64,000 nt of DNA from an uncultured virus (IMG/VR IMGVR_UViG_3300031787_000018). Its lineage: Duplodnaviria > Heunggongvirae > Uroviricota > Caudoviricetes. Shown one piece after another: positions 1 through 64,000 of the stretch. Position numbers and translations under genes: made by a program. A model generated the notes under the pieces. That model did no database searches. It had not been told where the DNA came from and saw only the letters and a list, made by a program, of their open reading frames with translations. The stretch is taken from IMG/VR virus record IMGVR_UViG_3300031787_000018, positions 62,001 to 126,000 of that record. One strand, written 5' to 3'. Numbering within the stretch: position 1 is the stretch's first letter; each line of letters starts with the position of its first letter.

Positions 1-1344
1 TCTTACCACTGTTACATTAGTACCTGGACCCCACTTTCTACCCCTTTCTTTATACACAACAGTATCACCAATAGATAAATTTTTGGTGGATTGATTTATT
101 TTGGTACCTTCTTCACCCATTATTTTATAAAAATTTAAAACTAATCTATACGCAATTTCTTCTTTTGCCTCACTATTTAAATCCTTAGTTACCCCATCTT
201 CATCTAGTGATTTAATAATTTCTGATAATTTAACAATTTGATTTTTATCTTTTAAATTATTTAAAAAATAATAACCAAAATCATCTTGACTAAAATAATC
301 CGACATATCTTCAAAGTTAGAGGTCAAAAGTAAAGAAATATCTAATGTTAAAAAAGGTATATCGTAACCGTTATAGTTATTAAAATAACTATTCATCGGT
401 AAACCCCTATAATTTATTATTATATCATTTAAAAAAGGAACATCTTGAATGACACCATTTAACATTTTAGGGAAAATATGTATGTAACCACGGTTAGTTG
501 TAATACCTGCGACATAAGGTTTTAATTTATCAAGAAAGGTATTAATTTTATTTTTTTTATTTTTTACAATATCACCTACATATTTTTTACAAGCCTCGAT
601 ACCATCTTTAGGTAAGATAGTTATCATAAAAGAAGATTCCATTCTTTGGTCCTCCATCGAATACCATTCCCAATCAATTGGTTTTTCAAAAAAAGGAAAC
701 TTTATATGGACGGCTATTTTGTAATTTCCAACTTCCTGACCTCTAGTTGGGTGTAATTCTTTTTTATCTAACCAAAATATCAAAGAACCTTCTTTAGAGT
801 ATCTATTCCAATAATTTGAATTAGATGTTGACACACACCAACTTGAGTGTATTCCGTATTTACATGAAGCCTCATGTGTTAAAGGTGAAATAAGTAACCA
901 TCTATCATCCTCCCAAATTTTAACCCTATTAGCTGTGGCCGGTTTTAATTCTTCAAAGTACTCACACATTGGTTTTATCCAAAGGTGTGAAACATAAGAG
1001 TTAATATCTTTTGGTGCTTTTTTAATCCTATCAAATTCTTTTTTTTGTTCTTCACTTGGATTTTGGAAGTTTTGTTCACTATATATTGCGGCAACAGTTT
1101 TGTCATTTAAACGATTAGTATTTGTATGAAAACATTTAACCGCATCAATTATTTCATTACCACTTTCCGGTGAAATAATAATATTTTTAACCATCCACTC
1201 AAGGTATTTGTTATTACCTGAGGGGTCGTTTCCAGATAAAGAACGTATGGTTTCTTCATCTACATTATTATATTTTTTAATGACATCCTCTAAACGCCCT
1301 TCATTTATAATCTGCTCTAATATAATGTATTTAATATTTGTCAT
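1..1344 (-). CDS. Phage protein of the DPSGNxKYLxW / ASCxYG..WC paralog family (runs off the window edge)
   Basis: ATG at 1344 on the minus strand gives MTNIKYIILEQIINEGRLEDVIKKY...NDPSGNNKYLEW, with an ASCKYGIHSSWC motif further on; the frame is still open at base 1 (both ends checked by hand); ATATTTAT motif upstream. Confidence 0.85.
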   Translation of the reverse strand, partial: MTNIKYIILEQIINEGRLEDVIKKYNNVDEETIRSLSGNDPSGNNKYLEWMVKNIIISPESGNEIIDAVKCFHTNTNRLNDKTVAAIYSEQNFQNPSEEQKKEFDRIKKAPKDINSYVSHLWIKPMCEYFEELKPATANRVKIWEDDRWLLISPLTHEASCKYGIHSSWCVSTSNSNYWNRYSKEGSLIFWLDKKELHPTRGQEVGNYKIAVHIKFPFFEKPIDWEWYSMEDQRMESSFMITILPKDGIEACKKYVGDIVKNKKNKINTFLDKLKPYVAGITTNRGYIHIFPKMLNGVIQDVPFLNDIIINYRGLPMNSYFNNYNGYDIPFLTLDISLLLTSNFEDMSDYFSQDDFGYYFLNNLKDKNQIVKLSEIIKSLDEDGVTKDLNSEAKEEIAYRLVLNFYKIMGEEGTKINQSTKNLSIGDTVVYKERGRKWGPGTNVTVVR

Positions 1345-1439
1345 GGTATTAATTTAATTATTTATTCTAATAAATAAATATCAATTTATTTGTAATAATA
1401 TCTTGACAGTAATATAAAAAATAAGTAATATTAACTTGT

Positions 1440-1580
1440 AATCGAAACGGTGAGACCGACAACAAAACTCAGACAGTAAGGTTAAGGAAAGATTCGAGTG
1501 AATCATGGAAATAATCGAGGACTGTAATTATAAGAAAGGGTCTCTATTGATTAATAGGAGGTAACCCGAAAGTTACCACA
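1440..1580 (+). ncRNA. Putative structured ncRNA upstream of the tRNA-like pair
   Basis: Non-coding; TTGACA..TAATAT upstream at about 1403-1431; hairpins GATTC-GAGT-GAATC, CTCTATT-GATT-AATAGGAG and GGTAAC-CCGAAA-GTTACC. Confidence 0.4.
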
Positions 1581-1583
1581 TAC

Positions 1584-1656
1584 GCGGAAGTAGTTTAACT
1601 ATTAGAACACAACACATCCTGTGTTGGGGTAACAGTGAAAATCTGATTCTTCTGCT
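1584..1656 (+). tRNA. Atypical tRNA-Gly(TCC)-like RNA
   Basis: Acceptor GCGGAAG/CTTCTGC with U73; anticodon stem CAACA/TGTTG with loop CATCCTG; no D-loop GG; T-loop TGAAAAT. Confidence 0.65.
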
Positions 1657-1665
1657 CTAATAAAC

Positions 1666-1735
1666 GCGGAGGTCGTATAATGTTAATATGTCGTACATCC
1701 TGTATGAAGATTGTGGACGAACCCACACTTCCGCT
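1666..1735 (+). tRNA. Atypical tRNA-Gly(TCC)-like RNA
   Basis: Acceptor GCGGAGG/CTTCCGC with U73; anticodon stem TCGTA/TATGA with the same CATCCTG loop; T-arm TGTGG-ACGAAC-CCACA. Confidence 0.65.
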
Positions 1736-1743
1736 CAACCCAT

Positions 1744-1772
1744 AACCCGATAATAAAATATCGGGTTTTTTT
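1744..1772 (+). terminator. Intrinsic terminator after the tRNA-like pair
   Basis: AACCCGATA-ATAAAA-TATCGGGTT followed by a T run. Confidence 0.8.
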
Positions 1773-1777
1773 ATACG

Positions 1778-2200
1778 ATGGAAAAATTAAAAGTAGGTGA
1801 TTTCGTTTCTTGTTTCTATAGTTTTAGAACTGGTACCGCTTACGGTAAAGTTTTAAAAATACATGATTTAAAAAATAATATAGATTGTGATGAATACGGT
1901 CCTATTATTACAGGTATGGGTGATGAGAATAGTAAACTTAAAGTAACCGTAAAAATATTAGGTTATGATATGGGTGAAGATTACGGTATTAACAGTTTAG
2001 GTGAAATTGTTGAAGATGTTGAAGAGACTAGGGAGTTGGATGTACATAAAATTTTCTACATTATAGATGAGAAACTAATTCGTGAAATGAGAATTGAGTG
2101 GGAGAATTTAATGAAAAAGAAGTTAGATTTCTTATATAAAAACATTAATAGGGATGTTTTGTCAGGCAGAAAAACCATCAAAGGGTTAAATATGACTTAA
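1778..2200 (+). CDS. Hypothetical protein (KVGD-start family)
   Basis: 140 aa ORF; its stop codon lies inside the degenerate first CRISPR repeat. Confidence 0.75.
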   Translation: MEKLKVGDFVSCFYSFRTGTAYGKVLKIHDLKNNIDCDEYGPIITGMGDENSKLKVTVKILGYDMGEDYGINSLGEIVEDVEETRELDVHKIFYIIDEKLIREMRIEWENLMKKKLDFLYKNINRDVLSGRKTIKGLNMT

Positions 2201-2429
2201 TAAACCTTTCGTTTATGGGTCTCCCACAACCAAGGTTTAAAAAGGGATCTTAAAAAATGGACTGTAGACACCTTTCGTTTATGGGTCTCCCACAACAAAC
2301 TTGCGGTGGAGTGGGGAGTTAAATTTAGCTGTAGACACCTTTCGTTTATGGGTCTCCCACAACAGTTCATCAACCGTACCGTCAATTGGTGAAGCTGTAG
2401 ACACCTTTCGTTTATGGGTCTCCCACAAC
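2195..2429 (+). CRISPR. CRISPR mini-array: 4 x 36-bp repeats and 3 spacers (30/31/30 nt), type VI-B-like repeat, no cas genes in the window
   Basis: Repeat GCTGTAGACACCTTTCGTTTATGGGTCTCCCACAAC at 2328-2363 and 2394-2429, one mismatch at 2261-2296, 5'-degenerate at 2195-2230; three unique spacers; strand inferred from resemblance to Cas13b repeats. Confidence 0.85.
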
Positions 2430-2737
2430 ATATTAACACATATTTTCTGAAATTCTGGGTAAGAAACCCCCATTTTTTGACATTTTTTCCAGATTTTACC
2501 ATAATCAACATATAAAACCGGTTTCTGATCACCAGTATCTATATTATCTAAAAATAAAAAATCCCCATTTTTATCAATATATTTTGTCCATCCTGGTTGT
2601 TTTTTTGATCCTACCAAGTTACATTCTGATAATTTATCATAAATAAATTTTTCTGCCTCAGATAATTCTGGAATATCATCAAACCAATCTAAATTTTCTA
2701 TGGATTCTTTTAATATTTTTTTAATTAAATTCCTCAT
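2279..2737 (-). CDS. MRNLIKKILKE-leader protein whose C-terminus is read from the CRISPR array
   Basis: Leader shared with many paralogs; ATATTTAT at 2743-2750 on the minus strand; the repeat translates as LWETHKRKVSTA twice. Confidence 0.8.
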   Translation of the reverse strand: MRNLIKKILKESIENLDWFDDIPELSEAEKFIYDKLSECNLVGSKKQPGWTKYIDKNGDFLFLDNIDTGDQKPVLYVDYGKIWKKCQKMGVSYPEFQKICVNMLWETHKRKVSTASPIDGTVDELLWETHKRKVSTAKFNSPLHRKFVVGDP

Positions 2738-2794
2738 ATCATATAAATATTTTGTATATTTGTAAAAATTAAAATAAATAGACCTCTCTAAGAG

Positions 2795-3313
2795 ATGGAA
2801 AATTTAGTATTAAAAGGTAAAATAATATTTGATCCTGAAAACAGAACCAGGAAACACAACCGTCAGGCTGATTGGAAACGTATTGCCATGGTTCATTTTG
2901 ATGGTGAGATGTGTGATTATTATGCTTGGTTTATTGAACGTAGATATAATATAAAACTAAATAAACCACTTAGAGGTTCACACATTACCTTTATTAATGA
3001 TAGTACTAAGGACCTGACTAAGAATTTTACAATACCCGTCAAAGTTATTAATGACAATTGGTCTAAACTTAAAGATAAGTGGGATGGTAAAGAAATAGAA
3101 GTTACTTTAAACCTAGATTTACGTTCCAACGGGGAACATTGGTGGATGAAAGTTCATTCACAATCATTCGAGGATATTAGAACCGAAATAGAATTAGGTA
3201 GACCTTTCTTTAACTATCACATGACTATTGGTTATGCTAATGAACGTAATATAGAACATTCTGAATATATTGTTGGTCTCATAGATAAATTTGGTAATAA
3301 TTATGGTATATAA
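2795..3313 (+). CDS. 2H phosphoesterase family protein (possibly Acb1/T4 gp57B-like)
   Basis: Two HxT motifs, SHITF and YHMTI, about 78 aa apart in a 172 aa protein. Confidence 0.7.
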   Translation: MENLVLKGKIIFDPENRTRKHNRQADWKRIAMVHFDGEMCDYYAWFIERRYNIKLNKPLRGSHITFINDSTKDLTKNFTIPVKVINDNWSKLKDKWDGKEIEVTLNLDLRSNGEHWWMKVHSQSFEDIRTEIELGRPFFNYHMTIGYANERNIEHSEYIVGLIDKFGNNYGI

Positions 3314-3340
3314 TACCAACAAATTGATTATAATTGTAAA

Positions 3341-3892
3341 ATGAAAATTATAGAAACTAAAATAAAAGATTTGGTTATCATTAAACCAAAAGTTTTTAAA
3401 GATGACAGAGGTCATTTTCTTGAAACTTATAATCAAACCGTGTTTGAAAAATTGGGCATAAATTTCGGTGACTTTCACCAAGACAATCAATCTTTATCTA
3501 AAAAAGGTGTATTAAGAGGTTTACACTTTCAAAAGGGTGAACACGCCCAAGCCAAATTGGTTAGAGTTATAAAAGGTTCAGTTTTAGATGTGGCGGTTGA
3601 CCTGAGAGAAGGTTCACCAACTTACGGTGAATGGAAATCTGTTTTGTTAACTAGTGATAATAATGTTATGTTTTTTATACCGGAAGGTTTTGCACATGGA
3701 TTTATTACACTAGAAGATGATACAATATTTAGTTACAAATGTAATAAACCTTACAACAAAGAATTTGAATCCGGTATTTTGTGGAATGATCCTGATTTAA
3801 ACATAGATTGGATGTTATACGGTGATGAACCAATAATGTCAGGAAAAGACCTAACTTTACCAACCCTTGAGGAATTAAATCAAAACTTATAA
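3341..3892 (+). CDS. rfbC: dTDP-4-dehydrorhamnose 3,5-epimerase
   Basis: DDRGHFLE, QDNQSLSKKGVLRGLHFQ, DVAVDLR..SPTYG, GFAHGF and WNDPDL motifs. Confidence 0.97.
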   Translation: MKIIETKIKDLVIIKPKVFKDDRGHFLETYNQTVFEKLGINFGDFHQDNQSLSKKGVLRGLHFQKGEHAQAKLVRVIKGSVLDVAVDLREGSPTYGEWKSVLLTSDNNVMFFIPEGFAHGFITLEDDTIFSYKCNKPYNKEFESGILWNDPDLNIDWMLYGDEPIMSGKDLTLPTLEELNQNL

Positions 3893-3906
3893 AATTTTAA
3901 AATTGA

Positions 3907-4311
3907 ATGGAAAAATTTAAAGTGGGTGATGTCGTTAGATTGACCAATGGTTTGACTGCAAAGGTTTTAAATAAACCTGGTACTTTTATGTCAAACGGTT
4001 CTTATGAAATAATGTTGGTGGAGTATACTATGAACGGTAGGATTTTACCTATAAAAGACAGTAAAAAATGGATTAAACCTGACGAAATTGCCTATAGTTT
4101 AACACAAACTGACACACATGAACCTCTTGAAAATTACATGGAAATTATCTATAACGGTCAAGAAATAGTCTTCATACCAAAAGATATTAGTAAAGTAGAA
4201 TTGGTTAAAGATGAAAACGGTTTTCAAACAATCAGACTCCATTATGAAGGTCACATACATGGTAGTATAAACATTCTAATTGGTGATAATAAAATAGAAA
4301 ATAATGGGTAA
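3907..4311 (+). CDS. Hypothetical protein (KVGD-start family)
   Basis: 134 aa ORF in operon context. Confidence 0.7.
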   Translation: MEKFKVGDVVRLTNGLTAKVLNKPGTFMSNGSYEIMLVEYTMNGRILPIKDSKKWIKPDEIAYSLTQTDTHEPLENYMEIIYNGQEIVFIPKDISKVELVKDENGFQTIRLHYEGHIHGSINILIGDNKIENNG

Positions 4312-4385
4312 GATTTTGTCAAAATGACCAAACAAACATGGAAAATCTAAGTTTAATTTATTAATGTTAGATAAAAGTTTTAAAT

Positions 4386-5327
4386 ATGAATAAGAAAGAA
4401 TTAAAAAACCTAAATAAAGATTTGGAAATACATTTGGTTGACATAATCAACATGTTTGACCCTTCTAAGACAAATAAATACACTAAATTCTTAGTTGATA
4501 TGTTTAAAAATTATATTTCTGAAAAAAATGAAAAAATTTCAAATAGGGACATACCATTAATTGGTAAAATAACTGGGGTGAAAGATGATAATGAGTTTTT
4601 ATATAAAATACCACAATCTAAAAATGAACTAGAAGAAGTATTAGTTGATTATATTCACGATGTTTTTAGTTATGAAAGATTAGAATCCTTACACAAATTT
4701 GACTACCATTTAAAGTTTGGTAGAATACCTCTTGAATATCGTGATATAAACAAATGTAATAGTTGGGACGATATTGTTCGTCTTAGTTCTTTAGCTACAA
4801 TTAAAGAAAAAGAAAAATCACTAGAAAAAGAAATTTTAAAAGTTTACGAAGATAATTCTTGGCTCGCAATTAAACCATTAACTTTTAAAGCTTCATTGGC
4901 ATATGGTTCTGGCACAAAATGGTGTACAGCCTCAAAAAACAACAAAGATTATTTTTATAGATATTCTAGAAATGGTGTTTTGATTTATGTAATTAGTAAG
5001 GAAAGTGGTAGAAAATTTGGTGTGTATTATACTGATTATGATGTGTTAACACCAGAATTTTCTGTATGGAATGAAATTGATAATAGAATTGACACTATTC
5101 AAACGGGTATACCTTCTGATGTGATGTCTGAAATTTATAAAAATTGTGTATCAGATATGAAAAACGTAAAATATTTTTCTGAAGAAGAATACCTAAAAAG
5201 TGAAAAGTATTATATACCAGAAGTAGTACCGATACAACAAATTGACGAAGAAGAAGCTAATATCATATATAATTATGGTGTTGATTACGAGACACCAGAC
5301 ACACCCCCAAGAGAAACCGATTTTTAA
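4386..5327 (+). CDS. DPS..NKY / YG.GTKWC paralog family protein (no leader)
   Basis: DPSKTNKYTKF and ASLAYGSGTKWCTAS motifs shared with four other ORFs in the window. Confidence 0.8.
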   Translation: MNKKELKNLNKDLEIHLVDIINMFDPSKTNKYTKFLVDMFKNYISEKNEKISNRDIPLIGKITGVKDDNEFLYKIPQSKNELEEVLVDYIHDVFSYERLESLHKFDYHLKFGRIPLEYRDINKCNSWDDIVRLSSLATIKEKEKSLEKEILKVYEDNSWLAIKPLTFKASLAYGSGTKWCTASKNNKDYFYRYSRNGVLIYVISKESGRKFGVYYTDYDVLTPEFSVWNEIDNRIDTIQTGIPSDVMSEIYKNCVSDMKNVKYFSEEEYLKSEKYYIPEVVPIQQIDEEEANIIYNYGVDYETPDTPPRETDF

Positions 5328-5352
5328 TAATTAAAAAAATAAAAAATATAAT

Positions 5353-5589
5353 ATGTTATTTGTAATTGAAGAAAATAAAACAAAAATGGCTCCACTAAAA
5401 AGCGGAGCTTTGATTGAATTAGACACATTTGGAAATGTGTGGTATAAATCTGATATAGATGTTGTGTTAGGTAAAGTTGTCAAGGATAAGTTTATACCTT
5501 TAACCAATAAAGAATTTAATTCAGATATGTTATTAGCGATAGCTAAAGTAGTCAACCAAGAAAGTATTGTTGATGAAATAAAAAAGTAA
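5353..5589 (+). CDS. Hypothetical protein
   Basis: 78 aa ORF followed by a terminator hairpin at about 5599-5622. Confidence 0.65.
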   Translation: MLFVIEENKTKMAPLKSGALIELDTFGNVWYKSDIDVVLGKVVKDKFIPLTNKEFNSDMLLAIAKVVNQESIVDEIKK

Positions 5590-5644
5590 TTCTTTATGAA
5601 ACCCCTTTACCGAGGGGTTTTTTATTTTAAGATGATATTTATTA

Positions 5645-6841
5645 ATGATGAATACTATCCGTAAAATTATTAAAGAACAATTACTCACTGAAAAGGCTGG
5701 AATATCGGAAATTGTTAGAAAATGGGCTACAATATTAAAAAATGAAGTAGACGAAAATTTAAAAATTCATAGAGAAGAACAACACAAAAAATATTCCCAA
5801 AAAACAAAGGGTATTTCATACCCATCCATGAGTGATATTTTTGATGTAAATTTAGATAAGCCTGTAAACCCTGAAGATGATCCTTTTTATTGGGAGGATG
5901 ACACTAGTAAAGGAAAAAATTATTATAAGAAAGGTTATGATGATTATATGAGAGAGGATTATAGGTCTAGACAGAGTTACAGTCAAATGTACGAACCTTT
6001 AGCCGAGGTTGTGGTATACGGTGAGGATTACCCCAAAGAATACGAAGAATTTTCAGTAGATGTTTGGGTTCTAACAAATAGTAATCGTATTGAGTATGAC
6101 CATTATGAATCTGGTTATGATGAAGATGGTTATTATATTGTTTACCTTAATATACCTTTAGCTGCCATGAGTATGTCCACTTTTATTCATGAAATTAAAC
6201 ATGCTTACGATGATTGGAATAGGATGCGAACCGGTGGTAAACCAATAAGAGATAGTTGGGAAATTAAAAATATATACACAAAAGATTTTGAAAAGTTAAT
6301 ACTAGGTGCTTCGGTAAACTTTCCACAATTGGGTCCTATAATTCGTAATTATTATATGGGTTCTAAATTGGAAACACCTGCTTACTTGGAAAACGAATAT
6401 GACAACGCAATGGTAAACTATCAAGATATTGGTAAAAAATTGATGAATTTTAAAGCATCTACTTTTATGACCAAGGAAGGTGAACCGGCTAGAGGTTTGG
6501 GGGATGAGTTTAAAAAACTACAAAGTTACGATATACCTTTATTCAAAAAATTTGATAATGTTTTAGATTTTTTAAGGTATACAGAAAAATATTTCAACCA
6601 AAGAGGTGAAGACATTTTTAGACGAGTTAACAAAATGAGATACGTTCACGGTTTACCGGCTAAACAAGAACCTAAAAAATGGGAACCAAGTACAAAAACA
6701 CAAAAAACAACAAGTACGAAGGGTACACAACAAGACCTTTTTAGTTCAAGTGAAGATTTTGATGATTGGAAATATTCTAGAGAAAGGGGTTGGTATTATG
6801 CTGGTAAAGGTGGTGAAGATTTTAATGATTATTATTACTAA
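5645..6841 (+). CDS. Leader-bearing HExxH zinc-metallopeptidase-like protein
   Basis: IRKIIKEQLLTE leader; FIHEIKHAY with a downstream LETPAYLE; paralog of 7471-8253. Confidence 0.7.
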   Translation: MMNTIRKIIKEQLLTEKAGISEIVRKWATILKNEVDENLKIHREEQHKKYSQKTKGISYPSMSDIFDVNLDKPVNPEDDPFYWEDDTSKGKNYYKKGYDDYMREDYRSRQSYSQMYEPLAEVVVYGEDYPKEYEEFSVDVWVLTNSNRIEYDHYESGYDEDGYYIVYLNIPLAAMSMSTFIHEIKHAYDDWNRMRTGGKPIRDSWEIKNIYTKDFEKLILGASVNFPQLGPIIRNYYMGSKLETPAYLENEYDNAMVNYQDIGKKLMNFKASTFMTKEGEPARGLGDEFKKLQSYDIPLFKKFDNVLDFLRYTEKYFNQRGEDIFRRVNKMRYVHGLPAKQEPKKWEPSTKTQKTTSTKGTQQDLFSSSEDFDDWKYSRERGWYYAGKGGEDFNDYYY

Positions 6842-6851
6842 ATTAAATTAA

Positions 6852-7481
6852 ATGAACATTAGAAAAATAATAAAAGAAACTTTATTATTGGAAATAGGTG
6901 AAGCCAATGTAGAACCATTCATGTGGAAGTTGGCTAACAAGACAGACGATTTTTATATCTATGAATTTAAAACGGCTGGAGGTTCAAACTTAAACATAAA
7001 TGTTACGTTTTATAAATTAAGTCCCAAGATGATGTCTAACTTAGTTGATAGAGACAGAAGATTACCAGAGGAGGCAATTAATTTAATTAAAAAAAATCCT
7101 ACGGGTTATTGGGATGTTGAGTTTACTGTTGAAGAAGACAGAGGTAGTGCACTTGATAATCCTTATCTTACAATTAGTAAATCAGAGTTTAAATCAGATA
7201 AAATAGAGTTATTTAAAATATTATCCACCTTAAACAAAATTGTTAATGATTTTTTGTATAAAGAAAAAAATGTCAGAGGACTTACTTTTAAACCAGTAAA
7301 TAGAAAAAGGGGGATGTTGTTTTTAACTTATTTTAAAAAACTTTTACCTGATGCACAAAAAATGGTAACACATTATGGTGTTCATATTATTGTTTTGGAT
7401 AAAAATTTAAATAAAGTGGATACAAGATTAAAAAAACAATCTTATCTGGATAGAAAAACGTTTGGTGATGATGAATATTAA
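6852..7481 (+). CDS. Leader-bearing hypothetical protein
   Basis: MNIRKIIKETLLLE leader, 209 aa. Confidence 0.8.
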   Translation: MNIRKIIKETLLLEIGEANVEPFMWKLANKTDDFYIYEFKTAGGSNLNINVTFYKLSPKMMSNLVDRDRRLPEEAINLIKKNPTGYWDVEFTVEEDRGSALDNPYLTISKSEFKSDKIELFKILSTLNKIVNDFLYKEKNVRGLTFKPVNRKRGMLFLTYFKKLLPDAQKMVTHYGVHIIVLDKNLNKVDTRLKKQSYLDRKTFGDDEY

Positions 7482-8253
7482 AAAAATAATAAAAAATATT
7501 CTAACAGAAAGTGCTGGTATCTCTTTTGAAGTAAGAGCTTGGTCTGATATTATTTATAACCTGTTGATAAATAACTCTGGTGATGAATTAATAGTTGATG
7601 GTCAAGAATATCCAGAAATATTTGAAAAATTTTCTGTTGATTATTTTGTTATTGATTTTAATAAAAGATTAAATGGTTATTTAAATGAAACTTCTGGTTA
7701 TGATAAAGACGGTAATTATGTGGTTCATATTTTAATTTTAGACAAACTTAAAGGTCACCCTTATTTAAAAACCGTTTTAAATCACGAAATCAAACACGCA
7801 TACCAAGATTGGCAAAGAATAAGTAAAGGTTATCCAAACATTAATTCAACAAAGGAATCCATAAACATGTATACTCGTGATTTTATCAAAGTTTTAAATA
7901 ATGAAACCCAAGTTAGTCAGATTTTTAAAGATGTATTAAAAGGTTATTACTTATTGTCAGACTTAGAGTTAGACGCTTTTATGGAAAATGTTTATGACCG
8001 AGACATGATGAATGATTACAGAGGAATGGTTTCGGAGTTAAAAAATTTATATGTGTTCAAAGACCTTCGTCATATAAGCCCAAAAATTTTAAAAAACGAT
8101 TGGTCTCTTTTGATAAACATGGACATACCTTTTTTAAAAAAATATAAAAATTACAATTCATTTTTGAAAAAATCTAACGAATATTTTAAAACAAGAAGTG
8201 AGGAAATAATTCGTAAATTAAATAAAATGGAATATGTTCACAGAGGAAGATAA
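7471..8253 (+). CDS. Leader-bearing HExxH zinc-metallopeptidase-like protein
   Basis: MNIKKIIKNILTE leader; LNHEIKHAYQ; SGYD.DG.Y motif shared with 5645-6841. Confidence 0.7.
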   Translation: MNIKKIIKNILTESAGISFEVRAWSDIIYNLLINNSGDELIVDGQEYPEIFEKFSVDYFVIDFNKRLNGYLNETSGYDKDGNYVVHILILDKLKGHPYLKTVLNHEIKHAYQDWQRISKGYPNINSTKESINMYTRDFIKVLNNETQVSQIFKDVLKGYYLLSDLELDAFMENVYDRDMMNDYRGMVSELKNLYVFKDLRHISPKILKNDWSLLINMDIPFLKKYKNYNSFLKKSNEYFKTRSEEIIRKLNKMEYVHRGR

Positions 8254-8363
8254 ACATCCCGATATTATTTTATTAGAAAATAAATTAATTAAAGTTGTTG
8301 GTGAAGAAGAGTATGAAAGAGCTGCTATATTGAAAAAGTGGATTGACTTGTTAGAAGAATACC

Positions 8364-8660
8364 ATGAAAAGAAAAATATTAAGAAAAATAATAAAAGAAG
8401 AACTTCTTAGAGAACAAATTGTTTGTCACTTAGTAGCACCCAAAGGTAAAGGTAAGGGTGGTTACATGAGTAATGAAGAGGCTTTGGATTTAATAGATAA
8501 AATACAAATAGGGGGTCGAAAAGAAATTCATGACCCACAACTTTGGGCAAAATTTGTTGAGACATTATCCGAATTTAGACAAAACATTAAAAATATTGAC
8601 ACCAACAACGATACTGTAGACACTTATTTACACAAATTGAGAGATTTGATTGGTTGTTAG
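8364..8660 (+). CDS. Leader-bearing hypothetical protein
   Basis: LRKIIKEELLRE leader. Confidence 0.75.
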   Translation: MKRKILRKIIKEELLREQIVCHLVAPKGKGKGGYMSNEEALDLIDKIQIGGRKEIHDPQLWAKFVETLSEFRQNIKNIDTNNDTVDTYLHKLRDLIGC

Positions 8661-8697
8661 TCTTTTTAATTTCACAAATTTTTCATACTATTGTTTT

Positions 8698-9057
8698 ATG
8701 AAACTATTAGATAAATTTTATTACGAACCTATTTTGGGTTTATTTCACCTATCAGGTATTGAAAGAATTATTAATGTATTTGTTATTTTATCGATTGGGG
8801 CTTTTGTTGGTGCCAACAATGTAGATTTACTAAATAAAGTTAACCCCATTGAACAAATTGGTATTTGGTATATAGTACCTTTTTTAGTTTTAAGTTATAT
8901 AATAATGGAACCTATGATAAACTTAACACCAAAAACAGAAAAAAAAAGTTTTTCTTATTTTGTGATAAATGTTTTATCAATTTTGGTTACCATGTTAGTA
9001 TTTGAGTTTATTTACAAATTGTTGTTAATCGTTTTTTTAGACTATTTTTTCAAATAA
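8698..9057 (+). CDS. Membrane protein, about 3 TM segments
   Basis: Hydrophobic stretches; ATG at 8698 preferred to the TTG at 8650. Confidence 0.7.
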   Translation: MKLLDKFYYEPILGLFHLSGIERIINVFVILSIGAFVGANNVDLLNKVNPIEQIGIWYIVPFLVLSYIIMEPMINLTPKTEKKSFSYFVINVLSILVTMLVFEFIYKLLLIVFLDYFFK

Positions 9058-9110
9058 CATGTGACTTTTTATGAATTTTTAATATTTATATAAAGATAAA
9101 TTATATTAAT

Positions 9111-10652
9111 ATGAATTCATTATATAAACTACTAGAAGAAACAGTACTACTAGAAGGTCGTAAAGAACAAGTTATGGCCAAATACCCTGATGTGGATAAA
9201 GAAGTTATAGAATTTATTTCACAAAATGACCCTTCAGGTAATAATAAATATTTAGATTGGGCTGTCAAACAAGTTAAAGAAGGTGGAGACAAAGCTGATG
9301 TGGTATATTTGGTAAACAAATATCACCAAAACTTAAGTCTGATAAACACTGACCTAATAAAAGATTATCTTGAAACTTATGACACACCTATTGAAGACAA
9401 ATTAAAAAAATCAGCAAAAGATATTAATATATTTCCGGATCTTGATGAATTAAGGGTTTTTGCCGAATTTTTAGGAAGATACTCTGCCAAATCCAAAGAA
9501 GAAAAAGAAATAAAAAGTGAAGGTGATAAAGTTTTTGAAAATAAAGATTTAACTGTTGTATCACCAAGAACTCACAGAGCTTCTTGTAAATATGGTGTAC
9601 ACAGTGCATGGTGTGTTGCTACAGCAAACACAAGTCATTTTGCTAATTATACAAAAGACGGTACTTTATATTTCTTCATTAGTAGAAAAGATTACCCTTA
9701 TACGGAATATTGGAAGGATAAAGACGGTGGTAACCCACCTTACAAAACAGCTTTATTATTGAAAGACAATGGTCAGGCTTCATGGTGGTCCAAGGGTGAT
9801 AGTAATTACGCTAATGGTTTAGACACTAATGATCCTAAATTATCACCTTTTTTCACTGAAAAAATTAAAAATGCGGTATTAGCTCACAACAGAGACGCGA
9901 TAAAAAATCGTAAACAAAGACAAATAGAAGATACTTTAAAAGCTAAAGGCTTTTATAAACCAGGTTATGGAGATAATAGTTTGAAGGACAATTTTGGTGG
10001 ATTTGTTCAATCTGGGATTTATTCAAAAGAACAATTGGTTTCAATAATAAAAAATGATAATTGGTTGGCTTTATATGAGAACTCAAATACTGGTAAAATC
10101 GTTCGTGAACAATTAGGTGGTGAAACTGTGTTTGGTTTGATAATTGAAATGTTAAGTTCTTTGGGTGTAGAAGATGTTCGTACAAAACTTAAAGACATGG
10201 AGGCACAAGATTTTTTCAGATCGGCAGTAACAAAACTAAGTGATGATGAAAATCGTCAAATAGCAAAACTTATTATCCAAAAACTTGGTGCAAAACCAAC
10301 ATCAAAAGACGTTGGTAATGATATTAAAATTTATGTTGACAAATGGACATTATCACCTGAAGGTTGGCGTACATATAACACAACTTCTAACTATTTTGTG
10401 GTAGGTGATATTGTTGGTGAAACAATAAAACCAATTCAAATGATAAAAGTTGATAGATTTAATCCAGCAGACCACAGTCAATTACAAGTTTCTTCTTGGG
10501 TAGCTAAAAACTCTAATTCTAAAATGTACGCTGTCACAACAGAAAAAGATTTATTAGACGATTATATTGGTAAAAACGTAGAATTACCTCCAGCAATACA
10601 AAAACTAGTATCCCAAAAAGCTAGTCAGGTGTGGCCAAAGGTAGATAAATAA
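9111..10652 (+). CDS. DPSGNNKYLDW / ASCKYG..WC paralog family protein with leader
   Basis: LLEGRKE leader; family motifs; AATATTTAT at 9081; terminator at about 10656-10680. Confidence 0.85.
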   Translation: MNSLYKLLEETVLLEGRKEQVMAKYPDVDKEVIEFISQNDPSGNNKYLDWAVKQVKEGGDKADVVYLVNKYHQNLSLINTDLIKDYLETYDTPIEDKLKKSAKDINIFPDLDELRVFAEFLGRYSAKSKEEKEIKSEGDKVFENKDLTVVSPRTHRASCKYGVHSAWCVATANTSHFANYTKDGTLYFFISRKDYPYTEYWKDKDGGNPPYKTALLLKDNGQASWWSKGDSNYANGLDTNDPKLSPFFTEKIKNAVLAHNRDAIKNRKQRQIEDTLKAKGFYKPGYGDNSLKDNFGGFVQSGIYSKEQLVSIIKNDNWLALYENSNTGKIVREQLGGETVFGLIIEMLSSLGVEDVRTKLKDMEAQDFFRSAVTKLSDDENRQIAKLIIQKLGAKPTSKDVGNDIKIYVDKWTLSPEGWRTYNTTSNYFVVGDIVGETIKPIQMIKVDRFNPADHSQLQVSSWVAKNSNSKMYAVTTEKDLLDDYIGKNVELPPAIQKLVSQKASQVWPKVDK

Positions 10653-10726
10653 TTGAGGGGGGTTGTAAAACCCCTTTTTTATTTTTATATTTGTTATAAT
10701 TAAAAAATTAATATAACATTGTAAAA

Positions 10727-11212
10727 ATGAAAATTGTAGAAGTCATTCTGTTATTGTCTTTATTACACGTTTTAATTTCGATGTTTTGTTGTATATCTAC
10801 AATTGAGATTGGAAAAAAATGGTATGAAAAAATATATTTGTTAATACCAGGTCTTAATTTTATTTGGACCTTATACACCTTAGATAGTGAAATTTCATTA
10901 TTAAAATTGGACAAATCTTATTTTGAATTAAAGTCTCAAATACACCAAAGACAAATAGTAGAATTACGTAATATCAACAAATCACCTAGAAAAATAAAGA
11001 TTGGTGATGGTATTGTTTACCCAAATAACGAAACTGTAAAAAATGAGGTCAGAGGTAAAATTGGTGTCATAGTGGAAATAAATGATGAAGGTGTTGTAGC
11101 TGAGATAGTTGATAGTGATACATATTGGACTACAAGTTGGGATGTTATATACGGTGATAACATTGTAATTATAGGTAATGATGTTTTAAAACCTTTTAAA
11201 TTTGTAAATTAA
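10727..11212 (+). CDS. Membrane-anchored protein with a C-terminal KIGD domain
   Basis: Two hydrophobic N-terminal segments; ends LKPFKFVN. Confidence 0.7.
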   Translation: MKIVEVILLLSLLHVLISMFCCISTIEIGKKWYEKIYLLIPGLNFIWTLYTLDSEISLLKLDKSYFELKSQIHQRQIVELRNINKSPRKIKIGDGIVYPNNETVKNEVRGKIGVIVEINDEGVVAEIVDSDTYWTTSWDVIYGDNIVIIGNDVLKPFKFVN

Positions 11213-11331
11213 ATGAACCCAAAAACAACTTTAAATCTTAAATTAACTTTTAAAATCATCAAAAAATTTTTAAAATTTGTTTGTAAACCTTTTTATTCTT
11301 ATATTTGTAACCGTATAGAAAAAAGGAAGTC

Positions 11332-11754
11332 ATGGTGAACAGGAAAGTTAGGTTTAATTACGATATATTAGAAGAATATAAGGCAGGTATTGTTTTAATA
11401 GGTTCTGAGGTTAAGTCTATTAAATCGGGTGATGTCAGTGTCGACGGGTCTTATTGCTTCTTCAAGGACGGTGAGTTGTTTATTAAAAATATGTACGTCA
11501 AACCATATGAAAGTTCAAGAAATGATTTAGACCCAAGACGTGATAGAAAATTACTTCTTAAAAAAAAAGAAATTAAAAAGTTACAAATAGCTCTTAGTGA
11601 AAAAGGTTTAACTATAATACCTTTGGCTTTAAAAAATGAAGGTAGAATAAAAGTTATAATTGGTGTTGGTAGAGGTAAAAAAATATACGATAAAAAAGAA
11701 ACAATAAAAGAACGTGATATAAAAAAACAATTAAAGAAAAATTATGAAATTTAA
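11332..11754 (+). CDS. smpB: SsrA-binding protein SmpB
   Basis: NRKVRFNY, AGIVLIGSEVKSIK, DPRRDRKLLL, GLTIIPL and GKKIYDKKETIKERD motifs. Confidence 0.95.
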   Translation: MVNRKVRFNYDILEEYKAGIVLIGSEVKSIKSGDVSVDGSYCFFKDGELFIKNMYVKPYESSRNDLDPRRDRKLLLKKKEIKKLQIALSEKGLTIIPLALKNEGRIKVIIGVGRGKKIYDKKETIKERDIKKQLKKNYEI

Positions 11755-12052
11755 CTTTACCGAAAAAAAATCAAAAGTAATACCTTTAGAAATGGTACCT
11801 AACATCACTTCAGTCTATAGTGAAGAAAATGAAAATGGTGATTTTTATGATTTTAGTGATGGTGCTTATATATCTGATAATGAAAAACAAAAATGGATTG
11901 AAGAAGTTATTGATTACTTAAATGAAAATCCTGATGAGGCATACTGTAACATATCTTGTGGTGGTTCTATGGTTATAGGTCTTAGAAGTATTGATAGTAT
12001 AGAAATAATTGTTATAAATTCTTATATGACAGCAACAATTGTAGAGGATTAA
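11744..12052 (+). CDS. Hypothetical protein
   Basis: 102 aa ORF overlapping the smpB stop. Confidence 0.7.
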   Translation: MKFNFTEKKSKVIPLEMVPNITSVYSEENENGDFYDFSDGAYISDNEKQKWIEEVIDYLNENPDEAYCNISCGGSMVIGLRSIDSIEIIVINSYMTATIVED

Positions 12053-12062
12053 AACTATTTAT

Positions 12063-12281
12063 ATGGAAAAAAGTAAAATGGAAAATTATAAAATTAAAGT
12101 TCAAATAACTTCTTTGGGTGATGATGTTGTTGGTGAATTTGAGGTCACAACCAAAGAATATGAAATGGTCAAAGAAACCACAGGTAGGGATTTGGTTAGT
12201 CAAGGAGTGGATTTGGTTTTAAATGATTTTAGAGAAATGAGAAAATCTAATCCACATCACCACACAAATAGGTTAGATTGA
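12063..12281 (+). CDS. Hypothetical protein
   Basis: 72 aa ORF in the gene train. Confidence 0.6.
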   Translation: MEKSKMENYKIKVQITSLGDDVVGEFEVTTKEYEMVKETTGRDLVSQGVDLVLNDFREMRKSNPHHHTNRLD

Positions 12282-12318
12282 AATTTATAAAAATTTTATT
12301 TACAATTAATAATAAAAA

Positions 12319-12540
12319 ATGTATACAATAAAATATGAAAAAGGTAATTTTTATCTTTACATTGACAACCTTAAAATGTATAGGGTAAAATACGATGAAA
12401 GATTAATAAGTATGTTGGAGGGTACATACGACAATTCTTTTCCAATTAAAAAAGATATGGTTGAGTTGAATACATTTGCTTTTGGTGATAAAAATTGGTT
12501 TGGTACGGAAAAAAGAGAAACACTTTATATATTAAAATAA
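12319..12540 (+). CDS. Hypothetical protein
   Basis: 73 aa ORF coupled to the next gene by TAATG. Confidence 0.6.
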   Translation: MYTIKYEKGNFYLYIDNLKMYRVKYDERLISMLEGTYDNSFPIKKDMVELNTFAFGDKNWFGTEKRETLYILK

Positions 12541-12842
12541 TGGAAAAACAAGTTGAAATCAGGTTGAAAAAATCTACAAGAAAAAAAGCCAAATGGGTGG
12601 TTATTTTTTTAAACAGTTTATTGACCATAGTTGGTGCATTCACTGGTAGTGTAGCATTACTAGTATTACCCGCGTTATTATTTTGGGTGTACGTTTTGTT
12701 AGATAAATTTAACCCACTAACAAAAAATACTGATATCAGTAAGATAGTAAGAAAAGATGTAAAAGTTAAAAACAAAAAAACAAAGCTGGTTGAAACAAAA
12801 GAAAATAATTTTTATGATAATTCACACGAAAGTGGGTATTAA
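12540..12842 (+). CDS. Membrane protein
   Basis: ATG at 12540; two hydrophobic segments. Confidence 0.65.
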   Translation: MEKQVEIRLKKSTRKKAKWVVIFLNSLLTIVGAFTGSVALLVLPALLFWVYVLLDKFNPLTKNTDISKIVRKDVKVKNKKTKLVETKENNFYDNSHESGY

Positions 12843-12858
12843 TTAGTATATTTGTGAT

Positions 12859-13491
12859 ATGAAATTAAGTATAACAAACAAATTTATCAAATCATTTGCT
12901 GAAATGATTAATCGTCAAACAGTTTTATGGAAAACTTGGGATTTTTTACGTTATGAAATGCCAAACTTTTTCAAAAACGTTTGGTTATTTAGAAAAGCAT
13001 TATTCCAATATCGTTGGTATGGATATAATGGTGTTCTTATGTTTATGGAAACATCAATTGGTGACATGGCAAAAAACATAGACATAAAAGGTAATGAAGT
13101 TGATAGTTCCAGAAAGAAAAAAGTGGACAAAATGATTACCGCTCAATATATTTTAGATAGATTTATCAAAGATGATTTTGTTGAGTTGGCAGAAAAAGAA
13201 TTAGGGGTTTTACCTGATAGACCTTTACAATTTAAACCTTGTGAAGATAGACCTGGTTATTACGAAATGGTTGATGATGATACTCCTGAAGAAAAAGAAC
13301 TTAGAAAAAAAGTTTATGAAAGGTCACGTCAAATTGAAAAACAAATGTGGGAACAACTATGGGAAATTTTTAAAGGACAGGATTTTGATAAGTTTAAAGA
13401 TGCACCCGAAAATATCACCGATTGGGATGAACAATACAAATATTGGGATGAACAATTTGATGGTTCTGGTCTAAAAGGATGGTGGGATTAA
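12859..13491 (+). CDS. Hypothetical protein
   Basis: 210 aa; TATATTTG promoter element just upstream; ends GWWD. Confidence 0.8.
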   Translation: MKLSITNKFIKSFAEMINRQTVLWKTWDFLRYEMPNFFKNVWLFRKALFQYRWYGYNGVLMFMETSIGDMAKNIDIKGNEVDSSRKKKVDKMITAQYILDRFIKDDFVELAEKELGVLPDRPLQFKPCEDRPGYYEMVDDDTPEEKELRKKVYERSRQIEKQMWEQLWEIFKGQDFDKFKDAPENITDWDEQYKYWDEQFDGSGLKGWWD

Positions 13492-13539
13492 TGGTGATTT
13501 TTATCACCATTAATTTTTTAAAATTTTTAATTTTGTGAT

Positions 13540-14082
13540 ATGAAAAAATTATTATTATCTTTATTATTACCCCTGAATTTATTCGCCACTGATTTTGTAT
13601 ATTTAGTCGGACAAGAATGGCCCAATAATAATATATCCGGAAATTACAGTTCAGATACAGTTCAGATAAGTGTTACAAATTTTGACAAATTAATTGTACG
13701 TAATGTCGCCACGTATGGTATTGGGTGTAGTATAAATGGGTTTATAGTAGATGGTATGGCACAGTCAGAGGCAAGATTATTTGATTTTACTAATGATAAC
13801 CTAAGTGACACCAAACAATTTGTATTTTTTGATGGTAATAATGTATTTGTTGTAAACGTATTAATTATTGACGTTATTACAAACGTTAGATATGTAAGAT
13901 TATTTAACCATCCAAACTTTAAGTCAGAACTACAAAACTCAAATGTATATGTCGTTGATATATTTGGTAATATTATCTACATGGGTGATGGAAATAAATT
14001 AGATATCATCAACATATCTGACTATGGTATTGGTATGTATATATTGATGATTAACAATAAAAAAATTAAAATTATAAAATAA
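13540..14082 (+). CDS. Secreted protein with a T9SS type-A CTD-like tail
   Basis: Signal peptide MKKLLLSLLLPLNLFA; C-terminal VYVVDIFGNII...INISDYGIGMYILMINNKKIKIIK. Confidence 0.65.
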   Translation: MKKLLLSLLLPLNLFATDFVYLVGQEWPNNNISGNYSSDTVQISVTNFDKLIVRNVATYGIGCSINGFIVDGMAQSEARLFDFTNDNLSDTKQFVFFDGNNVFVVNVLIIDVITNVRYVRLFNHPNFKSELQNSNVYVVDIFGNIIYMGDGNKLDIINISDYGIGMYILMINNKKIKIIK

Positions 14083-14164
14083 CGGTTGATGATAAACAAT
14101 CGTTTTAATGTTGTTTATCATTTGTTATATTCAGTTTTTATTAGTATATTTGTAAAAAAATAAA

Positions 14165-14464
14165 ATGATTAAAGAAATTAAAAAATGGGTATTGTTTAAT
14201 ATTTTGAAAGGTAAAGCACATCTTTTAAGATTCAAACATTTTTTAAAAACAGGAAGAGACATTGAAATGTTACCACCACCACAAAAAGATTATGCTAGAG
14301 CTTATTTTTTTGAAATAGAAAATGGTGATTATGTTTTAAAACATCATGAAATTCCGTCAAATTTCATAGAAAAGTTCCACGAAGACTTCAATAACAAAAA
14401 TGGTAAGTTAATGGGTTTAACAAGGGAACAAGTGGTTAGATGGGTTGTAGAAAATAAAAATTGA
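14165..14464 (+). CDS. Cassette 1 hypothetical protein
   Basis: 99 aa ORF inside 14124-14471 with its own TATATTTG promoter element. Confidence 0.75.
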   Translation: MIKEIKKWVLFNILKGKAHLLRFKHFLKTGRDIEMLPPPQKDYARAYFFEIENGDYVLKHHEIPSNFIEKFHEDFNNKNGKLMGLTREQVVRWVVENKN

Positions 14465-14521
14465 ATATAACGATACTCAGATATATTTCAGGTTTCTGAT
14501 ATTTATATATAAAACAAAATT

Positions 14522-14770
14522 ATGAGCAAAGAAATGAGAAAATACATAGACACTTTCAAACAGAGACTAACTGAATCAGAAAACTTGAATATATCTGATG
14601 TTAGTGATAGTGAGTTATTCACTTTACAAGATATAAAAGACGCTATTACAATAGCGTTCAGATGGGGAAAACCTATTGGTTGGGGCGAAGGTCCTGAAAA
14701 ATTTGATGAGGAGGAAAAGAATGTCTTTAACGAGATTATCAAGGAATTAAGAATTAGGAAAAGTGAATAA
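14522..14770 (+). CDS. Cassette 2 protein, N-terminus encoded inside the preceding hairpin
   Basis: GATATTTAT at 14498; MSKEMRKYIDTFKQRLTE leader; crosses GTTA at 14600. Confidence 0.7.
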   Translation: MSKEMRKYIDTFKQRLTESENLNISDVSDSELFTLQDIKDAITIAFRWGKPIGWGEGPEKFDEEEKNVFNEIIKELRIRKSE

Positions 14771-14856
14771 ACTAATTATCACTAACGTTTGCAAATATGA
14801 GAAGTAAATTTTTCCTCTAAGATTTGGTAATCTAAAATTTATTTCTTATATTTGTT

Positions 14857-14959
14857 GTTATAAGTAGTGTGTGGGTGATTAACCCCGCATCGGAAGATTA
14901 ACTAATAGTGGTGAAAATCCACAGCGGGGTCAATGTCATCTACACACATTACTTATAAC
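14857..14959 (+). ncRNA. Cassette 3: ORF-less structured RNA
   Basis: Nested helices including ACCCCGC/GCGGGGT and GTGG-TGAAAAT-CCAC; TTTG-N20-TATATTTG promoter at 14823-14854. Confidence 0.55.
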
Positions 14960-15024
14960 GGTTTCGGGCTTTGCGTTCGGCAGGGCTTATGGAAACGGAT
15001 TTATCAACTTAAAAATAAATAACA

Positions 15025-15312
15025 ATGGAAAACGAAAACTTAAATTTGAACGAAACCCCTGCTGACGCAAAACCCGTGTTAGGCGATGTTTTCCCTTCGG
15101 GTGGAATTGACCTTGTTGGGTACAATGTAGAATATTGGGTAAGAAGTCCAAAAGCAACTTTTTTAGCTAAAGGCTTAATTGTGTCTTACAGCAAAAAGGG
15201 CAAACATGGGAAAGGGTCTTATTCGGGTGGTGTTTATGTAATTAGATGCGGTAAAAGGACGTTTTCAAAGAGAAGATGTGAATTTACGGTGGTGTCTAAA
15301 AATATCGCCTAA
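15025..15312 (+). CDS. Cassette 4 protein, N-terminus encoded inside the preceding hairpin
   Basis: 95 aa; crosses GTTA at 15078; its stop is the TAA of the closing TAAC. Confidence 0.7.
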   Translation: MENENLNLNETPADAKPVLGDVFPSGGIDLVGYNVEYWVRSPKATFLAKGLIVSYSKKGKHGKGSYSGGVYVIRCGKRTFSKRRCEFTVVSKNIA

Positions 15313-15359
15313 CTATTATATATAAACAAGTATAGGTTAAACCATTTAAAATCAATTAA

Positions 15360-16161
15360 ATGAACCAAAAAATTATAAAGATTTGCGAAGAAAAGTTTAT
15401 ATACTTAAATTACTCTCCTCGAACAAAAGATAATTATTTAAGTCACATTAAAGACTTCCTAAAATCTCTGGGAGATAAACAAGTCATTCATTGTAATTCA
15501 AAAGATTTCCAATCTTACTTAGATAACTACAAATTTACCTCTATTTCACAACAAAACCAAGTTATTAACTCAATCAGATTTCTCTACAAATTCGGTCTAA
15601 ATAAGAAATACGATAAAGTATCTTTCAAACGACCCAAGTCAGAAAAGAAGTTACCAAAAGTAATTGATAATGATTACATTATAGAGTGTCTATCGAAGAT
15701 AAATAATTTGAAGCATAAATCAATATTATCTTTGTCGTATTCGGTTGGTTTGAGGGTTTTCAGAAGTTGTTAATCTTAAGATAGAAGACATTGATTCTAA
15801 AAGAATGATAATCCATATCAAAAACGCTAAAGGTAGAAAAGATAGGGTAGTCCCCCTTTCTCAGAACATCTTAGAATTATTAAGAAGTTATTACAAAGAG
15901 TTTAGGCCAATTGATTTTTTATTTAATGGTCAAAATAACTTAAAATATAGTACTGGCAGTTGTAACCAAATTGTTAAAAAATACTTAGGTGAAAAATATC
16001 ACATTCACCAATTAAGACATAGTTGTGCAACAAACCTATTGGAGAATGGTACAGACCTAAAATTAATTCAAAAAATATTAGGTCATTATTCAGTTAAAAC
16101 TACAGAAATATATACACATGTCTCAAATCAATTATTGTCAAAGGTAAATCTTCCTATTTAA
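15360..16161 (+). pseudogene. Tyrosine recombinase (N-terminal SAM-like plus catalytic domain) split by a +1 T frameshift
   Basis: YSPRTKDNYL; YSVGLRV then SEVVNLK once one T is removed from GGGTTTT at 15754-15760; KGRKDR, HQLRHSCAT and LGH..VKTTEIYTH. Confidence 0.9.
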
Positions 16162-16197
16162 TTTTGCCACCAAATAGATAATCACTATATTTGTTAT

Positions 16198-16446
16198 ATG
16201 AAAAATACATTATTAGTTTTATTAGGTTTATTTCTGATGTCAACCACGGTTGTGACTGTAAATAAAATGTCAGACAGAAGTAAGGAACAAAAGGTTATTC
16301 TAGGAAGAAATCTTAACCAATTAAAGGTTGAAATACAAGATAACTTTAAATTAGGTTATCGTGTTGTGGCTATGGTTAATCAAAACCAAGACACTTATAG
16401 CAATTCATCACCAAACGATGAGATAATGGTTGTAATGGAAAAATAA
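16198..16446 (+). CDS. Small exported hypothetical protein
   Basis: Signal-like N-terminus; TATATTTG upstream. Confidence 0.7.
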   Translation: MKNTLLVLLGLFLMSTTVVTVNKMSDRSKEQKVILGRNLNQLKVEIQDNFKLGYRVVAMVNQNQDTYSNSSPNDEIMVVMEK

Positions 16447-16451
16447 TTATC

Positions 16452-16763
16452 ATGTCAACAAAATTCAAATTCAATAACGGTAATATGGCATTAGTATGTT
16501 CTTCTTGTGGGAGGATACTAAAAACAGGCGGTGAGTTTACAGAACAAGAATGGAGGTGTTTAAACGGTGAGGTAGATTTAGGTGATAAGTATTGTTCTGA
16601 TTGTGAAGATAATGTTAAACCTGAAGATAAAACTGGTGATAACATGATGTCAAATTTAGAACATATAAAAAATATTTTACCACATATTAGGAATGATGAA
16701 AATTTTCAGTTAAATTTGTTAAATAGTTTAATGAAAAAAATCAAAAATGATAAACAATCGTAA
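16452..16763 (+). CDS. Zn-ribbon-like hypothetical protein
   Basis: CSSC and CSDC pairs. Confidence 0.65.
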   Translation: MSTKFKFNNGNMALVCSSCGRILKTGGEFTEQEWRCLNGEVDLGDKYCSDCEDNVKPEDKTGDNMMSNLEHIKNILPHIRNDENFQLNLLNSLMKKIKNDKQS

Positions 16764-17160
16764 ATTTAAAACAAACTTATTAATAACAATTTTTAATTTC
16801 TTATTTGGAATAAGTTTGTTTGGTCAAAATAGTTATGTTGTACTAAAATATAGTAATATTAAAATAGTAACTCCTACCGATACAACAATACACAAGATAC
16901 AAAATTATTTTTATTTTAACGAATGTTCTTTTGTTATATCTTCACAATCAACAAGGGTTTATGATATTCTAATACCTTCTGTAAATGAATTTGATGTTAC
17001 AGGTGTTAGGGTATTACAAGATACTGGTGTGAAGTTGGAGGATGGTGGTGTGATTTATGAGGCACCAATGCATAAGAGACAAGTTGCAGTTTATTTTAGT
17101 GAAGGTTTAACCGAATTAAAAATAATGAGAAAAGATAAAACAGGTGTTATATTTTATTAA
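16747..17160 (+). CDS. Hypothetical exported protein
   Basis: Signal-like N-terminus, 137 aa. Confidence 0.65.
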   Translation: MINNRKFKTNLLITIFNFLFGISLFGQNSYVVLKYSNIKIVTPTDTTIHKIQNYFYFNECSFVISSQSTRVYDILIPSVNEFDVTGVRVLQDTGVKLEDGGVIYEAPMHKRQVAVYFSEGLTELKIMRKDKTGVIFY

Positions 17161-17162
17161 TT

Positions 17163-17432
17163 ATGACGTTAGAGGCACAATACAAAGAATTTAAAACAAA
17201 AAACCCAGATTCTGCTTTGACATTTGAAGAATGGTATGAAAGTAAGTTTTACAGGATTAATGAATTAATTGTTGAAAAATTAAAAGAGAAAAAACATGGT
17301 TTTAACATAGAACATATGTATCATTTTTTTTGTGGTGATTGTAAAGAATTATGGTCATTAAGTGAGTATAAACCAAGTAAAGATAAAATGTTAACTTGTC
17401 CACATTGTGGGTTTAAATCAAATATTATTTAA
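17163..17432 (+). CDS. Zn-ribbon-like hypothetical protein
   Basis: CGDC and CPHC pairs. Confidence 0.65.
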   Translation: MTLEAQYKEFKTKNPDSALTFEEWYESKFYRINELIVEKLKEKKHGFNIEHMYHFFCGDCKELWSLSEYKPSKDKMLTCPHCGFKSNII

Positions 17433-17582
17433 ATTTATGAAAGAAGTTATTGGAAAATCAAAGGTTAGTACTGCCTTAATATTAATGGGACCTATAGCTA
17501 AGGGATATAATCTTAGACTTAATCGTGTCAAAGAATTTAAAAAGGTACGTGAAATTGTGGAAAGTAAGTATAAAATCATAAA

Positions 17583-17870
17583 ATGGAATTAAAAAAGAAT
17601 ATATTACCTATAATTTTTAAGACCAAAGTTGGTGAGTTATACAAACCAATAGATAATTCTTGGGCTTATTGTTTAGATGATGGTTATAATCACTTTTTGG
17701 CCGGTACAGGATTTCCTAATGATGAACCACCACAAACTGTTATTATAGTTAAAGGTCCTTATTATTTAAAAAAGAAATGGATAGGCGATGTAATTTATGA
17801 TTTAAAATTTGTTACAGTTAAATGTCAAAAAGGATTATTACACGAAGTATTATATCATGGAGAAGATTAG
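17583..17870 (+). CDS. Hypothetical protein
   Basis: 95 aa ORF in the gene train. Confidence 0.65.
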   Translation: MELKKNILPIIFKTKVGELYKPIDNSWAYCLDDGYNHFLAGTGFPNDEPPQTVIIVKGPYYLKKKWIGDVIYDLKFVTVKCQKGLLHEVLYHGED

Positions 17871-18135
17871 AAAAGGTGATTATGTTTTTATCACAGACGG
17901 ACAAACTTGGATATCAAAAAACTTATTCGATAGAAAATTTTTATGTATGAAACCCAATAAGTTTTATAGGGTTCTAGGTTTGAATGATAAATCTGTTTTT
18001 TTAACTTGTGAACCAAATGCGGGTAAATTCACTAGAATTAAACTAGAAAGTCCAATACTTGAAAAATTAACGTTTATTGGAGAAGAAGATTTTAAAGAAA
18101 TTGAGAATTTAGATTTTTTTGAGTATGCGTTATAA
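17857..18135 (+). CDS. Hypothetical protein (KGD-start family)
   Basis: ATG at 17857, MEKIRKGDYV. Confidence 0.65.
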   Translation: MEKIRKGDYVFITDGQTWISKNLFDRKFLCMKPNKFYRVLGLNDKSVFLTCEPNAGKFTRIKLESPILEKLTFIGEEDFKEIENLDFFEYAL

Positions 18136-18143
18136 GTCACAAA

Positions 18144-18698
18144 ATGAAATTTATATTAACCCTTATATTATCAGTAATAACCTTTATTGGTGTTTGTCAA
18201 ACAAGGGTAACAGCCGTTATAATTAATGGTGATACCTTACCCTATGTTAAATTAAAACCTTTTATAATAAAGGAAAAGGGTAATTGGGGTGTATTTGTTT
18301 CTTGGGAACGTAGTCGTTTAGAAAAAAAAGTTAGAAAAGTTTTACCTTTGGTCAAGGTGCTATCCCGAGAACTTAATAACAGAAAAGAAAACCTAAATTC
18401 TACAAATCCAATTATACGTAAAAAAGAACTTCATGAGATGGAAGTTTATTTAAAAAGTAATTATGGTAAGACAATAAAAGATTTAACCATAAGTGAAGGT
18501 AAGGTATTATTAAAACTTATTCATAGAGAAAATGGTATGTCACCTTATGAAATTTTAAAAATGTTAAAGGGTGAAAGAAAAGCAGAATTTTGGGATGGAT
18601 TTGCAGGACTATTTGGCACAGATTTGGAATCCAAATGGGATCCTGAAGGTGAAGATAAAATGTTAAATCAAATTGTTATCAAAATAGAAAATGATTAA
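18144..18698 (+). CDS. DUF4294-like Bacteroidota exported protein
   Basis: GDTLPYVKL, VRKVLP, LTISEGKVLLKLIHRE and FW...A.LFG.DL...WDP motifs. Confidence 0.7.
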   Translation: MKFILTLILSVITFIGVCQTRVTAVIINGDTLPYVKLKPFIIKEKGNWGVFVSWERSRLEKKVRKVLPLVKVLSRELNNRKENLNSTNPIIRKKELHEMEVYLKSNYGKTIKDLTISEGKVLLKLIHRENGMSPYEILKMLKGERKAEFWDGFAGLFGTDLESKWDPEGEDKMLNQIVIKIEND

Positions 18699-18921
18699 TT
18701 GGATAAAGCCCCAAGACAGATGGATAGAAGGTTATTATAACTCTATTAGACTTTATATACATTTAACCAAAGAACAAAAAGTTGATGGTTTATATTTCAT
18801 TGAAGGTAACCATAAAGAAAAGGTGGTACCTGAAGATGAACATGAGGCAGATATAGATTTTATGAAATTGATGGCTGAATATATTATAAAAGAAAAATAC
18901 ATTAACAAATATGGAAATTAA
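18691..18921 (+). CDS. Hypothetical protein
   Basis: 76 aa ORF overlapping its neighbours. Confidence 0.6.
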   Translation: MINWIKPQDRWIEGYYNSIRLYIHLTKEQKVDGLYFIEGNHKEKVVPEDEHEADIDFMKLMAEYIIKEKYINKYGN

Positions 18922-19124
18922 TTTAAGAGGTAATTTTAACAACAAGGTAGTTGAAATTATGGACATGGAATTTGGTAGGTTGGAGACAATTAAGTTACCC
19001 GTTATAACCAAGTTTAAAATTAAGGATGGTGCTGATGAAAAATGGGTTGACGCAAGTCTGGTTGTGATGTTGGAAAGGACTTTCAAATAATTAAATCTTC
19101 ACAATTCTGTGATATTTATATTAT

Positions 19125-19790
19125 GTGAGAAATCTTATTAAATCTATTTTAAAAGAAGAATACGAAAGGGAACCACAAGTTGGTGATAATTTGTTATGCC
19201 ACACTGTTACACCTGCTTTTGAACCTTATTTAACAGTAAATAAAACATATAGAGTAATTGATGTAACATATTTTGATAATAGATTAGAGGTTTTAGTTAT
19301 AAAAGACGATACTGGTATAAATCGAATGTTTACAATAAAACCAGTAATGGGGCATTCTTATAAAACATGGTTCCATTTATTAGATGATATTGATGATGAA
19401 TATTTTTTTGAAAATATGTCGGAATCTGAAGAGGGTGATTTTGATTGGGTGGGTGATATCATTGAAAAATCCAACATGTGGGAAACATTACCAAGAAATG
19501 GAAATTATATATTGTTTTATTTTTATCCAAAAATATCTTCAGAACAATTTAAAAAATATGTAATCCCAATTTTATTAGAACAAGACATTAGAATTGAAAG
19601 TTCTGCGTCACGTAGTGGTATGGATCATCTAGAAATACATCCTAGTACACGTATACAATATAATAATAAACTTGTTGCCTTGTTTGGTGATGTTGAATAT
19701 TTCGATAAAGATGAAGAGGGATTTATTAAACAGTTATCAGAAGACGGTTCAACACCTATAAACGGTAGAGAATTTTTTAACATACCTTAA
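19125..19790 (+). CDS. Leader-bearing two-domain protein
   Basis: GTG start, MRNLIKSILKEE leader; acidic linker DDIDDEYFFENMSE; GATATTTAT at 19111. Confidence 0.8.
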   Translation: MRNLIKSILKEEYEREPQVGDNLLCHTVTPAFEPYLTVNKTYRVIDVTYFDNRLEVLVIKDDTGINRMFTIKPVMGHSYKTWFHLLDDIDDEYFFENMSESEEGDFDWVGDIIEKSNMWETLPRNGNYILFYFYPKISSEQFKKYVIPILLEQDIRIESSASRSGMDHLEIHPSTRIQYNNKLVALFGDVEYFDKDEEGFIKQLSEDGSTPINGREFFNIP

Positions 19791-19809
19791 ACAAATCTTT
19801 TAAAAACTA

Positions 19810-20362
19810 AAAACCCCCAATCTAATATTACATAGATGTGGGGGTTTTGTTTGCCGATAGATTTATTCACATGAAAGGGAACCTTTGTTGACACCGTAAG
19901 GTAGGTGTGACAAGAGGGTTTTATCGATGTTATAATCGAGATCGGTCTTGTTTGTGTTTATAACACGTGTTAAGGGAATCGGTGGCTTTTGGGTTAAGGT
20001 GCCGTGATCGTTGATTCCCGTGTGGATGATCAGTCCACTGATTAAACCTTGTGAGAGTGTGAAAGTTCTCCAATTTTTTTATTTTAACTATTGTGAAGTT
20101 TAATAAAAATACTATGACCCGTTAAAAAAAGAACAACATCTTTGAACACCACGATTGCTTTTACTTTCCCTGTTTTTAGAGAGGTTTCAGCCTGTGTCAG
20201 TCAATTATCGGTTTCACGATGGTTCAGGACTTAGCTTCCTCTGTGGTAAACATTTACAGTTTTTATGGTGTTACAGTTTTTATTTATGAGTGGTGTCATG
20301 TCGGATGGTCGTGTTACTCTTTACTCGGGAGATTTAGGACCTTTACTTTCCACTCATTCACT
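19810..20362 (-). ncRNA. Putative large structured ncRNA (about 500-550 nt)
   Basis: ORF-free and GC-richer; minus-strand TTG..TAACTTTG promoter near 20367-20397; many helices; hairpin terminator at 19810-19848. Confidence 0.5.
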
Positions 20363-20591
20363 TCTTCAAAGTTAAACATTCTTTTTTAAACTATCAAGAG
20401 GTTTTTAAAAATTATTTTTTTTATTTTCCCCTTACCGTTATCAGGTTGTTTAACTTAACACAACAAAGATATGTAATTTATTTCATACCGTCAACAAAAT
20501 CTTTGTTTTTTTTTTATTGTTGTGTTTTTATGTCAAATAACTTGTACAAATATATAAACAATTTTTAACATAGACAAGATATTTATTGTAA

Positions 20592-22010
20592 ATGGAAAAA
20601 GAAATTTTAGATTTTATCTTTCAAAGTGGTGGTATTGGTTTACAGTTCTACAATCCTGAAGAATATAATAATGAAGGTATTGTTTATACTATTATAGATT
20701 CTGATGAAAAGTATATTGATTTACAGTGGGAAGACGATGAAGAAATTTACTATAATAGTGAACCTTGGCACGTTTTTTTATCACATTTAGAGAGTGGTTT
20801 TTATGTTATTAAAAATATGGATTTCTTATGCCAAACTATGGGTGTTGATTTAGATATTGATGACGTTTTTGGTTCCTTAAATGAAAATGAATCGTCACAT
20901 ATAGTCGGTAATATAGAAAGATTATTACAAGAATGGAATTGGGTTGTGATGCCTGTGTCAGACATCACAGAAGAACAGTTCCAAGAATTACAATTATATC
21001 TATACTCAAAAGGTATATATTGGCAAAGTGGTGGTGATGATGTTAGAAGTATGCCACCTGATTTGGGTTGGATATATATCGGAAGATACCCGTATTATAA
21101 TGGTAGGCCACCACATGCACAAAGAGCAACCATAGGTTGGACATTTTACCAAGATGGTATATGGAGACCAGAAGAGGATCCAAGTTACGCTGAAGACTAT
21201 AGATTATGGAATCCTAAATATAAAATAGTTAGTTATTACGATATTATTTTAGACGATGATGATTTAGATATGGATGATGTTTTTGGTTCCTTGAATGAAG
21301 GAACTTATCAACCTATTTTAAATTTGAGGTTTGACCCACCATTGAGAAATGAATGGGAGTTACTTGAAGTAATGAAAGTAATTCAAAGAAATTACGACGA
21401 TGTCACTTGGCGGTCAGGAGGTATACCAACTAATTTACCTTATTTGGATCAGATATGGGAAGATCCTTCAGAGGGTATTTGGTATATAACAATTGGTTTT
21501 TTTAAATCAAATCCGAAGAATATAACTTACACATCCGGTGATATAGATGACCCGTCTATATCAGATGAGGAACATCATATGTATAAACATTTAAATGGAA
21601 GAGAATGGGTTAGAAGTCACGACTTTGATGCGGATGAAACTAGTGATATGTTTGGTCCTTTAATTGAGACGAATGAATTTGATTGGGTTGGTGATATAAT
21701 TGATGATGATGCTAATAGATTTTCAAAAATACCAAGTTATAATCATGAAAGATATATATTACGTTTTTCACAACCTATGCTTGCTAGTGATGTTATGGAT
21801 TTATTAAAGTTTTTAAAAGAAATTGGTTGGGATGTTGGTGACAATATTGTGCGTGATTATAATTTTGATGATTTAGTTGAATACTCTTCAAATGGAACTG
21901 GTTATATACATTTGAGGCCTAATGGTAAAGTTACTTATGCCGATGATGTTAAATTATTTTCAGATTATACCGACATTAAACTTGATACTGTCAGACAAAT
22001 ATGGGTATAG
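20592..22010 (+). CDS. Four-module acidic protein (putative polyprotein)
   Basis: Modules separated by DIDDVFGSLNE, DMDDVFGSLNE and DETSDMFGPLIE; GATATTTAT at 20578. Confidence 0.85.
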   Translation: MEKEILDFIFQSGGIGLQFYNPEEYNNEGIVYTIIDSDEKYIDLQWEDDEEIYYNSEPWHVFLSHLESGFYVIKNMDFLCQTMGVDLDIDDVFGSLNENESSHIVGNIERLLQEWNWVVMPVSDITEEQFQELQLYLYSKGIYWQSGGDDVRSMPPDLGWIYIGRYPYYNGRPPHAQRATIGWTFYQDGIWRPEEDPSYAEDYRLWNPKYKIVSYYDIILDDDDLDMDDVFGSLNEGTYQPILNLRFDPPLRNEWELLEVMKVIQRNYDDVTWRSGGIPTNLPYLDQIWEDPSEGIWYITIGFFKSNPKNITYTSGDIDDPSISDEEHHMYKHLNGREWVRSHDFDADETSDMFGPLIETNEFDWVGDIIDDDANRFSKIPSYNHERYILRFSQPMLASDVMDLLKFLKEIGWDVGDNIVRDYNFDDLVEYSSNGTGYIHLRPNGKVTYADDVKLFSDYTDIKLDTVRQIWV

Positions 22011-22072
22011 ATAATTAAAATTTTTTTTATCAAAATCCCTCCAGTGTGAGGGATTTTTTGTATATTTGTTTT

Positions 22073-22354
22073 ATGGAAACTAAATCATATAAAGTTGGTG
22101 GTTATCTTTATTGTATCAAACCTGTTATAATGAAAAACGGTAAACTACAAGGTAAAGCTGTGACCAAAGTTGGTAAACACTATAAGATATTAGATGTAAC
22201 GAAAAAAAGGTTTTACATAAGGGATGATAATAAACAATGTCATTCATTTGATTTTGATGGTTATAGGGAATGGTTTATACATACCGAAAAAATGATTAGA
22301 GGTGTTAATAAAATTGTTGATGAAATTATCGACAACGATGTTTTTTGGGAATAA
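22073..22354 (+). CDS. Hypothetical protein; free-standing version of a module in 19125 and 41561
   Basis: ATG at 22073 after TATATTTG; VG..L.C.K.V.M...Y.I...Y..WF pattern. Confidence 0.7.
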   Translation: METKSYKVGGYLYCIKPVIMKNGKLQGKAVTKVGKHYKILDVTKKRFYIRDDNKQCHSFDFDGYREWFIHTEKMIRGVNKIVDEIIDNDVFWE

Positions 22355-22377
22355 ATTTATTATATTATATATAAAAA

Positions 22378-23387
22378 ATGGAAAATAACGAAAAAAATAT
22401 AGGTTGGTCTAAAGATAAAGCTGAAAAATCTAAACAAGAATTACTAACTGAATTAAAAAAAGAATACGGTATCTCAGATGATAATTTAACTTGGGTGGAT
22501 AAAATGTTGACTGAAATAATTCAAGAACAGGATGATAAGTTAAAACAAAATAAAAATGAGAAAAAGAGGTAGGACAATGTATGTATCACAAGATGTTGAT
22601 GTGGAAATCTATTTTGATGATATCAGGAATTACGTAAATGACTACGCATCTGAGGATGAGTTAAAAATATTGGCCAAAGATTTGGAAAAAAATTATTTGG
22701 GACAACGTAATGTTGAGGTAAAAACCTTAGAAGATGAATTTAAATTAGAATTACTAATGTTAGCTTTTAACAAGTACTCATTATCAGAAATAGAAAATAA
22801 ATTGGGTACAAAATTTGATTTAAGTTAAAATTATGAAATTCGAAATAGGTGACAGAGTTAAGAAAAAGAACGGTGGCTTATTTTACTGCACACAAGAAGA
22901 ATGTGGTACCATTGTAGGGTTTAGTGACCATGGTTCGGATCCTTGGGTCCACATAAAAGGTGAATATTATATGATAGATGGAATTAAGCAGATAAACCAC
23001 CACAATCCTAGATTTTTGGTGAAAGTTGAAAAAATAAATTTTTGTGAAAAAAATATTAAAAAAATAAAAATTACCTCATGTGATTAGAGGATTATCGGAA
23101 ATGGATATAAATATATGAAAAAACATTTAAAAGAATGGTTTGATTTATTTTGGATATGGGGACCAATGTTATTAATAATATTGGTTCTATATGGTAACAT
23201 GTATTATACATCACATTATTGTAAAGAATACACATATAAGTCAATTTGTAGAGAGTGTGCTGAATGGAAGACTACAGATAATGGTCACACAGGTAGGTAT
23301 AGGAGAGAGTGGACGGAATGTGTTCGTTGGGTTGATTACGAATGTGAGTTAACAGATGATTCTTGTGGGTGTGTTAAATTAAAGTAA
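22378..23387 (+). CDS. Four small hypothetical ORFs (22378-22572, 22556-22828, 22833-23087, 23115-23387)
   Basis: Tightly packed co-directional ORFs; the last has a TM segment and a Cys-rich tail. Confidence 0.6.
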
Positions 23388-23549
23388 TTATTTATTATTA
23401 TTTTTGTGGTAATTTATAATATCTTGTTTTACCATAGGTAATATACTTTTTAGTTTATCTGACCAACTTTTTTCTCGTTCCTCTTTTGACGGTATGTTCA
23501 AATATCTACATTTTCTTTATCTTTGGTGTTATCTTTATTTTTTAACATG

Positions 23550-24173
23550 TCATTTAAGTTTTGGTAATATTGATAATAATCTTTCTTCCCATTTTTTATT
23601 AATTTCCTCGATAGGTGGGATGTCTAAGTACTCAGTTTCCGTTGTTTCATTTTCTTGGATATTATCAACCAATTCCATTACCCAAAAATCAGTACCATCG
23701 GTATTTTTACCTTTTTTTGTTAGTTTATACATAAATTCATTTATAAATATTTTTGTAATTTCATCATATCTAACTAAAGAGTTATTATCTAAAACTTCAT
23801 GGGTCGTTCTAATAACTTTGTTAGGCTTAATATTTGTTAATAGTCTTCTAGTTAACCCCAAAATTATAGATATAACCATTCTTTTATTTTTAATACTATT
23901 AGGTATATATCTACTAACCTCATCTCTTTTTAACATAAAACCTGTTATAGGTTTATTGTTAGTATCAACAACCATAAAACAATATGAATATTTACTGATA
24001 TCGTTATTTATTTTTTCAAAACCAACGAATAAGTATAATTTATCCCCATTATTATCATCTTTAGATATTAATGTAGTAAACACACCTTCTTCCGGTGAAT
24101 AGACATTAGATTCCCACTCATCTATTTTAGAAACCATTTCCTCAATTAATATCTTCTTAATTAAGTCTCTCAT
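23550..24173 (-). CDS. Leader-bearing hypothetical protein
   Basis: MRDLIKKILIEE leader, 207 aa. Confidence 0.8.
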   Translation of the reverse strand: MRDLIKKILIEEMVSKIDEWESNVYSPEEGVFTTLISKDDNNGDKLYLFVGFEKINNDISKYSYCFMVVDTNNKPITGFMLKRDEVSRYIPNSIKNKRMVISIILGLTRRLLTNIKPNKVIRTTHEVLDNNSLVRYDEITKIFINEFMYKLTKKGKNTDGTDFWVMELVDNIQENETTETEYLDIPPIEEINKKWEERLLSILPKLK

Positions 24174-24253
24174 GTTATTAAATATAAATTGATTTTATAT
24201 TTTATAAATATTATATTTGTATAATGAAAGGTACATTAAACTATAATTAAAAT

Positions 24254-24736
24254 ATGAAAAAAATAAAAATTTGGGCTTCGGCCTTAGCATCAATGTTGTT
24301 AATAACATCTTGTTCAGAAAATTATTCTAACGGTGAAAGAATTGGTTTGGTTACACAATTCTCCAAAAGTGGTATAATATGGAAATCATGGGAAGGTCAT
24401 TTGAACATGACCCAAACTGGGATGAACTCTTCAACACCATTTGATTTTTCTATTGATAATGACAATCAAGATGAAAATTTGGTAAAATCATTGGATAGTG
24501 CTGCTAATTACGGTTGGAAGGTTAAAATTGTTTATCATGAAACAGCTGGGTATAATTGGTTCAGAAATCGTGGTGAGACAAGTCATTTTGTGACCAAAAT
24601 GGAAGTTTTAGATAGAAATCCTATCGCTACGGCATTTGGTAATAGCACGTCCCCTGAAAGTAAATCAGGTTGTAACTGTAAAACAACTGGTAAAGTAATT
24701 GACACAATTTATGTTGTGATTGATAAAACAAAATAA
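24254..24736 (+). CDS. Lipoprotein
   Basis: Lipobox ITSC; YSNGERIGLVTQFSKSGIIWKSWEG. Confidence 0.75.
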   Translation: MKKIKIWASALASMLLITSCSENYSNGERIGLVTQFSKSGIIWKSWEGHLNMTQTGMNSSTPFDFSIDNDNQDENLVKSLDSAANYGWKVKIVYHETAGYNWFRNRGETSHFVTKMEVLDRNPIATAFGNSTSPESKSGCNCKTTGKVIDTIYVVIDKTK

Positions 24737-24895
24737 AACATGAAAAAAATAACAATTTTGTCTTTATTAATTTGTCTATTGGCAAGTTCTTGTAAAAATT
24801 ATTACTATCAACCATGTCCTGCATATGGAAAGGTTGAAACCAAAAAACCTTAATTTTTACTTTTTATATTTAATTATTTTTCATATCATTAAAAT

Positions 24896-25438
24896 ATGAA
24901 TATATTTGTTTTGGATAAGGACGTTAAAAAATGTGCTGAATATCACTGTGACAAACATTTGGTAAAAATGATTACAGAACACAATCAAATATTAGGTACA
25001 ATATCTTATATCCGACGAGGTATAAAAAATAAAAAAGAAATTACAGAAGATTTTATATATAAAAATTTTCAAGGGTTTCCAAGGCAAAAAGATGATAAAC
25101 CTTTTCCATATGGAATTGGTTTTGTTAACCATCCATGTACAAAATGGGTTAATACATCATCAAGTAATTATAAATGGTTGACGGAATTAACTCATGAGAT
25201 GTGTAAAGAATACACCAAAAGATACGGTAGGAAACATGCTGGTGAGGATATTAATTTTTGGTACCGTGACAACATGCCAGAAATACCTGATATTGGTTTG
25301 ACACAGTTTTCACAGGCAATGCCTGACGATTGTAAAATGTCAGACCCAATAGAAGGTTATAGAAATTATTATAAAAAATATAAAGTAAGATTTGCCAAAT
25401 GGCAACATGGTCAAACACCAAAATGGTACCTAGTATGA
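24896..25438 (+). CDS. Pyrimidine dimer DNA glycosylase / endonuclease V-like protein
   Basis: MNIFVLD....CAEYHCDKHLVKM..E, NHPCTKW, EY.KRYG..H and QAMPD motifs. Confidence 0.8.
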   Translation: MNIFVLDKDVKKCAEYHCDKHLVKMITEHNQILGTISYIRRGIKNKKEITEDFIYKNFQGFPRQKDDKPFPYGIGFVNHPCTKWVNTSSSNYKWLTELTHEMCKEYTKRYGRKHAGEDINFWYRDNMPEIPDIGLTQFSQAMPDDCKMSDPIEGYRNYYKKYKVRFAKWQHGQTPKWYLV

Positions 25439-25773
25439 AAAAAATAAAATCAGAAGAATATATTACATGTGCTGCCATATGGTATAAAGATTTACCTACA
25501 CAAAGACTATTACCTAAAAACATTGATAAAGGAATTGTTGTTTGCGGTCACAGACATGGTAATTGTATTGATATCGTGTCAACACTTTCTCAACTGAGGA
25601 CAGTACAATTTGGTCCCGATAGTGTGGGTGAAACCGAACAGGGTTTTATGACATCCAAAAATAGGTTTGTCGATAGAATAGAAGCTATGAGTATTGCAGT
25701 AGAAAATGAACAAGTGAATGAAAATGAATTACATAATCCAATGATAGGTTTATTTAGTGAAGATTTATATTAA
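25435..25773 (+). CDS. Hypothetical phage protein
   Basis: ITCAAIWY, CGHRH..C, EQGF.TS.NRFVDR and LFSEDLY; ATGA-coupled start at 25435. Confidence 0.7.
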   Translation: MKKIKSEEYITCAAIWYKDLPTQRLLPKNIDKGIVVCGHRHGNCIDIVSTLSQLRTVQFGPDSVGETEQGFMTSKNRFVDRIEAMSIAVENEQVNENELHNPMIGLFSEDLY

Positions 25774-25782
25774 ATTTAAATT

Positions 25783-26796
25783 ATGACAAAAGAAACATTA
25801 AAACAATTAATTGAAATTGAATTCGATAGGGTTGAAACAATATCACAATTTAAATCAGAAGTCTTTAGACTTATTGATTTGTATGAACAAGATAAGCCAT
25901 CTACAGTAGTACCTATCATAAGTAATGAACCTGATGAGGTTATGTATGCTGAAATTTGTGGATGTAACCCTAAAAATGGTGGCAGTGGTATGTGCGGTTG
26001 TATAATGGGAAATAAAATGGTACCCAATCCTAAAAAATATGGACAACCTAAATCAAATTTTGGGACCACAACGGGGATAGATATAGATTTACAAAATCCT
26101 TATTCACCCACAGCTAAGTGGATAACATCAAATAATATAAGATCAAATAATATAAGATAAAACATGAAAACATTTATACAATTATCATTAATAGGAGTTT
26201 TACTGATGTACTTGGCCTTTTCATTTATTTCATGGAAATTAAACCCCTCATGTTGGGAACAAGGTACTAGAGCCATGTTGGTATTCATATCTTTTGGTTG
26301 GATACTTATATCGGGTATTATTGCCGCAGGAATAGAAGATATGAAAAACAAATAATATGGAAAATAAAATAAAATATCCCATACTTGCTTACGCTCCAGG
26401 TTTCTATTTGAGTAAGTGTGTAAACTGTGAAGAAGAATTCATGGGTGATAAGTATGCAAGACAATGTGAAACTTGTGCAATAAACCAATTAAATGATTTA
26501 TACAAAGAAACATCACAAAAGTTGATGGAGGCAAATAAGACGATATTGAAATTAAAAGAAATTAAAGAATTCCTAAATAAAACTGAACTATAAATAACAT
26601 GGAAGAGATAACGATTTATAAATTTCAACTTGAAAGGATAGTTGAAGCACTTAGAATTACTTCAAACATACATAATTGTAACAAGTTAGAAACATCACAT
26701 GATAGACAAGTTAGGTCTGCCTTACAATACGCTAAAAACGCTTTAGAAGGTAACAAAGAGGTGGAAGTAAATTATATGACAGGAAAAAATAAATAA
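25783..26796 (+). CDS. Four small hypothetical ORFs (25783-26160, 26164-26355, 26357-26593, 26599-26796)
   Basis: Co-directional with 1-5 nt spacing. Confidence 0.65.
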
Positions 26797-26797
26797 T

Positions 26798-27373
26798 ATG
26801 GGACTAATAGAACACGCAAAATTAGAATTAGAGATGGCTGGTTTATTTTCTGGTGAAGGTGACTTTTATGATGGTATGACAGGTAAAGCAGTCATGGAAT
26901 TAATAGAAGTATTTTCCAAACAAGGACATTCAGGGATGTCAGCACCCATTGTCACCGACTTATTTCGTAAATTGGCTAATTATGAACCATTACAACCTAT
27001 CACTGGTAAAGATGAAGAGTGGGGTGATGTGAGAGATTTAGGTGATGGGCGATCTTGGTATCAAAATAAGAGATGTTCGGCTTTATTCAAAGACGGTAAA
27101 GACGGAAGACCTTATTATATTGATGCTATTGTTAAAAGAGACCAAAGAGGTATAACATGGAGTGGAATGGCTTGGTTAAATGAAGAAGATTGGTTAAATG
27201 GAGATAGAACCAAAATGATAGATAAACGGGGTTATGTTAAATCATTTCCATTTACACCTAAAACCTTTTATATTGATGTAAGGGATGTTGAAGTTGCAAA
27301 AGATGATTGGGAAAGTTTTATTGTTGACCCATCACAACTAGATGAAGTTAGAGAATATTATGATTTAAAATAA
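26798..27373 (+). CDS. Hypothetical phage protein
   Basis: 191 aa; HAKLEL, FSKQGHSGMSA, PLQPITG.DEEW and QNKRCSALFK. Confidence 0.8.
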   Translation: MGLIEHAKLELEMAGLFSGEGDFYDGMTGKAVMELIEVFSKQGHSGMSAPIVTDLFRKLANYEPLQPITGKDEEWGDVRDLGDGRSWYQNKRCSALFKDGKDGRPYYIDAIVKRDQRGITWSGMAWLNEEDWLNGDRTKMIDKRGYVKSFPFTPKTFYIDVRDVEVAKDDWESFIVDPSQLDEVREYYDLK

Positions 27374-27393
27374 TTTTTCCTTATATTTGTATA

Positions 27394-29872
27394 ATGAAAG
27401 GTACATTAAACTTAAAAGACACTGGGTGGTTTGTATTATATTGGGATAGAGATCCGCATTATTTCGGACCACAAGGAATGTTGAAACAGAGGGTTAAAGA
27501 AATATCTGTTCATCGAGAAAGTCTATCCAATCCATTCCTATCAACATATTGGGTTGATGGTAGAGAAGTTGAATTTGAAATCATTTATGAAAGTGATACT
27601 GATGGTTGGTTTGATGGGAAATCGGCTAAGATAATTCACGATGATTATATTGGTGAAGATGGTTGGGATAGAATTGTAAGGGAATTATCTGAACAAGATA
27701 TAAATGGTGTTTACGAAACTATGAAATGGTTAAAGGAAAATTATAACCCACCAAAAAGGAAAGAATAATATCATGGTACATTATTTAAGAAATGAAAAAA
27801 ACAATACAATAATTGAGTGTGAAACAATCAAAAAGTTGGGTGAGGATAACGACTTACATTCTAATATTGATGTGGCAGAATATTCAGACTTGTTATACTT
27901 TAACCAAAATAAGTTTTATGAAATCAAATGGGATTTTGATATTTTACATAATATAAGAAGAGAATGGTTTGAAGGGTTTCCAGAAAGTTCAATGGATGAC
28001 TTTGTAAAATACCATTATAGTAGAATTGCTAATAAATATAATCTAAACTATATGACAGATTAAAATGAAATCACAAGAAGAAATAAGGAAAATAGCTACT
28101 AAGTTTTATAGAAATAATGGTAGTGGTGGAGGACAATATACTGAAGGTTACATAGATGGTACGTTAAACGGCTTTGTTGATGGTTACACTAAATGTCAAG
28201 AAGATAAAAAATACACTGAAAGTGAGGTTATTGAGTTAATGAAAAAATCTATTGAATGGGGTGTTGAATTAGGGAATGGAACAGTTCAACCAAGCGATTA
28301 TGGTAATACAGATAATTGGATTAAAAATAACTTAAAAAAATAACATGAAATCGAAAGAACAAATAAATCAACTAGCTAAATCAGAAATAGAGAGACATAG
28401 AGCTTCTACTAGTTCTGTCGACCCTTCAAAAGATATGGAAAGGTTCAAAGGTTATGTGTTAGGTTATACTCAATGTCAAGAAAATATGAAAAAAGAAATG
28501 TATGAATTTGGTAAAAAAGTCTTAGATACGTTTCATTCTGAGGGTAAAACACATAGTGGTGAGGATAGATTGGCAAGGATAAAATATCATGAATGGTTTA
28601 ATGGATTGTAATGAAAAAACTAAGTGAAGACACTATTGTTGGTTTAATTTTTGGTATTATAGGTATAATTTATATTGTTTTATTAGTTGAATTTATATTA
28701 AAATGAAAAAGTCAGATGATGAAATACAAACTCTATCAGAAAAAGAGTTAAAACTAATAGACAATGTTGTTCATTTAACCTCAACAACTGAAGAAGAAAA
28801 CATATTCCACCAAGGGTTTTATTCTGGTTATAGAACTTGTGAAAAAGAAGATTATAAAAAAGGTTCAGAAAACTTTATAATGGGTGCTGAATGGGTTGAG
28901 GAAAAAATTAACTCTATCACAGATAGGGATATAAAAATACAGGCAGAAATAGAAAGTGTTGGTGAATACTTAAGTGGAAGTCCGTATCAAAAAACATATG
29001 AAGATGGTTTTATTAAGGGTATTGAATGGTTTAAATCATTAATTAAAAATAAGTTATGAAAGCATCAGAATTAAGAATAGGAAATTTAGTAAATTTAATG
29101 CTAAACCATGAAGATTTTGAAACAATACGTGTTGATGTAACTGATTTGATAAACATACCTAATGGAGGTGTATATGAACCTATACCTGTAACTGAAAAAT
29201 GGTTTGAAAAGTTCGGGTTCTATAGAGATGGAGAATATTGGAGTAGGGGTATTAATGATTATAAATATTGTTTTAAATATAGGGATTGGGCTGATAACTG
29301 GGCATTTTATCAAGAGTTTACTGACAGTCCTGATGATAGAGATGATGGCGTAAAATACCCAATTTCATTTGATATTAAGTATGTACATCAATTACAAAAC
29401 TTATGGTTTGCTTTATTATTTGAAGAATTAACAATAAAGGGATAAAATGAAACCAAAATTTAATGTTGGGGATAAATTGGAAGCCAACCAATTTGAAAGA
29501 GAACAATATGGAATTGAATATGTTACCATCACATCCATCAATGAGGTTGGACAGGTTTATTATTGCGAGGCAGATTGGAACAATAATAAAATATATTTGG
29601 GCCATTTTTTTGATGAGGCAAAGATTTATGAAGATGGTTATGATGTATACTGCCCCATTTGCACGGGCTGTGGTGAAGAAGGTTGTTGTAGCCCATTAAT
29701 GTGCAAACAATCACAAGACGGTCATTATTGTGAAAGTTATTTAAGGGATTTAAAATTTGGCTATAAAATGTATAATGACATTTATGATTTAATCCCAAAA
29801 GATGAAGAAACAAAGAAAAAATTGGATGAGATATTCGATAAAAATTATGAACGATATTATACCCCAAAATAA
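27394..29872 (+). CDS. Run of small hypothetical ORFs (27394-27768, 27773-28063, 28065-28343, 28345-28611, 28703-29059, 29056-29445, 29447-29872)
   Basis: Tightly packed operon; three members share G(F/Y)..GY..C(Q/E); 29056 has ELRIGNLV..YVHQLQNL. Confidence 0.7.
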
Positions 29873-29911
29873 AAACCAAAGCTTTTTATCTTATAAGAAT
29901 ATTTATAAGAT

Positions 29912-30394
29912 ATGAGAAATCTCATCAAAAAAATCATAAAAGAAGAACTTAAAAAAGATAAAACCATAACCTGCAACAATTGCGGATGGTCTTGGAAATT
30001 ATCTGAAGCAGGAAATGATCCTTTTAATTGCCACAAATGCTTATCCAACAACAATCAAGTTACAATAAAAGAAGAAACAAAAGAAAAATACCCAATTTCA
30101 ATTGGTGATGTTTTTAGGGTTAATAAGGAAAACATATTGATTATGATAGAATCAATCAAATGCAACCCCAAAAAAGCTAGGGTAATGACAAAACATACAA
30201 TATTTGGGAACCATGAAATTTTCCATGATGGTTGCGATGTTTATTATCTCAGAAGCATAGACGGTGGTGAAACATGGTATGATGATGATGAATCTAAAAC
30301 AGAACTTAATTGGATTCCGGTCATAATTTCAAACGGCCATTGGAAATTGTTACATGGTGGGTCAGAAGATATTGGAGATTTTTTCCCAGAATAG
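29912..30394 (+). CDS. Leader-bearing protein with a Zn ribbon
   Basis: MRNLIKKIIKEE; CNNCGWSW..CHKC; AATATTTAT at 29898. Confidence 0.8.
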   Translation: MRNLIKKIIKEELKKDKTITCNNCGWSWKLSEAGNDPFNCHKCLSNNNQVTIKEETKEKYPISIGDVFRVNKENILIMIESIKCNPKKARVMTKHTIFGNHEIFHDGCDVYYLRSIDGGETWYDDDESKTELNWIPVIISNGHWKLLHGGSEDIGDFFPE

Positions 30395-30432
30395 TTAATT
30401 GCCAAATAAAATAAAATTCTTATATTTGTGGT

Positions 30433-30774
30433 ATGATAATAACAATAATCATATCATCCGTTATATTAAACATTGTTTTAAGCACAATGGTTTATTCTTT
30501 AACCAAAGAAAAACCCAAAATAATTTATAAGGAAAAACCTGTGGAGAAAATAGTATATAAGGATAAAATTATATACAAGGATAAGATTGTGGAAAAAATT
30601 GTCTACAAAGACAAACCCATACACCAATTTATTCCAAAGGTGGAACCAAAAGTTAGCAAAGAAAAACAAGAACTTTTGGATGCCCTTAATGAATTAAAGA
30701 AGAAAAAGAAAAAATCCAAGAAGGACCAAGAAAACATATACACAATAGAAAAAGTTTTACCAAACCTTAAATAA
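30433..30774 (+). CDS. Membrane-anchored protein with KIVYKD repeats
   Basis: N-terminal TM segment; four K(I/V)(I/V)YK(D/E)K repeats. Confidence 0.7.
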   Translation: MIITIIISSVILNIVLSTMVYSLTKEKPKIIYKEKPVEKIVYKDKIIYKDKIVEKIVYKDKPIHQFIPKVEPKVSKEKQELLDALNELKKKKKKSKKDQENIYTIEKVLPNLK

Positions 30775-30906
30775 TTTAAACCATGACAGTAATATTATTA
30801 TTATTTATTTTCATAACCTTGGCATCAATCAATAACAAAATTAAAAGATAAAATGTAGAAAGTTTAAAATAATTTTATATCTTTGTAACATTAAGAAATA
30901 GAAATA

Positions 30907-31311
30907 ATGACAAACGAATTTATCCCATACGAAGAAGCATTAGCCCTAAAAGAATTAGGGTTTAATGATGAATGTTTTGGATTTTATGATGACCAATATA
31001 ATAAAGATAATGGTTTATATTTAAACGATAGTATAAACTTAAAAGGGAGATTTATTTATACAAAAGCACCAACATTCTCACAAACATTTAGATGGTTTAG
31101 AGATGAAAAAAGTATATCTGGAGAAGTTTACTCTGGAGATTTTGGAGGATGTATAGAATATAGCTTCCATATAAGAGATTTATATACTGAAAAAGAAATA
31201 TTTGATAACTTTTTTGGGGCTGGAGGTTCTTATAGTGGTACATTCAATACTTATGAAGAAGCAGAACTTGCTTGTCTTAAAAAATTAATTGAAATAGTTA
31301 AACCTAAATAA
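30907..31311 (+). CDS. Hypothetical phage protein
   Basis: FIPYEEALALKELGF, APTFSQTFRWFR and TYEEAELACLKKLIEIV. Confidence 0.8.
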   Translation: MTNEFIPYEEALALKELGFNDECFGFYDDQYNKDNGLYLNDSINLKGRFIYTKAPTFSQTFRWFRDEKSISGEVYSGDFGGCIEYSFHIRDLYTEKEIFDNFFGAGGSYSGTFNTYEEAELACLKKLIEIVKPK

Positions 31312-31465
31312 TATGAATAAAGAATTAAAGTTTGATGAACCTTGTTTTGGGTTTTATAATGAATTATGTAAAACCCTGAGATAATCCTCGGGTTTTTTTA
31401 TTTCTAGGGACGTAGTCCGGGTATATATTTACACTATCCACATAAATCATTAGATTTACAATAAT

Positions 31466-32753
31466 ATGGAATTAAAAGTCGGCAAAACATATATAACAAA
31501 TAACCATCCTGAAATAGATAGTGATTTGCATAATAAGAGATTTATGGTTATAAGTTCTGAGAAAATACAAGATACACAAATTTACCTATTAAAGTTTGAC
31601 CATTGTGAAAAACAACGTATGATAAATGAAGTTAATGTTAGTAAATATATCACAGAATCTATAGAACCATTAAGACATTTAAAACTACATAAGATATGAA
31701 AAAAGAAAATCATAAAAAAGATTTATCCCAACAAAAAGAAGAATTATATAAGAAGTGGGAAAATACAGGAATATTCGATAATCTAAGAGGTGGTTTAAAA
31801 GAAAATATTTCAAAGTTATATGAATGTTGTGCTTCATCAATTATTTTATCTGGGGATACAAAGAAATAATATATGGATGAATTTAAATATGACACATTTG
31901 AAGAATGGTTTGATAAAGATAAGTAAATTATGAAGGTAATAAATGTAGAATATCCAACAAACCCCAAACAATTATACGAAGGGGAGTTTGTCAAATACTC
32001 AACCCAAACAAGTAGATATCCACAATCACTTGGTGGTATATGGTATTTTATGGATGAGGTAAAAAAGAGTTGTGAAAAATTGGGTTACCCTGGCATATTC
32101 TTATACAATGTAGAAGAAATGGCAGATGTACCTATAAACGATAGACTAGAGAAATCGGTATATATTAGATGGGATTTTATTAGAACACATAACAGAAGAA
32201 ATGGTTGATGCCTATGTTAAAGAAAAATCACAAGAGTTTGAATGGTCATTTAAAACCTTTCTTATGGTTAAATTGGGATATATTGGCATGGATGATAATG
32301 GTAAATGGATTAAGGAATGAAATACTTTAAGAACAGTGAAGTAAAAAAGGCACTAAGAGAAAGAAACATACATATCATAAATAATTGGTTACACTTAAAT
32401 TTTAAATGTGGCCCACAGGCAACAGTTACATATGATAATGATTTCCCAATCACCTTACAAGGAAAATATGTTGGCGTTGAATGTAACTGTGGTAAAACAT
32501 TTTATGAAGAATGAAAATCCGTAAACATCTAAAAACCTTATGGGATGATGAAATAAAAATCATAACCAATCATGAAGAATTTATGCAGTATGGTAATGAA
32601 GTTTGTAGAAGGGGAAAGAATTTCTGGAATGACCCAAATCGAACAACAATAAGTTTCGATGAATTTGATAATATTCCTTATGACTGGGATAAAGAATATC
32701 TAAAAATAGTAAAAAGAAGGAATCACGAAACCGTATATAGAATAAAGTATTAA
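31466..32753 (+). CDS. Small hypothetical ORFs (31466-31699, 31930-32208, 32317-32514, 32511-32753)
   Basis: Co-directional small ORFs with coupled starts and stops. Confidence 0.6.
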
Positions 32754-32773
32754 TAATAGATATTTATTCTTAT

Positions 32774-33160
32774 ATGAGAAACCTAATCAGGAAAATATTA
32801 AAGGAAGAAGTTATTAAAAGTTTTCTAATGGAACTTGATTCTTTAAATATACCCAAAGAAGATTATATCATATTTGGTTCAGGCCCCATGGCAATTAAAG
32901 GATTACTTGAACCTTCAGACCTTGATGTTGTGGTAAGAGAAAATGTATATAAGGAAATGTTCGGTAATAAGGAACCAATAAGAATCGGTAATATAGAATT
33001 ATGTTATACATGGCCTGATATGGATATAGAAGAATTATTTAATAATGTAGAATGGTATGATGGTTATCCATTTGCCTCCATTAGTATGGTAAGACAATAT
33101 AAGAAACAAATGAATCGACAAAAAGACATAGAAGATTTAAAGTTATTAGACCCTGAGTAA
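32774..33160 (+). CDS. Leader-bearing minimal nucleotidyltransferase-like protein
   Basis: MRNLIRKILKEE leader; IFGS...SDLDVVV (GS..DxD) and R.KD..D. Confidence 0.65.
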   Translation: MRNLIRKILKEEVIKSFLMELDSLNIPKEDYIIFGSGPMAIKGLLEPSDLDVVVRENVYKEMFGNKEPIRIGNIELCYTWPDMDIEELFNNVEWYDGYPFASISMVRQYKKQMNRQKDIEDLKLLDPE

Positions 33161-33573
33161 TCCTCGGGGTTTTTTTATGTTATAGATGTATCGTTAGACC
33201 TGAAGTCTACTCGGACTGATGTACTGAAAACTAACACTTATTAGTACCATAATTATATTCATGTGTGGATACCCTCGATCCGGTCAATAGGCAACGCTAT
33301 TTGCCAAATGGAGTAAAAATCTCGATCTTGGTGGGGGTATGTGGTAAAAAGTGGTAAATAAGGGTAATTTATGACACGAAATGTTTTTTATGCCACGGTA
33401 AGTACTATAAGAAATCCATTGAAAAAGTTTGCCAAACCAAAAGGGAACTGACCCCTCCGCGAATTTCCTGACAAATTTTCAGGCTAGTCCTCCCCATTTT
33501 GTCATGTGACAATATGACATGTTGAGAAAAGCCAGTGTACCGTAATTGGGTTTTACAGTACACCGACATTTTG

Positions 33574-33702
33574 TCATCCTACTTGTACTTGTATTACACC
33601 CTTCTCTGATCGGGATGTAGCGTATATTAGACTTGGCGTCCAATATTCAACACCTTTAACAACATATTTGTAAAGGTAATAAGGTTCATTTATTGTTTCC
33701 AT
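33574..33702 (-). CDS. Small 42 aa protein not in the ORF track
   Basis: METINEPYYLYKYVVKGVEYWTPSLIYATSRSEKGVIQVQVG, after a TTG..TATCTTTA promoter-like element on the minus strand. Confidence 0.45.
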   Translation of the reverse strand: METINEPYYLYKYVVKGVEYWTPSLIYATSRSEKGVIQVQVG

Positions 33703-34086
33703 ATATTAAAGATAATAAGAATTTTTCTAACTATCAAGATATTTATATTATATACGTTAGGTTTTTCTACATGTTTTATTACCTATCCCGAAAAAAATGT
33801 AGGACAAGAGGTTAATAGGATTTATCCCGTCCCAAAACTATTAAGACATATATAAACAATAAATCACTTATGATTAAGGTTTATTTAAATTATTTCTCCT
33901 GGTAGAGATTAGATAACAGTTCTGAGGGACTTCTTTATGATGGTTTAAAAAAAATCGATAAATTATAAGGTTTTAAAGTTTTTTTTGATACACCTAGAGA
34001 TGGGTGTTTTGTTGTGCTCATCTGTACAGATTGTATGTATTCTTAATATTAAATTTTATTTTATTATCTGAATATTTATTATTGAT

Positions 34087-34893
34087 ATGAAAAATCTAAT
34101 TAAAAAGATATTGAAGGAAAATGATTTTAATCCAGATGATTTTAGTTGGGTTAATTTGGAATTGGAACCAATTAGAGATCGTAAACATAGATCGGAAATT
34201 ATTGAAGATACAATAGCCAAAGTTAAAGAATATAAGGGTTGGAGAATATATAAGGATAAATTTAATGGTGTGGTTTATTGGGATGGTACTGAAGGTTACA
34301 CTGGTATGGCGACACCTGAATGGGATGAGGCTTTTAAAATACCTGTTGATATAAGCTATCATAATGATTATGATAATGTAACTGTTATACATACCCCTGA
34401 ATTTAAATACGTTGTGGAGTTACAGGAATGGTATAGTAAAAATTATTTTGAGATTGTGTATAAAGTACTAACCGATTATATAAACCAAGATGAGGTACCT
34501 GGTATAATTGAAACAAAAAGTTTAATTAAAAAGATATTGAAGGAAAATGAATGGGAATGGGCAGAAGATTTGATTGGTGGTGATAGTTTATATGCCAAAG
34601 CCATGTCATTAATTCCTGAAAACCTTAATGAATATAATAGATGTCTTATTTTATTTGAGAGGGAATTAGATTGGGATGAAGCCCAAATTTTATTAAAAGT
34701 CCTTAGGGAGAAAGGTTGGAAGATAACTGAAGTTTCGGATGATAGTAGAATTAAATGTATTCTTAAATATAGTAAAACTCACGAAGGATATGTTAATTTA
34801 AAAAATCCTTTTATTTCATTTGGGGATTCTAGGTATACGTACAACAATGTTAATTCTGTTAAGTGGGAAGATGTTTTAAAAATTAAAATTTAA
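34087..34893 (+). CDS. Two-module protein with the leader present twice
   Basis: MKNLIKKILKEND at the start and KSLIKKILKENEWEWAE internally. Confidence 0.85.
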   Translation: MKNLIKKILKENDFNPDDFSWVNLELEPIRDRKHRSEIIEDTIAKVKEYKGWRIYKDKFNGVVYWDGTEGYTGMATPEWDEAFKIPVDISYHNDYDNVTVIHTPEFKYVVELQEWYSKNYFEIVYKVLTDYINQDEVPGIIETKSLIKKILKENEWEWAEDLIGGDSLYAKAMSLIPENLNEYNRCLILFERELDWDEAQILLKVLREKGWKITEVSDDSRIKCILKYSKTHEGYVNLKNPFISFGDSRYTYNNVNSVKWEDVLKIKI

Positions 34894-35236
34894 ATTTTTT
34901 ATTGCCAATTAAATTATTTTCCTTATCTTTGTGGTATATTGATATGATGTTATAATCATATCTTGCCACTAACAAATCTTCTTTAGGGGCCGTGTATACT
35001 CCAACACAATCAATTTAAAAAATTTCATTATAAGGCAGGGTCTTAGCTGTTGGCCTCTCACCATCTCTCATAGTATAAAGGTACGACTTTTATTTCAATT
35101 GGCCAAAAAAACAACATGACAATGTGTCACTTTTTTTTAAAAAAGGCAGGTGGCGTTCTGGTTGCCTCTCACATCCTCTGTCACAATGTAAAGGTACTAA
35201 TAATTTTTTAATTGGCAATGAATATTTATAAGATAT

Positions 35237-35923
35237 ATGAAAAATTTAATTAAAAAGATATTAAGGGAAAATGAATGGGAATGGGCGGAGGAAACATTGG
35301 ACCGAGCAGTTGATCCTTATAGAATGGATGTAAATGAATTAGTTTATTTTCTTAATCAATTTTTTCAACAAAATAAATCCCCAAGATTTAATAGAACATA
35401 TGTGGCAGAATATGATAGAGGTACCTTTACCATTGGTGATGAAACAGGATTATATGTTTCAATGTTAGATACGGATGAAACTTTTTATTATGCCATAAAA
35501 TCTTTAAAAAGAAGCATAATAAGTCTAACCAATAACAGAGAACTATTGGATGAATATCAGGATTTATATGATACATTAATACCTTTGATAAAAGAAGATA
35601 TAATGGAACAGGCAAACGATATGGACTGGTTTAATATCGATGATATGCCAGAACCAAAAGGAATTGCCCTAGCAAATATAATTGAAGAATATTTCAAAGA
35701 TAATAATTTACCTTATCATATTATGATAAGACAAGATAATGCCGTTATATACATCAAAGATACCAATTTTATATATTTTAGCGGATGGACCGAATTATTC
35801 ACCATGGATAATATTATTAATGATATAATGATTGATTTAGATTCCTTACAATCATCAAAAAGCATTAATAGATGGAATATCTTATACAACAATCTTAAAT
35901 CTTTATTTGATAAATTAAAATAA
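35237..35923 (+). CDS. Leader-bearing two-module protein
   Basis: MKNLIKKILRENEWEWAE; internal LIKEDIMEQANDMDWF; the two halves resemble each other. Confidence 0.8.
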   Translation: MKNLIKKILRENEWEWAEETLDRAVDPYRMDVNELVYFLNQFFQQNKSPRFNRTYVAEYDRGTFTIGDETGLYVSMLDTDETFYYAIKSLKRSIISLTNNRELLDEYQDLYDTLIPLIKEDIMEQANDMDWFNIDDMPEPKGIALANIIEEYFKDNNLPYHIMIRQDNAVIYIKDTNFIYFSGWTELFTMDNIINDIMIDLDSLQSSKSINRWNILYNNLKSLFDKLK

Positions 35924-35949
35924 TTTTCTTACATTTATTCCATATAAGA

Positions 35950-36506
35950 ATGGAAATAAAAGAAGGAGATAGATTTCTTAATTTAAACACAGGCACCATT
36001 ATTAAAATAGATTATATTGTTAATAGACCTGAATTTTATTTTATTGGCAATGATGAAGCAGGAGAAGAATTTTCAACAATAATGAGGGATGAATGGATAT
36101 GCAAGGTTAGCAATTTAACCGACCCAACCAAATCCAAAGAAATTCCTTTGGATAGTCTAAAGGGAATAATAGAAAATTCCAATCTTATACAAGCTTACAA
36201 GGAAGAACCCATTAAACCAATAAAACATATAAAACAATATAAACTATGATAATCTTAAAAACATTGGCCCCAATTCTAGGATTGATTGCCTTTATTATGG
36301 CAATTAGAGAATTCTTGGGCAAAGAAAGACCCAAGAAAAATTGGTATAGAGTTTATTTAAGCCTTGTAACTTTAATTATACTTACCACATTGGCAATACA
36401 TGATTGGTTCTCGGTAACCATTTGGTTAATTGTATTTGTAATTTGTTTTTTTAGGCTAGAAAAGGATGGTATTCACATATTCAAGAATGACAAGATGACA
36501 GAATAA
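35950..36506 (+). CDS. Two hypothetical ORFs (35950-36249; membrane protein 36246-36506)
   Basis: ATGA-coupled ORFs. Confidence 0.65.
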
Positions 36507-36529
36507 AAATTTGGAACAAGATTTGTACT

Positions 36530-36790
36530 GGATGGCCGGCCTATGGGGACCCCCTGTATAGCCCCCCGGCGGGGGTGCCCGTATCCCCCCTCCCCCTCTG
36601 GGAGGGTCTGCGGGGTAGAAAGCGGGGTTCGGTTCCCCATTCATATCCGGGACCTGGTGGCAAAATTTTCCGGGAAAAATTTAAGCCAAAAAAGCGTTCC
36701 TAAAATTCCGGGAAAAATTGTCTAGAAAAAGGACCCCACCCCCTACATAGTTAAAAACCTATTCCGGAATTTCCGGGAAAAAATTCACCC
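36530..36790. repeat. GC-rich non-coding island with TTCCGGGAAAAA repeats (origin or packaging/terminus candidate)
   Basis: G/C homopolymer tracts at 36545-36638; TTCCGGGAAAAA at 36668, 36706 and 36771. Confidence 0.6.
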
Positions 36791-36829
36791 ATATTTGTTT
36801 CTCTATATGGGAATTATTATATTTGTGTT

Positions 36830-38094
36830 ATGGAATTTAAATCAGGAGATAAAGTTATAATAACAAAACGGTATAAGGGTAATTATGCCGATGTGGGCAT
36901 GGAGGGTGAGTTTATTAAATCGGAAGAAGATTGGGATGGTGACGAAAGTTCACCAACCTATGGTACAATGATTACATTCTATCAATTAAAAATTGGTACC
37001 CAAAAAACTTGGTGTGTTGGTATTAAACCAAAAGGTGTACATGATTGGAATGGTGAGGGAATTAAATTTAGATTTGTATGATATGGAATATAAGGTGGGA
37101 GATATTCTTATCCTTAGGGAAGTTATAGATGATATAAAGTTATATAAGACAGAACTAGGTAAGGAACAAGTTATTGTGGAGATAAGAAAGAATGGTTTTC
37201 TTCATACAAGATTCCGTAATAGTTTGTTATCCCATTATCTTCATCCTGATGGTACATATGTTAAATGTTGTGAGCATAGGAGAGATTTAATTAGTAAGTG
37301 GGTACCACAATTAAAAATTATATAAAAAATGAATTTTACCAAATTAAGAAAAGGTGATATTGTAAGATGGGATCTAGACTCAATCCTATATAAAATATTG
37401 GATATTGATACCACCCAAGATAATCAAATACTTTGGGGTTGGATTGGTAGTGATTGGGATGGTGGTAGTATATATAAAACAAGGTGGCATAATTCTTATG
37501 ATAATATAAATGATTTAATATCCAAAGGTCAAATTAGTATTATTGAAAGAGGTGGCTTTTATTTAAAACCATTAAAGTTTATATAATATGAAATTAAACA
37601 TTGGGGATAAATTTGTTTGGTCGGATGAAGGGATTATTTATACCGTCATGGATATTAATACCTCAAGGGACATAGGTCAGGTTTTGGTTGAATGGTGGTC
37701 ACATGATATTTATGGCATATATGGAAAAAAGATTACGTGGGATTCCACCCTTCAAACCTTGGAAGGTTTTTTATCTGATGGCACAATATGCCTTATTTAT
37801 CAGGGCAATCTTTTGGGACCAAAAGGATCCGTTAAAAAATTAAAATTAATTTAATATATGAATAAGGTTAAAATTGTTGGATATCATAAAAAAACTTATT
37901 GGTATTCTAATTATGTTGGCCAGATTTTTGATTTTATTCGTATTGAGGAAGATGGTTCTTATATTGTTCTTGGCACATCTGTTAATCCTTATCATACTCA
38001 TGTTATTTATCATATATGGTCTGAGGATGGCAGGCTTGTATTTGATAATTCATTTGTTTTATCGCCATCTAAAATTAAATTTAAATTTATTTGA
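36830..38094 (+). CDS. Five small ORFs with a shared basic-hydrophobic C-terminus (36830-37081, 37083-37325, 37329-37586, 37588-37854, 37858-38094)
   Basis: Operon after TATATTTG; four start with a GD motif (KSGD, KVGD, RKGD, NIGD); ends IKFRFV, PQLKII, KPLKFI, KKLKLI, KIKFKFI. Confidence 0.75.
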
Positions 38095-38218
38095 ATAATT
38101 TAAAAATGTGTGGATGGGGAAAAATATCCGGATTACGTCCATTTATCCCCCCGCCCCCTTTTTTTTATTTGTTTTTTAAATTCTTTTTCTTATCTTTGTT
38201 TTATCAAATTTATGATAT

Positions 38219-38455
38219 ATGAAAACATTTGTTAAATTATTAATGGTTATTTCTTTTATTCTATCATTCATTTTTGTTGGTGATATGGTTGTGGATGCAA
38301 TTATGGGTTTATTTCCCATTTCAGCAAATGAATGGTTTCCCATTCTTAGATTTTTGGTTTGGATATTTACCTTCACCTTTAATTTGGCTTTAACAATTGT
38401 TTTATATTTTATTGTGGTTTATATTATTTCTTTGATAATAGGTTTATTGGATTAA
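38219..38455 (+). CDS. Small membrane protein
   Basis: Almost entirely hydrophobic; TATCTTTG upstream. Confidence 0.65.
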   Translation: MKTFVKLLMVISFILSFIFVGDMVVDAIMGLFPISANEWFPILRFLVWIFTFTFNLALTIVLYFIVVYIISLIIGLLD

Positions 38456-38579
38456 AATTATTATTTTTGAAGTTTTTTATGGCGGATAACCAGATGAAAG
38501 GTATATAGTGCATATCACATTTAGTGTATCAAAGAAATGGAACCGTCACCCTCCCATGTAAAAGTGGGAGGTTTTTAAT

Positions 38580-38675
38580 AGTCAGGTGGCGGAATATGGT
38601 GTTAAAATAAGGAGGAGAGGTTACCGAGCCGCAAACCATGCGGGAGCTTCACAGGTTCGATTCCTGTCCTGACTA
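38580..38675 (+). tRNA. tRNA-like RNA with intact acceptor and T arm but no recognisable anticodon arm
   Basis: AGTCAGG/CCTGACT with A73; ACAGG-TTCGATT-CCTGT; Leu-like GTGGCGGAAT start; CCGCA-AACCA-TGCGG extra arm. Confidence 0.6.
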
Positions 38676-38844
38676 CAACGGCAGGTGAGGTGTATTATCC
38701 TCTGAAATAGTTTAGACTGCACAAGTCCTTAAATGGGCAGACATATCGTGATTAGTCCACGATGACTTTCTTACTTGGAAAGAAAAGTGACGTTTATGTT
38801 ATAACTTGTACGAGAACAAGTTTTTACAAAAAAAATTAAAAATC

Positions 38845-39620
38845 ATGGAAGAAAGATCGATTGAATTTAAAGATATTTTTGAGCAATTGTGTCAAACATT
38901 TAATGAAATCAAATATAACAATGGTGATATATCTGATGTTGGCAATGAAATTGGTTTTTCTTTGGGTAAGATATTGCCAAATTTATCAGAGGGTGAGATT
39001 AGAGATTTTATTTATGGTATTCAACATGGAATTAGTTTAAGTAATAATCAACATTAATGGAAAAAATTAAAGTTATTATTACAAAAAGTTCCAAGGACAC
39101 TTATTGGTATGCTAATAAGTTGGGTCAAACTTTTGAATGTTATTTAAATCTTTATGGGAAAAGTTTTCAAGTTGTTAGTGATACAACACATGGTTATATC
39201 GAAACCAAATATATTAATATTGAAGATTGTATTTCTTTTGATACCATATCTCATCGGTATATAAAAAAATTTAAATTTTGTTGATAACAATTATTGTGAA
39301 TTTTATTTTGAAACGTTTATAATATGACAATAGAAGATAAATTGGCTTATGCCAAAAAAATATATAAACAACATTCTAAGATTAGAGCTGTACTATATAG
39401 TGATGGTAGTTGGTGTAACCTTATACGTAGATCGTTAGGTGAACCACGAATTTATCAAGATATTCAAGGTTATGAATGGATTATAAGTAATCATAATTTA
39501 TACAATCCTATTACAGATACTTGGTCTTTGGTTTATGACAAGGATTTAGATATTTGGATAAACCCAAAAGAACAGGTATTTATACCAAAAATATTAAAAC
39601 GATTTATTTTTGCCAATTAA
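38845..39620 (+). CDS. Three small hypothetical ORFs (38845-39057, 39057-39284, 39324-39620)
   Basis: Co-directional; 39057 shares TYWY.N..GQ.F with 37858. Confidence 0.65.
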
Positions 39621-39643
39621 AATAATTTCCATATCTTTGTTGT

Positions 39644-40042
39644 ATGGAAATTAAAGCTGGAACCAAAATTAAGGATTTATCTAAAAAAGATTTTAAAAAA
39701 GTTTTTAAGCACGCCATTTTTTTCTGTGAACAAAATTTGGGTCTTAATAGACGTAAGTCCGAACCTTTACAAGTTTTATGGTTAAACAAAGAAACCAAAC
39801 AAACTTATGGTTGGTATGACCCTGTGGATAATTCCATTCAAATTAACGCTGATTGCAAAACCGTTTCTGATTTAACAAAAACTTTAATTCATGAATGGAC
39901 CCATCATTTGCAACCAATCTTAAGTCAATATGGTAAATTATATAAAAAATATGGTTACGCCAATCACCCAATGGAAATTGAGGCTTATGATGCGGAAAAA
40001 AAATGGAACCGTAAAATGTTGGCCTACCTAAGGTCCGTATAA
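39644..40042 (+). CDS. Small zincin-like (HExxH) protein
   Basis: TLIHEWTHHLQ ... HPMEIEA. Confidence 0.7.
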   Translation: MEIKAGTKIKDLSKKDFKKVFKHAIFFCEQNLGLNRRKSEPLQVLWLNKETKQTYGWYDPVDNSIQINADCKTVSDLTKTLIHEWTHHLQPILSQYGKLYKKYGYANHPMEIEAYDAEKKWNRKMLAYLRSV

Positions 40043-40100
40043 TTGTATGCCCAAATCCGTTATTTTCTTTTTTTAATTTTGGTTGATATTTATTTTGTAT

Positions 40101-41108
40101 ATGTATCAACCAAAGCTATATTTAAGATTCGATAAGCCAATTCAAAATGATAAAATCGGTATTGAACAATTGAACAAAATTTTGCGTTTGATTGAAATTG
40201 TTTACCCTGAAGTTAGTTGGTGGGATGGTACATCACCATCTGGATGGAATCCATTTACTGGTGAAAATGATGATATACCAGATATAGTTAAATCTTTAAC
40301 CATTGGCTATTGGCCTGATGGACCAAATAAATTAACTTACGGTATTTGGGATACAAATGACTATAACTATTCAAATGCTATTGATGGTTGGGCATGGTTT
40401 AACAATTTTAATTTTGATGCGGATGAAACCAGTACAATGTTTGAACCCATTGATGAATCCATTAAACGTGATTGGACGATTGATGATTTAAAATTTTTAC
40501 ACGATGATAAGGTTTTATTTTATGAAATTGGTTCCGATGGGAATGCAATAAAACACCCTGATATTATGGGTGATGACATGGGTGATATTTTATATATCGG
40601 AATTCAAGATGGTAGATATACTGTTTGTTATAAATTAGAAGGTGGTGAAGATATAAAAGGTATTGAAGAATGTTTAATGTCGTCTGAAAATTCTATTCTT
40701 AAATGGTTAAATGACGGAACATTACAACCAACACATAAATTTATAAATTTTGATATAGACGATATGCTTCAACCAATTAACGAGTCCAATCGTAAAAAAG
40801 ACGATATTTTTAGAATTGGTGATTATGTCATTGTTAACGGTTATTATAACGGCGACATAGGTTCAAGTAATAATAAAATCGTTTATTTTGATGATGATTT
40901 TGCTCAAATAATTGATACCTATATGGGAAGTGATGGTTTATGGTATTTGTTAGAATTTGAAACTAAAAGAATTAATTTCCCAAAATCAACACCAAGTAAT
41001 CAAATTTATCTTATGAACGATAATTTTGATGGAAGTAGTTTTAAAATGGAAATTACCATCGAATACCCCGAAGAGTTAGATTTGGACACAATTTTTGGGT
41101 ATAATTAA
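40101..41108 (+). CDS. Three-module acidic protein (putative polyprotein)
   Basis: Linkers DETSTMFEPIDE and DIDDMLQPINE; module 1 is paralogous to module 3 of 20592; GATATTTAT at 40085. Confidence 0.8.
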   Translation: MYQPKLYLRFDKPIQNDKIGIEQLNKILRLIEIVYPEVSWWDGTSPSGWNPFTGENDDIPDIVKSLTIGYWPDGPNKLTYGIWDTNDYNYSNAIDGWAWFNNFNFDADETSTMFEPIDESIKRDWTIDDLKFLHDDKVLFYEIGSDGNAIKHPDIMGDDMGDILYIGIQDGRYTVCYKLEGGEDIKGIEECLMSSENSILKWLNDGTLQPTHKFINFDIDDMLQPINESNRKKDDIFRIGDYVIVNGYYNGDIGSSNNKIVYFDDDFAQIIDTYMGSDGLWYLLEFETKRINFPKSTPSNQIYLMNDNFDGSSFKMEITIEYPEELDLDTIFGYN

Positions 41109-41153
41109 ATAATCAATATTCACAGTTTTATTAATTTTTATTATTTTTAAAAT

Positions 41154-41375
41154 ATGATAAGAACTGTTTACGTTACATACAAGAATTTAGATTTAATTGT
41201 TACTGGGTATTATTCCGAATATAAGAGTGGTGATAGAGAACAACCACCAGAACCGGAATCTTTTGAAATTAGTCAAATTTATCGTGGTGATGTTGATGTT
41301 ACAAACATTTTTATTGAATTACTTCATGATTGGCAGGACTTGGAAATGGTTTGTCTTGAAGAATTAAGAGATTAG
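41154..41375 (+). CDS. Hypothetical protein
   Basis: 73 aa with PPEPESFEI. Confidence 0.65.
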   Translation: MIRTVYVTYKNLDLIVTGYYSEYKSGDREQPPEPESFEISQIYRGDVDVTNIFIELLHDWQDLEMVCLEELRD

Positions 41376-41560
41376 TACAAATGGAAGATATTAGAGATTT
41401 AATCAAACACATCGAAGAAAAAATTGAAACTGAAAATCGTTTTGCTTTAATGGGTGATTTTTCTAGTAAAGTTTTGGTTGAAGAATTAACCAAAATACTT
41501 GTACGACTTAATAAAGTCATTGAAAGTAATTACGCCAAATCATGATATTTATAGTATGTC

Positions 41561-42235
41561 ATGGGTTTAAGAAATAAAAATATAAACGAAAATCAAAACT
41601 TCTTAGATAAGAAATATATAATATTTGACGACGAGGCTACCAAACGAGATATTATAAAAATTTATAAGTTACTAATATCTATGGATGTTACACCTTTATC
41701 TGTTATTAGGAGTACTAGAAATACAACAGAAAGTTGGATTTATGCTTACGTGGATGAGATTGAAGATTTTATCGATACATATGGTGGCGCTTATTTTAGA
41801 ATATGGGTTACAAGTTATGATAAACAATTAGCCTTAGATTACGGTGCTATACATAAAAATGATTTAAATATTGATAGTGTTGAAGATAGTAGATTAATTT
41901 ATTTTAAAGATTTGTTAGACACTTCTGATATAAATTTTTTTCCAGAAAATCTTAATGAAAATTATAAAGATAATGACACACCTGAAGTTGGTGATAATTT
42001 AGTTTGCCACAAGTCTGTAGTTATGCAATACAGTGGTGAAGTTGAAGCAACTGAAGGTAAATTGTATGAAATAGTACTTGTAACACATGATAGATTAGCT
42101 ATAATAAATAATTCTAATCATGAACATTTTTTTTCTATAAAAAAAGGTGACGATAGTTTTTATAAAAAATGGTTTAGCCCATCTATGTCTATTGAAATAG
42201 ACACTTTTTTGAACCTTTGGATTAGTCATTTTTAA
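41561..42235 (+). CDS. Two-module protein
   Basis: Linker DTSDINFFPENLNE; second module resembles the first module of 19125; GATATTTAT at 41544. Confidence 0.75.
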   Translation: MGLRNKNINENQNFLDKKYIIFDDEATKRDIIKIYKLLISMDVTPLSVIRSTRNTTESWIYAYVDEIEDFIDTYGGAYFRIWVTSYDKQLALDYGAIHKNDLNIDSVEDSRLIYFKDLLDTSDINFFPENLNENYKDNDTPEVGDNLVCHKSVVMQYSGEVEATEGKLYEIVLVTHDRLAIINNSNHEHFFSIKKGDDSFYKKWFSPSMSIEIDTFLNLWISHF

Positions 42236-42290
42236 TATAAACATAACCATAATAACTACCTTTTTAAGATATTTATAATAACAAACCCGC

Positions 42291-42629
42291 ATGGTTATGG
42301 AAGAATATAGTACAAAAGCTCTTTATGATGTTATAAAACTTAACTTATTGTTAAAAGATAAGGATTTGTTACGTTTTATTAGAACTAGTAATGATGAAAT
42401 ATTGGCCGAATATAAAAAAATAAAAAATAAACCTAGTTTAACATTAAATGATATAACCAATAAATATGAAAGTTATACAATCGTTTACATGACAATTAGA
42501 GGTATTATGGCAAATGTTAATATTGTAAAACATCAGGAAGTAGCTAGAGAAATAACAAATTTATTTTTAAATGATGTACTAGAAGAAAAATTTAATGATA
42601 AACCAGCATCAACATACGATAACGATTAG
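42291..42629 (+). CDS. Hypothetical protein
   Basis: 112 aa; ATATTTAT upstream. Confidence 0.7.
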   Translation: MVMEEYSTKALYDVIKLNLLLKDKDLLRFIRTSNDEILAEYKKIKNKPSLTLNDITNKYESYTIVYMTIRGIMANVNIVKHQEVAREITNLFLNDVLEEKFNDKPASTYDND

Positions 42630-42654
42630 TAACATATTTATATAAAAAATATAA

Positions 42655-43536
42655 ATGAAAAAATTATTAGTAACAGAATCTCAGTTAAAAAGTATTAAAA
42701 ATTATCTGATAGAGGCTAAATTAAGGTCTTACGTTTTTGATTGGGACGACAATATATTAAGAATGCCAACAAAAATATTCCTTAAAAGTGATAAGGGTGA
42801 TGTTGTTGGTATGTCTACAGAAGATTTCGCCACCTATAGAAGTAAAGTGGGTAAAGAACCTTTTAAATATGAAGGATATGTGATTACAAATTTTGATGAT
42901 GATCCTTTTAGAGATTTTAAAGATTATAAATCATTTATAAGAGACACAGAAAAGGCCATACACAACCAAAGTTTTGCACCAAGTTACAAAAAATTTATTG
43001 AAGCTTTGATTTATGCCAACCCTTTCGCTATTAATACAGCTCGGGGACATAATCCTAAAGCACTTAAAGAAGGTGTTAAAGTATTTATTAACATGGTGTT
43101 AGAACCAAAAGAAAAAGAAATAATGGTTAGTAACATCAAAAAAGAATTACCAGTTAACCTAACAAAAGGTTTAAATAATGAACAATTAATTGATTTATAT
43201 TTAGATGAAAGGGGTGAGTATTATCCCGTATCATCCGAAGAATTCGGTCAAAGATTTGGTTTGGAAACTTCTGGTGGGGCAGCCAATCCTGAACATGCAA
43301 AACAAGTAGCTATAGAACATTTTGTTAAAAAACTTTTAGATGGTGTTAAAACATATGTGGTTAAAGGTAAGTACAAAAAAATATCTTTAGGGTTTTCTGA
43401 TGATGACATTAGAAATGTTAAAGGTGTTGAGGAATTTATCGAAACGGAACTAAAAAAATTATACCCTGAAGTAAATTTTGTTATCTATGATACTTCTGAG
43501 GGTGGTAAGAAAAAAATGGTGGTACAAAAAGATTAA
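42655..43536 (+). CDS. HAD-superfamily-like protein with leader
   Basis: MKKLLVTESQLK..LIE leader; FDWDDNI, INTARGH and GFSDDD motifs. Confidence 0.65.
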   Translation: MKKLLVTESQLKSIKNYLIEAKLRSYVFDWDDNILRMPTKIFLKSDKGDVVGMSTEDFATYRSKVGKEPFKYEGYVITNFDDDPFRDFKDYKSFIRDTEKAIHNQSFAPSYKKFIEALIYANPFAINTARGHNPKALKEGVKVFINMVLEPKEKEIMVSNIKKELPVNLTKGLNNEQLIDLYLDERGEYYPVSSEEFGQRFGLETSGGAANPEHAKQVAIEHFVKKLLDGVKTYVVKGKYKKISLGFSDDDIRNVKGVEEFIETELKKLYPEVNFVIYDTSEGGKKKMVVQKD

Positions 43537-44495
43537 TGAACTTAAAAAGTTTAATAAAGGAACAATTAATATTTGAAGGTAGAATAGAAGATGCCAAATC
43601 TTTTGTCGTTAAAGATTTCCAAGATTTATTAATACCACAATCTTACAAAGAAGGTGAAAGAATGCCAGAATGGTTTCAAAAGTTAGTGGATAGTGATCCG
43701 TCTGGTAATCAAAAATATTTAATGTGGGCCTTAAAACAAATTAAAAAACACTCAGGTAAGTTCCATCCTTTTATATTAACCGATGTGGTCTTAGAAAAAA
43801 TTATAGAAGGTTTTGTTAATTTTCATAAGTTACAAGACAAACTAAATAAAGAAAATATAGATAAAGTGGTGTCTTGGAAAGCTGTATCGAACCCAACGGA
43901 ATTTAACATAAACTACGGTATGGATTCACCTTACTTTAAGTTTAGATACCCAATAGAAGAACTAAATAAAGTATTGAGTAATCCGAAAGACATAAATTCT
44001 TACTATGACTTTTATATGTTATGGGAGATGGTGAATGCTGTAAAACAATTACCTACTAGAGCTGACTTGAAAAAGGAGGCCGTAAAACTTACTGATGATA
44101 ATTATTGGTTGGTGATAGTACCTATGTCACATAGGGCTTCATGTAGTTACGGTTCCAATACTAGATGGTGTACAACATCAAAAGAAGATACACAATACAA
44201 TAAATATCAATCCAATACAAGTAGTTTGTTTTATTTCATACCTAAAACAAACCCTTTAAAATCACACCAAGATTATTTTGTAGAATATATGGATGTTGAA
44301 TATGATTTAAGTAAAATTGCATTACATATGAATTTTGAGGGTGATTTAATTTTTTATGACGCTTCTGACGGTGAAATAGAAAGCTATGACGTAACAAATC
44401 TTGTTGCTCAAGTATATGGATTAGAATCCGCACAATCTTTCGGTACAAGTGTGTTAAAAGCTGAAGACTATCATAAATCCAAAATAGAAAAATAA
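43536..44495 (+). CDS. DPSGNQKYLMW / ASCSYG..TRWC paralog family protein
   Basis: LIKEQLIFEGRIED leader and family motifs. Confidence 0.85.
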   Translation: MNLKSLIKEQLIFEGRIEDAKSFVVKDFQDLLIPQSYKEGERMPEWFQKLVDSDPSGNQKYLMWALKQIKKHSGKFHPFILTDVVLEKIIEGFVNFHKLQDKLNKENIDKVVSWKAVSNPTEFNINYGMDSPYFKFRYPIEELNKVLSNPKDINSYYDFYMLWEMVNAVKQLPTRADLKKEAVKLTDDNYWLVIVPMSHRASCSYGSNTRWCTTSKEDTQYNKYQSNTSSLFYFIPKTNPLKSHQDYFVEYMDVEYDLSKIALHMNFEGDLIFYDASDGEIESYDVTNLVAQVYGLESAQSFGTSVLKAEDYHKSKIEK

Positions 44496-45351
44496 CCAAA
44501 ATTTTTTAACGTCTTAACCATTTCGTCACTTACTTCAGAAAAAGTTTCTGCATTTAAAGTTACTTTTTGATTTACATTGTAAACGGTTGTGTTACTATAT
44601 ATTACTCTACCTACTATTTTGCCGAATATTTTTACACCTTTAACCAAATAATTACCGTTAAAATAATACTTAGACTTCATTATTTCTAATATCTTTTAAA
44701 ATTTTTTCTAGGGATTCTTTATCTCTGTTAACCAATTCAACTTCTACATTACTACGTCTTTTATCAATACTTTTGGTAAACCTAGTTTTAATTCTATTGT
44801 AGTAATATTCATTGAACCAAACATCGTAATGGTAATTTGTTTTAGCAGATTTATCAACACCAGACACATTAATTATACAACCATTTGATGCTTTGTTTAT
44901 GGAAAGAAAAACATTTCCTTTTTGTATTAATTGTTTTTCAGACAATGGGGCATATAATAAATCAGCCTCTTCATCTCTAACCAATGTATTAAAAATGTTT
45001 AATGTGGTTTTTTGTATTTCATTTAAAGTTGTGTTTGATGAGTTAGCACTTTGTGATATACCAATAATGGTTCTGGCATATCTCATTTTAAAAAATAATT
45101 TAATTTTTCTAAAGATTTTTTTCATATTAATAATTTAACATACTTTTATAAGGTAATTCACTAAAATCACAACCACTTAATTCTTTGTATTTAACTTTTA
45201 AACGACTTTTAAAGGTTTTATTATAAACCTGATAATCCATGTGTTTATCCAACCAAAACCCCAACATTCTTGCCGCACCTTTTAGTTGTTCGATAGTCTC
45301 ACAACTATCTATAACATTCAATACTTTGTAGTAATCTTTCCAAATTTCCAT
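44471..45351 (-). CDS. Three hypothetical ORFs (44471-44680, 44670-45125, 45127-45351)
   Basis: Coupled minus-strand ORFs downstream of the HAD gene. Confidence 0.65.
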
Positions 45352-45821
45352 TATGATAAGAATTTAATAATTTTTTCTTTAATACCTGTTTGTTTAATAC
45401 CTTCCATGTCTTTTGGACAATGAACAAAATTATCTAAAGAGAACATCTTTAAATCATCCACCGCCACCCAATGGGTAACACCTAACTTTTCTTTGTTTTG
45501 TTTCAACCACAGGTTGATTTCAACAACTCTTCCACCCTCCAAATCAGAACCATTTGGTGTTGGTAATTCGGGTGTCATATCAAACGGTGCTTTAATAACA
45601 CCATTAAACTCCATGAATATTTCTTTGATTTGGCCCAAACTGTAGTGGTATTTCCAATCGGAAGATAAAACCATTTCAGCCCCAGTTTCTTCTAGGATTT
45701 TATTTAAAACTTTTACAGCCTTTTTATCAAATGGGTATGCATTCCATTTGTTATCCTGTGACATATCCCAACAAGGGGCTGTCGCTAATACACCATCGAT
45801 ATCGATAAAAATTAATTTCAT
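45351..45821 (-). CDS. HAD-domain protein (Swiss-army-knife RNA repair type)
   Basis: FIDIDGVL, VLSSDWK, R..EI..WL and VAVDD motifs. Confidence 0.8.
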   Translation of the reverse strand: MKLIFIDIDGVLATAPCWDMSQDNKWNAYPFDKKAVKVLNKILEETGAEMVLSSDWKYHYSLGQIKEIFMEFNGVIKAPFDMTPELPTPNGSDLEGGRVVEINLWLKQNKEKLGVTHWVAVDDLKMFSLDNFVHCPKDMEGIKQTGIKEKIIKFLS

Positions 45822-45844
45822 GATTACAAATATAAGAATTTTTC

Positions 45845-46546
45845 TTACATATCTCTACCACTTTCAAAAATATGTTTTAAAACTGGGAACCTTAGACTTA
45901 CACCACCTTCTTGATTTTGTGTTTCTTCAAAAAATTGTATAGTAGCCAATTTACCAACAATCTTTGACGGGTCCCTGAAAAATTCTTTACGTTGTTCAAG
46001 CGTAAAACCACTACCAACACCAACTTCATAACCTTTATGTTCGATAACAATTTGTGATGTCATGGTTTCAGTAACTTCTTTACCATCCACCACGATACGA
46101 ATTGGACCGTAATTAATTCCTTTAACAACGTATTCAGCATCATGAAAGTTTTTAGCTTTTAATAAATCCTTACTACGTTTACCTTTATACCCAACATCTT
46201 TACGAACCATAACACCCTCCCAACCGTTGTTCTCAGCCTCATCTAACCATTTTTGAAAGTGTTGGATGTTTTCTACCTTTTCTTGGGGTAAAATTTCACA
46301 AGTACCCAAGAGGTGTGGGGCTTTATTTAATAAAACTTGTTCAAAAGCCACAAAATTACTGGATAAAACTTCTAATCTTTTAGATAAATTACGTACACTA
46401 GTTTTGTTACTAAATTCTTCTAATGATAACATATCAAAAATTTTGTACTTTACATTATCAATACGGTGGTTTTTACGACGAATTTCTTTCATTATGTTAG
46501 TGAAATTCTCTGAATAATAACGTGTAATTTTTTTAATTTTTTTCAT
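45845..46546 (-). CDS. ATP-dependent DNA ligase, C-terminal fragment
   Basis: ATG at 46546 (MKKIKKITRYYSENF); IFDML, WEGVMVR, KRSKDLLK, VGSGFT and SLRFP motifs. Confidence 0.9.
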   Translation of the reverse strand: MKKIKKITRYYSENFTNIMKEIRRKNHRIDNVKYKIFDMLSLEEFSNKTSVRNLSKRLEVLSSNFVAFEQVLLNKAPHLLGTCEILPQEKVENIQHFQKWLDEAENNGWEGVMVRKDVGYKGKRSKDLLKAKNFHDAEYVVKGINYGPIRIVVDGKEVTETMTSQIVIEHKGYEVGVGSGFTLEQRKEFFRDPSKIVGKLATIQFFEETQNQEGGVSLRFPVLKHIFESGRDM

Positions 46547-47303
46547 ATTTCCAAATGTAATTTTTAAACTTATCTCGTCTACCCTTACAACAATCAATAA
46601 CACCGTCCCTGGATATACCCAAGTCTTTTGTGATATCCCCACCACAGTCCCAAATTTTTACTAATTCACCGTTTAATGTGTATTGGCCTATCTTTTTCTT
46701 TTTTTTGGCTTGTGATAATAGTAATATTTTTTTATGTTCATCTGTTAGTTTAGACCCATATCTGGGGTTACCTTCACCTTTACGATTTTGAGAGTGTACG
46801 TTTTTGGATGACTCACTCCAAGAAGAACCCAAATTAAAACCCCTACCTTGGTTATTTTTAATAGATTCCATTAAACTTTCTCTCATTTTATTAACCCTGT
46901 CCGGGTTATGTTTAACACCTAATAAAGATTTCCTTATTTTATCACCAAAACCAATTGGTTTTGGTTTTCGTAATTTATCTTTAGTTTCTTCAGTATGTTT
47001 TATATTATTTTTTAATTTTTCATATATTCTACTACTTATGTTATAATCTCTTTTTTGATTTTTATTGTTTAATTGGTTACTCATAGCCCAAAAGGCGAAA
47101 AACAATTTTTTTTCTTTTGGGTATATCTCACATAGTAATTGGTGGCACAAGTAATGTTCTCTTGCTGTTAAATAAACTAAATTTTCCTTTTCATCAGTAC
47201 CACCCATACATTTAGGTATTATGTGGTGAAGTTCTTTATAAGATGTTAATTCTCTATTTTTAGCTCTATCTATTATTTGATAGTAAATTTTTTGATAATT
47301 CAT
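46533..47303 (-). CDS. HNH homing endonuclease with NUMOD-type DNA-binding repeats
   Basis: HHIIPKCMGG.D...NLVYLTAREHYLCH; HTEETKDKL; IGQYTLNGELVKIW tail; lies between the ligase halves. Confidence 0.9.
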   Translation of the reverse strand: MNYQKIYYQIIDRAKNRELTSYKELHHIIPKCMGGTDEKENLVYLTAREHYLCHQLLCEIYPKEKKLFFAFWAMSNQLNNKNQKRDYNISSRIYEKLKNNIKHTEETKDKLRKPKPIGFGDKIRKSLLGVKHNPDRVNKMRESLMESIKNNQGRGFNLGSSWSESSKNVHSQNRKGEGNPRYGSKLTDEHKKILLLSQAKKKKKIGQYTLNGELVKIWDCGGDITKDLGISRDGVIDCCKGRRDKFKNYIWKYEKN

Positions 47304-47335
47304 AATTATAATGTATTATTATAAATATCATAAAA

Positions 47336-48127
47336 CTAATAACTTTCATTATAGTTTGAAATTATATCGTCATCGTCAGTTAAATCACTAACTAATTTTA
47401 TACCATTAGTTGTTTCTACCAAATCAGTGTTTTTATACCTCTCAACGGAACCGTCCTCAAATTCTATTTCAACATATTCGTCAACCATACAGATTTCACC
47501 ATCAAAAACTATGTTACTAAAGTTTAATTGTGATATCGCATCTTCCACTTTACCTAACGTGTCAAAAATCTTACCTTGTCTAGAAAAAGAAGTTACTTTA
47601 CCGTTTTCATCTATCACAACAATACAACGTACACCATCCAATTTACGTGAAACAAACCAATCTTCTTTTTCAAAATCAACCATCTCAGGTTCAAACTTTT
47701 CTGCCAAAGCCACATCAAATGTTGGAATGGTTCCAGGAACCGCCTTATTAATTATGGATTCACCAATACGACATTTAAGGTCTTTGTCTATTATATCATA
47801 AATAACTTCTTTATGTTCAATATTGGCAGCAATAAAAGAGTTAACAAGACCTATTGCGTTATGTCCTGTAACTTCACGAGTACGCAATTCATCCAATAAT
47901 TCAAATATGGTATAGTTTTTTTCTGTTAATGCCAAAATGGTTTCATTCTTTTTACAGTTATCTGATGTTATATGAAACTGATAGAATGGGTTATAAACAT
48001 ACATGAATAGTTTTTTTAATTCACTATCATGAAAATATTCTTTAATTAAACTGATTTTGTTGTTAGAAGATGAGTTAGATTGTAACCTATCAATCAACTC
48101 TTTTGTACGACCTAAAATATTTTTCAT
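47336..48127 (-). CDS. ATP-dependent DNA ligase, N-terminal fragment with an intein-like tail
   Basis: SRKLDGVRC (motif I), SRQGK and FDGEIC; then a non-ligase tail YVEIEFEDG...LTDDDDII. Confidence 0.9.
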   Translation of the reverse strand: MKNILGRTKELIDRLQSNSSSNNKISLIKEYFHDSELKKLFMYVYNPFYQFHITSDNCKKNETILALTEKNYTIFELLDELRTREVTGHNAIGLVNSFIAANIEHKEVIYDIIDKDLKCRIGESIINKAVPGTIPTFDVALAEKFEPEMVDFEKEDWFVSRKLDGVRCIVVIDENGKVTSFSRQGKIFDTLGKVEDAISQLNFSNIVFDGEICMVDEYVEIEFEDGSVERYKNTDLVETTNGIKLVSDLTDDDDIISNYNESY

Positions 48128-48181
48128 ATCACAAATATAGTTATTATTTATTTAATACACAAAATATAGTAAAATTATTAT

Positions 48182-48595
48182 ATGAATGAAGAGTTAGAAA
48201 GTAAAATTAGGGGTATTGTTGGTTTATATAACTTTTACAAATACCATATGAACACACCACAACGAGTTGGTTTACTAACTCTATGGATTGAAGTTAGTGT
48301 CAGCAAAGAGGAGTATGAGGTGGCAGATGTCCTACAAAAAGAATTAAATAAAATATTAAATGGTGAGGAAGAATATTTTTTAACCCCACCATCTAATATA
48401 ACTTTTATACCCACAGATACCGATAATTTAAAAGATAAAATTTGGGATATAATGGGAAAACCCAAAAACAAACCTATTTTTAAACCTGAAAAAAAATTAA
48501 AATGGGTAAACTTATGGGGTACTGGTAAGTTTAAGTTGATAGATATATCTCTTAATACTTTTATTATTTTTAATTTCGGTGTTGAATTTAGTTAA
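48182..48595 (+). CDS. Hypothetical protein
   Basis: 137 aa; EEYEVADVLQKEL resembles a UVR-type motif. Confidence 0.65.
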   Translation: MNEELESKIRGIVGLYNFYKYHMNTPQRVGLLTLWIEVSVSKEEYEVADVLQKELNKILNGEEEYFLTPPSNITFIPTDTDNLKDKIWDIMGKPKNKPIFKPEKKLKWVNLWGTGKFKLIDISLNTFIIFNFGVEFS

Positions 48596-49016
48596 AGGTA
48601 AATTCAATTAAAGACCAACTACCTTTATAATCGTTAATACCTGTTTGTTTAAACCACTCAACAGACATGTAGTTAGTATCACTTATTTTAACTTCTCTCT
48701 TACTAACTAAAACATCATCAATTAAAATACGCATTTCAAACCAATAATTTTGTTTTGCGGCAATATTAAACATAACCTTATCACCCCTTTTTAAACCCCA
48801 ATAATTAATAGTTTGTATTTTAGTATTATCAATCACTCTTAAATCAAAATCCTCATGAGATGGTTCAGTTCTTACATTAAAATCGTTGGCGGGCATTATA
48901 ATAGTGGGGAAAAATTCTAACTCATAAGTTATTTTATGGAACTCAACATTTTCTTTTTTACAAGAAGAAAATAAAAAAACACTTAGTAGAACAATCGGTA
49001 AAATAAATCTTTTCAT
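48588..49016 (-). CDS. Lipoprotein
   Basis: Lipobox FSSC followed by KKE. Confidence 0.75.
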   Translation of the reverse strand: MKRFILPIVLLSVFLFSSCKKENVEFHKITYELEFFPTIIMPANDFNVRTEPSHEDFDLRVIDNTKIQTINYWGLKRGDKVMFNIAAKQNYWFEMRILIDDVLVSKREVKISDTNYMSVEWFKQTGINDYKGSWSLIEFTFN

Positions 49017-49095
49017 AATTAATTATTTTTACAAATATAAAAAATAAAAATATATAGGCATAAAAAATGGGGATAAAAATTACCCCCATTTTAAA

Positions 49096-49272
49096 TTACT
49101 TAACAACAGTGGTGTCTACAACAGTAACATCAACTTGGACACTATCTTTTACAACAGTAGAACTATCTACTTTTGGTAATGAATCCGTTTTAACTGCTTC
49201 ACCTTCAGTGGCGGTAGAACCACAAGAAGCTACTAAAGTAACAATACTTAAAATAAAGAATAATTTTTTCAT
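49096..49272 (-). CDS. Small lipoprotein, 58 aa (not in the ORF track)
   Basis: MKKLFFILSIVTLVASCGSTATEG..DS..VDS; followed by a hairpin at about 49064-49092. Confidence 0.7.
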   Translation of the reverse strand: MKKLFFILSIVTLVASCGSTATEGEAVKTDSLPKVDSSTVVKDSVQVDVTVVDTTVVK

Positions 49273-49340
49273 TTTTTTAATTTAATTTTTTTTTATTAAT
49301 TGTTTTTTAATTATAGGAAATATATCCCATACAGTAAATA

Positions 49341-50240
49341 TCAAGAAACAATCAAAGTGTTAAAATTTTTACGATATTCTAATACTGATAATTCTTTGGC
49401 TTTGGACTCAAACATTAAATCTAAATTATGACCATATGTATTAACTTCATTACGTACATAATCATGATGTGCTCTAACATTTTTATTATCACGTGGTTCC
49501 GATACATGAACAACAGGTGTAATACCTTCAGGCCATGTAGATATGGCCAATTCTAAAGCTTCTTTAGTAGACATACCATCATTATGACAATTGTGGTGAT
49601 GATAATCAAATACAATAGGAACACCTGTATGTTCGTGTACATACATAAGGTCAGCTACTGTAAACATATTGGGTTTATCATCGTTTTCGATTGTAAGACG
49701 GGATTTGGCGGTGTCACCGAGTAAATGAAAATTATCCACCCAACGTTTAAGTGCATCGGACTTATTACCATAAGCACCACCAACATGAATATTAATTTTA
49801 GAAAAAGGTGTTTTAGGTAAACCAATCATATCCATTATTTCAGAATGACGATTAAGTTCTGCAACAGTTTTAGTAATAACGTCTTGATTTGGTGAGGCTA
49901 GAACATTAAAAGGTCCGGGGTGAAAACCAACTCGATGGTTATATTGTTCGATAAGATTACCTAAACCTGTCATTATATTTTTAATTTTAACAATATCGGG
50001 TAAATTATCAAAACTATATTCACTTGACCATGGAAACATATCCGAACTCATACGATAAAGTGTGATATTGTGTTTTTCATTCCATTTAATAACCTCAACA
50101 AGGTCACGAACATTTTGTAAAGAAAGTTCAGAGGCATAAGGTAAACCTTTATTCTGAAAAGTTTTTTTAATCATACCACGATTAGTAGTAATACCTTGTT
50201 CCCCCAAGGTCATATTAATACAAGCATATCCAATTCTCAT
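49341..50240 (-). CDS. uvsE: UV DNA damage endonuclease
   Basis: RIGYACIN, LYRMSSDMFP, HPGPFNVLASP, INIHVGG, IENDDK and VFDYHHH motifs. Confidence 0.95.
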   Translation of the reverse strand: MRIGYACINMTLGEQGITTNRGMIKKTFQNKGLPYASELSLQNVRDLVEVIKWNEKHNITLYRMSSDMFPWSSEYSFDNLPDIVKIKNIMTGLGNLIEQYNHRVGFHPGPFNVLASPNQDVITKTVAELNRHSEIMDMIGLPKTPFSKINIHVGGAYGNKSDALKRWVDNFHLLGDTAKSRLTIENDDKPNMFTVADLMYVHEHTGVPIVFDYHHHNCHNDGMSTKEALELAISTWPEGITPVVHVSEPRDNKNVRAHHDYVRNEVNTYGHNLDLMFESKAKELSVLEYRKNFNTLIVS

Positions 50241-50290
50241 AAAACAAAGATAACTTTAATTTTTTAATTAACAAAATATATTTATTGTAT

Positions 50291-50539
50291 ATGAGTAACA
50301 ACGAACATACCAGCAAAGTTTTTGTTTTATTAGAGGCAATCAAACAATCAAAAGCACGTTATATTGAAATAAAATCAAAAGAAGGTTTATCAATATATAA
50401 AATGAAATTATTGTTAGAAGATAAAGATTTAGTCGAACTTTTAGACGGGTTTTTCGATGAAGGTTTTATCGTAAAAGAAATTAGTAAAAAAGAATTTGAT
50501 GATTTTGAAGGTGTGGAAACTTTAAATTTTAATCTCTAA
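50291..50539 (+). CDS. Hypothetical protein
   Basis: ATG at 50291 after ATATTTAT. Confidence 0.6.
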   Translation: MSNNEHTSKVFVLLEAIKQSKARYIEIKSKEGLSIYKMKLLLEDKDLVELLDGFFDEGFIVKEISKKEFDDFEGVETLNFNL

Positions 50540-50729
50540 TATACTCTTCTTTAATTTTTTCAATTAAAAAATGTTTTTGTGAACCAAGAGAGGGTGGTAA
50601 TTCATTTTCTGTAAAATCTACTATTTCGTTTATTAAATTATTAATAAATTTTTTAATAACCACTTCTTTATTATCAACATCACTATTTGATAATACTAAC
50701 ATTAAATCTTTTTCCCACTTTTTCATCAT
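50529..50729 (-). CDS. Hypothetical protein
   Basis: 66 aa ORF. Confidence 0.5.
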   Translation of the reverse strand: MMKKWEKDLMLVLSNSDVDNKEVVIKKFINNLINEIVDFTENELPPSLGSQKHFLIEKIKEEYIRD

Positions 50730-50783
50730 AAAACTGTTTATAGTTATAAATTTAGTTATATTTATTTAATAAATAAAGGTATT

Positions 50784-51458
50784 ATGAAAAAAAGATTAGT
50801 GATGGATAATCACAAAATAAGAAAAATTGTTAGTGAAAAACTAAAACAAGACGGTACCTTCATTAAAGAAGATAAGATAGATAAAGCTATCAAAGATTAT
50901 TTAAACGAAAGAAAAGATAATCAATCAGATTTTGAAGGTGAAGAAAATTCATTTAGTCCAAAAGCCAAAAAAGCTTTTGGTGATATGATACGTGGTTTAA
51001 ATGATATAATAGAAGATTTACGTATTATACAAGTGAAAGAACCAGATATTTTGGTTGATGAAATGCCAGGAGCCGGTGAATTTTACTCGGAAAATGCGAT
51101 AGAAGAAATTATAAACACGATTGAATCCGTTTTAGACAATTTAGAGTATTTAAAAAATTTAAATTCTGATGTTTAGTATTGTTTTAAAAATATTTAAATT
51201 TTAACAAATATTTTAAATATGATAGATGAGTTATACGACAATGTTGTAAGTTTATGTAATGAAATTGGTTATTTGGATTTAGTTAATGGTTTTAAAACAG
51301 AAGATTACTTAAGATGGTCTTCAAACAAAATATTTCAATTTGACAATATACACATTAAAAGGGAATATCCTTTATGTGCTTTATCTTATGATAATTTTTT
51401 TCGTTCACCATTTTCTATCGTTTTTAGTGAAGATGGTACAATTACGAATATTTATTAA
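50784..51458 (+). CDS. Two hypothetical ORFs (50784-51176 with an IRKIVSE leader-like segment; 51219-51458)
   Basis: ORF track plus an upstream ATATTTAT motif. Confidence 0.65.
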
Positions 51459-51460
51459 GT

Positions 51461-52597
51461 ATGGGAATTATAGGACACAAAGAAAGAGCTTTAATACGTA
51501 GAGGTTTATATGTAGAAAACGCTTTAAAAAGAAGAGATTTAATTGTTGAGGACGATCAATTAGATATTTTTGGTAATAATGAAACAAATAAGTCTAAAAA
51601 CATTAAAATATTTAAAATAGTAGACGATTCTGGCAAATTCAATTCTAAAAATTTTAGAAATTTCATATTATTTGATAGTGGTATTTACCCTAAATGTTCA
51701 CCGGAGGTTTTAAATACAACTGAAAATATCGTATCACCTTGTGTTGGTAAAATTGATACTGAAAACTGTAAAACAGGTGATGGTATTATAGGTGGTAGAT
51801 ATACTAGTGAGTCTCGTGGGGGTGTTGGTTTGTGGTCTGTAATAAATTTTTTTGACACAAATAGTGATGTTGAAAAAGTGATAAAAGAAGTACATCAAAA
51901 AAGTAGTACAGATTTAAATTTAAATGAGTGGATAAATATTAATATTAAAGATTTAGTTGGTGATAACGGTAAATATACTAGTATTTTAGCTGATAAGGTT
52001 TTAACAAAAACATCTGGTACCAGATTTAAAGGTAATAAAAATGAAGAGGTCGTAATTAAAGTCTTAGAAAAAAATTACCCTGGTATTGTAATTAATAGAT
52101 TTTGTGATGGTGATGTTAGAGATAGAATAGAAGGTCAAGATTTAATGATTACATTTGACGGTATCACTAAATACGTTCAAGTAAAACCTTTATATGGTAA
52201 TGTGGTTTTACATACTAAAATGGATGGTGATGTTTATTTTGAAGTACCGTCTTATACTGACATTTTAGGTAAATACTCACCAAATAAAGTACAAAAATTG
52301 GCATTTGTAAGTGGTGAAGATTATATTATTTTTGATTATAAACATGATTTGGTACAACAAAAACTAAATCCTGTTACTTACTCTAAAGCACCTAAATACT
52401 TATTAAATTTCAAAAACGAACCATCATTAAAATCTGCCTCTCTAAAAATAAAAGAGGTTGATGAGTTAAAAAATACACCTAAAGACGAAAAAGTTAAAAT
52501 TTTAAAAAATAAATTAAATGATTATAAATCTTTAATTTATGATTATAATCAAAAAATTAAATTTATACAACAGGCTATTAAAAATTTAGGTGATTAA
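51461..52597 (+). CDS. Putative PD-(D/E)xK nuclease-like protein
   Basis: GNKNE...DRIEGQDLMI...YVQVKP; paralog of the convergent gene. Confidence 0.55.
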   Translation: MGIIGHKERALIRRGLYVENALKRRDLIVEDDQLDIFGNNETNKSKNIKIFKIVDDSGKFNSKNFRNFILFDSGIYPKCSPEVLNTTENIVSPCVGKIDTENCKTGDGIIGGRYTSESRGGVGLWSVINFFDTNSDVEKVIKEVHQKSSTDLNLNEWININIKDLVGDNGKYTSILADKVLTKTSGTRFKGNKNEEVVIKVLEKNYPGIVINRFCDGDVRDRIEGQDLMITFDGITKYVQVKPLYGNVVLHTKMDGDVYFEVPSYTDILGKYSPNKVQKLAFVSGEDYIIFDYKHDLVQQKLNPVTYSKAPKYLLNFKNEPSLKSASLKIKEVDELKNTPKDEKVKILKNKLNDYKSLIYDYNQKIKFIQQAIKNLGD

Positions 52598-53400
52598 ACT
52601 TTGTAAACACTTTTACCAGTTGTTGTATTAAAGTTTATTAAAACTAACATTAATTTTTTTGGTATTATCACAGTGTTTTCTGTAAAACTGAAAAAATCTG
52701 GTTGATTTCTAAACACAGCCACATGATATTCTGTACCCGTATCTTTACCAAATACGATTAAATCTGTATCATATTCTCTTCTTAAAGAGTTTGTTTTTAC
52801 AATATAATAATCACCTTCTTTTTCAAGACCAGTAAAAGGTTTAACTTGGGTTGTAAGTCCAGAACTTTTTGGTGGTAAAATTTTACCGTTTGAAAATATT
52901 TTCATGTCTATTCCCATAAAATCTAAAGTACCTCCAGCTTCAGCCAACATATCAACTTTAATTACCCCTGGTAAAGTTTCTATTGTACTTTTAACATAAT
53001 TTTCTCTTTTAGTCCCACTACTTCTTGTTTTATTTATAGCATCAACAATAGAATTTTTTAATGCTGAATTAGGACCAAATATTTCAAACATATCTTCTAT
53101 TATTTTTTGTAAAAATAATTTATTTTCTTCACTATTTTTTTGTGAAAAATTTTTATTATAAGTAATATGATTGCCGTATTTATTTTTTAAGTAAGGTAGT
53201 ACAACTTTATCTCTAACAGTCCAATGTGTGTTTATAAAATTGTAATTAGACCAATTTGGGTCGTCGTTAGGTGTTATTGGTCTTATAATACCATAATTAC
53301 CTGAAGGTCCACGACCCCAATATTCGGTATTACCATAAATTTCTTTTAATATATTATTTATAACAACTTTATATTCGTTTTCAAAAGGAGAATAAGCCAT
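52594..53400 (-). CDS. Putative PD-(D/E)xK nuclease-like protein
   Basis: GTKRE...DFMGIDMKI...TTQVKPF. Confidence 0.55.
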   Translation of the reverse strand: MAYSPFENEYKVVINNILKEIYGNTEYWGRGPSGNYGIIRPITPNDDPNWSNYNFINTHWTVRDKVVLPYLKNKYGNHITYNKNFSQKNSEENKLFLQKIIEDMFEIFGPNSALKNSIVDAINKTRSSGTKRENYVKSTIETLPGVIKVDMLAEAGGTLDFMGIDMKIFSNGKILPPKSSGLTTQVKPFTGLEKEGDYYIVKTNSLRREYDTDLIVFGKDTGTEYHVAVFRNQPDFFSFTENTVIIPKKLMLVLINFNTTTGKSVYKV

Positions 53401-53418
53401 AATTATTGATTATTTTAG

Positions 53419-53432
53419 ATATTTATAAATAT
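53419..53432. promoter_or_regulatory. Palindromic double copy of the ATATTTAT motif (candidate bidirectional phage promoter)
   Basis: ATATTTATAAATAT lies 18 nt from each of two divergent ATGs (53400 and 53451). Confidence 0.65.
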
Positions 53433-53450
53433 AGTAAAAATTTTTAAACA

Positions 53451-55133
53451 ATGAAAATTATTTTAGATAAAATAAGAGAAGTATTAACGGAAAGTAGGGT
53501 TGAAGATGTAAAAAAGAGATTCCCCAACGTTGATTCACAAATTATAGATTATTTCGTAAATAATGACCCATCCGGCAATCAAAAATATTTGGATTGGATG
53601 GTTAAAGCTATAACACACAAGCCAACATTACAAACTATTGGTAATATAATGGGTAATAATGAATACCTTGATGGTGGTTATTGGGGTGGGACAGCCGCTT
53701 TTATTTCTGTTTTAATTAATAGATTCCATAACCTATTACCGTATTTAGTACATGAAGAAAACGGTAAAAAGGTGGGTACTACTGATTTATATCAATATAA
53801 GTTTAGTGATAGTGAAATGATAAATTATTTGATTTTTGATTTAGATAGAGCTGAAGAACGTAAAAAAAAGAAAGAATTATCTAAAAAATTAAAATCTGAA
53901 GCTGATAAAATTTATGAAGATAAAAATTGGTTGGTTGTAAGAGCTAGGACTTGGGAGGCTTCCTGTCATTATGGTGCTGGTACAAAATGGTGTACAACTT
54001 CAAAAGAAAGTGATACCCATTTTAAACGTGAAACAGACCGTCAATTTTTGATTTATGTAATTAATAAAAATGAAACTTCTGAAAATCCATTATATAAGGT
54101 GGCTTGGCAAATACCTTATGATAAAAAAATTAATAAATACATGAAATTTGGTTTAGAAGGTGATTGGGAGATTGATTGGTCAAAGATTAAATTGTGGAAT
54201 GCCGAAGATACAAATATTGCAAATCGTTTAGGTAGTGAATACTTACTTTCTGTACCTAAAAAAATTAAGGCAGAGATTTTAAAATACATGCAAAATAAAA
54301 TGGATGAGATGTATGAAAATATGGGTTATGTTGATGATCCAAATATTCAGGCATTGGTTACATATTTGGGTTTAACACAAGAAGAGGCTGACGAGGTAAT
54401 AGAAGAAAGGTATACACATTATGGTTTAAAAATTTATACAAATGATGATCATGGTTCATACGCTGTGGGAATATTTGAAGAGGCACAAAACGCTTTAAGA
54501 GAATGGGCTGAAGGTTATTATGATGACATTGGTCCTTTTGAAATAATGGGTGATAGAATTAAATATTATGTCACAATACCTGATGCTGATAATATAGCCT
54601 CGGAAGATGCTACTTTTTATGTTGATGATATTAGTGATGATGATTTAATTGATTACGCCAAAGGTTATAGTGATGATATTGATAATCTTATTGAGGAGTA
54701 TAATATTAATAGTGGTATATTGGAAGGTTTTGACGATGAAATATCTGAATTGATGACCAAATTAGAACAACAAGAAATATCGGAAGAAGAATATAAAAAA
54801 GAAATGGAAGAATATGAGGCCGAAAAAGAAGAAATGGAAGAATATCAACCAAAATTATTAGAAAGAATACGTGAAAAATATAGGGATGAAATTTATAAAG
54901 ATAAATTACGTCAGATGGAAGATGACCCATGGGATTGGTTGCGGGAAATGGGTTGGGCAGATAGAAATGGTTTAAGTAAAAACGCAATAAATAGTGGTCT
55001 TGTTGAAATTAATCGAGAATCTTTAATTGATGACCTTGTAGATGGTTGGGATTTTGAGGTACTTAGTGATGATGGTCGGTGGGATGAGGTCAATGTTGAT
55101 AGTAGAACTTATTATATATTTAATGTTTCATAA
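53451..55133 (+). CDS. DPSGNQKYLDW / ASCHYGAGTKWC paralog family protein with an acidic C-terminal half
   Basis: IREVLTESRVED leader and family motifs. Confidence 0.85.
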   Translation: MKIILDKIREVLTESRVEDVKKRFPNVDSQIIDYFVNNDPSGNQKYLDWMVKAITHKPTLQTIGNIMGNNEYLDGGYWGGTAAFISVLINRFHNLLPYLVHEENGKKVGTTDLYQYKFSDSEMINYLIFDLDRAEERKKKKELSKKLKSEADKIYEDKNWLVVRARTWEASCHYGAGTKWCTTSKESDTHFKRETDRQFLIYVINKNETSENPLYKVAWQIPYDKKINKYMKFGLEGDWEIDWSKIKLWNAEDTNIANRLGSEYLLSVPKKIKAEILKYMQNKMDEMYENMGYVDDPNIQALVTYLGLTQEEADEVIEERYTHYGLKIYTNDDHGSYAVGIFEEAQNALREWAEGYYDDIGPFEIMGDRIKYYVTIPDADNIASEDATFYVDDISDDDLIDYAKGYSDDIDNLIEEYNINSGILEGFDDEISELMTKLEQQEISEEEYKKEMEEYEAEKEEMEEYQPKLLERIREKYRDEIYKDKLRQMEDDPWDWLREMGWADRNGLSKNAINSGLVEINRESLIDDLVDGWDFEVLSDDGRWDEVNVDSRTYYIFNVS

Positions 55134-55170
55134 TCTTGAATAACAAGATATTTATAAAATAAAATAATAA

Positions 55171-56460
55171 ATGACATTTTTTACTAATTTAACACTTAGA
55201 GGTATTAAAAAATCAGCATTAACACATGCTGAATTAGATAATAATTTTGTTGCTCTCGACAGTGGGTTATCTAATTTACAAAACCAAGTAAGTTTTATAA
55301 GTGGCGGTAGTCAAACTCTTGCTCAAACATTGTCTAATGGCAATACATCAGGAGCGTATGATATTTTAATAAACACTGGTCAAAAAATAGGATTTAAGGA
55401 TGGTAATAATACTTACACAACATATATTTCCAACAACCAAACTCAGGCCGGAAATAGAACGGTTTATTTACCTTTATTTGATGGACAAATTGCATATCAC
55501 GCCACCGGATCACCGTTAACAACAAATTATATCTTAAAAGGCACTACAAATGGGGCTATTACTTCGAGTAGTTTAATATACGACAATGGGACTAATGTAG
55601 GTATAGGAACGGCAAGTCCTTCTTATAAATTACAAATAAATACAGCATTAGCCGATTTTGATGGTTTACAAATAAAAAACACAAGTACAAATGCAGCGGC
55701 AGGTGCTTATTTGTTATTTACTAATGGAAGTGGTGCTAATGCTGAAATTGTTTTAAAACAAGGTTCGTCTTTTGCTGGATATGGAGCTGCAAATGACATG
55801 ACTTTTAGAGCTGGTGTAGGAGCAGCTTATATGAATTTTGTTTCTGAAAGTACTAACGGTTTTAGATTTTATCCAAGTGCAGCTGGTGGAGCATCTTTAG
55901 CAACATTAACTCCTACATTAGCTATCGCAGGAACCGAGAGAGTTGGTTTTGGTATATCGTCGCCAAACGCTAAAGCGCATATTGTGGGTGCAACCTCCGC
56001 CGCCGGCGCATACGCATTAAGGGTAGATGATAGTTCAAATAGTCCATTATTTTGTGTTCAAAATGATGGAACGGTAGGAATTGGAACAATTAGTCCGGTT
56101 GTAAAATTACATGTAGAGGGGTTATCTTATTTAAACGGTGGTGCAAGGATTACAAGTGTCGGTATTGGTGGATATTGGGGTGGATTAGCAAATGAAATTT
56201 TAACTTTACAAGCAACAACAGGAAATCCATTAATCTTACAATATACAGAAGTTGGGCAAGTAGCTATTGGAACAAATGCACCAAACACATCATCGATATT
56301 AGATATTGTTAGTACAAATAAGGGTGTTTTATTGCCCCGAATGACTACCGCACAAAGAACTTCTATTCCTTCCCCAGCTATAGGGTTAATAGTTTATCAA
56401 ACAGATGCAACAGAAGGTCTTTACATATATAAATCTAGTGGTTGGACATTCATAGCATAA
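55171..56460 (+). CDS. Tail-fibre / virion appendage-like protein
   Basis: LTHAELDNNF start; NVGIGT repeats; GVLLPRMTTAQR..GLIVYQTD tail; G/T/S/N-rich. Confidence 0.75.
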   Translation: MTFFTNLTLRGIKKSALTHAELDNNFVALDSGLSNLQNQVSFISGGSQTLAQTLSNGNTSGAYDILINTGQKIGFKDGNNTYTTYISNNQTQAGNRTVYLPLFDGQIAYHATGSPLTTNYILKGTTNGAITSSSLIYDNGTNVGIGTASPSYKLQINTALADFDGLQIKNTSTNAAAGAYLLFTNGSGANAEIVLKQGSSFAGYGAANDMTFRAGVGAAYMNFVSESTNGFRFYPSAAGGASLATLTPTLAIAGTERVGFGISSPNAKAHIVGATSAAGAYALRVDDSSNSPLFCVQNDGTVGIGTISPVVKLHVEGLSYLNGGARITSVGIGGYWGGLANEILTLQATTGNPLILQYTEVGQVAIGTNAPNTSSILDIVSTNKGVLLPRMTTAQRTSIPSPAIGLIVYQTDATEGLYIYKSSGWTFIA

Positions 56461-56502
56461 AAATTATTAATATATAATAAAAAAATAAAAAAATAAAACA
56501 AC

Positions 56503-56772
56503 ATGAAGTACAAACATTTAAAAACAACAATTTTAGCAGGAAGTGCTAACGTAGATGTTCCAGCTAATACATCTACTTTTCAGGCGAATATCAAATTTGA
56601 AATCTTACCTGAAATAGAAGGTCATGAAATACCTGAACAATACAAAACACCTGAGTTAACTTTCTTTGGATTAGTATTTAATACATTAAATATGGAAGAA
56701 GTACTAAATCAGGCGGACAGTAAGGGTGTTGAAAGATTGAAAGAGGTTTATGGGGTGACTAATATAGAGTAA
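56503..56772 (+). CDS. Hypothetical protein between the fibre-like genes
   Basis: 89 aa ORF. Confidence 0.65.
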   Translation: MKYKHLKTTILAGSANVDVPANTSTFQANIKFEILPEIEGHEIPEQYKTPELTFFGLVFNTLNMEEVLNQADSKGVERLKEVYGVTNIE

Positions 56773-56784
56773 ATAACTTAAAAA

Positions 56785-58515
56785 ATGGGAAATTTAATAT
56801 TAAAAGAACAATCGGTATCAGGTTTTACTGCTGCTCCATTAAACAAAATAAAAATTGCTTATGGAAATGATGATAACCTATACAGAATTGATGATGCTAA
56901 TAACGCGGTTGTAATTGGTGGCGGTGGTGGTAGTCAAACTCTTGCTCAAACTTTAGCTCTGGGCAATACATCAGGAGCGTATGACATCTTAATGAATACA
57001 ACCCAACGTATAGGGTTCAAAGATGGGGATAACACTTACACAACTTATTTAAGTAACAACATTACAACTGCGGCCAATAGAACGGTTTATTTACCATTGT
57101 TTGATGGACAGTTAGCTTATCATGCTACTGGAACACCACCAACAACAAATTATGTTTTAAAAGGAACAACTAATGGGGCTATTACTTCGGGGATAATCTA
57201 CGACAATGGAACAAATGTTGGTATTGGGACATCATCACCAACAACTAAATTATCTGTTTATGCAGGAACAGTAACTAATACAGATTTATTTTCAGTAAAG
57301 ATAGCTTCAAATCAAGCAGCATTAAATGTTAATGATGCGAATTGGGTTTCCATTAATTCAAACACAAGAGTTGGTACTGAAAGTTTATATATTAATGGTA
57401 CGCAAGTAACAAGTGAAATATCTATATTAGGAACTAATATGCTTAGATTTGCTGATAGTGGTTTTTCGACTATAACAAGTCCGAATTTGGATTTTGTTGG
57501 AACAATGAATGGTGGTTATCAATTTAATGGTTATGGAACATTACCGCACGGTAATTCTAACTTTTTATCGTTAATACCAAATACTAATAACGGTTCATTA
57601 GCTACTTTCTTTAATAATTTAGTTAGAATAAAGGCAAACGGTAACACTGATACACAAAAATATTTTGCAGTAACCAGTTTCACAGCGGATACTATACCAA
57701 CAGATACTTTAACTTATTTTAAAGGTTCCACCTCCGCAGCAGGTGCATATGCTTTAAAGGTAGATAACTCAAGTAGTAATCCTTTATTACATATAGCCAA
57801 CACTATTAACGGACAAGCAAATGGGTTAAATCAAGGAAATGGCAATTTGGCGATGTATTACGACACATCGGGGGCCGGATATGCTGTTTTACGTTCATTA
57901 AATTATAATTCCGTTTCTTTTGGCACACATTCATCACCTTATAGAATTATATTAGGTAGGGATGGAAATGTTTATACAAATGACAGGTTGTTTGTGATGT
58001 TAAATGATCCCATTGCCGCAGTTACCGAAACGGTAAGTGTTGGTAGAACTACTCATGGAGTTAATGGCTCTACATCATCAATGGTCGTATTAAATATAAC
58101 GATGGGTTCAACTAATTCAGGTTTAGGGTTATTTGCTATTGGTGCCACTGGTCAAGGTGGAACAACCGGAAACGCAACGATGAATTTTAAATATGATCCA
58201 ATAAGTTACAGTGGGACAGTAAATTCAGCTAATAACAATTATTATCGTGTTGCAATTGGTAAATCCCCATCAACGGATTATAGATTAGAAATTTCAGGTG
58301 GAACAAGAATTGAATCGGATAGTTATACCACGTCGGCTGCTGTTTTAGAGTTATCGTCTACTACACAAGGTCTATTATTACCTAGAATGACATCTACACA
58401 AGCTAGTGCTATAACGGCCGTAAATGGTTTAATTTTATATGTAACCGATACTAACTTAACATTCACTTCTGTAGGTTTTTGGGGTTATGAGAATGGGTCA
58501 TGGGTAAAACTTTAA
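56785..58515 (+). CDS. Tail-fibre / virion appendage-like protein
   Basis: Shares SQTLAQTL..GNTSGAYDIL through DNGTNVGIGT with 55171; GLLLPRMT tail. Confidence 0.75.
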   Translation: MGNLILKEQSVSGFTAAPLNKIKIAYGNDDNLYRIDDANNAVVIGGGGGSQTLAQTLALGNTSGAYDILMNTTQRIGFKDGDNTYTTYLSNNITTAANRTVYLPLFDGQLAYHATGTPPTTNYVLKGTTNGAITSGIIYDNGTNVGIGTSSPTTKLSVYAGTVTNTDLFSVKIASNQAALNVNDANWVSINSNTRVGTESLYINGTQVTSEISILGTNMLRFADSGFSTITSPNLDFVGTMNGGYQFNGYGTLPHGNSNFLSLIPNTNNGSLATFFNNLVRIKANGNTDTQKYFAVTSFTADTIPTDTLTYFKGSTSAAGAYALKVDNSSSNPLLHIANTINGQANGLNQGNGNLAMYYDTSGAGYAVLRSLNYNSVSFGTHSSPYRIILGRDGNVYTNDRLFVMLNDPIAAVTETVSVGRTTHGVNGSTSSMVVLNITMGSTNSGLGLFAIGATGQGGTTGNATMNFKYDPISYSGTVNSANNNYYRVAIGKSPSTDYRLEISGGTRIESDSYTTSAAVLELSSTTQGLLLPRMTSTQASAITAVNGLILYVTDTNLTFTSVGFWGYENGSWVKL

Positions 58516-58611
58516 TGGTAAAAATATTACAAAATAATTTTATAAAATTATATTTTACTTTTTATAAAATTATTTTATTTTTTAAATATAAAATAAAAAT
58601 TTAAAATAAAA

Positions 58612-58794
58612 ATGAAAATGAAAGATAAAGAAATAACATTAAAATTTAACTTAGATGAAGTTAATGTAATTTTGACCGGTTTAAGTGAGTTACCTAGTAA
58701 AATAAGTTATGGTTTAATAACTAAAATCAAAAATGACGCTCAAAATCAAATAGAAGATGAGGATGCAAATAAGTTAGATTTAAAAAATGATTAA
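58612..58794 (+). CDS. Small phage protein (possible fibre-associated chaperone)
   Basis: EVNVIL.GL.ELP...S..LI.KI..DAQ.Q; follows the fibre-like gene. Confidence 0.6.
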   Translation: MKMKDKEITLKFNLDEVNVILTGLSELPSKISYGLITKIKNDAQNQIEDEDANKLDLKND

Positions 58795-58796
58795 AC

Positions 58797-58828
58797 AAAA
58801 AACCCCACAATTTGTGGGGTTTTGTTTT
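58797..58828. terminator. Bidirectional intrinsic terminator
   Basis: AAAACCCCACA-ATT-TGTGGGGTTTT between convergent genes. Confidence 0.85.
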
Positions 58829-59934
58829 TAAAGTACAAACTCTGTATCAAACTCTTTTTTAAACATATAAAGACCAGCATGTTTTCTTAAATCATTTTTA
58901 GAGTGTTCACCAATACCCATACCATAATCGTGTGAACCAACATCAGTTAAAGAATTTAATAAATCCCAAGTCGTCATATCGGTTTTGGCGTTTTTCCAAT
59001 GACGGTTTGTCAGTGTTTCCAAATTAATACCTCTTTCTTTATAAGAAGATTGAATTTCACCTATTGGAAAAAATTTATCCAAAACCGCTTCAACACGAGC
59101 ATCATTTTTATCTGTAACCTTACTACTAACCAAATCACGGAATTTTAAAACTTCATTATATGAAGCTGAAATTGTACTCATTTTTTGAACTTGATTGGTA
59201 AATATACCTTGAAATTTCTTATTGGTTTCACTTAAAGACTTAACTTCTCTCATAAATTTGTTGATGTTATCAACCGAGTTACTTTCCAAACGTGGACCCA
59301 TTTCAAGACGACGAGGACCAATTAAACCATTTTCACAAACTAAACGAATTACATACGGGTCAATAGCAATATCTTCAGTGGGACCGGCTGTTACAATAAC
59401 ACCTGTGTGAAAACTTTCATCTTTTAAATCAGGTACGTCAAAAGCCCATCCACTTTTAACTGTTGATATTTGAATGTTACCCTCACCAGAAATAGACATA
59501 CTACCAATGTCTAAATTATTATCATTAATCACATTTTCAACCATATCAAAATAAAAATCAGGTGAAATGTAAGGTTTAGACGCGTCAGTGATAGCCACAA
59601 CCATTTTAGTTGATGGTGAAATGTAAATTGACACCAACATATCTTTTGATGTGGCAATTTTATTCTTAATAACTTTAACTAATTGATTACGAGAATTCAT
59701 ACCAAAAATATCGGTAAATTTACCCATAAAAGCGTCAGTTATTTTGAGAGTTTTAAGTAAAGATTTGAAAGCGTTTGAAGATAGTTTTAAACTAACGCCT
59801 TCAATATTAATACCACCGTTACGATTTTCAGGATTTTCAAAGTCAATATTTAACTCGGAGATTGTTAAGTTTTTACGAATTGGGTAATTGGATTTTACCT
59901 CTTTTTTAAATGTTTCAAATTTTGTGTTTTCCAT
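58828..59934 (-). CDS. DUF932-like protein
   Basis: RLVCENGL and TTWDLLNSLT motifs. Confidence 0.6.
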   Translation of the reverse strand: MENTKFETFKKEVKSNYPIRKNLTISELNIDFENPENRNGGINIEGVSLKLSSNAFKSLLKTLKITDAFMGKFTDIFGMNSRNQLVKVIKNKIATSKDMLVSIYISPSTKMVVAITDASKPYISPDFYFDMVENVINDNNLDIGSMSISGEGNIQISTVKSGWAFDVPDLKDESFHTGVIVTAGPTEDIAIDPYVIRLVCENGLIGPRRLEMGPRLESNSVDNINKFMREVKSLSETNKKFQGIFTNQVQKMSTISASYNEVLKFRDLVSSKVTDKNDARVEAVLDKFFPIGEIQSSYKERGINLETLTNRHWKNAKTDMTTWDLLNSLTDVGSHDYGMGIGEHSKNDLRKHAGLYMFKKEFDTEFVL

Positions 59935-59999
59935 GTAATAATATTTTAGACTACAAATATAAGTTATACTTTCAATAAATACAAATTTTTTGTTTAAAA

Positions 60000-60932
60000 T
60001 TAATCTTCCACGTCGATTAGTTCGTCATTATCAACAGGATTAGTTTCAACCAAGGTTTCTTTAATTTTGGTTTCCTCATTTTCTTGATTTTCTTGAGCTT
60101 GTTTCAATAAATTTTCCAAAAGTTTATCATTTTCGGTTTGAAAACTATCCATTTCTTTTTGGATTTGAATGGCTCTTTCAAGTTCGTTAAATTTTTTGGA
60201 ATCGTAATTAAGTTCACCAGTTTCTTTGTCTAAAACCATGTATAATTTTTTACGAATATCACCTCTACGATTTTTAACATAAACTAAATAACGTTGACCT
60301 GTAATTTCGTCAATACGAACATACATCATTGCGGTTGTGTTATGTTTTAACTTGGTAGAACCCGCATATTCACCACCTTTTGTAATATGCTGGATAACGT
60401 CAAATGCTGTATATTTTTTTGATTGATTTTCACCCTTAGTGTGTTTAACCAATAAATTAATTAACCAAGTTTCAACAGAAGACGCTGTTAATTTGTTTTG
60501 ACTATCTTTAATTTTGTCTTTTACATCCATAAAGGAGTCAATTAAAACATAATCCCAACCCATATCTAAAGCTTCTTCAACAGCTTTTTTTGGATTTTCA
60601 TAGTCAGCCAAATAAAGTGTATTTAAATTCATTAATTGAGGTAAATCTTCAGCCAATTCACGGTTATCAATTGGGTTCATTTCAGAAGAAATATATAAAC
60701 AAGTCCTACCTGGATTATATTTTTCAATTCCTGACATTTTATCAACTAATAATGTGGTTTTACCCGAACCAGGTTCACCTACAACTACTGTAATAGTGGC
60801 AGGCATTGTACCACCCTTCTTAGATATAATATTATCCACAAATTTACCACATTTTAAAGGTATAAACACTTCAGGCGGAAAATTAAAATCCGTTAATTTT
60901 ACAATTTGTACTTTTTGTTCAGACTTTGCCAT
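60000..60932 (-). CDS. RadA/Sms-like RecA-family ATPase
   Basis: GEPGSGKTT Walker A, YISSEM, VLIDS Walker B, HITKGGEYAG...LKH and KNRRG. Confidence 0.85.
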   Translation of the reverse strand: MAKSEQKVQIVKLTDFNFPPEVFIPLKCGKFVDNIISKKGGTMPATITVVVGEPGSGKTTLLVDKMSGIEKYNPGRTCLYISSEMNPIDNRELAEDLPQLMNLNTLYLADYENPKKAVEEALDMGWDYVLIDSFMDVKDKIKDSQNKLTASSVETWLINLLVKHTKGENQSKKYTAFDVIQHITKGGEYAGSTKLKHNTTAMMYVRIDEITGQRYLVYVKNRRGDIRKKLYMVLDKETGELNYDSKKFNELERAIQIQKEMDSFQTENDKLLENLLKQAQENQENEETKIKETLVETNPVDNDELIDVED

Positions 60933-61001
60933 ACAATTTTGTTTAGTTTTTAATTATGATTACAAATATATAACATTTAGATTAATTACACAAATTTATT
61001 T

Positions 61002-61241
61002 ATGGAAAATAAAGAAATGGTAAATCACCCGCAACATTATGGTGGTAAAGATAATAAATATGAGGCAATTAAAGTAATAGACGCGTGGGGTTTGGGGTTT
61101 TCTTTAGGAAATACCGTAAAATACATATCTAGAGCAGGTAAAAAGAACCAAGAAAAGGAGTTAGAAGACCTTAAAAAGGCATTATGGTACTTAAATCACC
61201 ATATCCAAACATTAGAGAGTAAACTGAAAGAAAATTCGTGA
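61002..61241 (+). CDS. DUF3310 (T7 gp1.7-like nucleotide kinase family) protein
   Basis: VNHPQHY, GNTVKYISRAGKK and EDLKKALWYL motifs. Confidence 0.85.
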   Translation: MENKEMVNHPQHYGGKDNKYEAIKVIDAWGLGFSLGNTVKYISRAGKKNQEKELEDLKKALWYLNHHIQTLESKLKENS

Positions 61242-61244
61242 TAT

Positions 61245-62951
61245 TTAATCACCCCACACCCATTTTTTATTACCACAATCCCAAATAATGTTGTAACCAC
61301 GTTCATACATTATTTGTTTTTCAGTCTTATTCGGATCATAACCATCTTTAATTAATTTATCTTTCCTAAAATTATATCTGTGCATTCTAACCAAGTCTTT
61401 GAAATACCAATAATTTAATTCGGTATTTTTTAAAAATTTAAAGCCCAATTTTTCATATAAACCACCATCAAAATACCTGTTATCGGAATAAGATACGACA
61501 TTTTTTGGTTTATAATTTTGTATGAAATGTCCGAACAATTTTGAAGCCCCACCAACTATTTTTGTGTTTAATTTATTACAAAATCTTAACATCTCATATT
61601 CATAATTGTTGTTACCCACACCTGAACGATTACCGAATGTCATAACAGAAACCAATTCGTCTTTATAATATAAACCCAAATTTATAGACGCGTTAACAGA
61701 CCCTTGAATGTGGTTATTACCCAAAAATTTCGATGATTCTTTATTGGTTATTGTTTTTATAACACACTTTCTTGCGAATATATTGGTATCGAATATGTTT
61801 AAATTAGCTTTTATAATAGATAATACAATATCTTTTTTAAATAACCACTCATCTTCAAAAATATGTAATAGTTTAATATTTTTATCTTTACATAATAACG
61901 TCTTATTTATGTGATATGTTTTACTTTTATTTATTTCACTATGCCAATACAATCCATCATATTCTATGGCTAAATTTTTCTGCGGTATGAAAATATCCAA
62001 TTCACAACCACCGAGTATCTTTTTATTATTAATCTCAACTAACATCCCAGTCAAATTCTCTATATAACTAACAATATCTCTATGTGGTTTGGTGTAGTTT
62101 GATCCGTTAAGTGGGAAACAATTGATGCATATTTCATACCCCAACCTATTTCTTTGATTAAATAAATAATTGTCTATTTTAAAAATTTTGTCACATTTAT
62201 CACATTTTAATGTTAATACTTTATTTTCGTAATCAATAAAAGTATACCCACTGAAATTATTTAATTTATCTATTATTTTGTTTTTAAAAATCACATTTTT
62301 AAACTCTTCACTTTGTGAGTAGTTCTCTACATTAAATTTTGTTAAATTAGTTTTTTTAGATTTTTCTTTAACTTCTTCTAACTGAAAAGGGTTTGATACG
62401 CCGTATTTTTTAATAAGATTCTCTTTTCTTAAATTCTTTATATCGTCAGAATACCAATGGTGGGTAAAACCGTATCTTTCTAAATTAGTTTTTTTTACTT
62501 TATTTTTTATTTCATCATTATGTAAACTACATGTTACACCATACTTTTCTAAATTAGTTTTTTTTACTTTATTTTTTATTTCATCATTTCTTAAAGGACT
62601 TGTTACACCATATTTTTTTACATTAGTTTCCTTTATTTTATTTTTAGTATTTTGGTTATTTACACCACATTTTATAGAACAGTTTTTATTATAACCCTTT
62701 TTTAGTGAGATAAATTTCACATCATTTACCCCACAAACCTCACATTTAGGTGGTTTGTTAGTATTATTTATATATAAATAAATTTTCTCTTTAAAAGTTA
62801 AGCTGTCTTCTTTATTGAAGTTTATTATTTTTGAGTATAAATCGTAGTTATTGTCCCGTAACCAACTTTCTCTAACCCTAAGACCGTTATTATTTTCAGT
62901 AAAATAATCCAGTAAATTTATATTATCCATATTGTATGACTTATTTATCAA
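61245..62951 (-). CDS. Putative free-standing endonuclease with K.TN..KYG repeats and a Vsr/DUF559-like domain
   Basis: About five K.TN(L/V)(E/K)(K/R)YG-type repeats; ELDIFIP..NLAIEYDGLYWHS..K...C..LLHIFEDEW; C-terminal NHIQG..RFC..GGASKL domain. Confidence 0.75.
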   Translation of the reverse strand: MINKSYNMDNINLLDYFTENNNGLRVRESWLRDNNYDLYSKIINFNKEDSLTFKEKIYLYINNTNKPPKCEVCGVNDVKFISLKKGYNKNCSIKCGVNNQNTKNKIKETNVKKYGVTSPLRNDEIKNKVKKTNLEKYGVTCSLHNDEIKNKVKKTNLERYGFTHHWYSDDIKNLRKENLIKKYGVSNPFQLEEVKEKSKKTNLTKFNVENYSQSEEFKNVIFKNKIIDKLNNFSGYTFIDYENKVLTLKCDKCDKIFKIDNYLFNQRNRLGYEICINCFPLNGSNYTKPHRDIVSYIENLTGMLVEINNKKILGGCELDIFIPQKNLAIEYDGLYWHSEINKSKTYHINKTLLCKDKNIKLLHIFEDEWLFKKDIVLSIIKANLNIFDTNIFARKCVIKTITNKESSKFLGNNHIQGSVNASINLGLYYKDELVSVMTFGNRSGVGNNNYEYEMLRFCNKLNTKIVGGASKLFGHFIQNYKPKNVVSYSDNRYFDGGLYEKLGFKFLKNTELNYWYFKDLVRMHRYNFRKDKLIKDGYDPNKTEKQIMYERGYNIIWDCGNKKWVWGD

Positions 62952-63005
62952 TAAATATATTCATTTTTAGCCAAAGTCAAATATTTATTTAAAAAAGTGT
63001 AAATA

Positions 63006-64000
63006 ATGATAATATCAGAAAAAATATTTGAAAAGATCCTGATAGAAAGTGGAATACGTAATATACGTAATTTGTCTTATAGATACGATAAGGCAAAAAT
63101 CTACTTTCATCAGGATCTTTGAGGGAACTTGATGGTGTTACAACGGCTATAGCTATGAAAAAATACCTAGAAGATAACGGTATTAAGGTTGTAGAGTGTG
63201 AAGTGATACAATACGGTGACCAAGAATTTTCCATTAAAAAACCAATGGCAAGAGGTGATATCATGCCAGTTTTAGTTGACTTCGCTCACGGTAAACCGAT
63301 GTTTGTTATACATACAGATCATCACGATAAGCAAGTAGGTGCTGAAGCTGGAGCTTCCAAATCATTTAGACACTCTAGGTCCAACGTCGAGACAATTTCT
63401 CAAATAATATCAACTAAAGAATTATTCCCTAGTTTTGATATTAATATGATTTCCACTATAGATAGTGCTAATTACGCTAAAATGGGTATATCTCCTGAAC
63501 AGGTGATGAATTATGTATTTGGGTTAGATAAAGAGAAAAGTTTAGAGGATAACAAAAAGGCTATGGCTCTTGTTTGTAATAAACTTTTGTTGGCTTATAA
63601 AAACAAACCAAGATTTTTAGAAAGATTGGTTATGGAATCTAGTCCATCATTGTTAAACATATACCAAAACATAGTTAGAATGGCTAAAGAAGAGGGTTAT
63701 TCCTCACCAGAGGTTATGTCACAATATTCTAAAGAATATGGTGAAACTATGAAGAATAGTGAAAATGTGAAATATGATGAAAAAACAGGTATTATTTCAC
63801 AATATGGTGGTGGTTCTATGATTAAACCCGGATCTTATGACAGATACGTACCTTTTAAAAACTTTCCTGACGCTAACTTCTTAATTATAGCTTGGCCTTT
63901 AGGTTTACTACAGGCATCATGTAACCCATTTAAACCTGAAAGGTCTATAAAGGGTATAAATTTGGGTGAAATAGCACAGGAAGTATTAAAAAAACACGAA
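63006..64000 (+). CDS. DHH-family phosphoesterase interrupted by an 11-nt insert (runs off the window)
   Basis: MIISEKIFEKILIE..YFHQDL then stop; resumes in another frame as LDGVTTAIAM..VDFAH..HTDHH and is still open at 64000. Confidence 0.8.

Follow-up and report, generated by a model that had tools for sequence, protein, structure and literature searches.

Known virus-borne arrays and RNA anti-CRISPRs

Virus-borne CRISPR arrays and RNA anti-CRISPRs are both already known. The mini-arrays of archaeal viruses carry no cas genes, and in TnpB and IscB the guide-RNA scaffold (omega-RNA) overlaps the 3' end of the gene for its own protein, which is a nuclease that uses the RNA; these systems lack a repeat-spacer array and do not acquire spacers. 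Short arrays without adaptation or interference genes are described on the genomes of huge phages, where they are presumed to use Cas proteins of the host and where the spacers can target other phages or host genes (PMC7162821). Racrs, or solitary repeat units (SRUs), are phage repeat mimics without cas genes that are able to tie up Cas proteins, and they are non-coding and lie directly behind a promoter (PMC10651486). As presented in that survey, SRUs were recorded for every CRISPR type but type VI, and its finder masks confident ORFs before the search, so that it would overlook a repeat lying within a gene (PMC10651486). The viral "Cracr" arrays are phage mini-arrays competing for Cas proteins, often with a co-encoded anti-CRISPR protein; the headings of that report name the DNA-targeting types V-A, I-E and I-F, and its main text describes no gene-embedded repeat and contains none of the terms type VI, VI-B and Cas13 (bioRxiv 10.1101/2024.10.29.618823).

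In type VI-B the crRNA has the order guide-repeat and acquisition takes place at the first repeat (PMC13187072). According to the same paper, the first repeat with its upstream sequence can also form a crRNA, the ecrRNA, which when expressed sequesters Cas13b and lowers phage defence about 1000-fold, and which in bacteria is suppressed by a leader-repeat hairpin (PMC13187072). VI-B arrays are reported to acquire spacers in trans via II-C Cas1, taking them from the DNA of both phage and host (PMC8092290).

The locus studied here lies in a window of 64,000 nt (positions 62,001 to 126,000 of IMG/VR record IMGVR_UViG_3300031787_000018) that comes from the 318-kb genome, 96% complete, of a T4-like freshwater jumbo phage. 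Unlike the arrays of huge phages, its first repeat is situated within a conserved protein gene that stands in for the leader, the repeat resembles the Cas13b type and its family matches no host array found, and the modules are multiplied, some phages having many gene-array modules, part of them in tandem. It also differs from the Racrs, for the repeat is inside an ORF and translated and the spacers are real and turn over; moreover, an SRU is at least 90% identical to a known CRISPR repeat of its host, and no repeat that close was found. As in TnpB and IscB, the 3' end of the ORF would double as part of a guide-RNA scaffold. In the literature searched we found no description of a CRISPR repeat that doubles as a conserved protein C-terminus and is kept across a phage family.

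Organization of the gene and its array

The array is on the minus strand and comprises four direct repeats at 66/67/66-nt spacing, that is, 36-nt repeats with three spacers of 30, 31 and 30 nt. Repeat 1 (2394-2429) reads GTTGTGGGAGACCCATAAACGAAAGGTGTCTACAGC and also codes residues 104-115 (LWETHKRKVSTA), with which the last helix ends. It is followed by spacer 1 (2364-2393; 30 nt), the newest by position, by repeat 2 (2328-2363), which is the same as repeat 1, by spacer 2 (2297-2327; 31 nt) and by repeat 3 (2261-2296), with one mismatch at the last base. Spacer 3 (2231-2260; 30 nt) is the oldest by position, and the terminal degenerate repeat (2195-2230) has five mismatches, all in its 3' third, and is overlapped by the stop codon of a convergent gene (1778-2200, plus strand). 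A 26-nt core of the repeat occurs in 4 copies in the window versus 0.00 expected, and none of 100 shuffles reached 4. The locus thus has the near-identical direct repeats and the unrelated spacers of nearly constant length of a CRISPR array. Rfam and tRNA scans of the window gave no match, nor did a search of GenBank phages with the array.

The gene body (codons 1-103; 2430..2737, minus strand) is upstream of the first repeat and sits where a CRISPR leader would. The whole minus-strand ORF (2279..2737) codes for 152 aa and reads ...ICVNM-LWETHKRKVSTA-SPIDGTVDEL-LWETHKRKVSTA-KFNSPLHRKF, then VVGDP-stop. SPIDGTVDEL is the translation of spacer 1; the 31-nt spacer 2 changes the frame, and in the shifted frame the stop (2279-2281) falls inside the third repeat. 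This agrees exactly with the first-pass annotation, which had the ORF run into the intact end of the array until the 31-nt spacer shifted it to a stop. No non-coding leader adjoins the array, as had also been noticed: a conserved protein gene abuts and overlaps repeat 1, its coding sequence is in the leader position, and the sole non-coding DNA is the 57 nt upstream of the ATG (2738-2794).

Within these 57 nt, 5 nt upstream of the ATG, is the gene-start motif ATATTTAT (2743..2750, minus strand), likely a phage promoter element. It has 155 copies in the full genome, 76 of which lie within 25 nt upstream of an ATG opening an ORF of at least 50 aa, among them the window gene, its paralog and the gene for the prohead protease. 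For GATATTTATA the window has 8 copies versus 0.99 expected, and a sigma-70 promoter scan found 6 sites versus 6.2 expected, which is chance level. The product begins with the peptide MRNLIKKILKE (codons 1-11; 2705..2737, minus strand), and starts of this type were seen in 20 ORF rows, representing 19 genes, of the full phage genome. These genome-wide counts bear out the initial suggestion that the motif and the N-terminal start are shared with other genes.

Proteases of the gp21 type cleave at L/I-x-E sites. The shared N-terminal peptide ends in such a site, and the phage genome codes for a prohead protease of the gp21 type (Peptidase_S77, E = 6.9e-31). In T4-like phage, a capsid-targeting sequence (CTS) of about ten N-terminal residues is common to otherwise unrelated internal proteins, with an 'LIE' logo and with roles described for residues 8 and 10, and these proteins are ejected along with the DNA, some of them countering host defence (PMC9026906). 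By analogy with the T4 CTS described there, MRNLIKKILKE is a candidate capsid-targeting sequence or propeptide, although its sequence differs from that of T4.

Structure prediction with AF2, which had been proposed for this gene, gives a compact alpha/beta domain. Residues 1-22 are of low confidence and residues 23-114 are confident, with block means of 79-97; the predicted fold ends within repeat 1, and the gene product has a basic C-terminus (HKRKV). The ORF and its paralog matched no family in Pfam, PHROGs, PADLOC or NCBIfam. With the predicted fold, Foldseek returned nothing from the PDB at E <= 0.001 and a wide VIA-align search returned no clear match (best Z 4.4), while a profile search of PDB sequences with the protein gave E >= 0.27 and the ESM Atlas had no usable match. 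The early view that this is a real gene is supported by 38 cluster representatives, by the confident fold and by synonymous variation at conserved residues.

Conservation of the gene-array fusion

The linkage of gene and array was followed from the protein side and from the repeat side. The database homologs that reach the C-terminus (20/20) end in ML[YWE]E[TIM][HYF][KN]RKV and then continue with unrelated tails. Among viral loci found via protein alignment, at least one further repeat is present 65-67 nt downstream in 24/24, and metagenome arrays found via a repeat-only pattern have an in-frame upstream ORF matching the family HMM in 42/42. The first-pass annotation had asked whether homologs end in arrays, and the answer is positive from both sides. 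Beyond the 24 protein-found loci, L199, L201 and L212 also bear arrays, and L208 is a single loss. The same phage has, 12 kb away, a paralog of 326 aa whose end is formed by a variant repeat with one spacer.

In the family tree, arrays occur on both sides and the array-less L208 is nested among array-bearing genes; on this tree the arrays are ancestral. In L212, a homolog on a deep branch, the fusion is to another repeat, which is more canonical for the Cas13b type. Because both sides of the tree carry arrays and the deep-branch repeat is the more canonical one, the proposal that the repeat was born from coding sequence is not favoured. As judged from these alignments and the tree, the gene-array fusion is no one-off and is common to the whole phage family.

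The codons of repeat 1 were also compared. ACC, AAA and CGA are each invariant in the protein-derived set (24/24), and synonymous variation is present in the conserved G, L and C codons upstream of repeat 1. In the array-less homolog L208 the residues MTHKRKV are kept but written ACT..AGA AAA GTT, so the synonymous sites are relaxed there. This codon pattern shows a dual constraint on repeat 1, from protein and from repeat, with synonymous sites frozen only where the array is attached. Moreover, 74 of 75 distinct bacterial repeats have a stop in the gene's frame (TGA at 20-22 in 72 of them) as against 0 of 38 phage repeats. By its reading frame, the phage repeat is a stop-free, translatable variant of the Cas13b-type repeat.

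Cas13b-like character of the repeats

The phage repeats are VI-B-like in their length, their ends, the GAAAGGT motif, the spacers of about 30 nt and their polarity. The 85 spacer occurrences in 48 distinct modules have lengths of 28 nt (1), 29 (12), 30 (63), 31 (8) and 33 (1). The VI-B consensus reads GTTG...GAARGGTA...ACAAC. By our count, of the 16 fixed positions in the pattern that gave the 96 bacterial loci described below, the window repeat matches 14 and the L025 variant matches all 16, and the L212 repeat has 30 positions in common with a Chryseobacterium repeat. The nearest bacterial Cas13b-type repeat differs from the phage repeat at 10/36 positions, so its recognition by any Cas13b is putative.

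A generic two-copy pattern, GTTG-N16-GAANGGTA-N3-ACAAC, which fits one phage variant, was used to collect bacterial arrays. It gave 96 loci, and among the matches listed all belong to Bacteroidota or FCB allies. Cas13b (NF038190) adjoins the array in 3/3 of the pattern-found loci tested, and the Cas13b HMM matches 51/96 of the stretches around such loci; on the cas13b strand, the repeat of the Segatella buccae locus reads GTTGCATCTGCC...ACAAC. In the bacterial arrays the first repeat, on the GTTG-upstream side, is intact and the repeats at the opposite end are degenerate, and the phage arrays have the same polarity and leader-side orientation, with the direction of phage transcription taken from the gene. 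A search of 185,579 species genomes with the specific degenerate phage-repeat pattern gave 0 loci; the phage repeat family was seen in no bacterial or cas-linked array, and all metagenome arrays are gene-fused.

In type VI-B, Cas13b recognises a hairpin of the repeat RNA. The isolated window repeat folds at -9.7 kcal/mol (z = -1.9). Hairpins of the phage repeats (-2.9 to -9.7 kcal/mol) are weaker than those of the bacterial ones (mostly -8 to -14 kcal/mol), and no covariation of the repeat hairpin was seen beyond shuffles. When the bacterial loci were folded in context, the median canonical-pair probability was 0.00 for repeat 1 versus 0.25 for repeat 2, which agrees with the suppression of the ecrRNA by a leader-repeat hairpin described in PMC13187072. 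In the phages, by contrast, a translated gene takes the place of the 'leader', and for repeat 1 the prediction is mixed and bimodal, with a median of 0.03 and a value of 0.73 in the window.

Search for cas genes and effectors

Cas13b (NF038190) was found in 0/4 phage records, the 318-kb genome included, while the positive control gave 2/2. The Cas13b HMM matched 0/104 phage-side loci (699,498 bases), and Cas1 was found in 0/4 phage records. With no cas13b detected in these phages, near the array or at any other place, a host enzyme in trans would be needed. The 318-kb phage has 45 ORFs of at least 500 aa, and among the 39 of them that do not cross locus borders no Cas family was detected. About nine to ten large family-less phage ORFs gave nothing against PADLOC, NCBIfam and PHROGs, two of them gave nothing against PDB sequences, and a search of the phage genome for an anti-repeat or tracr gave only chance-level matches (E >= 24).

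Spacer turnover and protospacers

The spacer content of the modules changes between related phages. In comparison with L014, L155 has two extra gene-proximal spacers and the shared spacer is distal in both; likewise, the spacer shared by L015/L149 and L025 is second in L015/L149 and the first of two in L025. Many orthologous contexts have different spacers, and the 3' part of the terminal repeats is degenerate, as is typical of CRISPR arrays. The polarity is informative in two pairs only, and loss by recombination could mimic the polarised gain of spacers that rests on them.

Spacers 1 and 2 were located on other contigs with non-repeat flanks, in freshwater RNA libraries from four studies. 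Spacer 1 matches 30/30 in X17 records 20 and 22, with loose ends in X10, X16, X17 and X18, and for spacer 2 there is a 30/31 match within a contig of 5,055 nt (depth 22.3) from RNA library X18, with loose ends in X10; these data are contigs and indicate presence only, not transcription, strand or processing. The contigs break at the repeats, and no piece bridges gene, array and neighbours. By eye, the flanks of the two protospacers have no motif in common, an observation that at n=2 carries no weight.

Other searches gave no protospacers. In IMG/VR, the phage's own record was the only match of spacers 1-3, and none was present in the phage's own 318 kb. The 85 spacers had no match in the 1.46 Mb of DNA searched except a weak AT-rich one of 22/23 in L091, which we judged to be chance. 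Array spacers were absent from 5 Flavobacteriia genomes. In 401 genomes of one Flavobacterium-like genus there were 12 spacer matches with per-genome E of 0.001-0.01, which we read as chance-level; the best of the 12 is in an aldehyde dehydrogenase gene, and its flanks are unlike the loose ends.

Possible explanations for the locus

We consider it moderately probable that the locus is a phage-borne, cas-less mini-array of the Cas13b (VI-B) kind which is led by a gene, fed by host adaptation enzymes and able to engage host Cas13b as a decoy or by hijack. Transcription through the array, the use of host Cas1/Cas2 and Cas13b, and a benefit to the phage are what we infer. The common gene-start motif would drive the gene, and the transcript would run on into the array. 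Host adaptation enzymes would act in trans and insert spacers directly behind the gene, because in VI-B the first repeat is where spacers enter and the guide precedes the repeat in the crRNA, and with every insertion the unstructured C-terminal tail would, as a side effect, be altered. From the transcript would come one fixed 'extraneous' crRNA, composed of the gene's last 30 nt and repeat 1, as well as the spacer crRNAs; as the phage lacks Cas13b, all of these would have to engage the host enzyme. They may either soak up host Cas13b as an RNA anti-CRISPR similar to the ecrRNA, or turn it against transcripts of the host or of rivals. We prefer the decoy over the hijack, although real, turning-over spacers are not needed for a decoy; in a hijack, collateral RNase activation of Cas13b could harm the phage.

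A more elaborate version, which we think unlikely, is that gene and array form a two-part anti-Cas13b device with a built-in sensor, or that the small protein is itself the guide partner in a new minimal RNA-guided system. In the sensor device, the capsid-ejected protein would meet Cas13b at once, and the transcript would give the fixed decoy crRNA and further crRNAs. Cas13b cuts a bound repeat at its 3' end; a cut at repeat 1 would separate the ORF from its stop codon, and therefore translation and RNA processing would be mutually exclusive readouts of active Cas13b.

The arrays could also be neutral accidents, formed when host Cas1/Cas2 mis-integrate during infection at a gene 3' end that resembles a leader-repeat junction, with no function for the phage. 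In favour of such neo-arrays, the phages do lack cas genes, the spacers have no frame or stop bias, by eye the contexts of the two protospacers have no flank in common, and VI-B spacers are acquired in trans with host DNA taken freely, as reported in PMC8092290. Against them, arrays are present in all 24 protein-found loci and in L199, L201 and L212, with L208 as the single loss, and are ancestral on the tree; the synonymous sites of repeat 1 are frozen only with an array present, all gene-frame stops are purged from the repeat, and there are several modules per genome. Such ubiquity, ancestry and multiplication, together with the frozen sites and the stop purge, argue for a maintained function, and we find a neutral origin improbable.

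Equally doubtful is a self-contained module of protein plus guide, in which this small protein or another phage protein would bind the repeat RNA and use the spacers independently of host Cas13b. In its favour, the C-terminus is basic (HKRKV), the fold has no clear relative and several large phage ORFs belong to no family; against it, a domain of about 90 residues without nuclease-like features would be a poor effector. The two-way linkage of gene and array and the repeat family that adjoins no cas gene anywhere searched suit this idea, but the Cas13b-type motifs and polarity of the repeat are hard to explain without Cas13b. New spacers would, moreover, still require Cas1/Cas2, which the phages do not have, and their genome has no anti-repeat or tracr-like match.

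The first-pass annotation had suggested that the array diversifies the protein, supplying ever-new C-terminal tails through acquisition. It was right that a new spacer at the first repeat would change the tail; the newest spacer encodes it, and the tails differ between otherwise near-identical genes. The 66-nt period (36 + 30) that preserves the frame is likewise real, but it is no sign of diversification, being simply the Cas13b-type format with 30 nt as the ordinary VI-B spacer length. The expected bias towards frame-preserving, stop-depleted spacers did not appear: in-frame stops are present in 12/44 first spacers, as compared with 15/44 and 24/44 in the other two frames and 13/35 in the same frame of non-first spacers, and 22/85 spacers break the frame. 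The spacer-encoded tails range from 3 to 64 aa, with 3-5 aa common and one read-through of 327 aa, and the fold of the AF2 model ends already within repeat 1. As in-frame stops are not depleted, tail rewriting would be a by-product. Diversification is largely refuted by these statistics, and we hold it to be very improbable.

Least credible of all is a phage element other than CRISPR (terminator, recombination site or duplicated gene end) spaced by chance, which would account for the lack of nearby cas genes and of covariation in the hairpin but which the spacer turnover and the exact spacer matches on foreign contigs already contradict, as do the fixed 36-nt repeats with unrelated 28-33 nt spacers in 48 distinct modules, the degenerate terminal repeat and the motifs in common with Cas13b repeats.

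Significance for phages and their hosts

The repeats described here would be the first Cas13b-type repeat and array family reported on viruses. They also constitute a natural experiment in dual coding, in which stops have been purged and synonymous sites are frozen only while the array is attached. Pipelines that mask ORFs first, or that call arrays only in intergenic DNA, will miss gene-embedded arrays of this kind. That spacers turn over on a lytic jumbo phage lacking Cas1 implies that phage genomes are written to by adaptation enzymes of the host in the course of infection. The function of the gene-array arrangement is putative; probably it lets these phages exploit or jam the CRISPR machinery of their hosts.

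A phage gene that continues into its CRISPR array

The window carries four 36-nt repeats separated by spacers of 30, 31 and 30 nt (2195–2429), and an open reading frame runs into them, as noticed in the first-pass annotation. This ORF (2279–2737, minus strand, 152 aa) crosses repeat 1 (the gene-side copy), spacer 1, repeat 2 and spacer 2, whose 31 nt shift the frame to a stop within repeat 3. The copy at the far end (2195–2230) is degenerate, with decay in its 3' third. No gap separates the codons of the gene from the first repeat, and coding sequence indeed stands in the place of the leader.

That the gene is real was borne out when 1.84 billion cluster representatives were searched exhaustively and gave 38 relatives at E ≤ 0.001, N-terminal fusions of 216–571 aa among them; their match nearly always stops about 10 residues short of the protein end. 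AlphaFold2, run on a 21-row alignment (pLDDT 85), predicted a compact domain at residues 23–114, in the order helix, four strands, two helices. The last predicted helix (93–108) takes in repeat-encoded residues, and residues 1–22 are modelled as unstructured. The predicted structure had no clear match among solved folds, and no library scanned gave the protein a named family.

Conservation of the gene-array fusion

The homologs consistently end in arrays. In all 24 viral loci found through the protein, the last 36 nt of the gene recur at least once more, 65–67 nt downstream (2–5 repeats per locus). The motif ...ML[YWE]E[TIM][HYF][KN]RKV.T is common to 20/20 database homologs that reach the C-terminus, after which they diverge, some re-reading the second repeat in frame. 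In the opposite direction, a search for two copies of the repeat core, with no protein query, yielded 42 arrays (36 distinct) at 40 metagenome loci; each of the 42 is preceded by an in-frame ORF matching the family HMM. The phage itself has a second such gene, a 326-aa paralog 12 kb away, and this too ends in repeats: a variant copy, one spacer and then a degenerate copy. One phage fragment has at least six such loci, some in tandem as gene-array-gene-array. The two paralogous module genes (window 2509–2605 and locus L005 1545–1700) are nearly identical over a core of about 100 nt and 83% identical overall, which suggests gene conversion between them.

A distant-homolog search added two array-bearing loci (L199 and L201) and L208, a homolog without a downstream repeat. 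In L212, a 34%-identical homolog, the last codons LGEHYNLRGVTA are, in the same frame, the first of three copies of another repeat. On a midpoint-rooted maximum-likelihood tree built from few columns and with some long branches, L212 lies alone on one side with all others opposite, and L208 falls within the array-bearing genes (supports 96/83 and 94/76). On this topology the fusion appears ancestral and its absence from L208 a loss.

A Cas13b-like repeat that can be translated

The repeat is reminiscent of Cas13b direct repeats in its 36-nt length, its GTTG start and ACA[GA]C end, its GAAAGGT motif and the spacers of about 30 nt that go with it. A generic two-copy pattern found 96 loci in species-representative genomes; every title listed belongs to Bacteroidota or their FCB relatives, with Segatella buccae ATCC 33574 and Flavobacterium columnare among them. 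Cas13b (NF038190) adjoins the array in all three bacterial loci tested, and a local Cas13b HMM matches 51 of the 96 stretches, many of them truncated at the end of a contig. Bacterial arrays in the GTTG orientation have a conserved leader upstream of an intact first repeat and degenerate repeats at the far end; the phage genes with their arrays have the same polarity. Judged from its sequence, the window repeat is a family of its own. The closest bacterial repeat differs at 10/36 positions, and 185,579 genomes contained no match to a degenerate pattern that spans every phage variant. The L212 repeat is much nearer to the bacterial ones, with 30 positions in common and two 1-nt shifts. No description of this arrangement turned up in the main texts that were searched for phage mini-arrays with Cas13b, Racr with Cas13, orphan VI-B arrays and the letters of the repeat.

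In the phage-gene frame, stops occur in 74 of 75 distinct bacterial repeats versus none of 38 distinct phage repeats. The bacterial stop is TGA at repeat positions 20–22 in 72, and 49 have a stop at 5–7. The window family has CGA in place of this TGA, and L212 escapes it through a one-base register shift; the repeat has been made translatable in phages. The table of upstream codons includes pattern-selected loci, and repeat-1 codons were therefore counted in the 24 protein-derived loci: ACC 24, CAT 22 and CAC 2, AAA 24, CGA 24, AAG 23. Just upstream, conserved glycine, leucine and cysteine codons vary synonymously. The array-less L208 retains the peptide MTHKRKV, spelled ACT CAT AAA AGA AAA GTT. 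These patterns indicate that constraint acts on both levels, protein and repeat. In some arrays (e.g., L024 1890–2057) the translated first repeat retains ACC CAT and later repeats read GGTTCAT, while in L199 (1500–1640) the gene itself reads MVHKRKV with the GGTTCAT variant; repeat variants therefore move between the coding and non-coding copies.

Spacer turnover and targets

As one possibility, the first-pass annotation had proposed that spacer acquisition rewrites the protein tail for variety. By the test set for it there, this idea fails: in-frame stops are present in 12/44 first spacers, versus 15/44 and 24/44 in the other frames and 13/35 for later spacers. Moreover, 22 of the 85 spacers differ from 30 nt in length, and tails vary from 3 to 64 aa.

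The spacers themselves turn over. Loci that are orthologous by context, in that they share the terminal repeat and the gene or terminator that follows it, carry different spacers (L146/L181/L180; L145 vs L150; L151/L157/L159/L167; L148 vs L175; L163+/L179 vs L170+). L155 has two gene-proximal spacers that L014 lacks, and L015/L149 have one that L025 lacks; in these pairs, the only two informative ones, the shared spacer is distal (in the second pair it stands second in L015/L149 and first of two in L025), which is the pattern of leader-end acquisition. The arrays are, on this comparison, alive.

No spacer matched the phage's own genome, spacers 1–3 had no target in IMG/VR, and 85 distinct spacers gave one weak, chance-level match in 1.46 Mb of comparison DNA. 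When four RNA libraries were mapped onto the array region, contigs of 576 and 627 nt matched spacer 1 only (30/30), and one of 5,055 nt (depth 22.3) matched spacer 2 only (30/31). These contigs have non-repeat flanks and are present in runs of four studies. By eye, spacer 2 together with its flanks keeps a frame open on the + strand of the window, and a minus-strand crRNA would then be antisense to that message. From its motif, we take this frame to resemble a phytoene-desaturase-type FAD oxidoreductase. The context of spacer 1 is open on both strands.

The phage genome

The window lies in a 132-kb virus record that is circularly permuted relative to a 317,983-bp IMG/VR record (99.999% identity) rated 96% complete. 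The phage (G+C about 29%) is T4-like, with Gp23 major capsid protein, Gp20 portal, family-B DNA polymerase and gp21-type prohead protease, and also encodes a protein with SprB repeats. Runs of 16 studies contain near-identical sequence; most carry a freshwater label, and six of the runs are RNA libraries. Neither Cas13b (with a positive control) nor Cas1 was found in four phage records, the Cas13b HMM had no match in 699 kb of phage-side DNA, the scanned large phage ORFs contained no Cas families, and the phage genome has no anti-repeat.

M[KR][ND]LI[KR]KILKE opens about 19 otherwise unrelated genes of this genome (e.g., window 5645–6841, + strand), and 76 of the 155 occurrences of ATATTTAT sit at most 25 nt upstream of a gene start. 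The two features look like a shared promoter class and a capsid-targeting-like propeptide, common to a large set of proteins. Because the N-terminal peptide is common to 19 genes, residues 1–22 are disordered and a gp21-type protease is present, we suggest that the module protein may, as the internal proteins of T4 are, be packaged and ejected.

Of the phage genes outside the window, one encodes a TROVE-domain (Ro60-like) protein (L032:3170–4777, +) and another a protein of 769 aa that combines the shared N-terminal peptide with a poly(A) polymerase/CCA-adding head domain (L038:15699–18005, −). Intein/LAGLIDADG homing-endonuclease modules split two large ORFs there (L038:6549–9704, +; L045:2707–5697, +), one a ribonucleotide reductase. 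Within the window, 62477–62645 is a 69-nt tandem repeat (2.4 copies, 88% matches), and the first 30 nt of two small genes (1778–1807 and 3907–3936, +; 140 and 134 aa) are 90% identical, giving MEKLKVGD and MEKFKVGD, another paralog family with a common start. The intergenic stretch 1440–1775 (+) is richer in G+C than its surroundings, folds at −84.6 kcal/mol (z = −3.2, better than 100/100 shuffles), is closed by a terminator-like hairpin (1744–1767) and coincides with one RNA-library contig (1457–1746). Rfam gave nothing for it even at E ≤ 1. We regard the stretch as a candidate non-coding RNA of the phage.

A possible role against host Cas13b

According to PMC13187072, a VI-B crRNA is guide then repeat, and Cas13b cuts at the 3' end of the repeat. 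New spacers are inserted at the first repeat; this repeat can also give rise to an extraneous crRNA by which Cas13b is sequestered, and bacteria block its formation with a leader-repeat hairpin. Folding of the bacterial loci reproduced this block (median canonical-pair probability 0.00 for repeat 1 vs 0.25 for repeat 2). Phage repeat 1 was mixed, with a median of 0.03, at least 0.7 in 10/32 and 0.73 in the window. PMC8092290 describes a VI-B array that acquires in trans via II-C Cas1, with phage DNA and host DNA contributing spacers about equally.

In the mechanism we propose, the gene would be the source of promoter and 'leader', host enzymes would write spacers behind it, and the transcript would present host Cas13b with one fixed and several variable crRNAs. 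Since repeat 1 is the only intact repeat in the minimal two-repeat modules, we lean towards a decoy role, with hijack of Cas13b as the alternative.

What the first reader, a model, noticed from the sequence alone, without database searches (positions are those of the whole stretch)
14077..16161. Phage-borne integron-like cassette array served by a non-IntI tyrosine recombinase
Seen: four imperfect hairpins open with TAAC and close with TGTTA (14080-14127, 14468-14603, 14783-14860, 14956-15081), each with a short unpaired stretch after TAAC and mismatched or bulged bases. Each intervening unit has self-complementary ends: GTTATATTCAGTTTTTATT/AATAAAAATTGAATATAAC (18/19), GTTAGTGATAGT/ATTATCACTAAC (11/12, extending further), GTTATAAGTAGTGTGTG/CACACATTACTTATAAC (16/17) and GTTAGGCGATGTTTT/AAAATATCGCCTAAC (14/15). 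Known: this is the signature of integron cassettes, where the R'' of an attC matches the R' at the start of the same cassette. Unusual: it is in a phage, the recombinase is downstream and co-directional, it lacks the IntI-specific insertion between KGRKDR and the LF patch, and the end matches exceed 7 bp. Inference: an undescribed or poorly described single-strand cassette-shuffling system.
Basis: partly seen in the sequence, partly recalled or inferred. Interest (0 to 1): 0.92.

Follow-up and report, generated by a model that had tools for sequence, protein, structure and literature searches.

The report
Integron-like gene-cassette array in a phage
A large freshwater phage carries a row of four small swappable DNA units, each marked by a folding hairpin, next to its own short recombinase gene; this is the layout of a bacterial integron, run by a different and simpler enzyme.

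Summary
Window 14080-15313 holds four cassettes. Each is an imperfect hairpin (TAAC...TGTTA) followed by a unit whose ends pair (GTTA-N6-GT...ATT-N6-TAAC). A conserved docking site follows (15310-15359), then a 266-aa Xer-like tyrosine recombinase (15360-16161). The recombinase lacks the roughly 50-residue IntI insertion and is frameshifted here.

The layout is a family trait. In 73 related phage loci, such units lie at 0.64 per kb upstream of the recombinase and 0.01 per kb downstream.

The cassettes move. Whole hairpin-plus-unit blocks sit in different places in related arrays, and the breaks fall at TAAC.

A sister haplotype of this same phage, seen in other metagenomes, has five more cassettes (1,523 nt). 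They are inserted exactly at the recombinase-proximal TAAC, on a contig that also carries the in-frame recombinase allele.

A cassette is therefore a hairpin plus the unit downstream of it, and the cassette genes are inverted relative to classical integrons.

Single-strand folding is inferred, not shown. The evidence for it is compensatory changes, a conserved G.T mismatch at stem position 11, and a more stable + strand in 51 of 54 hairpins.

This scan has noted the same system eight times on other DNA. My seven literature searches found no description in print.

The parts
14080..14471 (+). Cassette 1. Hairpin 14080-14127 is 48 nt; its stem GATGATAAACAA/TTGTTTATCAT is capped by the loop TCGTTTTAATG. 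The unit is 14124-14471 with pairing ends 14124-14142/14453-14471 and ORF 14165-14464 (99 aa, no family).
   Evidence: Searches show the features. One search finds the hairpin family at 94-96% identity in many related arrays, and one search covers the loop motif. Searches find ORF homologues (86-88% aa) in five other phage contigs, outside any array.
14468..14786 (+). Cassette 2. Hairpin 14468-14603 is 136 nt. The unit is 14600-14786. ORF 14522-14770 (82 aa) starts inside the hairpin loop and reads through GTTA into the unit.
   Evidence: A homologous cassette lies in L025 3920-4295 (71% nt; 63% aa).
14783..14959 (+). Cassette 3. Hairpin 14783-14860 is 78 nt. The unit 14857-14959 is 103 nt with no ORF and folds as one long hairpin.
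   Evidence: The unit folds at -21.7 kcal/mol, z -5.6. No Rfam family reaches its gathering score.
14956..15313 (+). Cassette 4, the one nearest the recombinase in this haplotype. Hairpin 14956-15081 is 126 nt. The unit is 15078-15313 with ends GTTAGGCGATGTTTT/AAAATATCGCCTAAC. ORF 15025-15312 (95 aa) starts in the hairpin loop and stops on the TAA of the core TAAC.
   Evidence: A homologue at 75% nt lies in L093 2930-3289, with homology running exactly from TAAC to TAAC and followed there by another cassette.
15310..15359 (+). Docking site, attI-like: TAAC-TATTATATAT followed by about 35 nt up to the start codon. Five extra cassettes are inserted here in the sister haplotype.
   Evidence: One search shows the consensus TAAC-TA-N-N-ATATAT, read by eye across the 64 distinct upstream regions listed; a few have CAAC or a less similar sequence.
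15360..16161 (+). Xer-like tyrosine recombinase, about 266 aa if read in frame. It has an N-terminal SAM-like domain and a C-terminal catalytic domain, and is split by one extra T in the run 15757-15760.
   Evidence: Pfam PF13495 and PF00589. NCBIfam scores are below every cut-off. The IntI insertion is absent. It is the only split copy among the 76 copies (window included) not cut by a contig end. The in-frame allele is seen in 3 of 4 runs laid.

Best explanation
This is a phage-borne, integron-like site-specific recombination platform.

**Cassette anatomy (+ strand).** Each cassette reads C, a 4-5-nt spacer (G-K-N-N), an L-stem with its loop, N-T, then GTTA-N6-GT..., the cargo, and ...ATT-N6-TAA.

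**Folding (inferred).** When the + strand is single, the two ends of the unit pair into a 14-15-bp stem next to the core, with a conserved G.T mismatch at position 11. The hairpin supplies a second stem across an asymmetric internal loop. Together they resemble the R box, unpaired spacer and L box of an attC bottom strand.

**Enzyme and reaction (inferred).** The 266-aa Xer-like recombinase encoded just downstream is inferred to cut at or beside TAA|C. It would exchange strands between two such sites, which excises or reorders cassettes. It would also exchange between a cassette site and the docking site TAAC-TATTATATAT next to its own gene, which inserts a cassette.

**Shown:**
- the anatomy of the sites;
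- their tie to the recombinase;
- compensatory changes in the stems;
- the strand bias in stability;
- cassette gain, loss and reordering with breaks at TAAC, including in this very phage.

**Inferred:**
- that this enzyme is the one that acts;
- that the substrate is folded single-stranded DNA;
- the exact cut position within TAAC;
- resolution of the junction by replication.

**State in this window.** The enzyme gene is frameshifted and the array has four cassettes. The sister haplotype has an in-frame gene and nine cassettes.
For: 1. **Tie to the recombinase.** In 73 dereplicated related loci there are 157 units in 246 kb upstream of the recombinase and 3 in 390 kb downstream. Of 54 loci with at least 1 kb upstream, 49 have at least one unit.

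2. **Structure without circular selection.** 57 distinct sites were chosen only for holding the 11-nt loop TCGTTTTAATG. Their ten flanking positions form Watson-Crick pairs in 548 of 570 cells. Shuffled partners give a mean of 383 and a maximum of 422, and several pair types occur per position. That loop occurs 58 times upstream of the recombinase, 0 times downstream and 0 times on the - strand.

3. **Unit-end stems.** In 160 distinct units, position 11 is G.T in 149 and position 12 is T-A in 145. Positions 5-10 show all four Watson-Crick pair types. Pairing at those positions was a selection criterion; the place and kind of the one mismatch were not.

4. **Strand bias.** The + strand hairpin is the more stable in 51 of 54 distinct hairpins (Wilcoxon p 2.7e-9), with 152 G.T pairs against 43.

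5. **Mobility among relatives.**
   - L016 4004-4280 matches L023 1553-1827 and L035 2981-3255 at 97.5%. The block is next to the recombinase in L016 and internal in the other two.
   - L023 2634-3593 matches L035 583-1542 at 99.9%. It is next to the recombinase in L023 and distal in L035.
   - L009 has one more cassette than L011, inserted between ...TAAC and the docking site.
   - Distinct left ends of shared blocks start at YAAC in 47 of 86 (chance 6%) and at GTTA in 1 of 86.

6. **This phage itself.** Contig L181 reads window 15187-15313, then 1,523 nt holding five cassettes, then window 15310-15430. A 7,111-nt contig of run X8 shows the same 1,523-nt gap and also lacks the extra T at 15757. 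Run X9 is collinear with the window and keeps the extra T.

7. **Cultured relatives.** The recombinase of Polaribacter phage Freya is 38% identical. Freya_1 and Freya_10 have flanks that are 99.8-100% identical and differ by 4,921 nt upstream of the integrase. The break falls right after ...ATTGTTTACAAC.

8. **Enzyme class.** The closest solved structure by sequence is archaeal XerA 4a8e, E 2e-35. The catalytic-domain hallmarks are present.
Against: - No recombination product (circle or excision junction) was seen directly. The runs laid were assembled contigs, not reads.
- The recombinase in this window is frameshifted, so this copy may be inactive.
- The enzyme lacks the IntI insertion that, as I recall from the VchIntIA-VCR structure, holds the flipped-out bases of attC. 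Recognition must therefore differ from integrons.
- The + strand is also the mRNA strand. The G.T bias of the hairpins could come from RNA structure such as terminators.
- The window's fourth hairpin is more stable on the - strand: -17.7 against -16.0 kcal/mol.
- L093 has an array with no recombinase within 3 kb.
- The count of long end-repeats in this one genome was matched by at least one of 100 shuffles.
- No promoter or terminator signal explains how the cassettes are expressed.
Confidence: 0.8

Rival explanations
1. The hairpins are regulatory modules, such as terminators or RNA-processing sites. Cassettes would shuffle by ordinary homologous recombination between these repeated modules, as I recall was proposed for promoter-stem-loop cassettes of T4-type phages. 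The recombinase would be an unrelated neighbour.
For: - Hairpin families are repeated at 90-96% identity within and between arrays, which offers homology for recombination.
- The folding strand is the sense strand.
- Many shared blocks cover only a hairpin plus the leader up to the ATG: 23 of 86 right ends.
Against: - Insertions occur next to the docking site, which shares only the TAAC core with the hairpins.
- Breaks fall at one 4-nt core even between hairpins of different families.
- The unit ends pair with each other across the whole gene and carry a fixed G.T at position 11. A terminator does not need this.
- Arrays abut the recombinase in 49 of 54 loci.
- The terminator scan finds little: 3 matches against 1.0 +/- 1.0 in shuffles.
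Confidence: 0.07
2. The units are small non-autonomous transposable elements with terminal inverted repeats (MITE-like or IS200/IS605-like). They would insert at a TAAC target using an enzyme encoded elsewhere.
For: - Each unit has terminal inverted repeats, and the core is present on both sides of an insertion.
- An array can lie far from any recombinase, as in L093.
Against: - Units are almost confined to the DNA just upstream of this one recombinase family: 157 against 3.
- All point one way: 145 of 151.
- The repeat sequences differ from unit to unit and keep only their pairing, which is not how one transposase recognises its ends.
- The 132-kb record holds no other copy of the hairpins. 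It was not scanned for transposases.
Confidence: 0.05
3. The recombinase is an ordinary phage integrase for lysogeny or a dimer-resolution (Xer) enzyme. The variable region beside it would be a hypervariable accessory-gene island kept there for other reasons.
For: - It scores best against Xer families.
- The authors of the Freya phages read their integrase as a sign of a temperate life style (passages of PMC8776804).
Against: - No conserved dif-like 28-bp site is present. The only conserved sequence next to the gene is the TAAC docking motif, where cassettes enter.
- No tRNA gene lies in the window.
- Bacterial relatives of the enzyme also sit beside arrays of the same sites, though in a different gene order.
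Confidence: 0.05
4. The paired ends and hairpins act at the RNA level, for example in processing or stabilising each gene's transcript, and do not act in DNA recombination.
For: - G.T (G.U) pairs are enriched on the sense strand.
- The hairpins lie between genes.
Against: - The breakpoints of DNA variants coincide with the core.
- In bacterial relatives the sites have the opposite polarity to the genes: position 11 is A.C on the sense strand in the units I read off. The conserved wobble there lies on the antisense strand, which RNA function would not predict.
Confidence: 0.03

Closest known systems
Classical integrons (IntI, attI, attC cassettes), especially sedentary chromosomal integrons with homogeneous attC sites such as the Vibrio cholerae array (VchIntIA, PDB 2a3v)
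   Same: - A tyrosine recombinase gene lies beside a docking site and an array of one-gene cassettes.
- Sites are imperfect hairpins opening with AAC and closing with GTT, with an unpaired spacer between two stems.
- The end of each cassette pairs with its own start.
- New cassettes enter next to the recombinase gene.
- Hairpin families are shared by unrelated cassettes.
- With the - strand read as the top strand, gene order and site polarity match the classical layout.
- One unit here even ends in GTTAGGC/GCCTAAC, which I recall as the classical core and inverse-core consensus.
   Different: - The enzyme lacks the IntI insertion: about 22 residues stand where VchIntIA has about 73. It fails the IntI model at 156 bits against a cut-off of 265.
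- The core-side stem is 14-15 bp with a fixed G.T at position 11, not about 7 bp.
- Cassette genes lie on the folding strand and point toward the recombinase.
- Many genes start inside the hairpin loop: 59 of 145.
- The host is a phage.
Clusters of attC sites lacking an integrase (CALINs) reported in phage genomes, including a Polaribacter phage (Qi et al. 2023, PMC9892861; I read the abstract and section 3.4)
   Same: These are attC-type hairpins in virulent phages, including a phage of a Bacteroidota host. DNA methylases are among the cassettes, as here (4 of the 101 cassette proteins scanned from related loci).
   Different: That work used IntegronFinder and reports these clusters as lacking an integron integrase. 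The parts I read describe no Xer-like partner enzyme, docking site or array dynamics. I did not test whether those sites belong to the family seen here. P12002L gave no recombinase match at E 1e-20.
Xer recombinases and their mobile clients (archaeal XerA, PDB 4a8e and 5hxy; dif-bounded modules of Acinetobacter plasmids, PMC7399989, search listing only)
   Same: The enzyme is Xer-sized and aligns end to end with XerA (E 2e-35). Modules are bounded by recombination sites.
   Different: There is no conserved 28-bp dif-like site. Only a 4-nt core and a few fixed positions are constant, and the rest is kept as pairing. The enzyme scores below the XerA, XerC and XerD cut-offs.
Arrays beside insertion-less relatives of this enzyme in bacterial genomes (for example Arundinibacter roseus L122, Flavobacterium palustre L142)
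   Same: The enzyme family is the same at 40-50% identity, also without the insertion. In the examples I read, the hairpins have the same YAAC...GTTR cores and asymmetric spacer, and the position-11 mismatch is in the same place.
   Different: There the array lies downstream of the recombinase, and the genes are on the strand opposite the folding strand. This is the classical gene-then-site polarity, seen in 21 of the 22 units compared, with one tie. In the phages both the recombinase and the cassette genes are flipped relative to the sites.

Membership tests
Integron | IntI-type integrase carrying the integron-specific extra domain | tested here: not met
   Against VchIntIA (2a3v), query residues 19-177 align to chain 19-180 and query 200-262 to chain 254-313. 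About 51 residues of IntI therefore have no counterpart. TIGR02249 scores 156.4 bits against a cut-off of 265, in two stretches.
Integron | attC sites: imperfect hairpins with AAC...GTT cores, two stems and an unpaired spacer, conserved in structure rather than sequence | tested here: met
   Searches show the cores, the asymmetric spacer, compensatory changes (548 of 570 paired cells against 383 for shuffled partners) and the strand bias. The attC covariance model of IntegronFinder was not available. No Rfam family reached its gathering score here.
Integron | Extrahelical bases that set strand choice | tested here: inconclusive
   A fixed G.T at position 11 (149 of 160 units) and an asymmetric internal loop (4-6 nt against 1-3 nt) give the two strands different structures. 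Whether any base is flipped out cannot be told from sequence.
Integron | attI beside the integrase gene, where cassettes enter | tested here: met
   The motif TAAC-TA-N-N-ATATAT lies about 45 nt before the start codon; I read this by eye from the 64 distinct upstream regions listed. Insertions at that exact point are seen in L009 against L011, in L080 against L081, and in this phage.
Integron | Cassettes gained, lost and reordered as units at the core | tested here: met
Integron | Promoterless cassettes whose genes point away from the integrase and are read from a common promoter | tested here: not met
   145 of 151 units have their gene on the strand of the recombinase, pointing toward it. 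No common or cassette promoter could be shown.
Integron | Recombination of the folded bottom strand only, with resolution by replication | not testable with these tools
   Only indirect signs exist: the strand bias in stability and the geometry, with the exchange core at the 5' end of the more stable strand.
Xer/dif systems (dif modules, IMEX) | A conserved dif-like site of about 28 bp with two recombinase-binding arms | tested here: not met
   Outside the 4-nt core and a few fixed positions, the arms vary freely and keep only their pairing.
Invertons and shufflons | Segments between inverted repeats found in both orientations | tested here: not met
   145 of 151 units have one orientation. 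The joints listed in the four runs laid are all of the 'skips' kind; none changes strand.

The most novel reading that the evidence does not exclude
Xer-like recombinases without the IntI insertion run a second, widespread kind of integron in aquatic Bacteroidota and their phages. The phage version is autonomous and active during infection. It captures and reorders small genes, among them orphan methylases, an RNA ligase and ADP-ribosyltransferases, from co-infecting phages through folded + strand hairpins.

If so, the extra domain of IntI is not needed for hairpin-site recombination. The haplotype pair in this phage (in-frame with nine cassettes, frameshifted with four) would then be a natural record of activity being on or off.
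Probability: 0.55. Interest if true: 0.92.

Novelty: new variant of a known kind. Interest (0 to 1): 0.86.

Why it matters
Integrons are defined by IntI, and IntI's extra domain is held to be what lets a tyrosine recombinase work on folded single-stranded hairpins. Here a system has the same logic but a plain Xer-sized enzyme, and it is common:

- 246 relatives in viral contigs;
- thousands of proteins at 77% identity or more;
- this one phage in 20 runs from 14 studies, 2017-2025.

Three consequences would follow:
1. Cassette platforms are much broader than current search tools report.
2. Large phages would have a dedicated engine for swapping accessory and likely counter-defence genes.
3. 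A cultured system would be available for testing, namely the Polaribacter Freya phages.

The data may also bear on how cassettes are made. The gene of cassette 1 exists as an ordinary gene in five other phage contigs, with homology limited to the reading frame.

Tried and rejected
- **Rfam.** No family reaches its gathering score in the window. In E-value mode on 14000-15400 the only matches are two hairpin-shaped microRNA families far below threshold.
- **tRNA genes.** None in the window.
- **Close DNA relatives.** BLAST of 13500-17500 against deposited phages gave one irrelevant 106-nt match.
- **Synteny.** Apart from scattered, mostly non-syntenic matches for 5 of the 17 flanking ORFs, the window's flanking genes have no counterparts in the 79 related loci. 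Gain and loss could not be read from close relatives in that set. It came instead from metagenome contigs and runs.
- **Own promoters.** I considered that each cassette carries a Bacteroidota-type promoter (TAnnTTTG; motif recalled). This is not supported: 15 of 149 cassettes have the motif within 70 nt of the start, against a background of 6% per 70 nt.
- **Sigma-70-like promoters and intrinsic terminators.** Neither is clearly enriched in 13400-16400: 19 promoter matches against 18.8 in shuffles, and 3 terminator matches against 1.0 +/- 1.0.
- **Second array or second recombinase in the 132-kb record.** None found.
- **Exact 37-nt pattern in viral contigs.** Only the twin contig matched.
- **Joints with short sides.** Several joints with sides of 20-24 letters (for example 14866 to 15310) were not used, because the tool warns that such joints often come from repeats.
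- **Steps not run.** Structure prediction of the enzyme and complex prediction. The sequence alignment to 2a3v already showed the missing segment.
Full report
**Where the window lies.** The window is bases 62001-126000 of a 132,425-nt IMG/VR virus record. CheckV puts the record at 67% complete, and its G+C is 29%. A 12.4-kb stretch around the finding is 100% identical to part of a 318-kb viral contig (L078). Of 44 ORFs scanned against PHROGs, those with named matches include a DNA ligase split by a homing endonuclease, other homing endonucleases, a DNA-binding protein and a weak UvsX-like match. No structural gene lies in this window. I accept that this is part of a large phage genome.

**The observation.** All four hairpins and all four unit-end repeats are at the stated coordinates.

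- The hairpins share one plan: TAAC, then 5-6 unpaired bases on the 5' side against 1-3 on the 3' side, then a stem of 10-20 pairs, and a close with T-GTTA.
- The units share another plan: GTTA-N6-GT... at the left end and ...ATT-N6-TAAC at the right.

In this genome alone the count of such repeats is not compelling. There are 11 of at least 12 nt against 9.07 in shuffles. There are 3 of at least 15 nt against a mean of 0.48, and at least one of 100 shuffles also reached 3. What chance does not give is four of them tiling 1.2 kb and ending 46 nt before a recombinase gene.

**It is a family trait.** The C-terminal half of the recombinase found 246 relatives in viral contigs, and 80 loci were kept. 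After dereplication to 73 loci:

- Strict units (ends pairing over at least 13 nt with at most one mismatch) number 157 in 246 kb upstream of the recombinase and 3 in 390 kb downstream.
- 49 of the 54 loci with at least 1 kb upstream have one or more units.
- In 30 of the 52 loci with a unit, the last TAAC lies 25-74 nt before the start codon.

In the 160 distinct units, the one mismatch allowed by the search falls at position 11 and is G.T in 149. Position 12 is T-A in 145. Positions 5-10 use all four Watson-Crick pairs, and pairing fades after position 14-15. T precedes GTTA in 98% of units, and G follows TAAC in 76%. Pairing at positions 5-10 was a selection criterion, so I made a test free of that bias. 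I took 57 distinct sites chosen only because they hold the 11-nt loop TCGTTTTAATG. Their ten flanking positions pair in 548 of 570 cells, against a mean of 383 and a maximum of 422 when partners are shuffled, and several pair types occur per position. That loop occurs 58 times upstream of the recombinase, in 30 of 73 loci. It never occurs downstream or on the other strand. It caps either the hairpin stem, as at 14100-14110 here, or an otherwise empty unit stem.

**Which strand folds.** As single-stranded DNA, the + strand of the hairpin is the more stable in 51 of 54 distinct hairpins. Mean energies are -14.6 against -12.7 kcal/mol (p 2.7e-9), and the predicted folds hold 152 G.T pairs against 43. 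Three of the window's four hairpins follow this; the fourth does not. The + strand is also the sense strand, so RNA structure could explain the bias in the phages.

The bacterial relatives speak against that. In the units that I read off, the position-11 mismatch there is A.C on the sense strand, so the wobble lies on the antisense strand.

**What a cassette is, and where exchange occurs.**

- Identical or near-identical blocks that run from the TAAC opening a hairpin to the TAAC closing the next unit sit in different places in related arrays.
  - L016 4004-4280 matches L023 1553-1827 and L035 2981-3255 at 97.5%. The block is next to the recombinase in L016 and internal in the others.
  - L023 2634-3593 matches L035 583-1542 at 99.9%. 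It is next to the recombinase in L023 and L024 and distal in L035.
- L009 has one more cassette than L011, placed between ...TAAC and the docking motif. L080 and L081 differ likewise.
- Over all shared blocks of at least 100 nt at 90% identity or more, 47 of 86 distinct left ends start at YAAC (6% by chance) and 1 starts at GTTA.
- Of the 86 distinct right ends, 28 fall just after GTTR, 23 at or just after the ATG, 10 at YAAC and 25 elsewhere.

So a hairpin is seen with different units to its right, but a unit is almost never seen with a different hairpin to its left. The unit nearest the recombinase is followed directly by the docking motif, with no hairpin between. This places the exchange at the TAAC on the 5' side of the hairpin and makes the cassette a hairpin plus the unit downstream of it. 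It also fits the genes. In 59 of 145 cassettes the reading frame starts inside the hairpin loop and runs through GTTA into the unit. The window's ORFs 14522-14770 and 15025-15312 do this, and exchange at GTTA would cut them.

With the - strand read as the top strand, the layout becomes the classical one: a recombinase pointing away, a docking site ending in G|TTA, and cassettes each closed by their hairpin. The difference is that the genes are inverted: 145 of 151 lie on the recombinase's strand.

**This phage itself.** The stretch 13000-17000 is held by 20 runs from 14 studies of freshwater and related samples, 2017-2025. Three of those runs may be the source. I laid the contigs of four runs:

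- In X8, X16 and X20 one T is missing at 15757, which restores the reading frame. X9 keeps the extra T.
- One 7,111-nt contig of X8 covers window 14837-15313, then 1,523 other letters, then window 15310-17000, and it carries the one-letter gap.
- X16 and X20 leave the window at 15313 in the same way, on separate contigs.
- X9 is collinear with the window from 15053 to 16300.

A metagenome contig, L181, gives the inserted sequence: window 15187-15313, then 1,523 nt, then window 15310-15430, both flanks at 100%. By eye the insert parses into five further cassettes of the same build. Two of them carry their gene in the hairpin loop and have an empty unit capped by TCGTTTTAATG.

Contig L180 (window 14120-16029, 100%) and the 318-kb twin carry four cassettes and the extra T. 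There are thus two haplotypes:

- four cassettes with a broken enzyme gene;
- nine cassettes with an intact one, with the linkage shown on one contig in X8.

Which form is ancestral is open. Either way, the difference is a block bounded by the core at the docking site.

**Other cassettes of the window elsewhere.**

- Cassette 4 (14956-15313) has a homologue at 75% in L093 2930-3289. Homology runs exactly from TAAC to TAAC. It is followed there by another cassette, and no recombinase lies within 3 kb.
- The gene of cassette 1 has homologues at 86-88% in five other viral contigs that show no units and no recombinase within 3 kb. In the three that I aligned, homology starts 6 nt before the ATG and ends at the stop codon.
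- Cassette 3 has no reading frame and folds as one long hairpin, z -5.6.

**The enzyme.** Pfam finds the SAM-like N-terminal domain and the catalytic domain. The intact relative from L017 scores as follows against NCBIfam:

| Model | Bits | Cut-off |
|---|---|---|
| XerA | 188.9 | 220 |
| XerD | 162 | 330 |
| XerC | 162 | 335 |
| IntI (TIGR02249), in two stretches | 156.4 | 265 |

Against solved structures it aligns end to end with XerA 4a8e (E 2e-35). Against VchIntIA 2a3v it aligns in two stretches that leave about 51 IntI residues unmatched.

The kept loci plus the window make 80 copies.

- Four are cut by a contig end.
- Of the other 76, 64 are intact by a strict test.
- Eleven align as one unbroken stretch from residue 15-18 on.
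- Only the window's copy is split.

A search of 5.8 billion proteins scored 8,000 candidates. Of these, 7,987 passed E 1e-10. The 120 listed are mostly 266-268 aa, at 77% identity or more, and are named at most 'XerD' or 'integrase'.

**Cargo.** The window's three cassette proteins match no Pfam or PHROG family. Of 101 cassette proteins from related arrays, 11 match Pfam at E 1e-4 or better:

- four N6/N4 DNA methylases;
- an RNA ligase;
- an Rv2179c-like exoribonuclease;
- an ART-PolyVal ADP-ribosyltransferase;
- a weak PARP-like match;
- DUF7448;
- two likely fragments (NeuB, EF-Tu).

The other 90 match nothing. Orphan methylases and RNA repair enzymes are the sort of genes phages use against host defences. 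That reading is inference.

**Relatives outside this family.**

- Cultured Polaribacter phages Freya_1 to Freya_10 encode an enzyme 38% identical to this one. Freya_1 and Freya_10 have flanks that are 99.8-100% identical and differ by 4,921 nt upstream of the integrase. The break falls directly after ...ATTGTTTACAAC, and Freya_6 is a third variant with breaks after ...CCAAC. The paper on these phages reads the integrase only as a sign of a possible temperate life style (passages).
- In bacterial genomes the scan found 547 relatives at 40-50% identity, mostly Bacteroidota. At least eight loci, among them the isolates Arundinibacter roseus and Flavobacterium palustre, hold units with pairing GTT...AAC ends, but downstream of the recombinase. 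In the three whose hairpins I examined, the site polarity is reversed. The genes lie on the non-folding strand in 21 of the 22 units compared, with one tie.

**Print.** Seven searches found no description of this system.

- The nearest paper is Qi et al. 2023 (PMC9892861; abstract and section 3.4 read). It reports IntegronFinder 'CALINs' in 17 phages, one of them a Polaribacter phage, as clusters lacking an integrase.
- IntegronFinder 2.0 (PMC9024848; passages read) reports only one complete integron in Bacteroidetes proper.
- Supplements were not opened, and subscription journals are not covered by the library.
- Within this scan, eight earlier notes on other genomes reached the same reading. 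I treated them as leads and tested their main claims here.

**Verdict.** The thing works like an integron but is not one by the IntI criterion. Single-strand chemistry and the identity of the acting enzyme remain to be shown at the bench.

Noticed in passing
L087-L091 (match at 3001-3297 in each) compared with window 14165-14464: The gene of cassette 1 exists as an ordinary gene in five other viral contigs, without hairpins, paired ends or a nearby recombinase. In the three I aligned (L087, L089, L090), homology covers only the reading frame, from 6 nt before the ATG to the stop. The native 3' end already resembles the cassette's right-end repeat in about 13 of 19 positions. This may bear on how cassettes are made.
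   Followed up: partly
Related loci, for example L007 5071-5172 against L026 3840-3939, and L030 4450-4599 against L056 2894-3046: Many shared blocks consist of a hairpin, the left end-repeat and the leader, and stop exactly at the ATG (23 of 86 right ends at or just after an ATG). Unrelated genes follow. Units of different length and content can share both end-repeats; GTTAGCACCAGTAC does so in at least four units.
   Followed up: partly
Window 14100-14110, and 58 sites in 30 of 73 related loci: The invariant 11-nt loop TCGTTTTAATG caps stems of many different sequences. It is found only on the + strand and only upstream of the recombinase. It also caps 'empty' units of about 29 nt next to the docking site, for example in L015, L039, L043 and L056. 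Its role is unknown.
   Followed up: partly
L122 (Arundinibacter roseus) 5001-10356, L142 (Flavobacterium palustre) 5001-7861, L164: Bacterial genomes carry the same enzyme family and the same kind of sites, but with the array downstream of the recombinase and genes in the classical gene-then-site polarity. In L122 an ORF that looks to me like a single-stranded-DNA-binding protein (by eye, no call) lies between the recombinase and the array.
   Followed up: partly
Window 45848-48127, - strand: An ATP-dependent DNA ligase is in two pieces: 47339-48127 matches profile positions 90-310 and 45848-46546 matches 305-497 of phrog_114. A homing endonuclease gene (46536-47303) lies between them. This may be an intron or intein-type insertion.
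   Followed up: no
Window 11332-11754, + strand: A 140-aa protein matches phrog_6791 (unknown function, E 4e-43). By eye it looks like the tmRNA-binding protein SmpB; this is recalled, not tested. No tmRNA gene was found in the window.
   Followed up: no
Window 3341-3889, + strand: A dTDP-4-dehydrorhamnose 3,5-epimerase homologue (phrog_8784, E 1.5e-62), an auxiliary sugar-metabolism gene in a phage.
   Followed up: no
Window 14072-14205 in runs X8, X9, X16 and X20: Summed contig depth over the 48-nt hairpin is 2 to 22 times that of the flanks (416 against 19 in X8). Many loose ends start exactly at 14080 or 14127-14129. The same hairpin family is therefore shared by many other arrays in these communities, and it breaks assemblies there.
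   Followed up: partly

Follow-up and report, generated by a model that had tools for sequence, protein, structure and literature searches.

Hairpins of attC-like build carry promoter motifs and gene starts in a probable integron-like cassette array of a giant phage

Integrons, including the sedentary chromosomal type with the Vibrio VCRs, combine a tyrosine recombinase, an adjacent simple site and an array of single-gene cassettes, and their attC sites are regarded as the non-coding ends of promoterless cassettes. The pdif modules are flanked by short two-arm Xer sites of ~28 bp, the polymorphic internal proteins of T-even phages start with conserved capsid-targeting leaders, and the PeSL cassettes of T4-type phages have reportedly also been treated by Comeau and colleagues in 2014. 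In the portion of Arbiol et al. 2010 (PMC2839356) used here, the PeSL of T4-type phages are promoter-plus-hairpin modules, each joining a strong promoter to a terminator stem-loop, that flank small novel ORFs and mediate modular shuffling. The portion used here of Qi et al. 2023 (PMC9892861) reports CALINs in virulent phages, including a Polaribacter phage, with some of the sites recombined by IntI1 in an assay.

The stretch of DNA analysed here (the window) comprises 64,000 nt of an uncultured virus, positions 62,001 to 126,000 of IMG/VR record IMGVR_UViG_3300031787_000018; the whole genome is that of a giant freshwater phage and has 132,425 bases. Upstream of a recombinase gene lie four hairpins (H1-H4; Table 1) in which sequence reading reveals a shared build, TAAC-N5-stem-loop-stem-N1-2-GTTA. 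They are attC-like by build, with an imperfect palindrome, outer boxes, a spacer, a variable loop and strand-biased folding. Compared with 200 shuffles, the + strand DNA folds have z -3.9 for H1 and z -6.3 for H3 (0/200 as good in both cases), z -2.6 for H2 (2/200) and z -1.7 for H4 (10/200). Over both strands of the genome, the three highest TAAC..GTTA hairpin scores are those of H3 (19.9), H2 (18.3) and H4 (15.4), against a background maximum of 13.8, and the hairpins are confined to one cluster in the phage's own 132 kb.

Table 1. Hairpins, cassettes and recombinase gene of the array, in window coordinates
Feature	Coordinates	Strand	Details
H1 mini-hairpin, 48 nt	14080..14127	+	TAAC-GG..stem..loop TCGTTTTAATG..stem-TT-GTTA
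Promoter-like motif TTTG-N20-TATATTTG	14121..14152	+	Pattern scan
Cassette body 1, ORF of 99 aa	14165..14464	+	No family match
H2, 136-nt hairpin	14468..14603	+	TAAC 14468-14471, GTTA 14600-14603
ORF2, 82 aa	14522..14770	+	Leader, residues 1-27 (hairpin-coded); body, 28-82, no Met
H3, 78-nt non-coding hairpin	14783..14860	+	Sequence reading, folding
"Cassette 3", gene-less 103-nt palindromic element	14857..14959	+	17-bp outer stem; from H3 GTTA to H4 TAAC
H4, 126-nt hairpin	14956..15081	+	TAAC 14956-14959, GTTA 15078-15081, ATG 15025
ORF4, 95 aa	15025..15312	+	Leader, residues 1-19; body, 20-95, no Met
Putative attI-like terminal site TAAC-TATTATATATA	15310..15324	+	~50 nt before recombinase ATG
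Xer/IntI-like tyrosine recombinase gene (predicted)	15360..16161	+	Split into 15360-15773 and 15805-16161

The TAA of H1 terminates ORF 13540-14082, and 40-41 nt of the hairpin recur with 100% identity in many related loci, in several copies per locus. The GTTA end of H1 overlaps the TTTG of a promoter-like motif that lies 13 nt 5' of the ATG at 14165. H2 contains GATATTTAT at 14498-14506, and its loop and 3' arm carry the ATG at 14522 plus 27 leader codons (MSKEMRKYIDTFKQRLTESENLNISDV); codon 27 is GTT (14600-14602), so the leader crosses GTTA as GTT-A into ORF 14522-14770. The H4 leader (MENENLNLNETPADAKPVL) has 19 codons, the last two being GTG (codon 18) and TTA (codon 19), and it therefore crosses as G-TTA into ORF 15025-15312, which ends with the first three letters of the terminal TAAC as its stop codon. 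H3 holds TTTG-N20-TATATTTG in its loop and 3' arm (14823-14854), and copies of it, 86-89% identical, are present in loci L066, L085 and L019-21. The gene-less element that follows H3 has a fold z of -5.1, no Rfam family and no copy in the other related loci examined. These readings bear out the initial annotation, which had placed an ATG and a leader reading across GTTA in H2, a host promoter motif in H3, and an ATG with about 18 codons fused to the next cassette in H4, with different frames at the two crossings.

Across the whole window, Rfam returned nothing at gathering thresholds, and in E-value mode it returned for 13900-15500 only generic miRNA and snoRNA hairpin look-alikes far below threshold; a tRNA/tmRNA search found none. 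No family was assigned by Pfam or PHROGs to any of ORFs 14165-14464, 14522-14770 and 15025-15312, and the ESM Atlas gave no match of at least 0.9, and no lead, for the ORF4 body. A blastn search of 13500-16500 against phage records produced a single 106-nt match, to an unannotated metagenomic phage.

The window contains 16 matches to TTTG-N17-21-TAnnTTTG where 5.5 would be expected, a count that none of 100 shuffles reaches. The strict motif lies within only 8 of 255 hairpins. The host-type promoter motif of H3 and the promoter-like motif at the H1 end probably fire; for the motif at 14121-14152 a contig-depth step in one RNA library, where unitig depth climbs from 28.6 to 97 and the DNA runs are flat, hints at this. 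A reading as invertible promoters was dropped: at 11 nt in H1 and 21 nt in H3, the loops do not have the length needed for inversion.

A single additional T, within the run 15757-15760, splits the recombinase gene beside the array; the gene is intact in 74 of 75 relatives. Contigs of three runs show no indel difference, so the frameshift is real, and the window hairpins are intact although the adjacent gene is frameshifted. The phage recombinases, of ~267 aa, miss all curated NCBIfam cut-offs: the best model is XerA_Arch (171-196 bits; cut-off 220), and IntI TIGR02249 gives 155-162 bits, in two stretches, against a cut-off of 265. The IntI-specific insertion is absent, query residues 174-207 (34 aa) facing residues 176-257 (82 aa) of VchIntIA. 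By these profiles, the predicted phage enzyme is a member of the Xer/IntI group. A putative attI-like site, (T/C)AAC-TAT(T/C)ATATAT, is kept ~50 nt before the recombinase ATG in 56 loci examined (CAAC in 4). In 59 viral loci at least 1.5 kb of sequence precedes the recombinase gene, and 55 of these have hairpins upstream of it and on the same strand; over all 80 viral loci, 235 hairpin matches fall on the + strand ahead of the gene, 3 lie downstream of it and 7 are - strand. The integrases found in isolated phages (Cellulophaga phage Ingeline; Polaribacter phages Freya and Leef) are only 32-39% identical, and four stretches from Ingeline_1, Freya_1 and Freya_10 contain no clustered TAAC..GTTA hairpins, three having none and the fourth (L100) two background-level matches (12.4 and 11.3; scan threshold 11). 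We found no cultured model of exactly such a system among isolated phages, and no description of such gene-starting hairpins in the literature searched.

Invariance of TAAC and GTTA in the hairpin family is set by the scan design; the bases beside these cores are conserved as well (+5 G in 97%, -5 T in 99%, -7 T in 96%). An unbiased scan, with strict Watson-Crick scoring and symmetric spacers, found 236 hairpins, in which (5,2) and (5,1) are the most frequent spacer pairs, with 88 and 81 cases, and in which non-Watson-Crick stem positions on the + strand are of the G.T type 369 times versus 37 of the A.C type. The phage sites are hairpins of 48-220 nt with loops of 11-75 nt or more. The bacterial relatives (80 loci, mostly Bacteroidota) have 24 matches on the - strand versus 1 on the + strand. 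These - strand hairpins lie downstream of the recombinase, between + strand ORFs, and the strict scan in the bacterial loci gives 26 A.C-type versus 6 G.T-type positions on the ORF strand. As the favoured strand is antisense to the genes in these bacteria, the conserved property is folding of the DNA strand, not of the mRNA. The Bacteroidota arrays (L127, L148, L153, L168 and others) share with the phage the TAAC..GTTA build (116-128 nt) and a recombinase of the same group without the IntI insertion, but their hairpins follow genes, the folding strand is antisense, the array is downstream of the recombinase gene, and recombinase identity to the phage enzyme is only ~40-50%.

Of 143 long hairpins, 88 enclose the first ATG of the main ORF, compared with 3 of 76 short ones, and 60 of the 91 cases have no other ATG within 15 codons past the junction; the reading frame is fixed within each hairpin family. 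The 3' arm of H2 is present in 60 viral stretches, with the leader in frame in 49 of 49 unique copies. Behind this arm stand 46 bodies that fall into 43 unrelated groups, so that, as the initial annotation had anticipated, a junction peptide recurs on different bodies and the same N-terminus is not tied to one of them. The window bodies, too, stand behind several different leaders in homologues: all 17 homologues of the ORF2 body have an N-terminal extension, with at least 6 leader variants, and the homologues of both bodies (ORF2 and ORF4) have varied leaders and no start codon of their own. Neither window body has a Met; translation therefore cannot start at any ATG inside the cassette. The pooled dN/dS of the loop-coded leader codons 2-14 is 0.48 in 32 leaders, and one leader family constitutes the first half of lipoprotein-type signal peptides, with the Cys in the body. 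The leaders are probably translated. In many independent fusions, all of them in frame, their join to the body can be seen at GTTA(+8), and leader swaps are seen between bodies that are 82-95% identical. As on the internal proteins of T-even phages, one short N-terminal peptide is found on many unrelated small proteins in a hypervariable locus, but here the leader is coded in a putative recombination hairpin, and the genes read give no sign of virion targeting or cleavage; a T4-style capsid-targeting role is speculation only.

In 5 of 5 non-duplicate pairs of homologous bodies, the upstream hairpin is kept and the downstream hairpin is lost, with identity blocks that begin at the 5' TAACG of a hairpin and end at the next TAACG. 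Pairs of similar hairpins (353 in all) share the downstream flank only in 53 cases, the upstream flank only in 1 (borderline), both in 1 and neither in 298, a pattern indicating that the moving unit is a hairpin with the body that follows, not a body with the next hairpin. Since, in the informative comparisons, identity breaks at the 5' TAAC and not at GTTA, and the hairpin travels with the downstream body, ordinary cassette moves keep leader, frame and promoter with their gene. Of the combinatorial switch envisaged in the initial annotation, one part stands, in that the hairpins place gene starts on many bodies; the other part, that reordering re-pairs leaders, frames and promoters with cargo, is not supported, as the hairpin moves with its downstream body and the recombinase is broken. 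In two pairs in which the same body stands behind unrelated hairpins, similarity starts at (T)GTTA. GTTA is also a module boundary, and a single TAAC crossover point alone accounts neither for such pairs nor for the 298 of 353 similar-hairpin pairs in which no flank is shared. Leader swapping is seen only over evolutionary time. No switching takes place in this phage, whose recombinase gene is frameshifted and whose array did not differ between contigs from runs of 2017, 2018 and 2024. The loose ends of contigs diverge just behind 14608-14611, 14866 and 15082-15085. No reliable recombination joint was found among the contigs and reads examined, of which raw-read run X22 covered 7 of 30 bins. 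All seven joints had sides of 20-24 letters, below the 30-letter reliability mark; three of these seven link the two arms of one hairpin (14488/14579, 14979/15063 and 14980/15057) and are taken as repeat artefacts, not as excision.

We consider it probable that the hairpins are attC-like sites of an integron-like cassette array belonging to a small phage-borne recombinase related to Xer and IntI. Each site would run from TAAC through a 5-nt spacer into one side of an imperfect 11-25-bp stem, round a loop, back along the other side, and over 1-2 nt to GTTA. In the phage it would be selected to fold as the + strand, on which the recombinase presumably acts; exchange at the 5' TAAC of this strand would move a hairpin and its following body, and the array would end just short of the recombinase gene, at the conserved TAAC site that forms no hairpin. 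Relative to their cargo, the phage sites appear to be turned round with respect to those of the bacterial relatives of the recombinase, which would put the site at the 5' end of the gene and not at its 3' end. The loop and 3' arm may thereby serve as an expression module that supplies either a promoter (H3, H1 end) or a start codon and a leader (H2, H4), the latter reading through GTTA into the body after 19-27 codons. Over longer times the leader is re-assorted onto other bodies, most simply by recombination in near-identical shared arms. Counting against this reading are the missing IntI-specific insertion and the missed profile cut-offs of the recombinase, its frameshift beside intact hairpins, the behaviour of GTTA as a second module boundary, the scarcity of the strict promoter motif, the contigs and reads that yielded no reliable joint, and the single depth step as the sole sign of transcription.

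The locus resembles integrons in having a recombinase and a putative simple site, then an array of single-gene cassettes; in palindromes that are imperfect, bounded by AAC...GTT boxes and bulged at the spacer, with a variable loop and better folding of one strand; in the mapping of exchange to a conserved triplet with which the folding strand begins, where the units are bounded (5/5 pairs; 53:1 for the downstream body); in one site family on unrelated genes; and in cargo that is mostly unknown but includes orphan DNA methylases. It differs in that the recombinase lacks the IntI-specific insertion and the system is carried by phages, often giant ones. Whereas integron cassettes are mostly promoterless and read from a common promoter, with the gene before attC and on the non-folding strand, in the phage the site stands at the 5' end of genes that share its folding strand, and the cassettes bring their own promoter or start codon, the site probably being translated as the N-terminus. 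Unlike pdif sites, those described here are long hairpins. The part of PMC9892861 used here likewise describes attC-type sites borne by virulent phages with DNA methylases among the cargo, but these are canonical attC calls, reported there with no linked recombinase and no start codon or leader in the sites.

An unlikely alternative is that the hairpins are PeSL-like regulatory cassettes, promoter or terminator modules that are shuffled by homologous recombination while the recombinase is uninvolved. Like the PeSL in the available part of PMC2839356, by which T4-type phages shuffle ORFs, these are short repeated promoter-plus-hairpin modules beside small novel phage ORFs; the hairpin families are near-identical repeats with several copies per genome, assemblies break at the hairpin arms, H1 and H3 have promoter motifs, and the leader swaps are most simply derived from crossovers in shared arms. 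However, PeSL as described in that part are scattered in many hyperplastic regions, untranslated, and have no dedicated recombinase or core triplets, whereas the phage has a single cluster in 132 kb, beside the recombinase gene, with the strict motif in 8 of 255 hairpins. The fixed side and orientation in 55 of 59 loci, the conserved bases beside the cores, the same TAAC core in the non-hairpin site at the recombinase gene, the 10:1 strand bias of wobble pairs and the adjacency of related bacterial recombinases to the same hairpin type also count against it. To a role in RNA, as mRNA processing sites, terminators or translational control with DNA breakpoints as a by-product, we give hardly any credence. 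The favoured strand of the phage is mRNA-sense, start codons lie in loops and H1-type mini-hairpins lie just past stop codons, as such a role would have it; but the favoured strand is antisense to genes in the bacterial relatives, no Rfam family matches, a transcript started inside the hairpin, as the H3 motif implies, would lack the 5' arm, and the recombinase linkage and attI-like site would be left unexplained.

Crossover at GTTA, with each hairpin belonging to the preceding cassette and reordering acting as an expression and fusion switch, was the model of the initial annotation. One leader on 43 unrelated body groups, window bodies behind several leaders, body similarity that begins at GTTA in the two same-body pairs and the contig loose ends all agree with it, and opposite-strand recombination would put the crossover at the GTTA side. 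Yet a body is kept with its downstream hairpin in 0 of 5 pairs, a hairpin with its upstream flank alone in 1 of 353, and identity blocks are delimited by the 5' TAACG. Two in three random re-pairings would lose the frame, against 49 of 49 in frame, and the recombinase here is broken and the array static. We regard this model as very unlikely.

If the hairpins are attC-like sites, a further, tentative possibility is that they are dual-use: one strand would fold for recombination and also encode the promoter, the start codon and a leader of 19-30 residues, these modules would be re-assorted onto cargo at the GTTA edge, by shared-arm crossovers or occasional opposite-strand recombination, and the conserved M-K-x-x-K-H-I-x-x-F-x-E...NLNISDV leader might be a functional tag, perhaps one for localisation or for packaging into the virion. 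In that case the array would be a natural means of capturing start-less ORFs and supplying them with ready-made N-termini. A related site, here reversed and itself apparently translated, would double as a front end for any gene, and start-less bodies could still be expressed through the hairpin-borne start. Because the join recurs at GTTA(+8) in many independent in-frame fusions, the array bears on how a site family becomes attached to unrelated genes. On the preferred reading, gene capture of the integron type would also take place in phages and with a recombinase that lacks the IntI domain. Small unknown proteins, numbering in the hundreds, and orphan DNA methylases make up the cargo, which is a plausible pool of anti-defence genes, and its turnover is such that only 2 groups are common to different arrays among 229 hairpin-plus-body units.

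The four hairpins at 14080-15081 are built alike: each opens with TAAC and a 5-nt spacer, folds as an imperfect stem around a loop, and closes with 1-2 nt and GTTA. As + strand DNA they fold with z-scores of -3.9 (H1), -2.6 (H2), -6.3 (H3) and -1.7 (H4), and when both strands of the complete 132-kb genome are ranked by hairpin score, H3, H2 and H4 take the first three places, indicating that the cluster is unique in the genome and not a chance feature. The 132-kb contig to which the window belongs (G+C 29%) abounds in small + strand genes, and a 318-kb viral contig (L081/L096) contains a stretch identical to the window's. The elements that the initial annotation had read in the hairpins were recovered. 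H2 contains GATATTTAT (14498-14506) and an ATG from which a leader, the hairpin-coded N-terminal codons, runs through GTT (codon 27, 14600-14602) into the next cassette; H4 supplies an ATG and 19 codons, about 18 having been claimed, ending in GTG and TTA. ORF2 (14522-14770) and ORF4 (15025-15312) therefore cross GTTA in different frames, as had been proposed. The motif read as a host promoter in H3, TTTG-N20-TATATTTG, is present at 14823-14854; the pattern is that of the Bacteroidetes housekeeping promoter consensus, and the window has 16 copies of it where 5.5 would be expected, a count reached in 0 of 100 shuffles. The interval 14857-14959, which runs from the H3 GTTA through the H4 TAAC, has no ORF; it forms a long palindrome of its own (z -5.1), for which Rfam gave no family.

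Features of the hairpin array and its surroundings (window coordinates)
Feature	Position	Strand	Description
H1	14080-14127	+	loop 11 nt; mini-hairpin, non-coding
Promoter-motif copy	14121-14152		begins within the terminal GTTA of H1; ATG 14165 follows 13 nt on
H2	14468-14603	+	loop 74 nt; ATG 14522 + 27 codons
H3	14783-14860	+	loop 21 nt; promoter-like motif
H4	14956-15081	+	loop about 75 nt; ATG 15025 + 19 codons
TAAC-TATTATATATA	15310-15324		directly after ORF4
Tyrosine recombinase gene	starts 15360		Pfam Phage_int_SAM_4 and Phage_integrase
Promoter-motif copy	16163-16193		

The H1-type mini-hairpin (48 nt; loop ATCGTTTTAATG) recurs in many loci (L082-L085, L053 and others) at 2-3 copies per array, with 40-41 nt (window 14087-14127) 100% identical across different phages; in L012, L040 and L060 its loop also makes up very small "empty cassettes" (GTTA..TAAC) that immediately precede the attI-like site. 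The ORF just before H1 (13540-14082) has a weak, below-cut-off match to Por_Secre_tail, the type IX secretion C-terminal sorting domain (E 0.002), which hints at a Bacteroidota host.

The hairpin observation is real and general. Relatives of the C-terminal half of the recombinase numbered 202 in viral contigs, and in the 80 loci kept a purpose-written scanner (score of at least 13; raw hits, overlaps counted) found 235 hairpins on the recombinase strand and upstream of the gene, against 3 downstream of it and 7 on the opposite strand. At least one hairpin occurs in 55 of the 59 loci having at least 1.5 kb upstream, with up to 12 per 6 kb. After removal of overlaps and identical contexts, the related viral loci (L001-L097) and the window yielded 255 hairpins, which group by length at about 86-92 nt and about 113-139 nt, with a few of about 190-200 nt. 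Bases flanking TAAC and GTTA are kept as well (-8 A, -7 T in 96%, -5 T in 99%, +5 G in 97%; after GTTA, +4 G, +7 G and +8 T), which indicates that the ends of the bodies, the cassette parts behind GTTA, are inverted repeats extending the stem. About 50 nt 5' of the recombinase ATG, (T/C)AAC-TAT(T/C)ATATAT is present in all 56 loci examined (CAAC in four), a candidate attI-like terminal site. In the literature searched, we found no account of such arrays or of attC-like sites encoding gene starts; among what is described, the text of Qi et al. 2023 (PMC9892861) reports CALINs in virulent phages, a Polaribacter phage included, and that of Arbiol et al. 2010 (PMC2839356) the promoter-stem-loop (PeSL) cassettes of T4-type phages.

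The + strand was more stable in 229-231 of the 255 hairpins, a figure that leans to this strand because the scanner credited its wobble pairs. The strand test proper is a rescan with strict Watson-Crick scoring and symmetric spacer ranges, neither strand being favoured, which gave 236 unique hairpins. Non-Watson-Crick stem positions in these were G.T-type on the + strand in 369 cases and A.C-type in 37, and the commonest spacer pairs were (5,2) in 88 hairpins and (5,1) in 81. The + strand is selected to fold, with a 3-4-nt bulge at its 5' side.

Many of the hairpins hold the predicted start of the gene behind them. Of the 255 hairpins, 119 contain an ATG whose ORF continues beyond GTTA for 20 codons or more: 8 of 93 short hairpins, 90 of 137 of the 96-132-nt classes and 21 of the 25 above that length. 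These ORFs cross the junction as GTT-A in 82, G-TTA in 33 and otherwise in 4. The first ATG of the main ORF lies inside the hairpin in 88 of 143 long hairpins versus 3 of 76 short ones, where 46 of 76 ORFs begin 1-14 codons behind GTTA; in 60 of 91 inside-hairpin starts there is no second ATG within 15 codons past the junction.

A search for the junction peptides, as the initial annotation had suggested, was run with the exact 24 nt of the H2 3' arm, which has 61 copies (49 unique) in 60 viral stretches. All 49 unique copies carry an ATG-led leader in the GTT frame, 46 of which run on for at least 30 residues, and blastp sorts these 46 bodies into 43 groups, so that this N-terminus is not tied to one body. 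The leaders follow the pattern M-K-x-x-K-H-I-x-x-F-x-E-x-x-E-N-L-N-I-S-D-V, often then S-D-S, the final residues being set by the conserved arm together with the outer box. Pooled over 32 leaders, the Nei-Gojobori dN/dS of codons 2-14, which the loop encodes, is 0.48, a rough figure because the pairs are not independent. Conversely, the ORF2 body (residues 28-82) has 17 homologues, with bodies 64-95% identical, all of which have an N-terminal extension, in at least six distinct leader variants. Translation from within the cassette was likewise not what we found: the ORF2 body lacks Met, and none of the 17 homologues starts at the junction. Matches to the ORF4 body (residues 20-95) number 21, one being itself; 19 of the 20 others have varied leaders and one is called from a GTG within the site. 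One leader family (...FAFAYVLL|VAV...C; L047:302, L067:2058, L083:292) is the first half of lipoprotein-type signal peptides, and the body completes the signal (VAV..GC / ..SSC). With the start coded by the hairpin and the completion by the body, a functional signal would span the GTTA junction.

What moves, in the comparisons available, is a hairpin together with the body that follows it. Among 224 bodies between two hairpins, 57 pairs are homologous over at least 70% of their length, and 52 of these were dropped as one context seen twice. In all five that were left, the hairpin before the body is conserved (identity 0.75-1.0) and the one behind it is not (0.49-0.68), and in two aligned pairs, with bodies 100% and 95% identical, identity runs from the (A/C)TAACG of the upstream hairpin to the next TAACG. 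In addition, 353 hairpin pairs at least 80% identical (among 251 unique hairpins) were compared over their 80-nt flanks: neither flank is alike in 298, only the downstream in 53, only the upstream in 1 (at the 0.70 limit) and both in 1. These results together place the exchange at the 5' TAAC of the folding strand, presumably the counterpart of the side that is cleaved on the folded attC bottom strand. When flipped, the phage layout resembles a classical integron, since the recombinase gene points away from the array and the site is at the far end of the cassette; unlike in an integron, the genes of the phage array all lie on the folding strand. Upstream ORFs often take their stop from the site: 52 of 216 end with the TAA of TAAC, and 45 of 216 end 12 nt before it.

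Leaders and bodies have nevertheless been re-paired. More than one leader group occurs in 7 of the 12 body groups with more than one member, and in two aligned examples of one body behind different hairpins similarity extends from (T)GTTA to the next TAACG. Such pairs, with the 298 pairs alike in neither flank, indicate that hairpins have been re-assorted onto bodies over evolutionary time. In chromosomal integrons one attC family sits on unrelated genes, which the phage re-assortment resembles. The combinatorial re-pairing of the initial annotation thus holds on an evolutionary scale, but a working switch by cassette reordering is not supported, because the hairpin moves with its following body. 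Units do not move at GTTA; hairpins of one family are identical over about 24-32 bases of the 3' arm and outer box, and crossovers within this shared stretch would swap leaders with the frame kept, opposite-strand recombination being a possible alternative route. Cargo turnover is extreme: the 229 units compared form 27 groups with more than one member, of which only two, C9 (L002/L067) and C17 (L023/L033), are common to distinct arrays, the others being one array twice.

The intact homologues of the recombinase have 265-268 aa. Their best NCBIfam model is XerA_Arch ("site-specific tyrosine recombinase/integron integrase"; 171-196 bits, cut-off 220), followed by the integron integrase TIGR02249 (155-162 bits in two stretches, cut-off 265) and then XerC and XerD. 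Against the VchIntIA structure (2a3v), 34 query residues stand opposite 82 integrase residues, so the phage recombinase lacks the IntI-specific insertion. The insertion itself is noted by Smyshlyaev et al. 2021. Among 185,579 species genomes searched, the nearest cellular relatives are 40-51% identical, a single 67% match on a 2-kb contig excepted, and mostly come from Bacteroidota. The bacterial recombinases are also without the insertion and reach 207-214 bits with TIGR02249, in two stretches; one passes the XerA_Arch cut-off. Some have long N-terminal extensions (ORFs of 379 and 558 aa).

In the 80 bacterial loci (L102-L181), the strand opposite to the recombinase has 24 hairpins downstream of that gene (in 16 loci) and the recombinase strand has 1; those of L153 and L148 stand between + strand ORFs. 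The strict scan gave 26 A.C-type versus 6 G.T-type positions on the gene strand, with spacers reversed. The bacterial arrays have ordinary integron polarity, gene then site, with the folding strand antisense; in the phages the array is reversed with respect to its genes. This opposite polarity speaks for conservation of folding in the DNA and not in the mRNA. The tally in the IntegronFinder 2.0 paper (PMC9024848) gives only In0 elements and one complete integron for Bacteroidetes, so that these arrays were apparently not counted there as integrons. The bacterial hairpins measure 116-128 nt (in L153, 8526-8642, 9229-9344 and 12275-12393).

The recombinase in the window's phage is dead, its gene being split by one extra T (run 15757-15760). 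The gene is intact in 74 of 75 judgeable loci (5 of 80 are too short), and is split only in L038 and the window. The stretch 13900-16300 was found in 20 runs from 18 studies, possibly including the source run, all freshwater and "fungus" metagenomes from 2017 to 2025. Contigs from X4 (2017 DNA), X2 (2018 RNA library) and X13 (2024 DNA) have no indel anywhere and the same H1-H4 order, which shows that the extra T is real and the array static. Contigs break at the hairpin arms; other sequences meet them immediately before 14956, each with ...CCGC next to TAAC, and further junctions lie just behind 14608-14611, 14866 and 15082-15085, so the arms are common to other contexts in those communities. 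Unitig depth in the RNA library is 28.6 to 14128, 97 at 14099-14863 and 127 from 14837 onward; in the two DNA runs it is 19-26 outside the repeated arms, within which the depths of other contexts add. The RNA steps coincide with two promoter motifs and lend these weak support, the values being contig means of one library with DNA carry-over possible.

Cassette proteins of at least 70 aa number 183. A Pfam scan of the 100 longest that were left once the two recombinase ORFs heading the list and one near-duplicate body had been set aside assigned a family to 12 of 100 and none to 88: N6/N4 DNA methylases (6, five of them in array L090), RNA ligase, Rv2179c-like exoribonuclease, GNAT, DUF7446, DUF551 and an EF-Tu-like fragment. 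L090, a viral contig, has a single array of 13 hairpins (673-11939) with five separate methylase cassettes, and the recombinase is absent within its 12-kb locus.

The Polaribacter phages Freya_10 (L098) and Freya_1 (L100/L101) share a 100% identical sequence that begins about 50 nt 5' of the integrase ATG; the preceding 4.1 kb of Freya_10 (L098 1-4150) has no match in the preceding 6 kb of Freya_1, and the ten Freya records differ in length by up to 4.9 kb at this integrase-adjacent spot. It is a swap hot-spot that adjoins a distantly related recombinase and has no TAAC..GTTA hairpins. Elsewhere in the window, the - strand codes for an ATP-dependent DNA ligase (45845-48124) whose two ORFs, 47336-48124 and 45845-46642, each match phrog_114 and have a homing-endonuclease ORF between them (46533-47300, phrog_655), which looks like interruption by a mobile endonuclease element. 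Three ORFs (4386-5324, 43536-44492 and 53451-55130) all match phrog_17056, a PHROG of unknown function, and may be paralogues.
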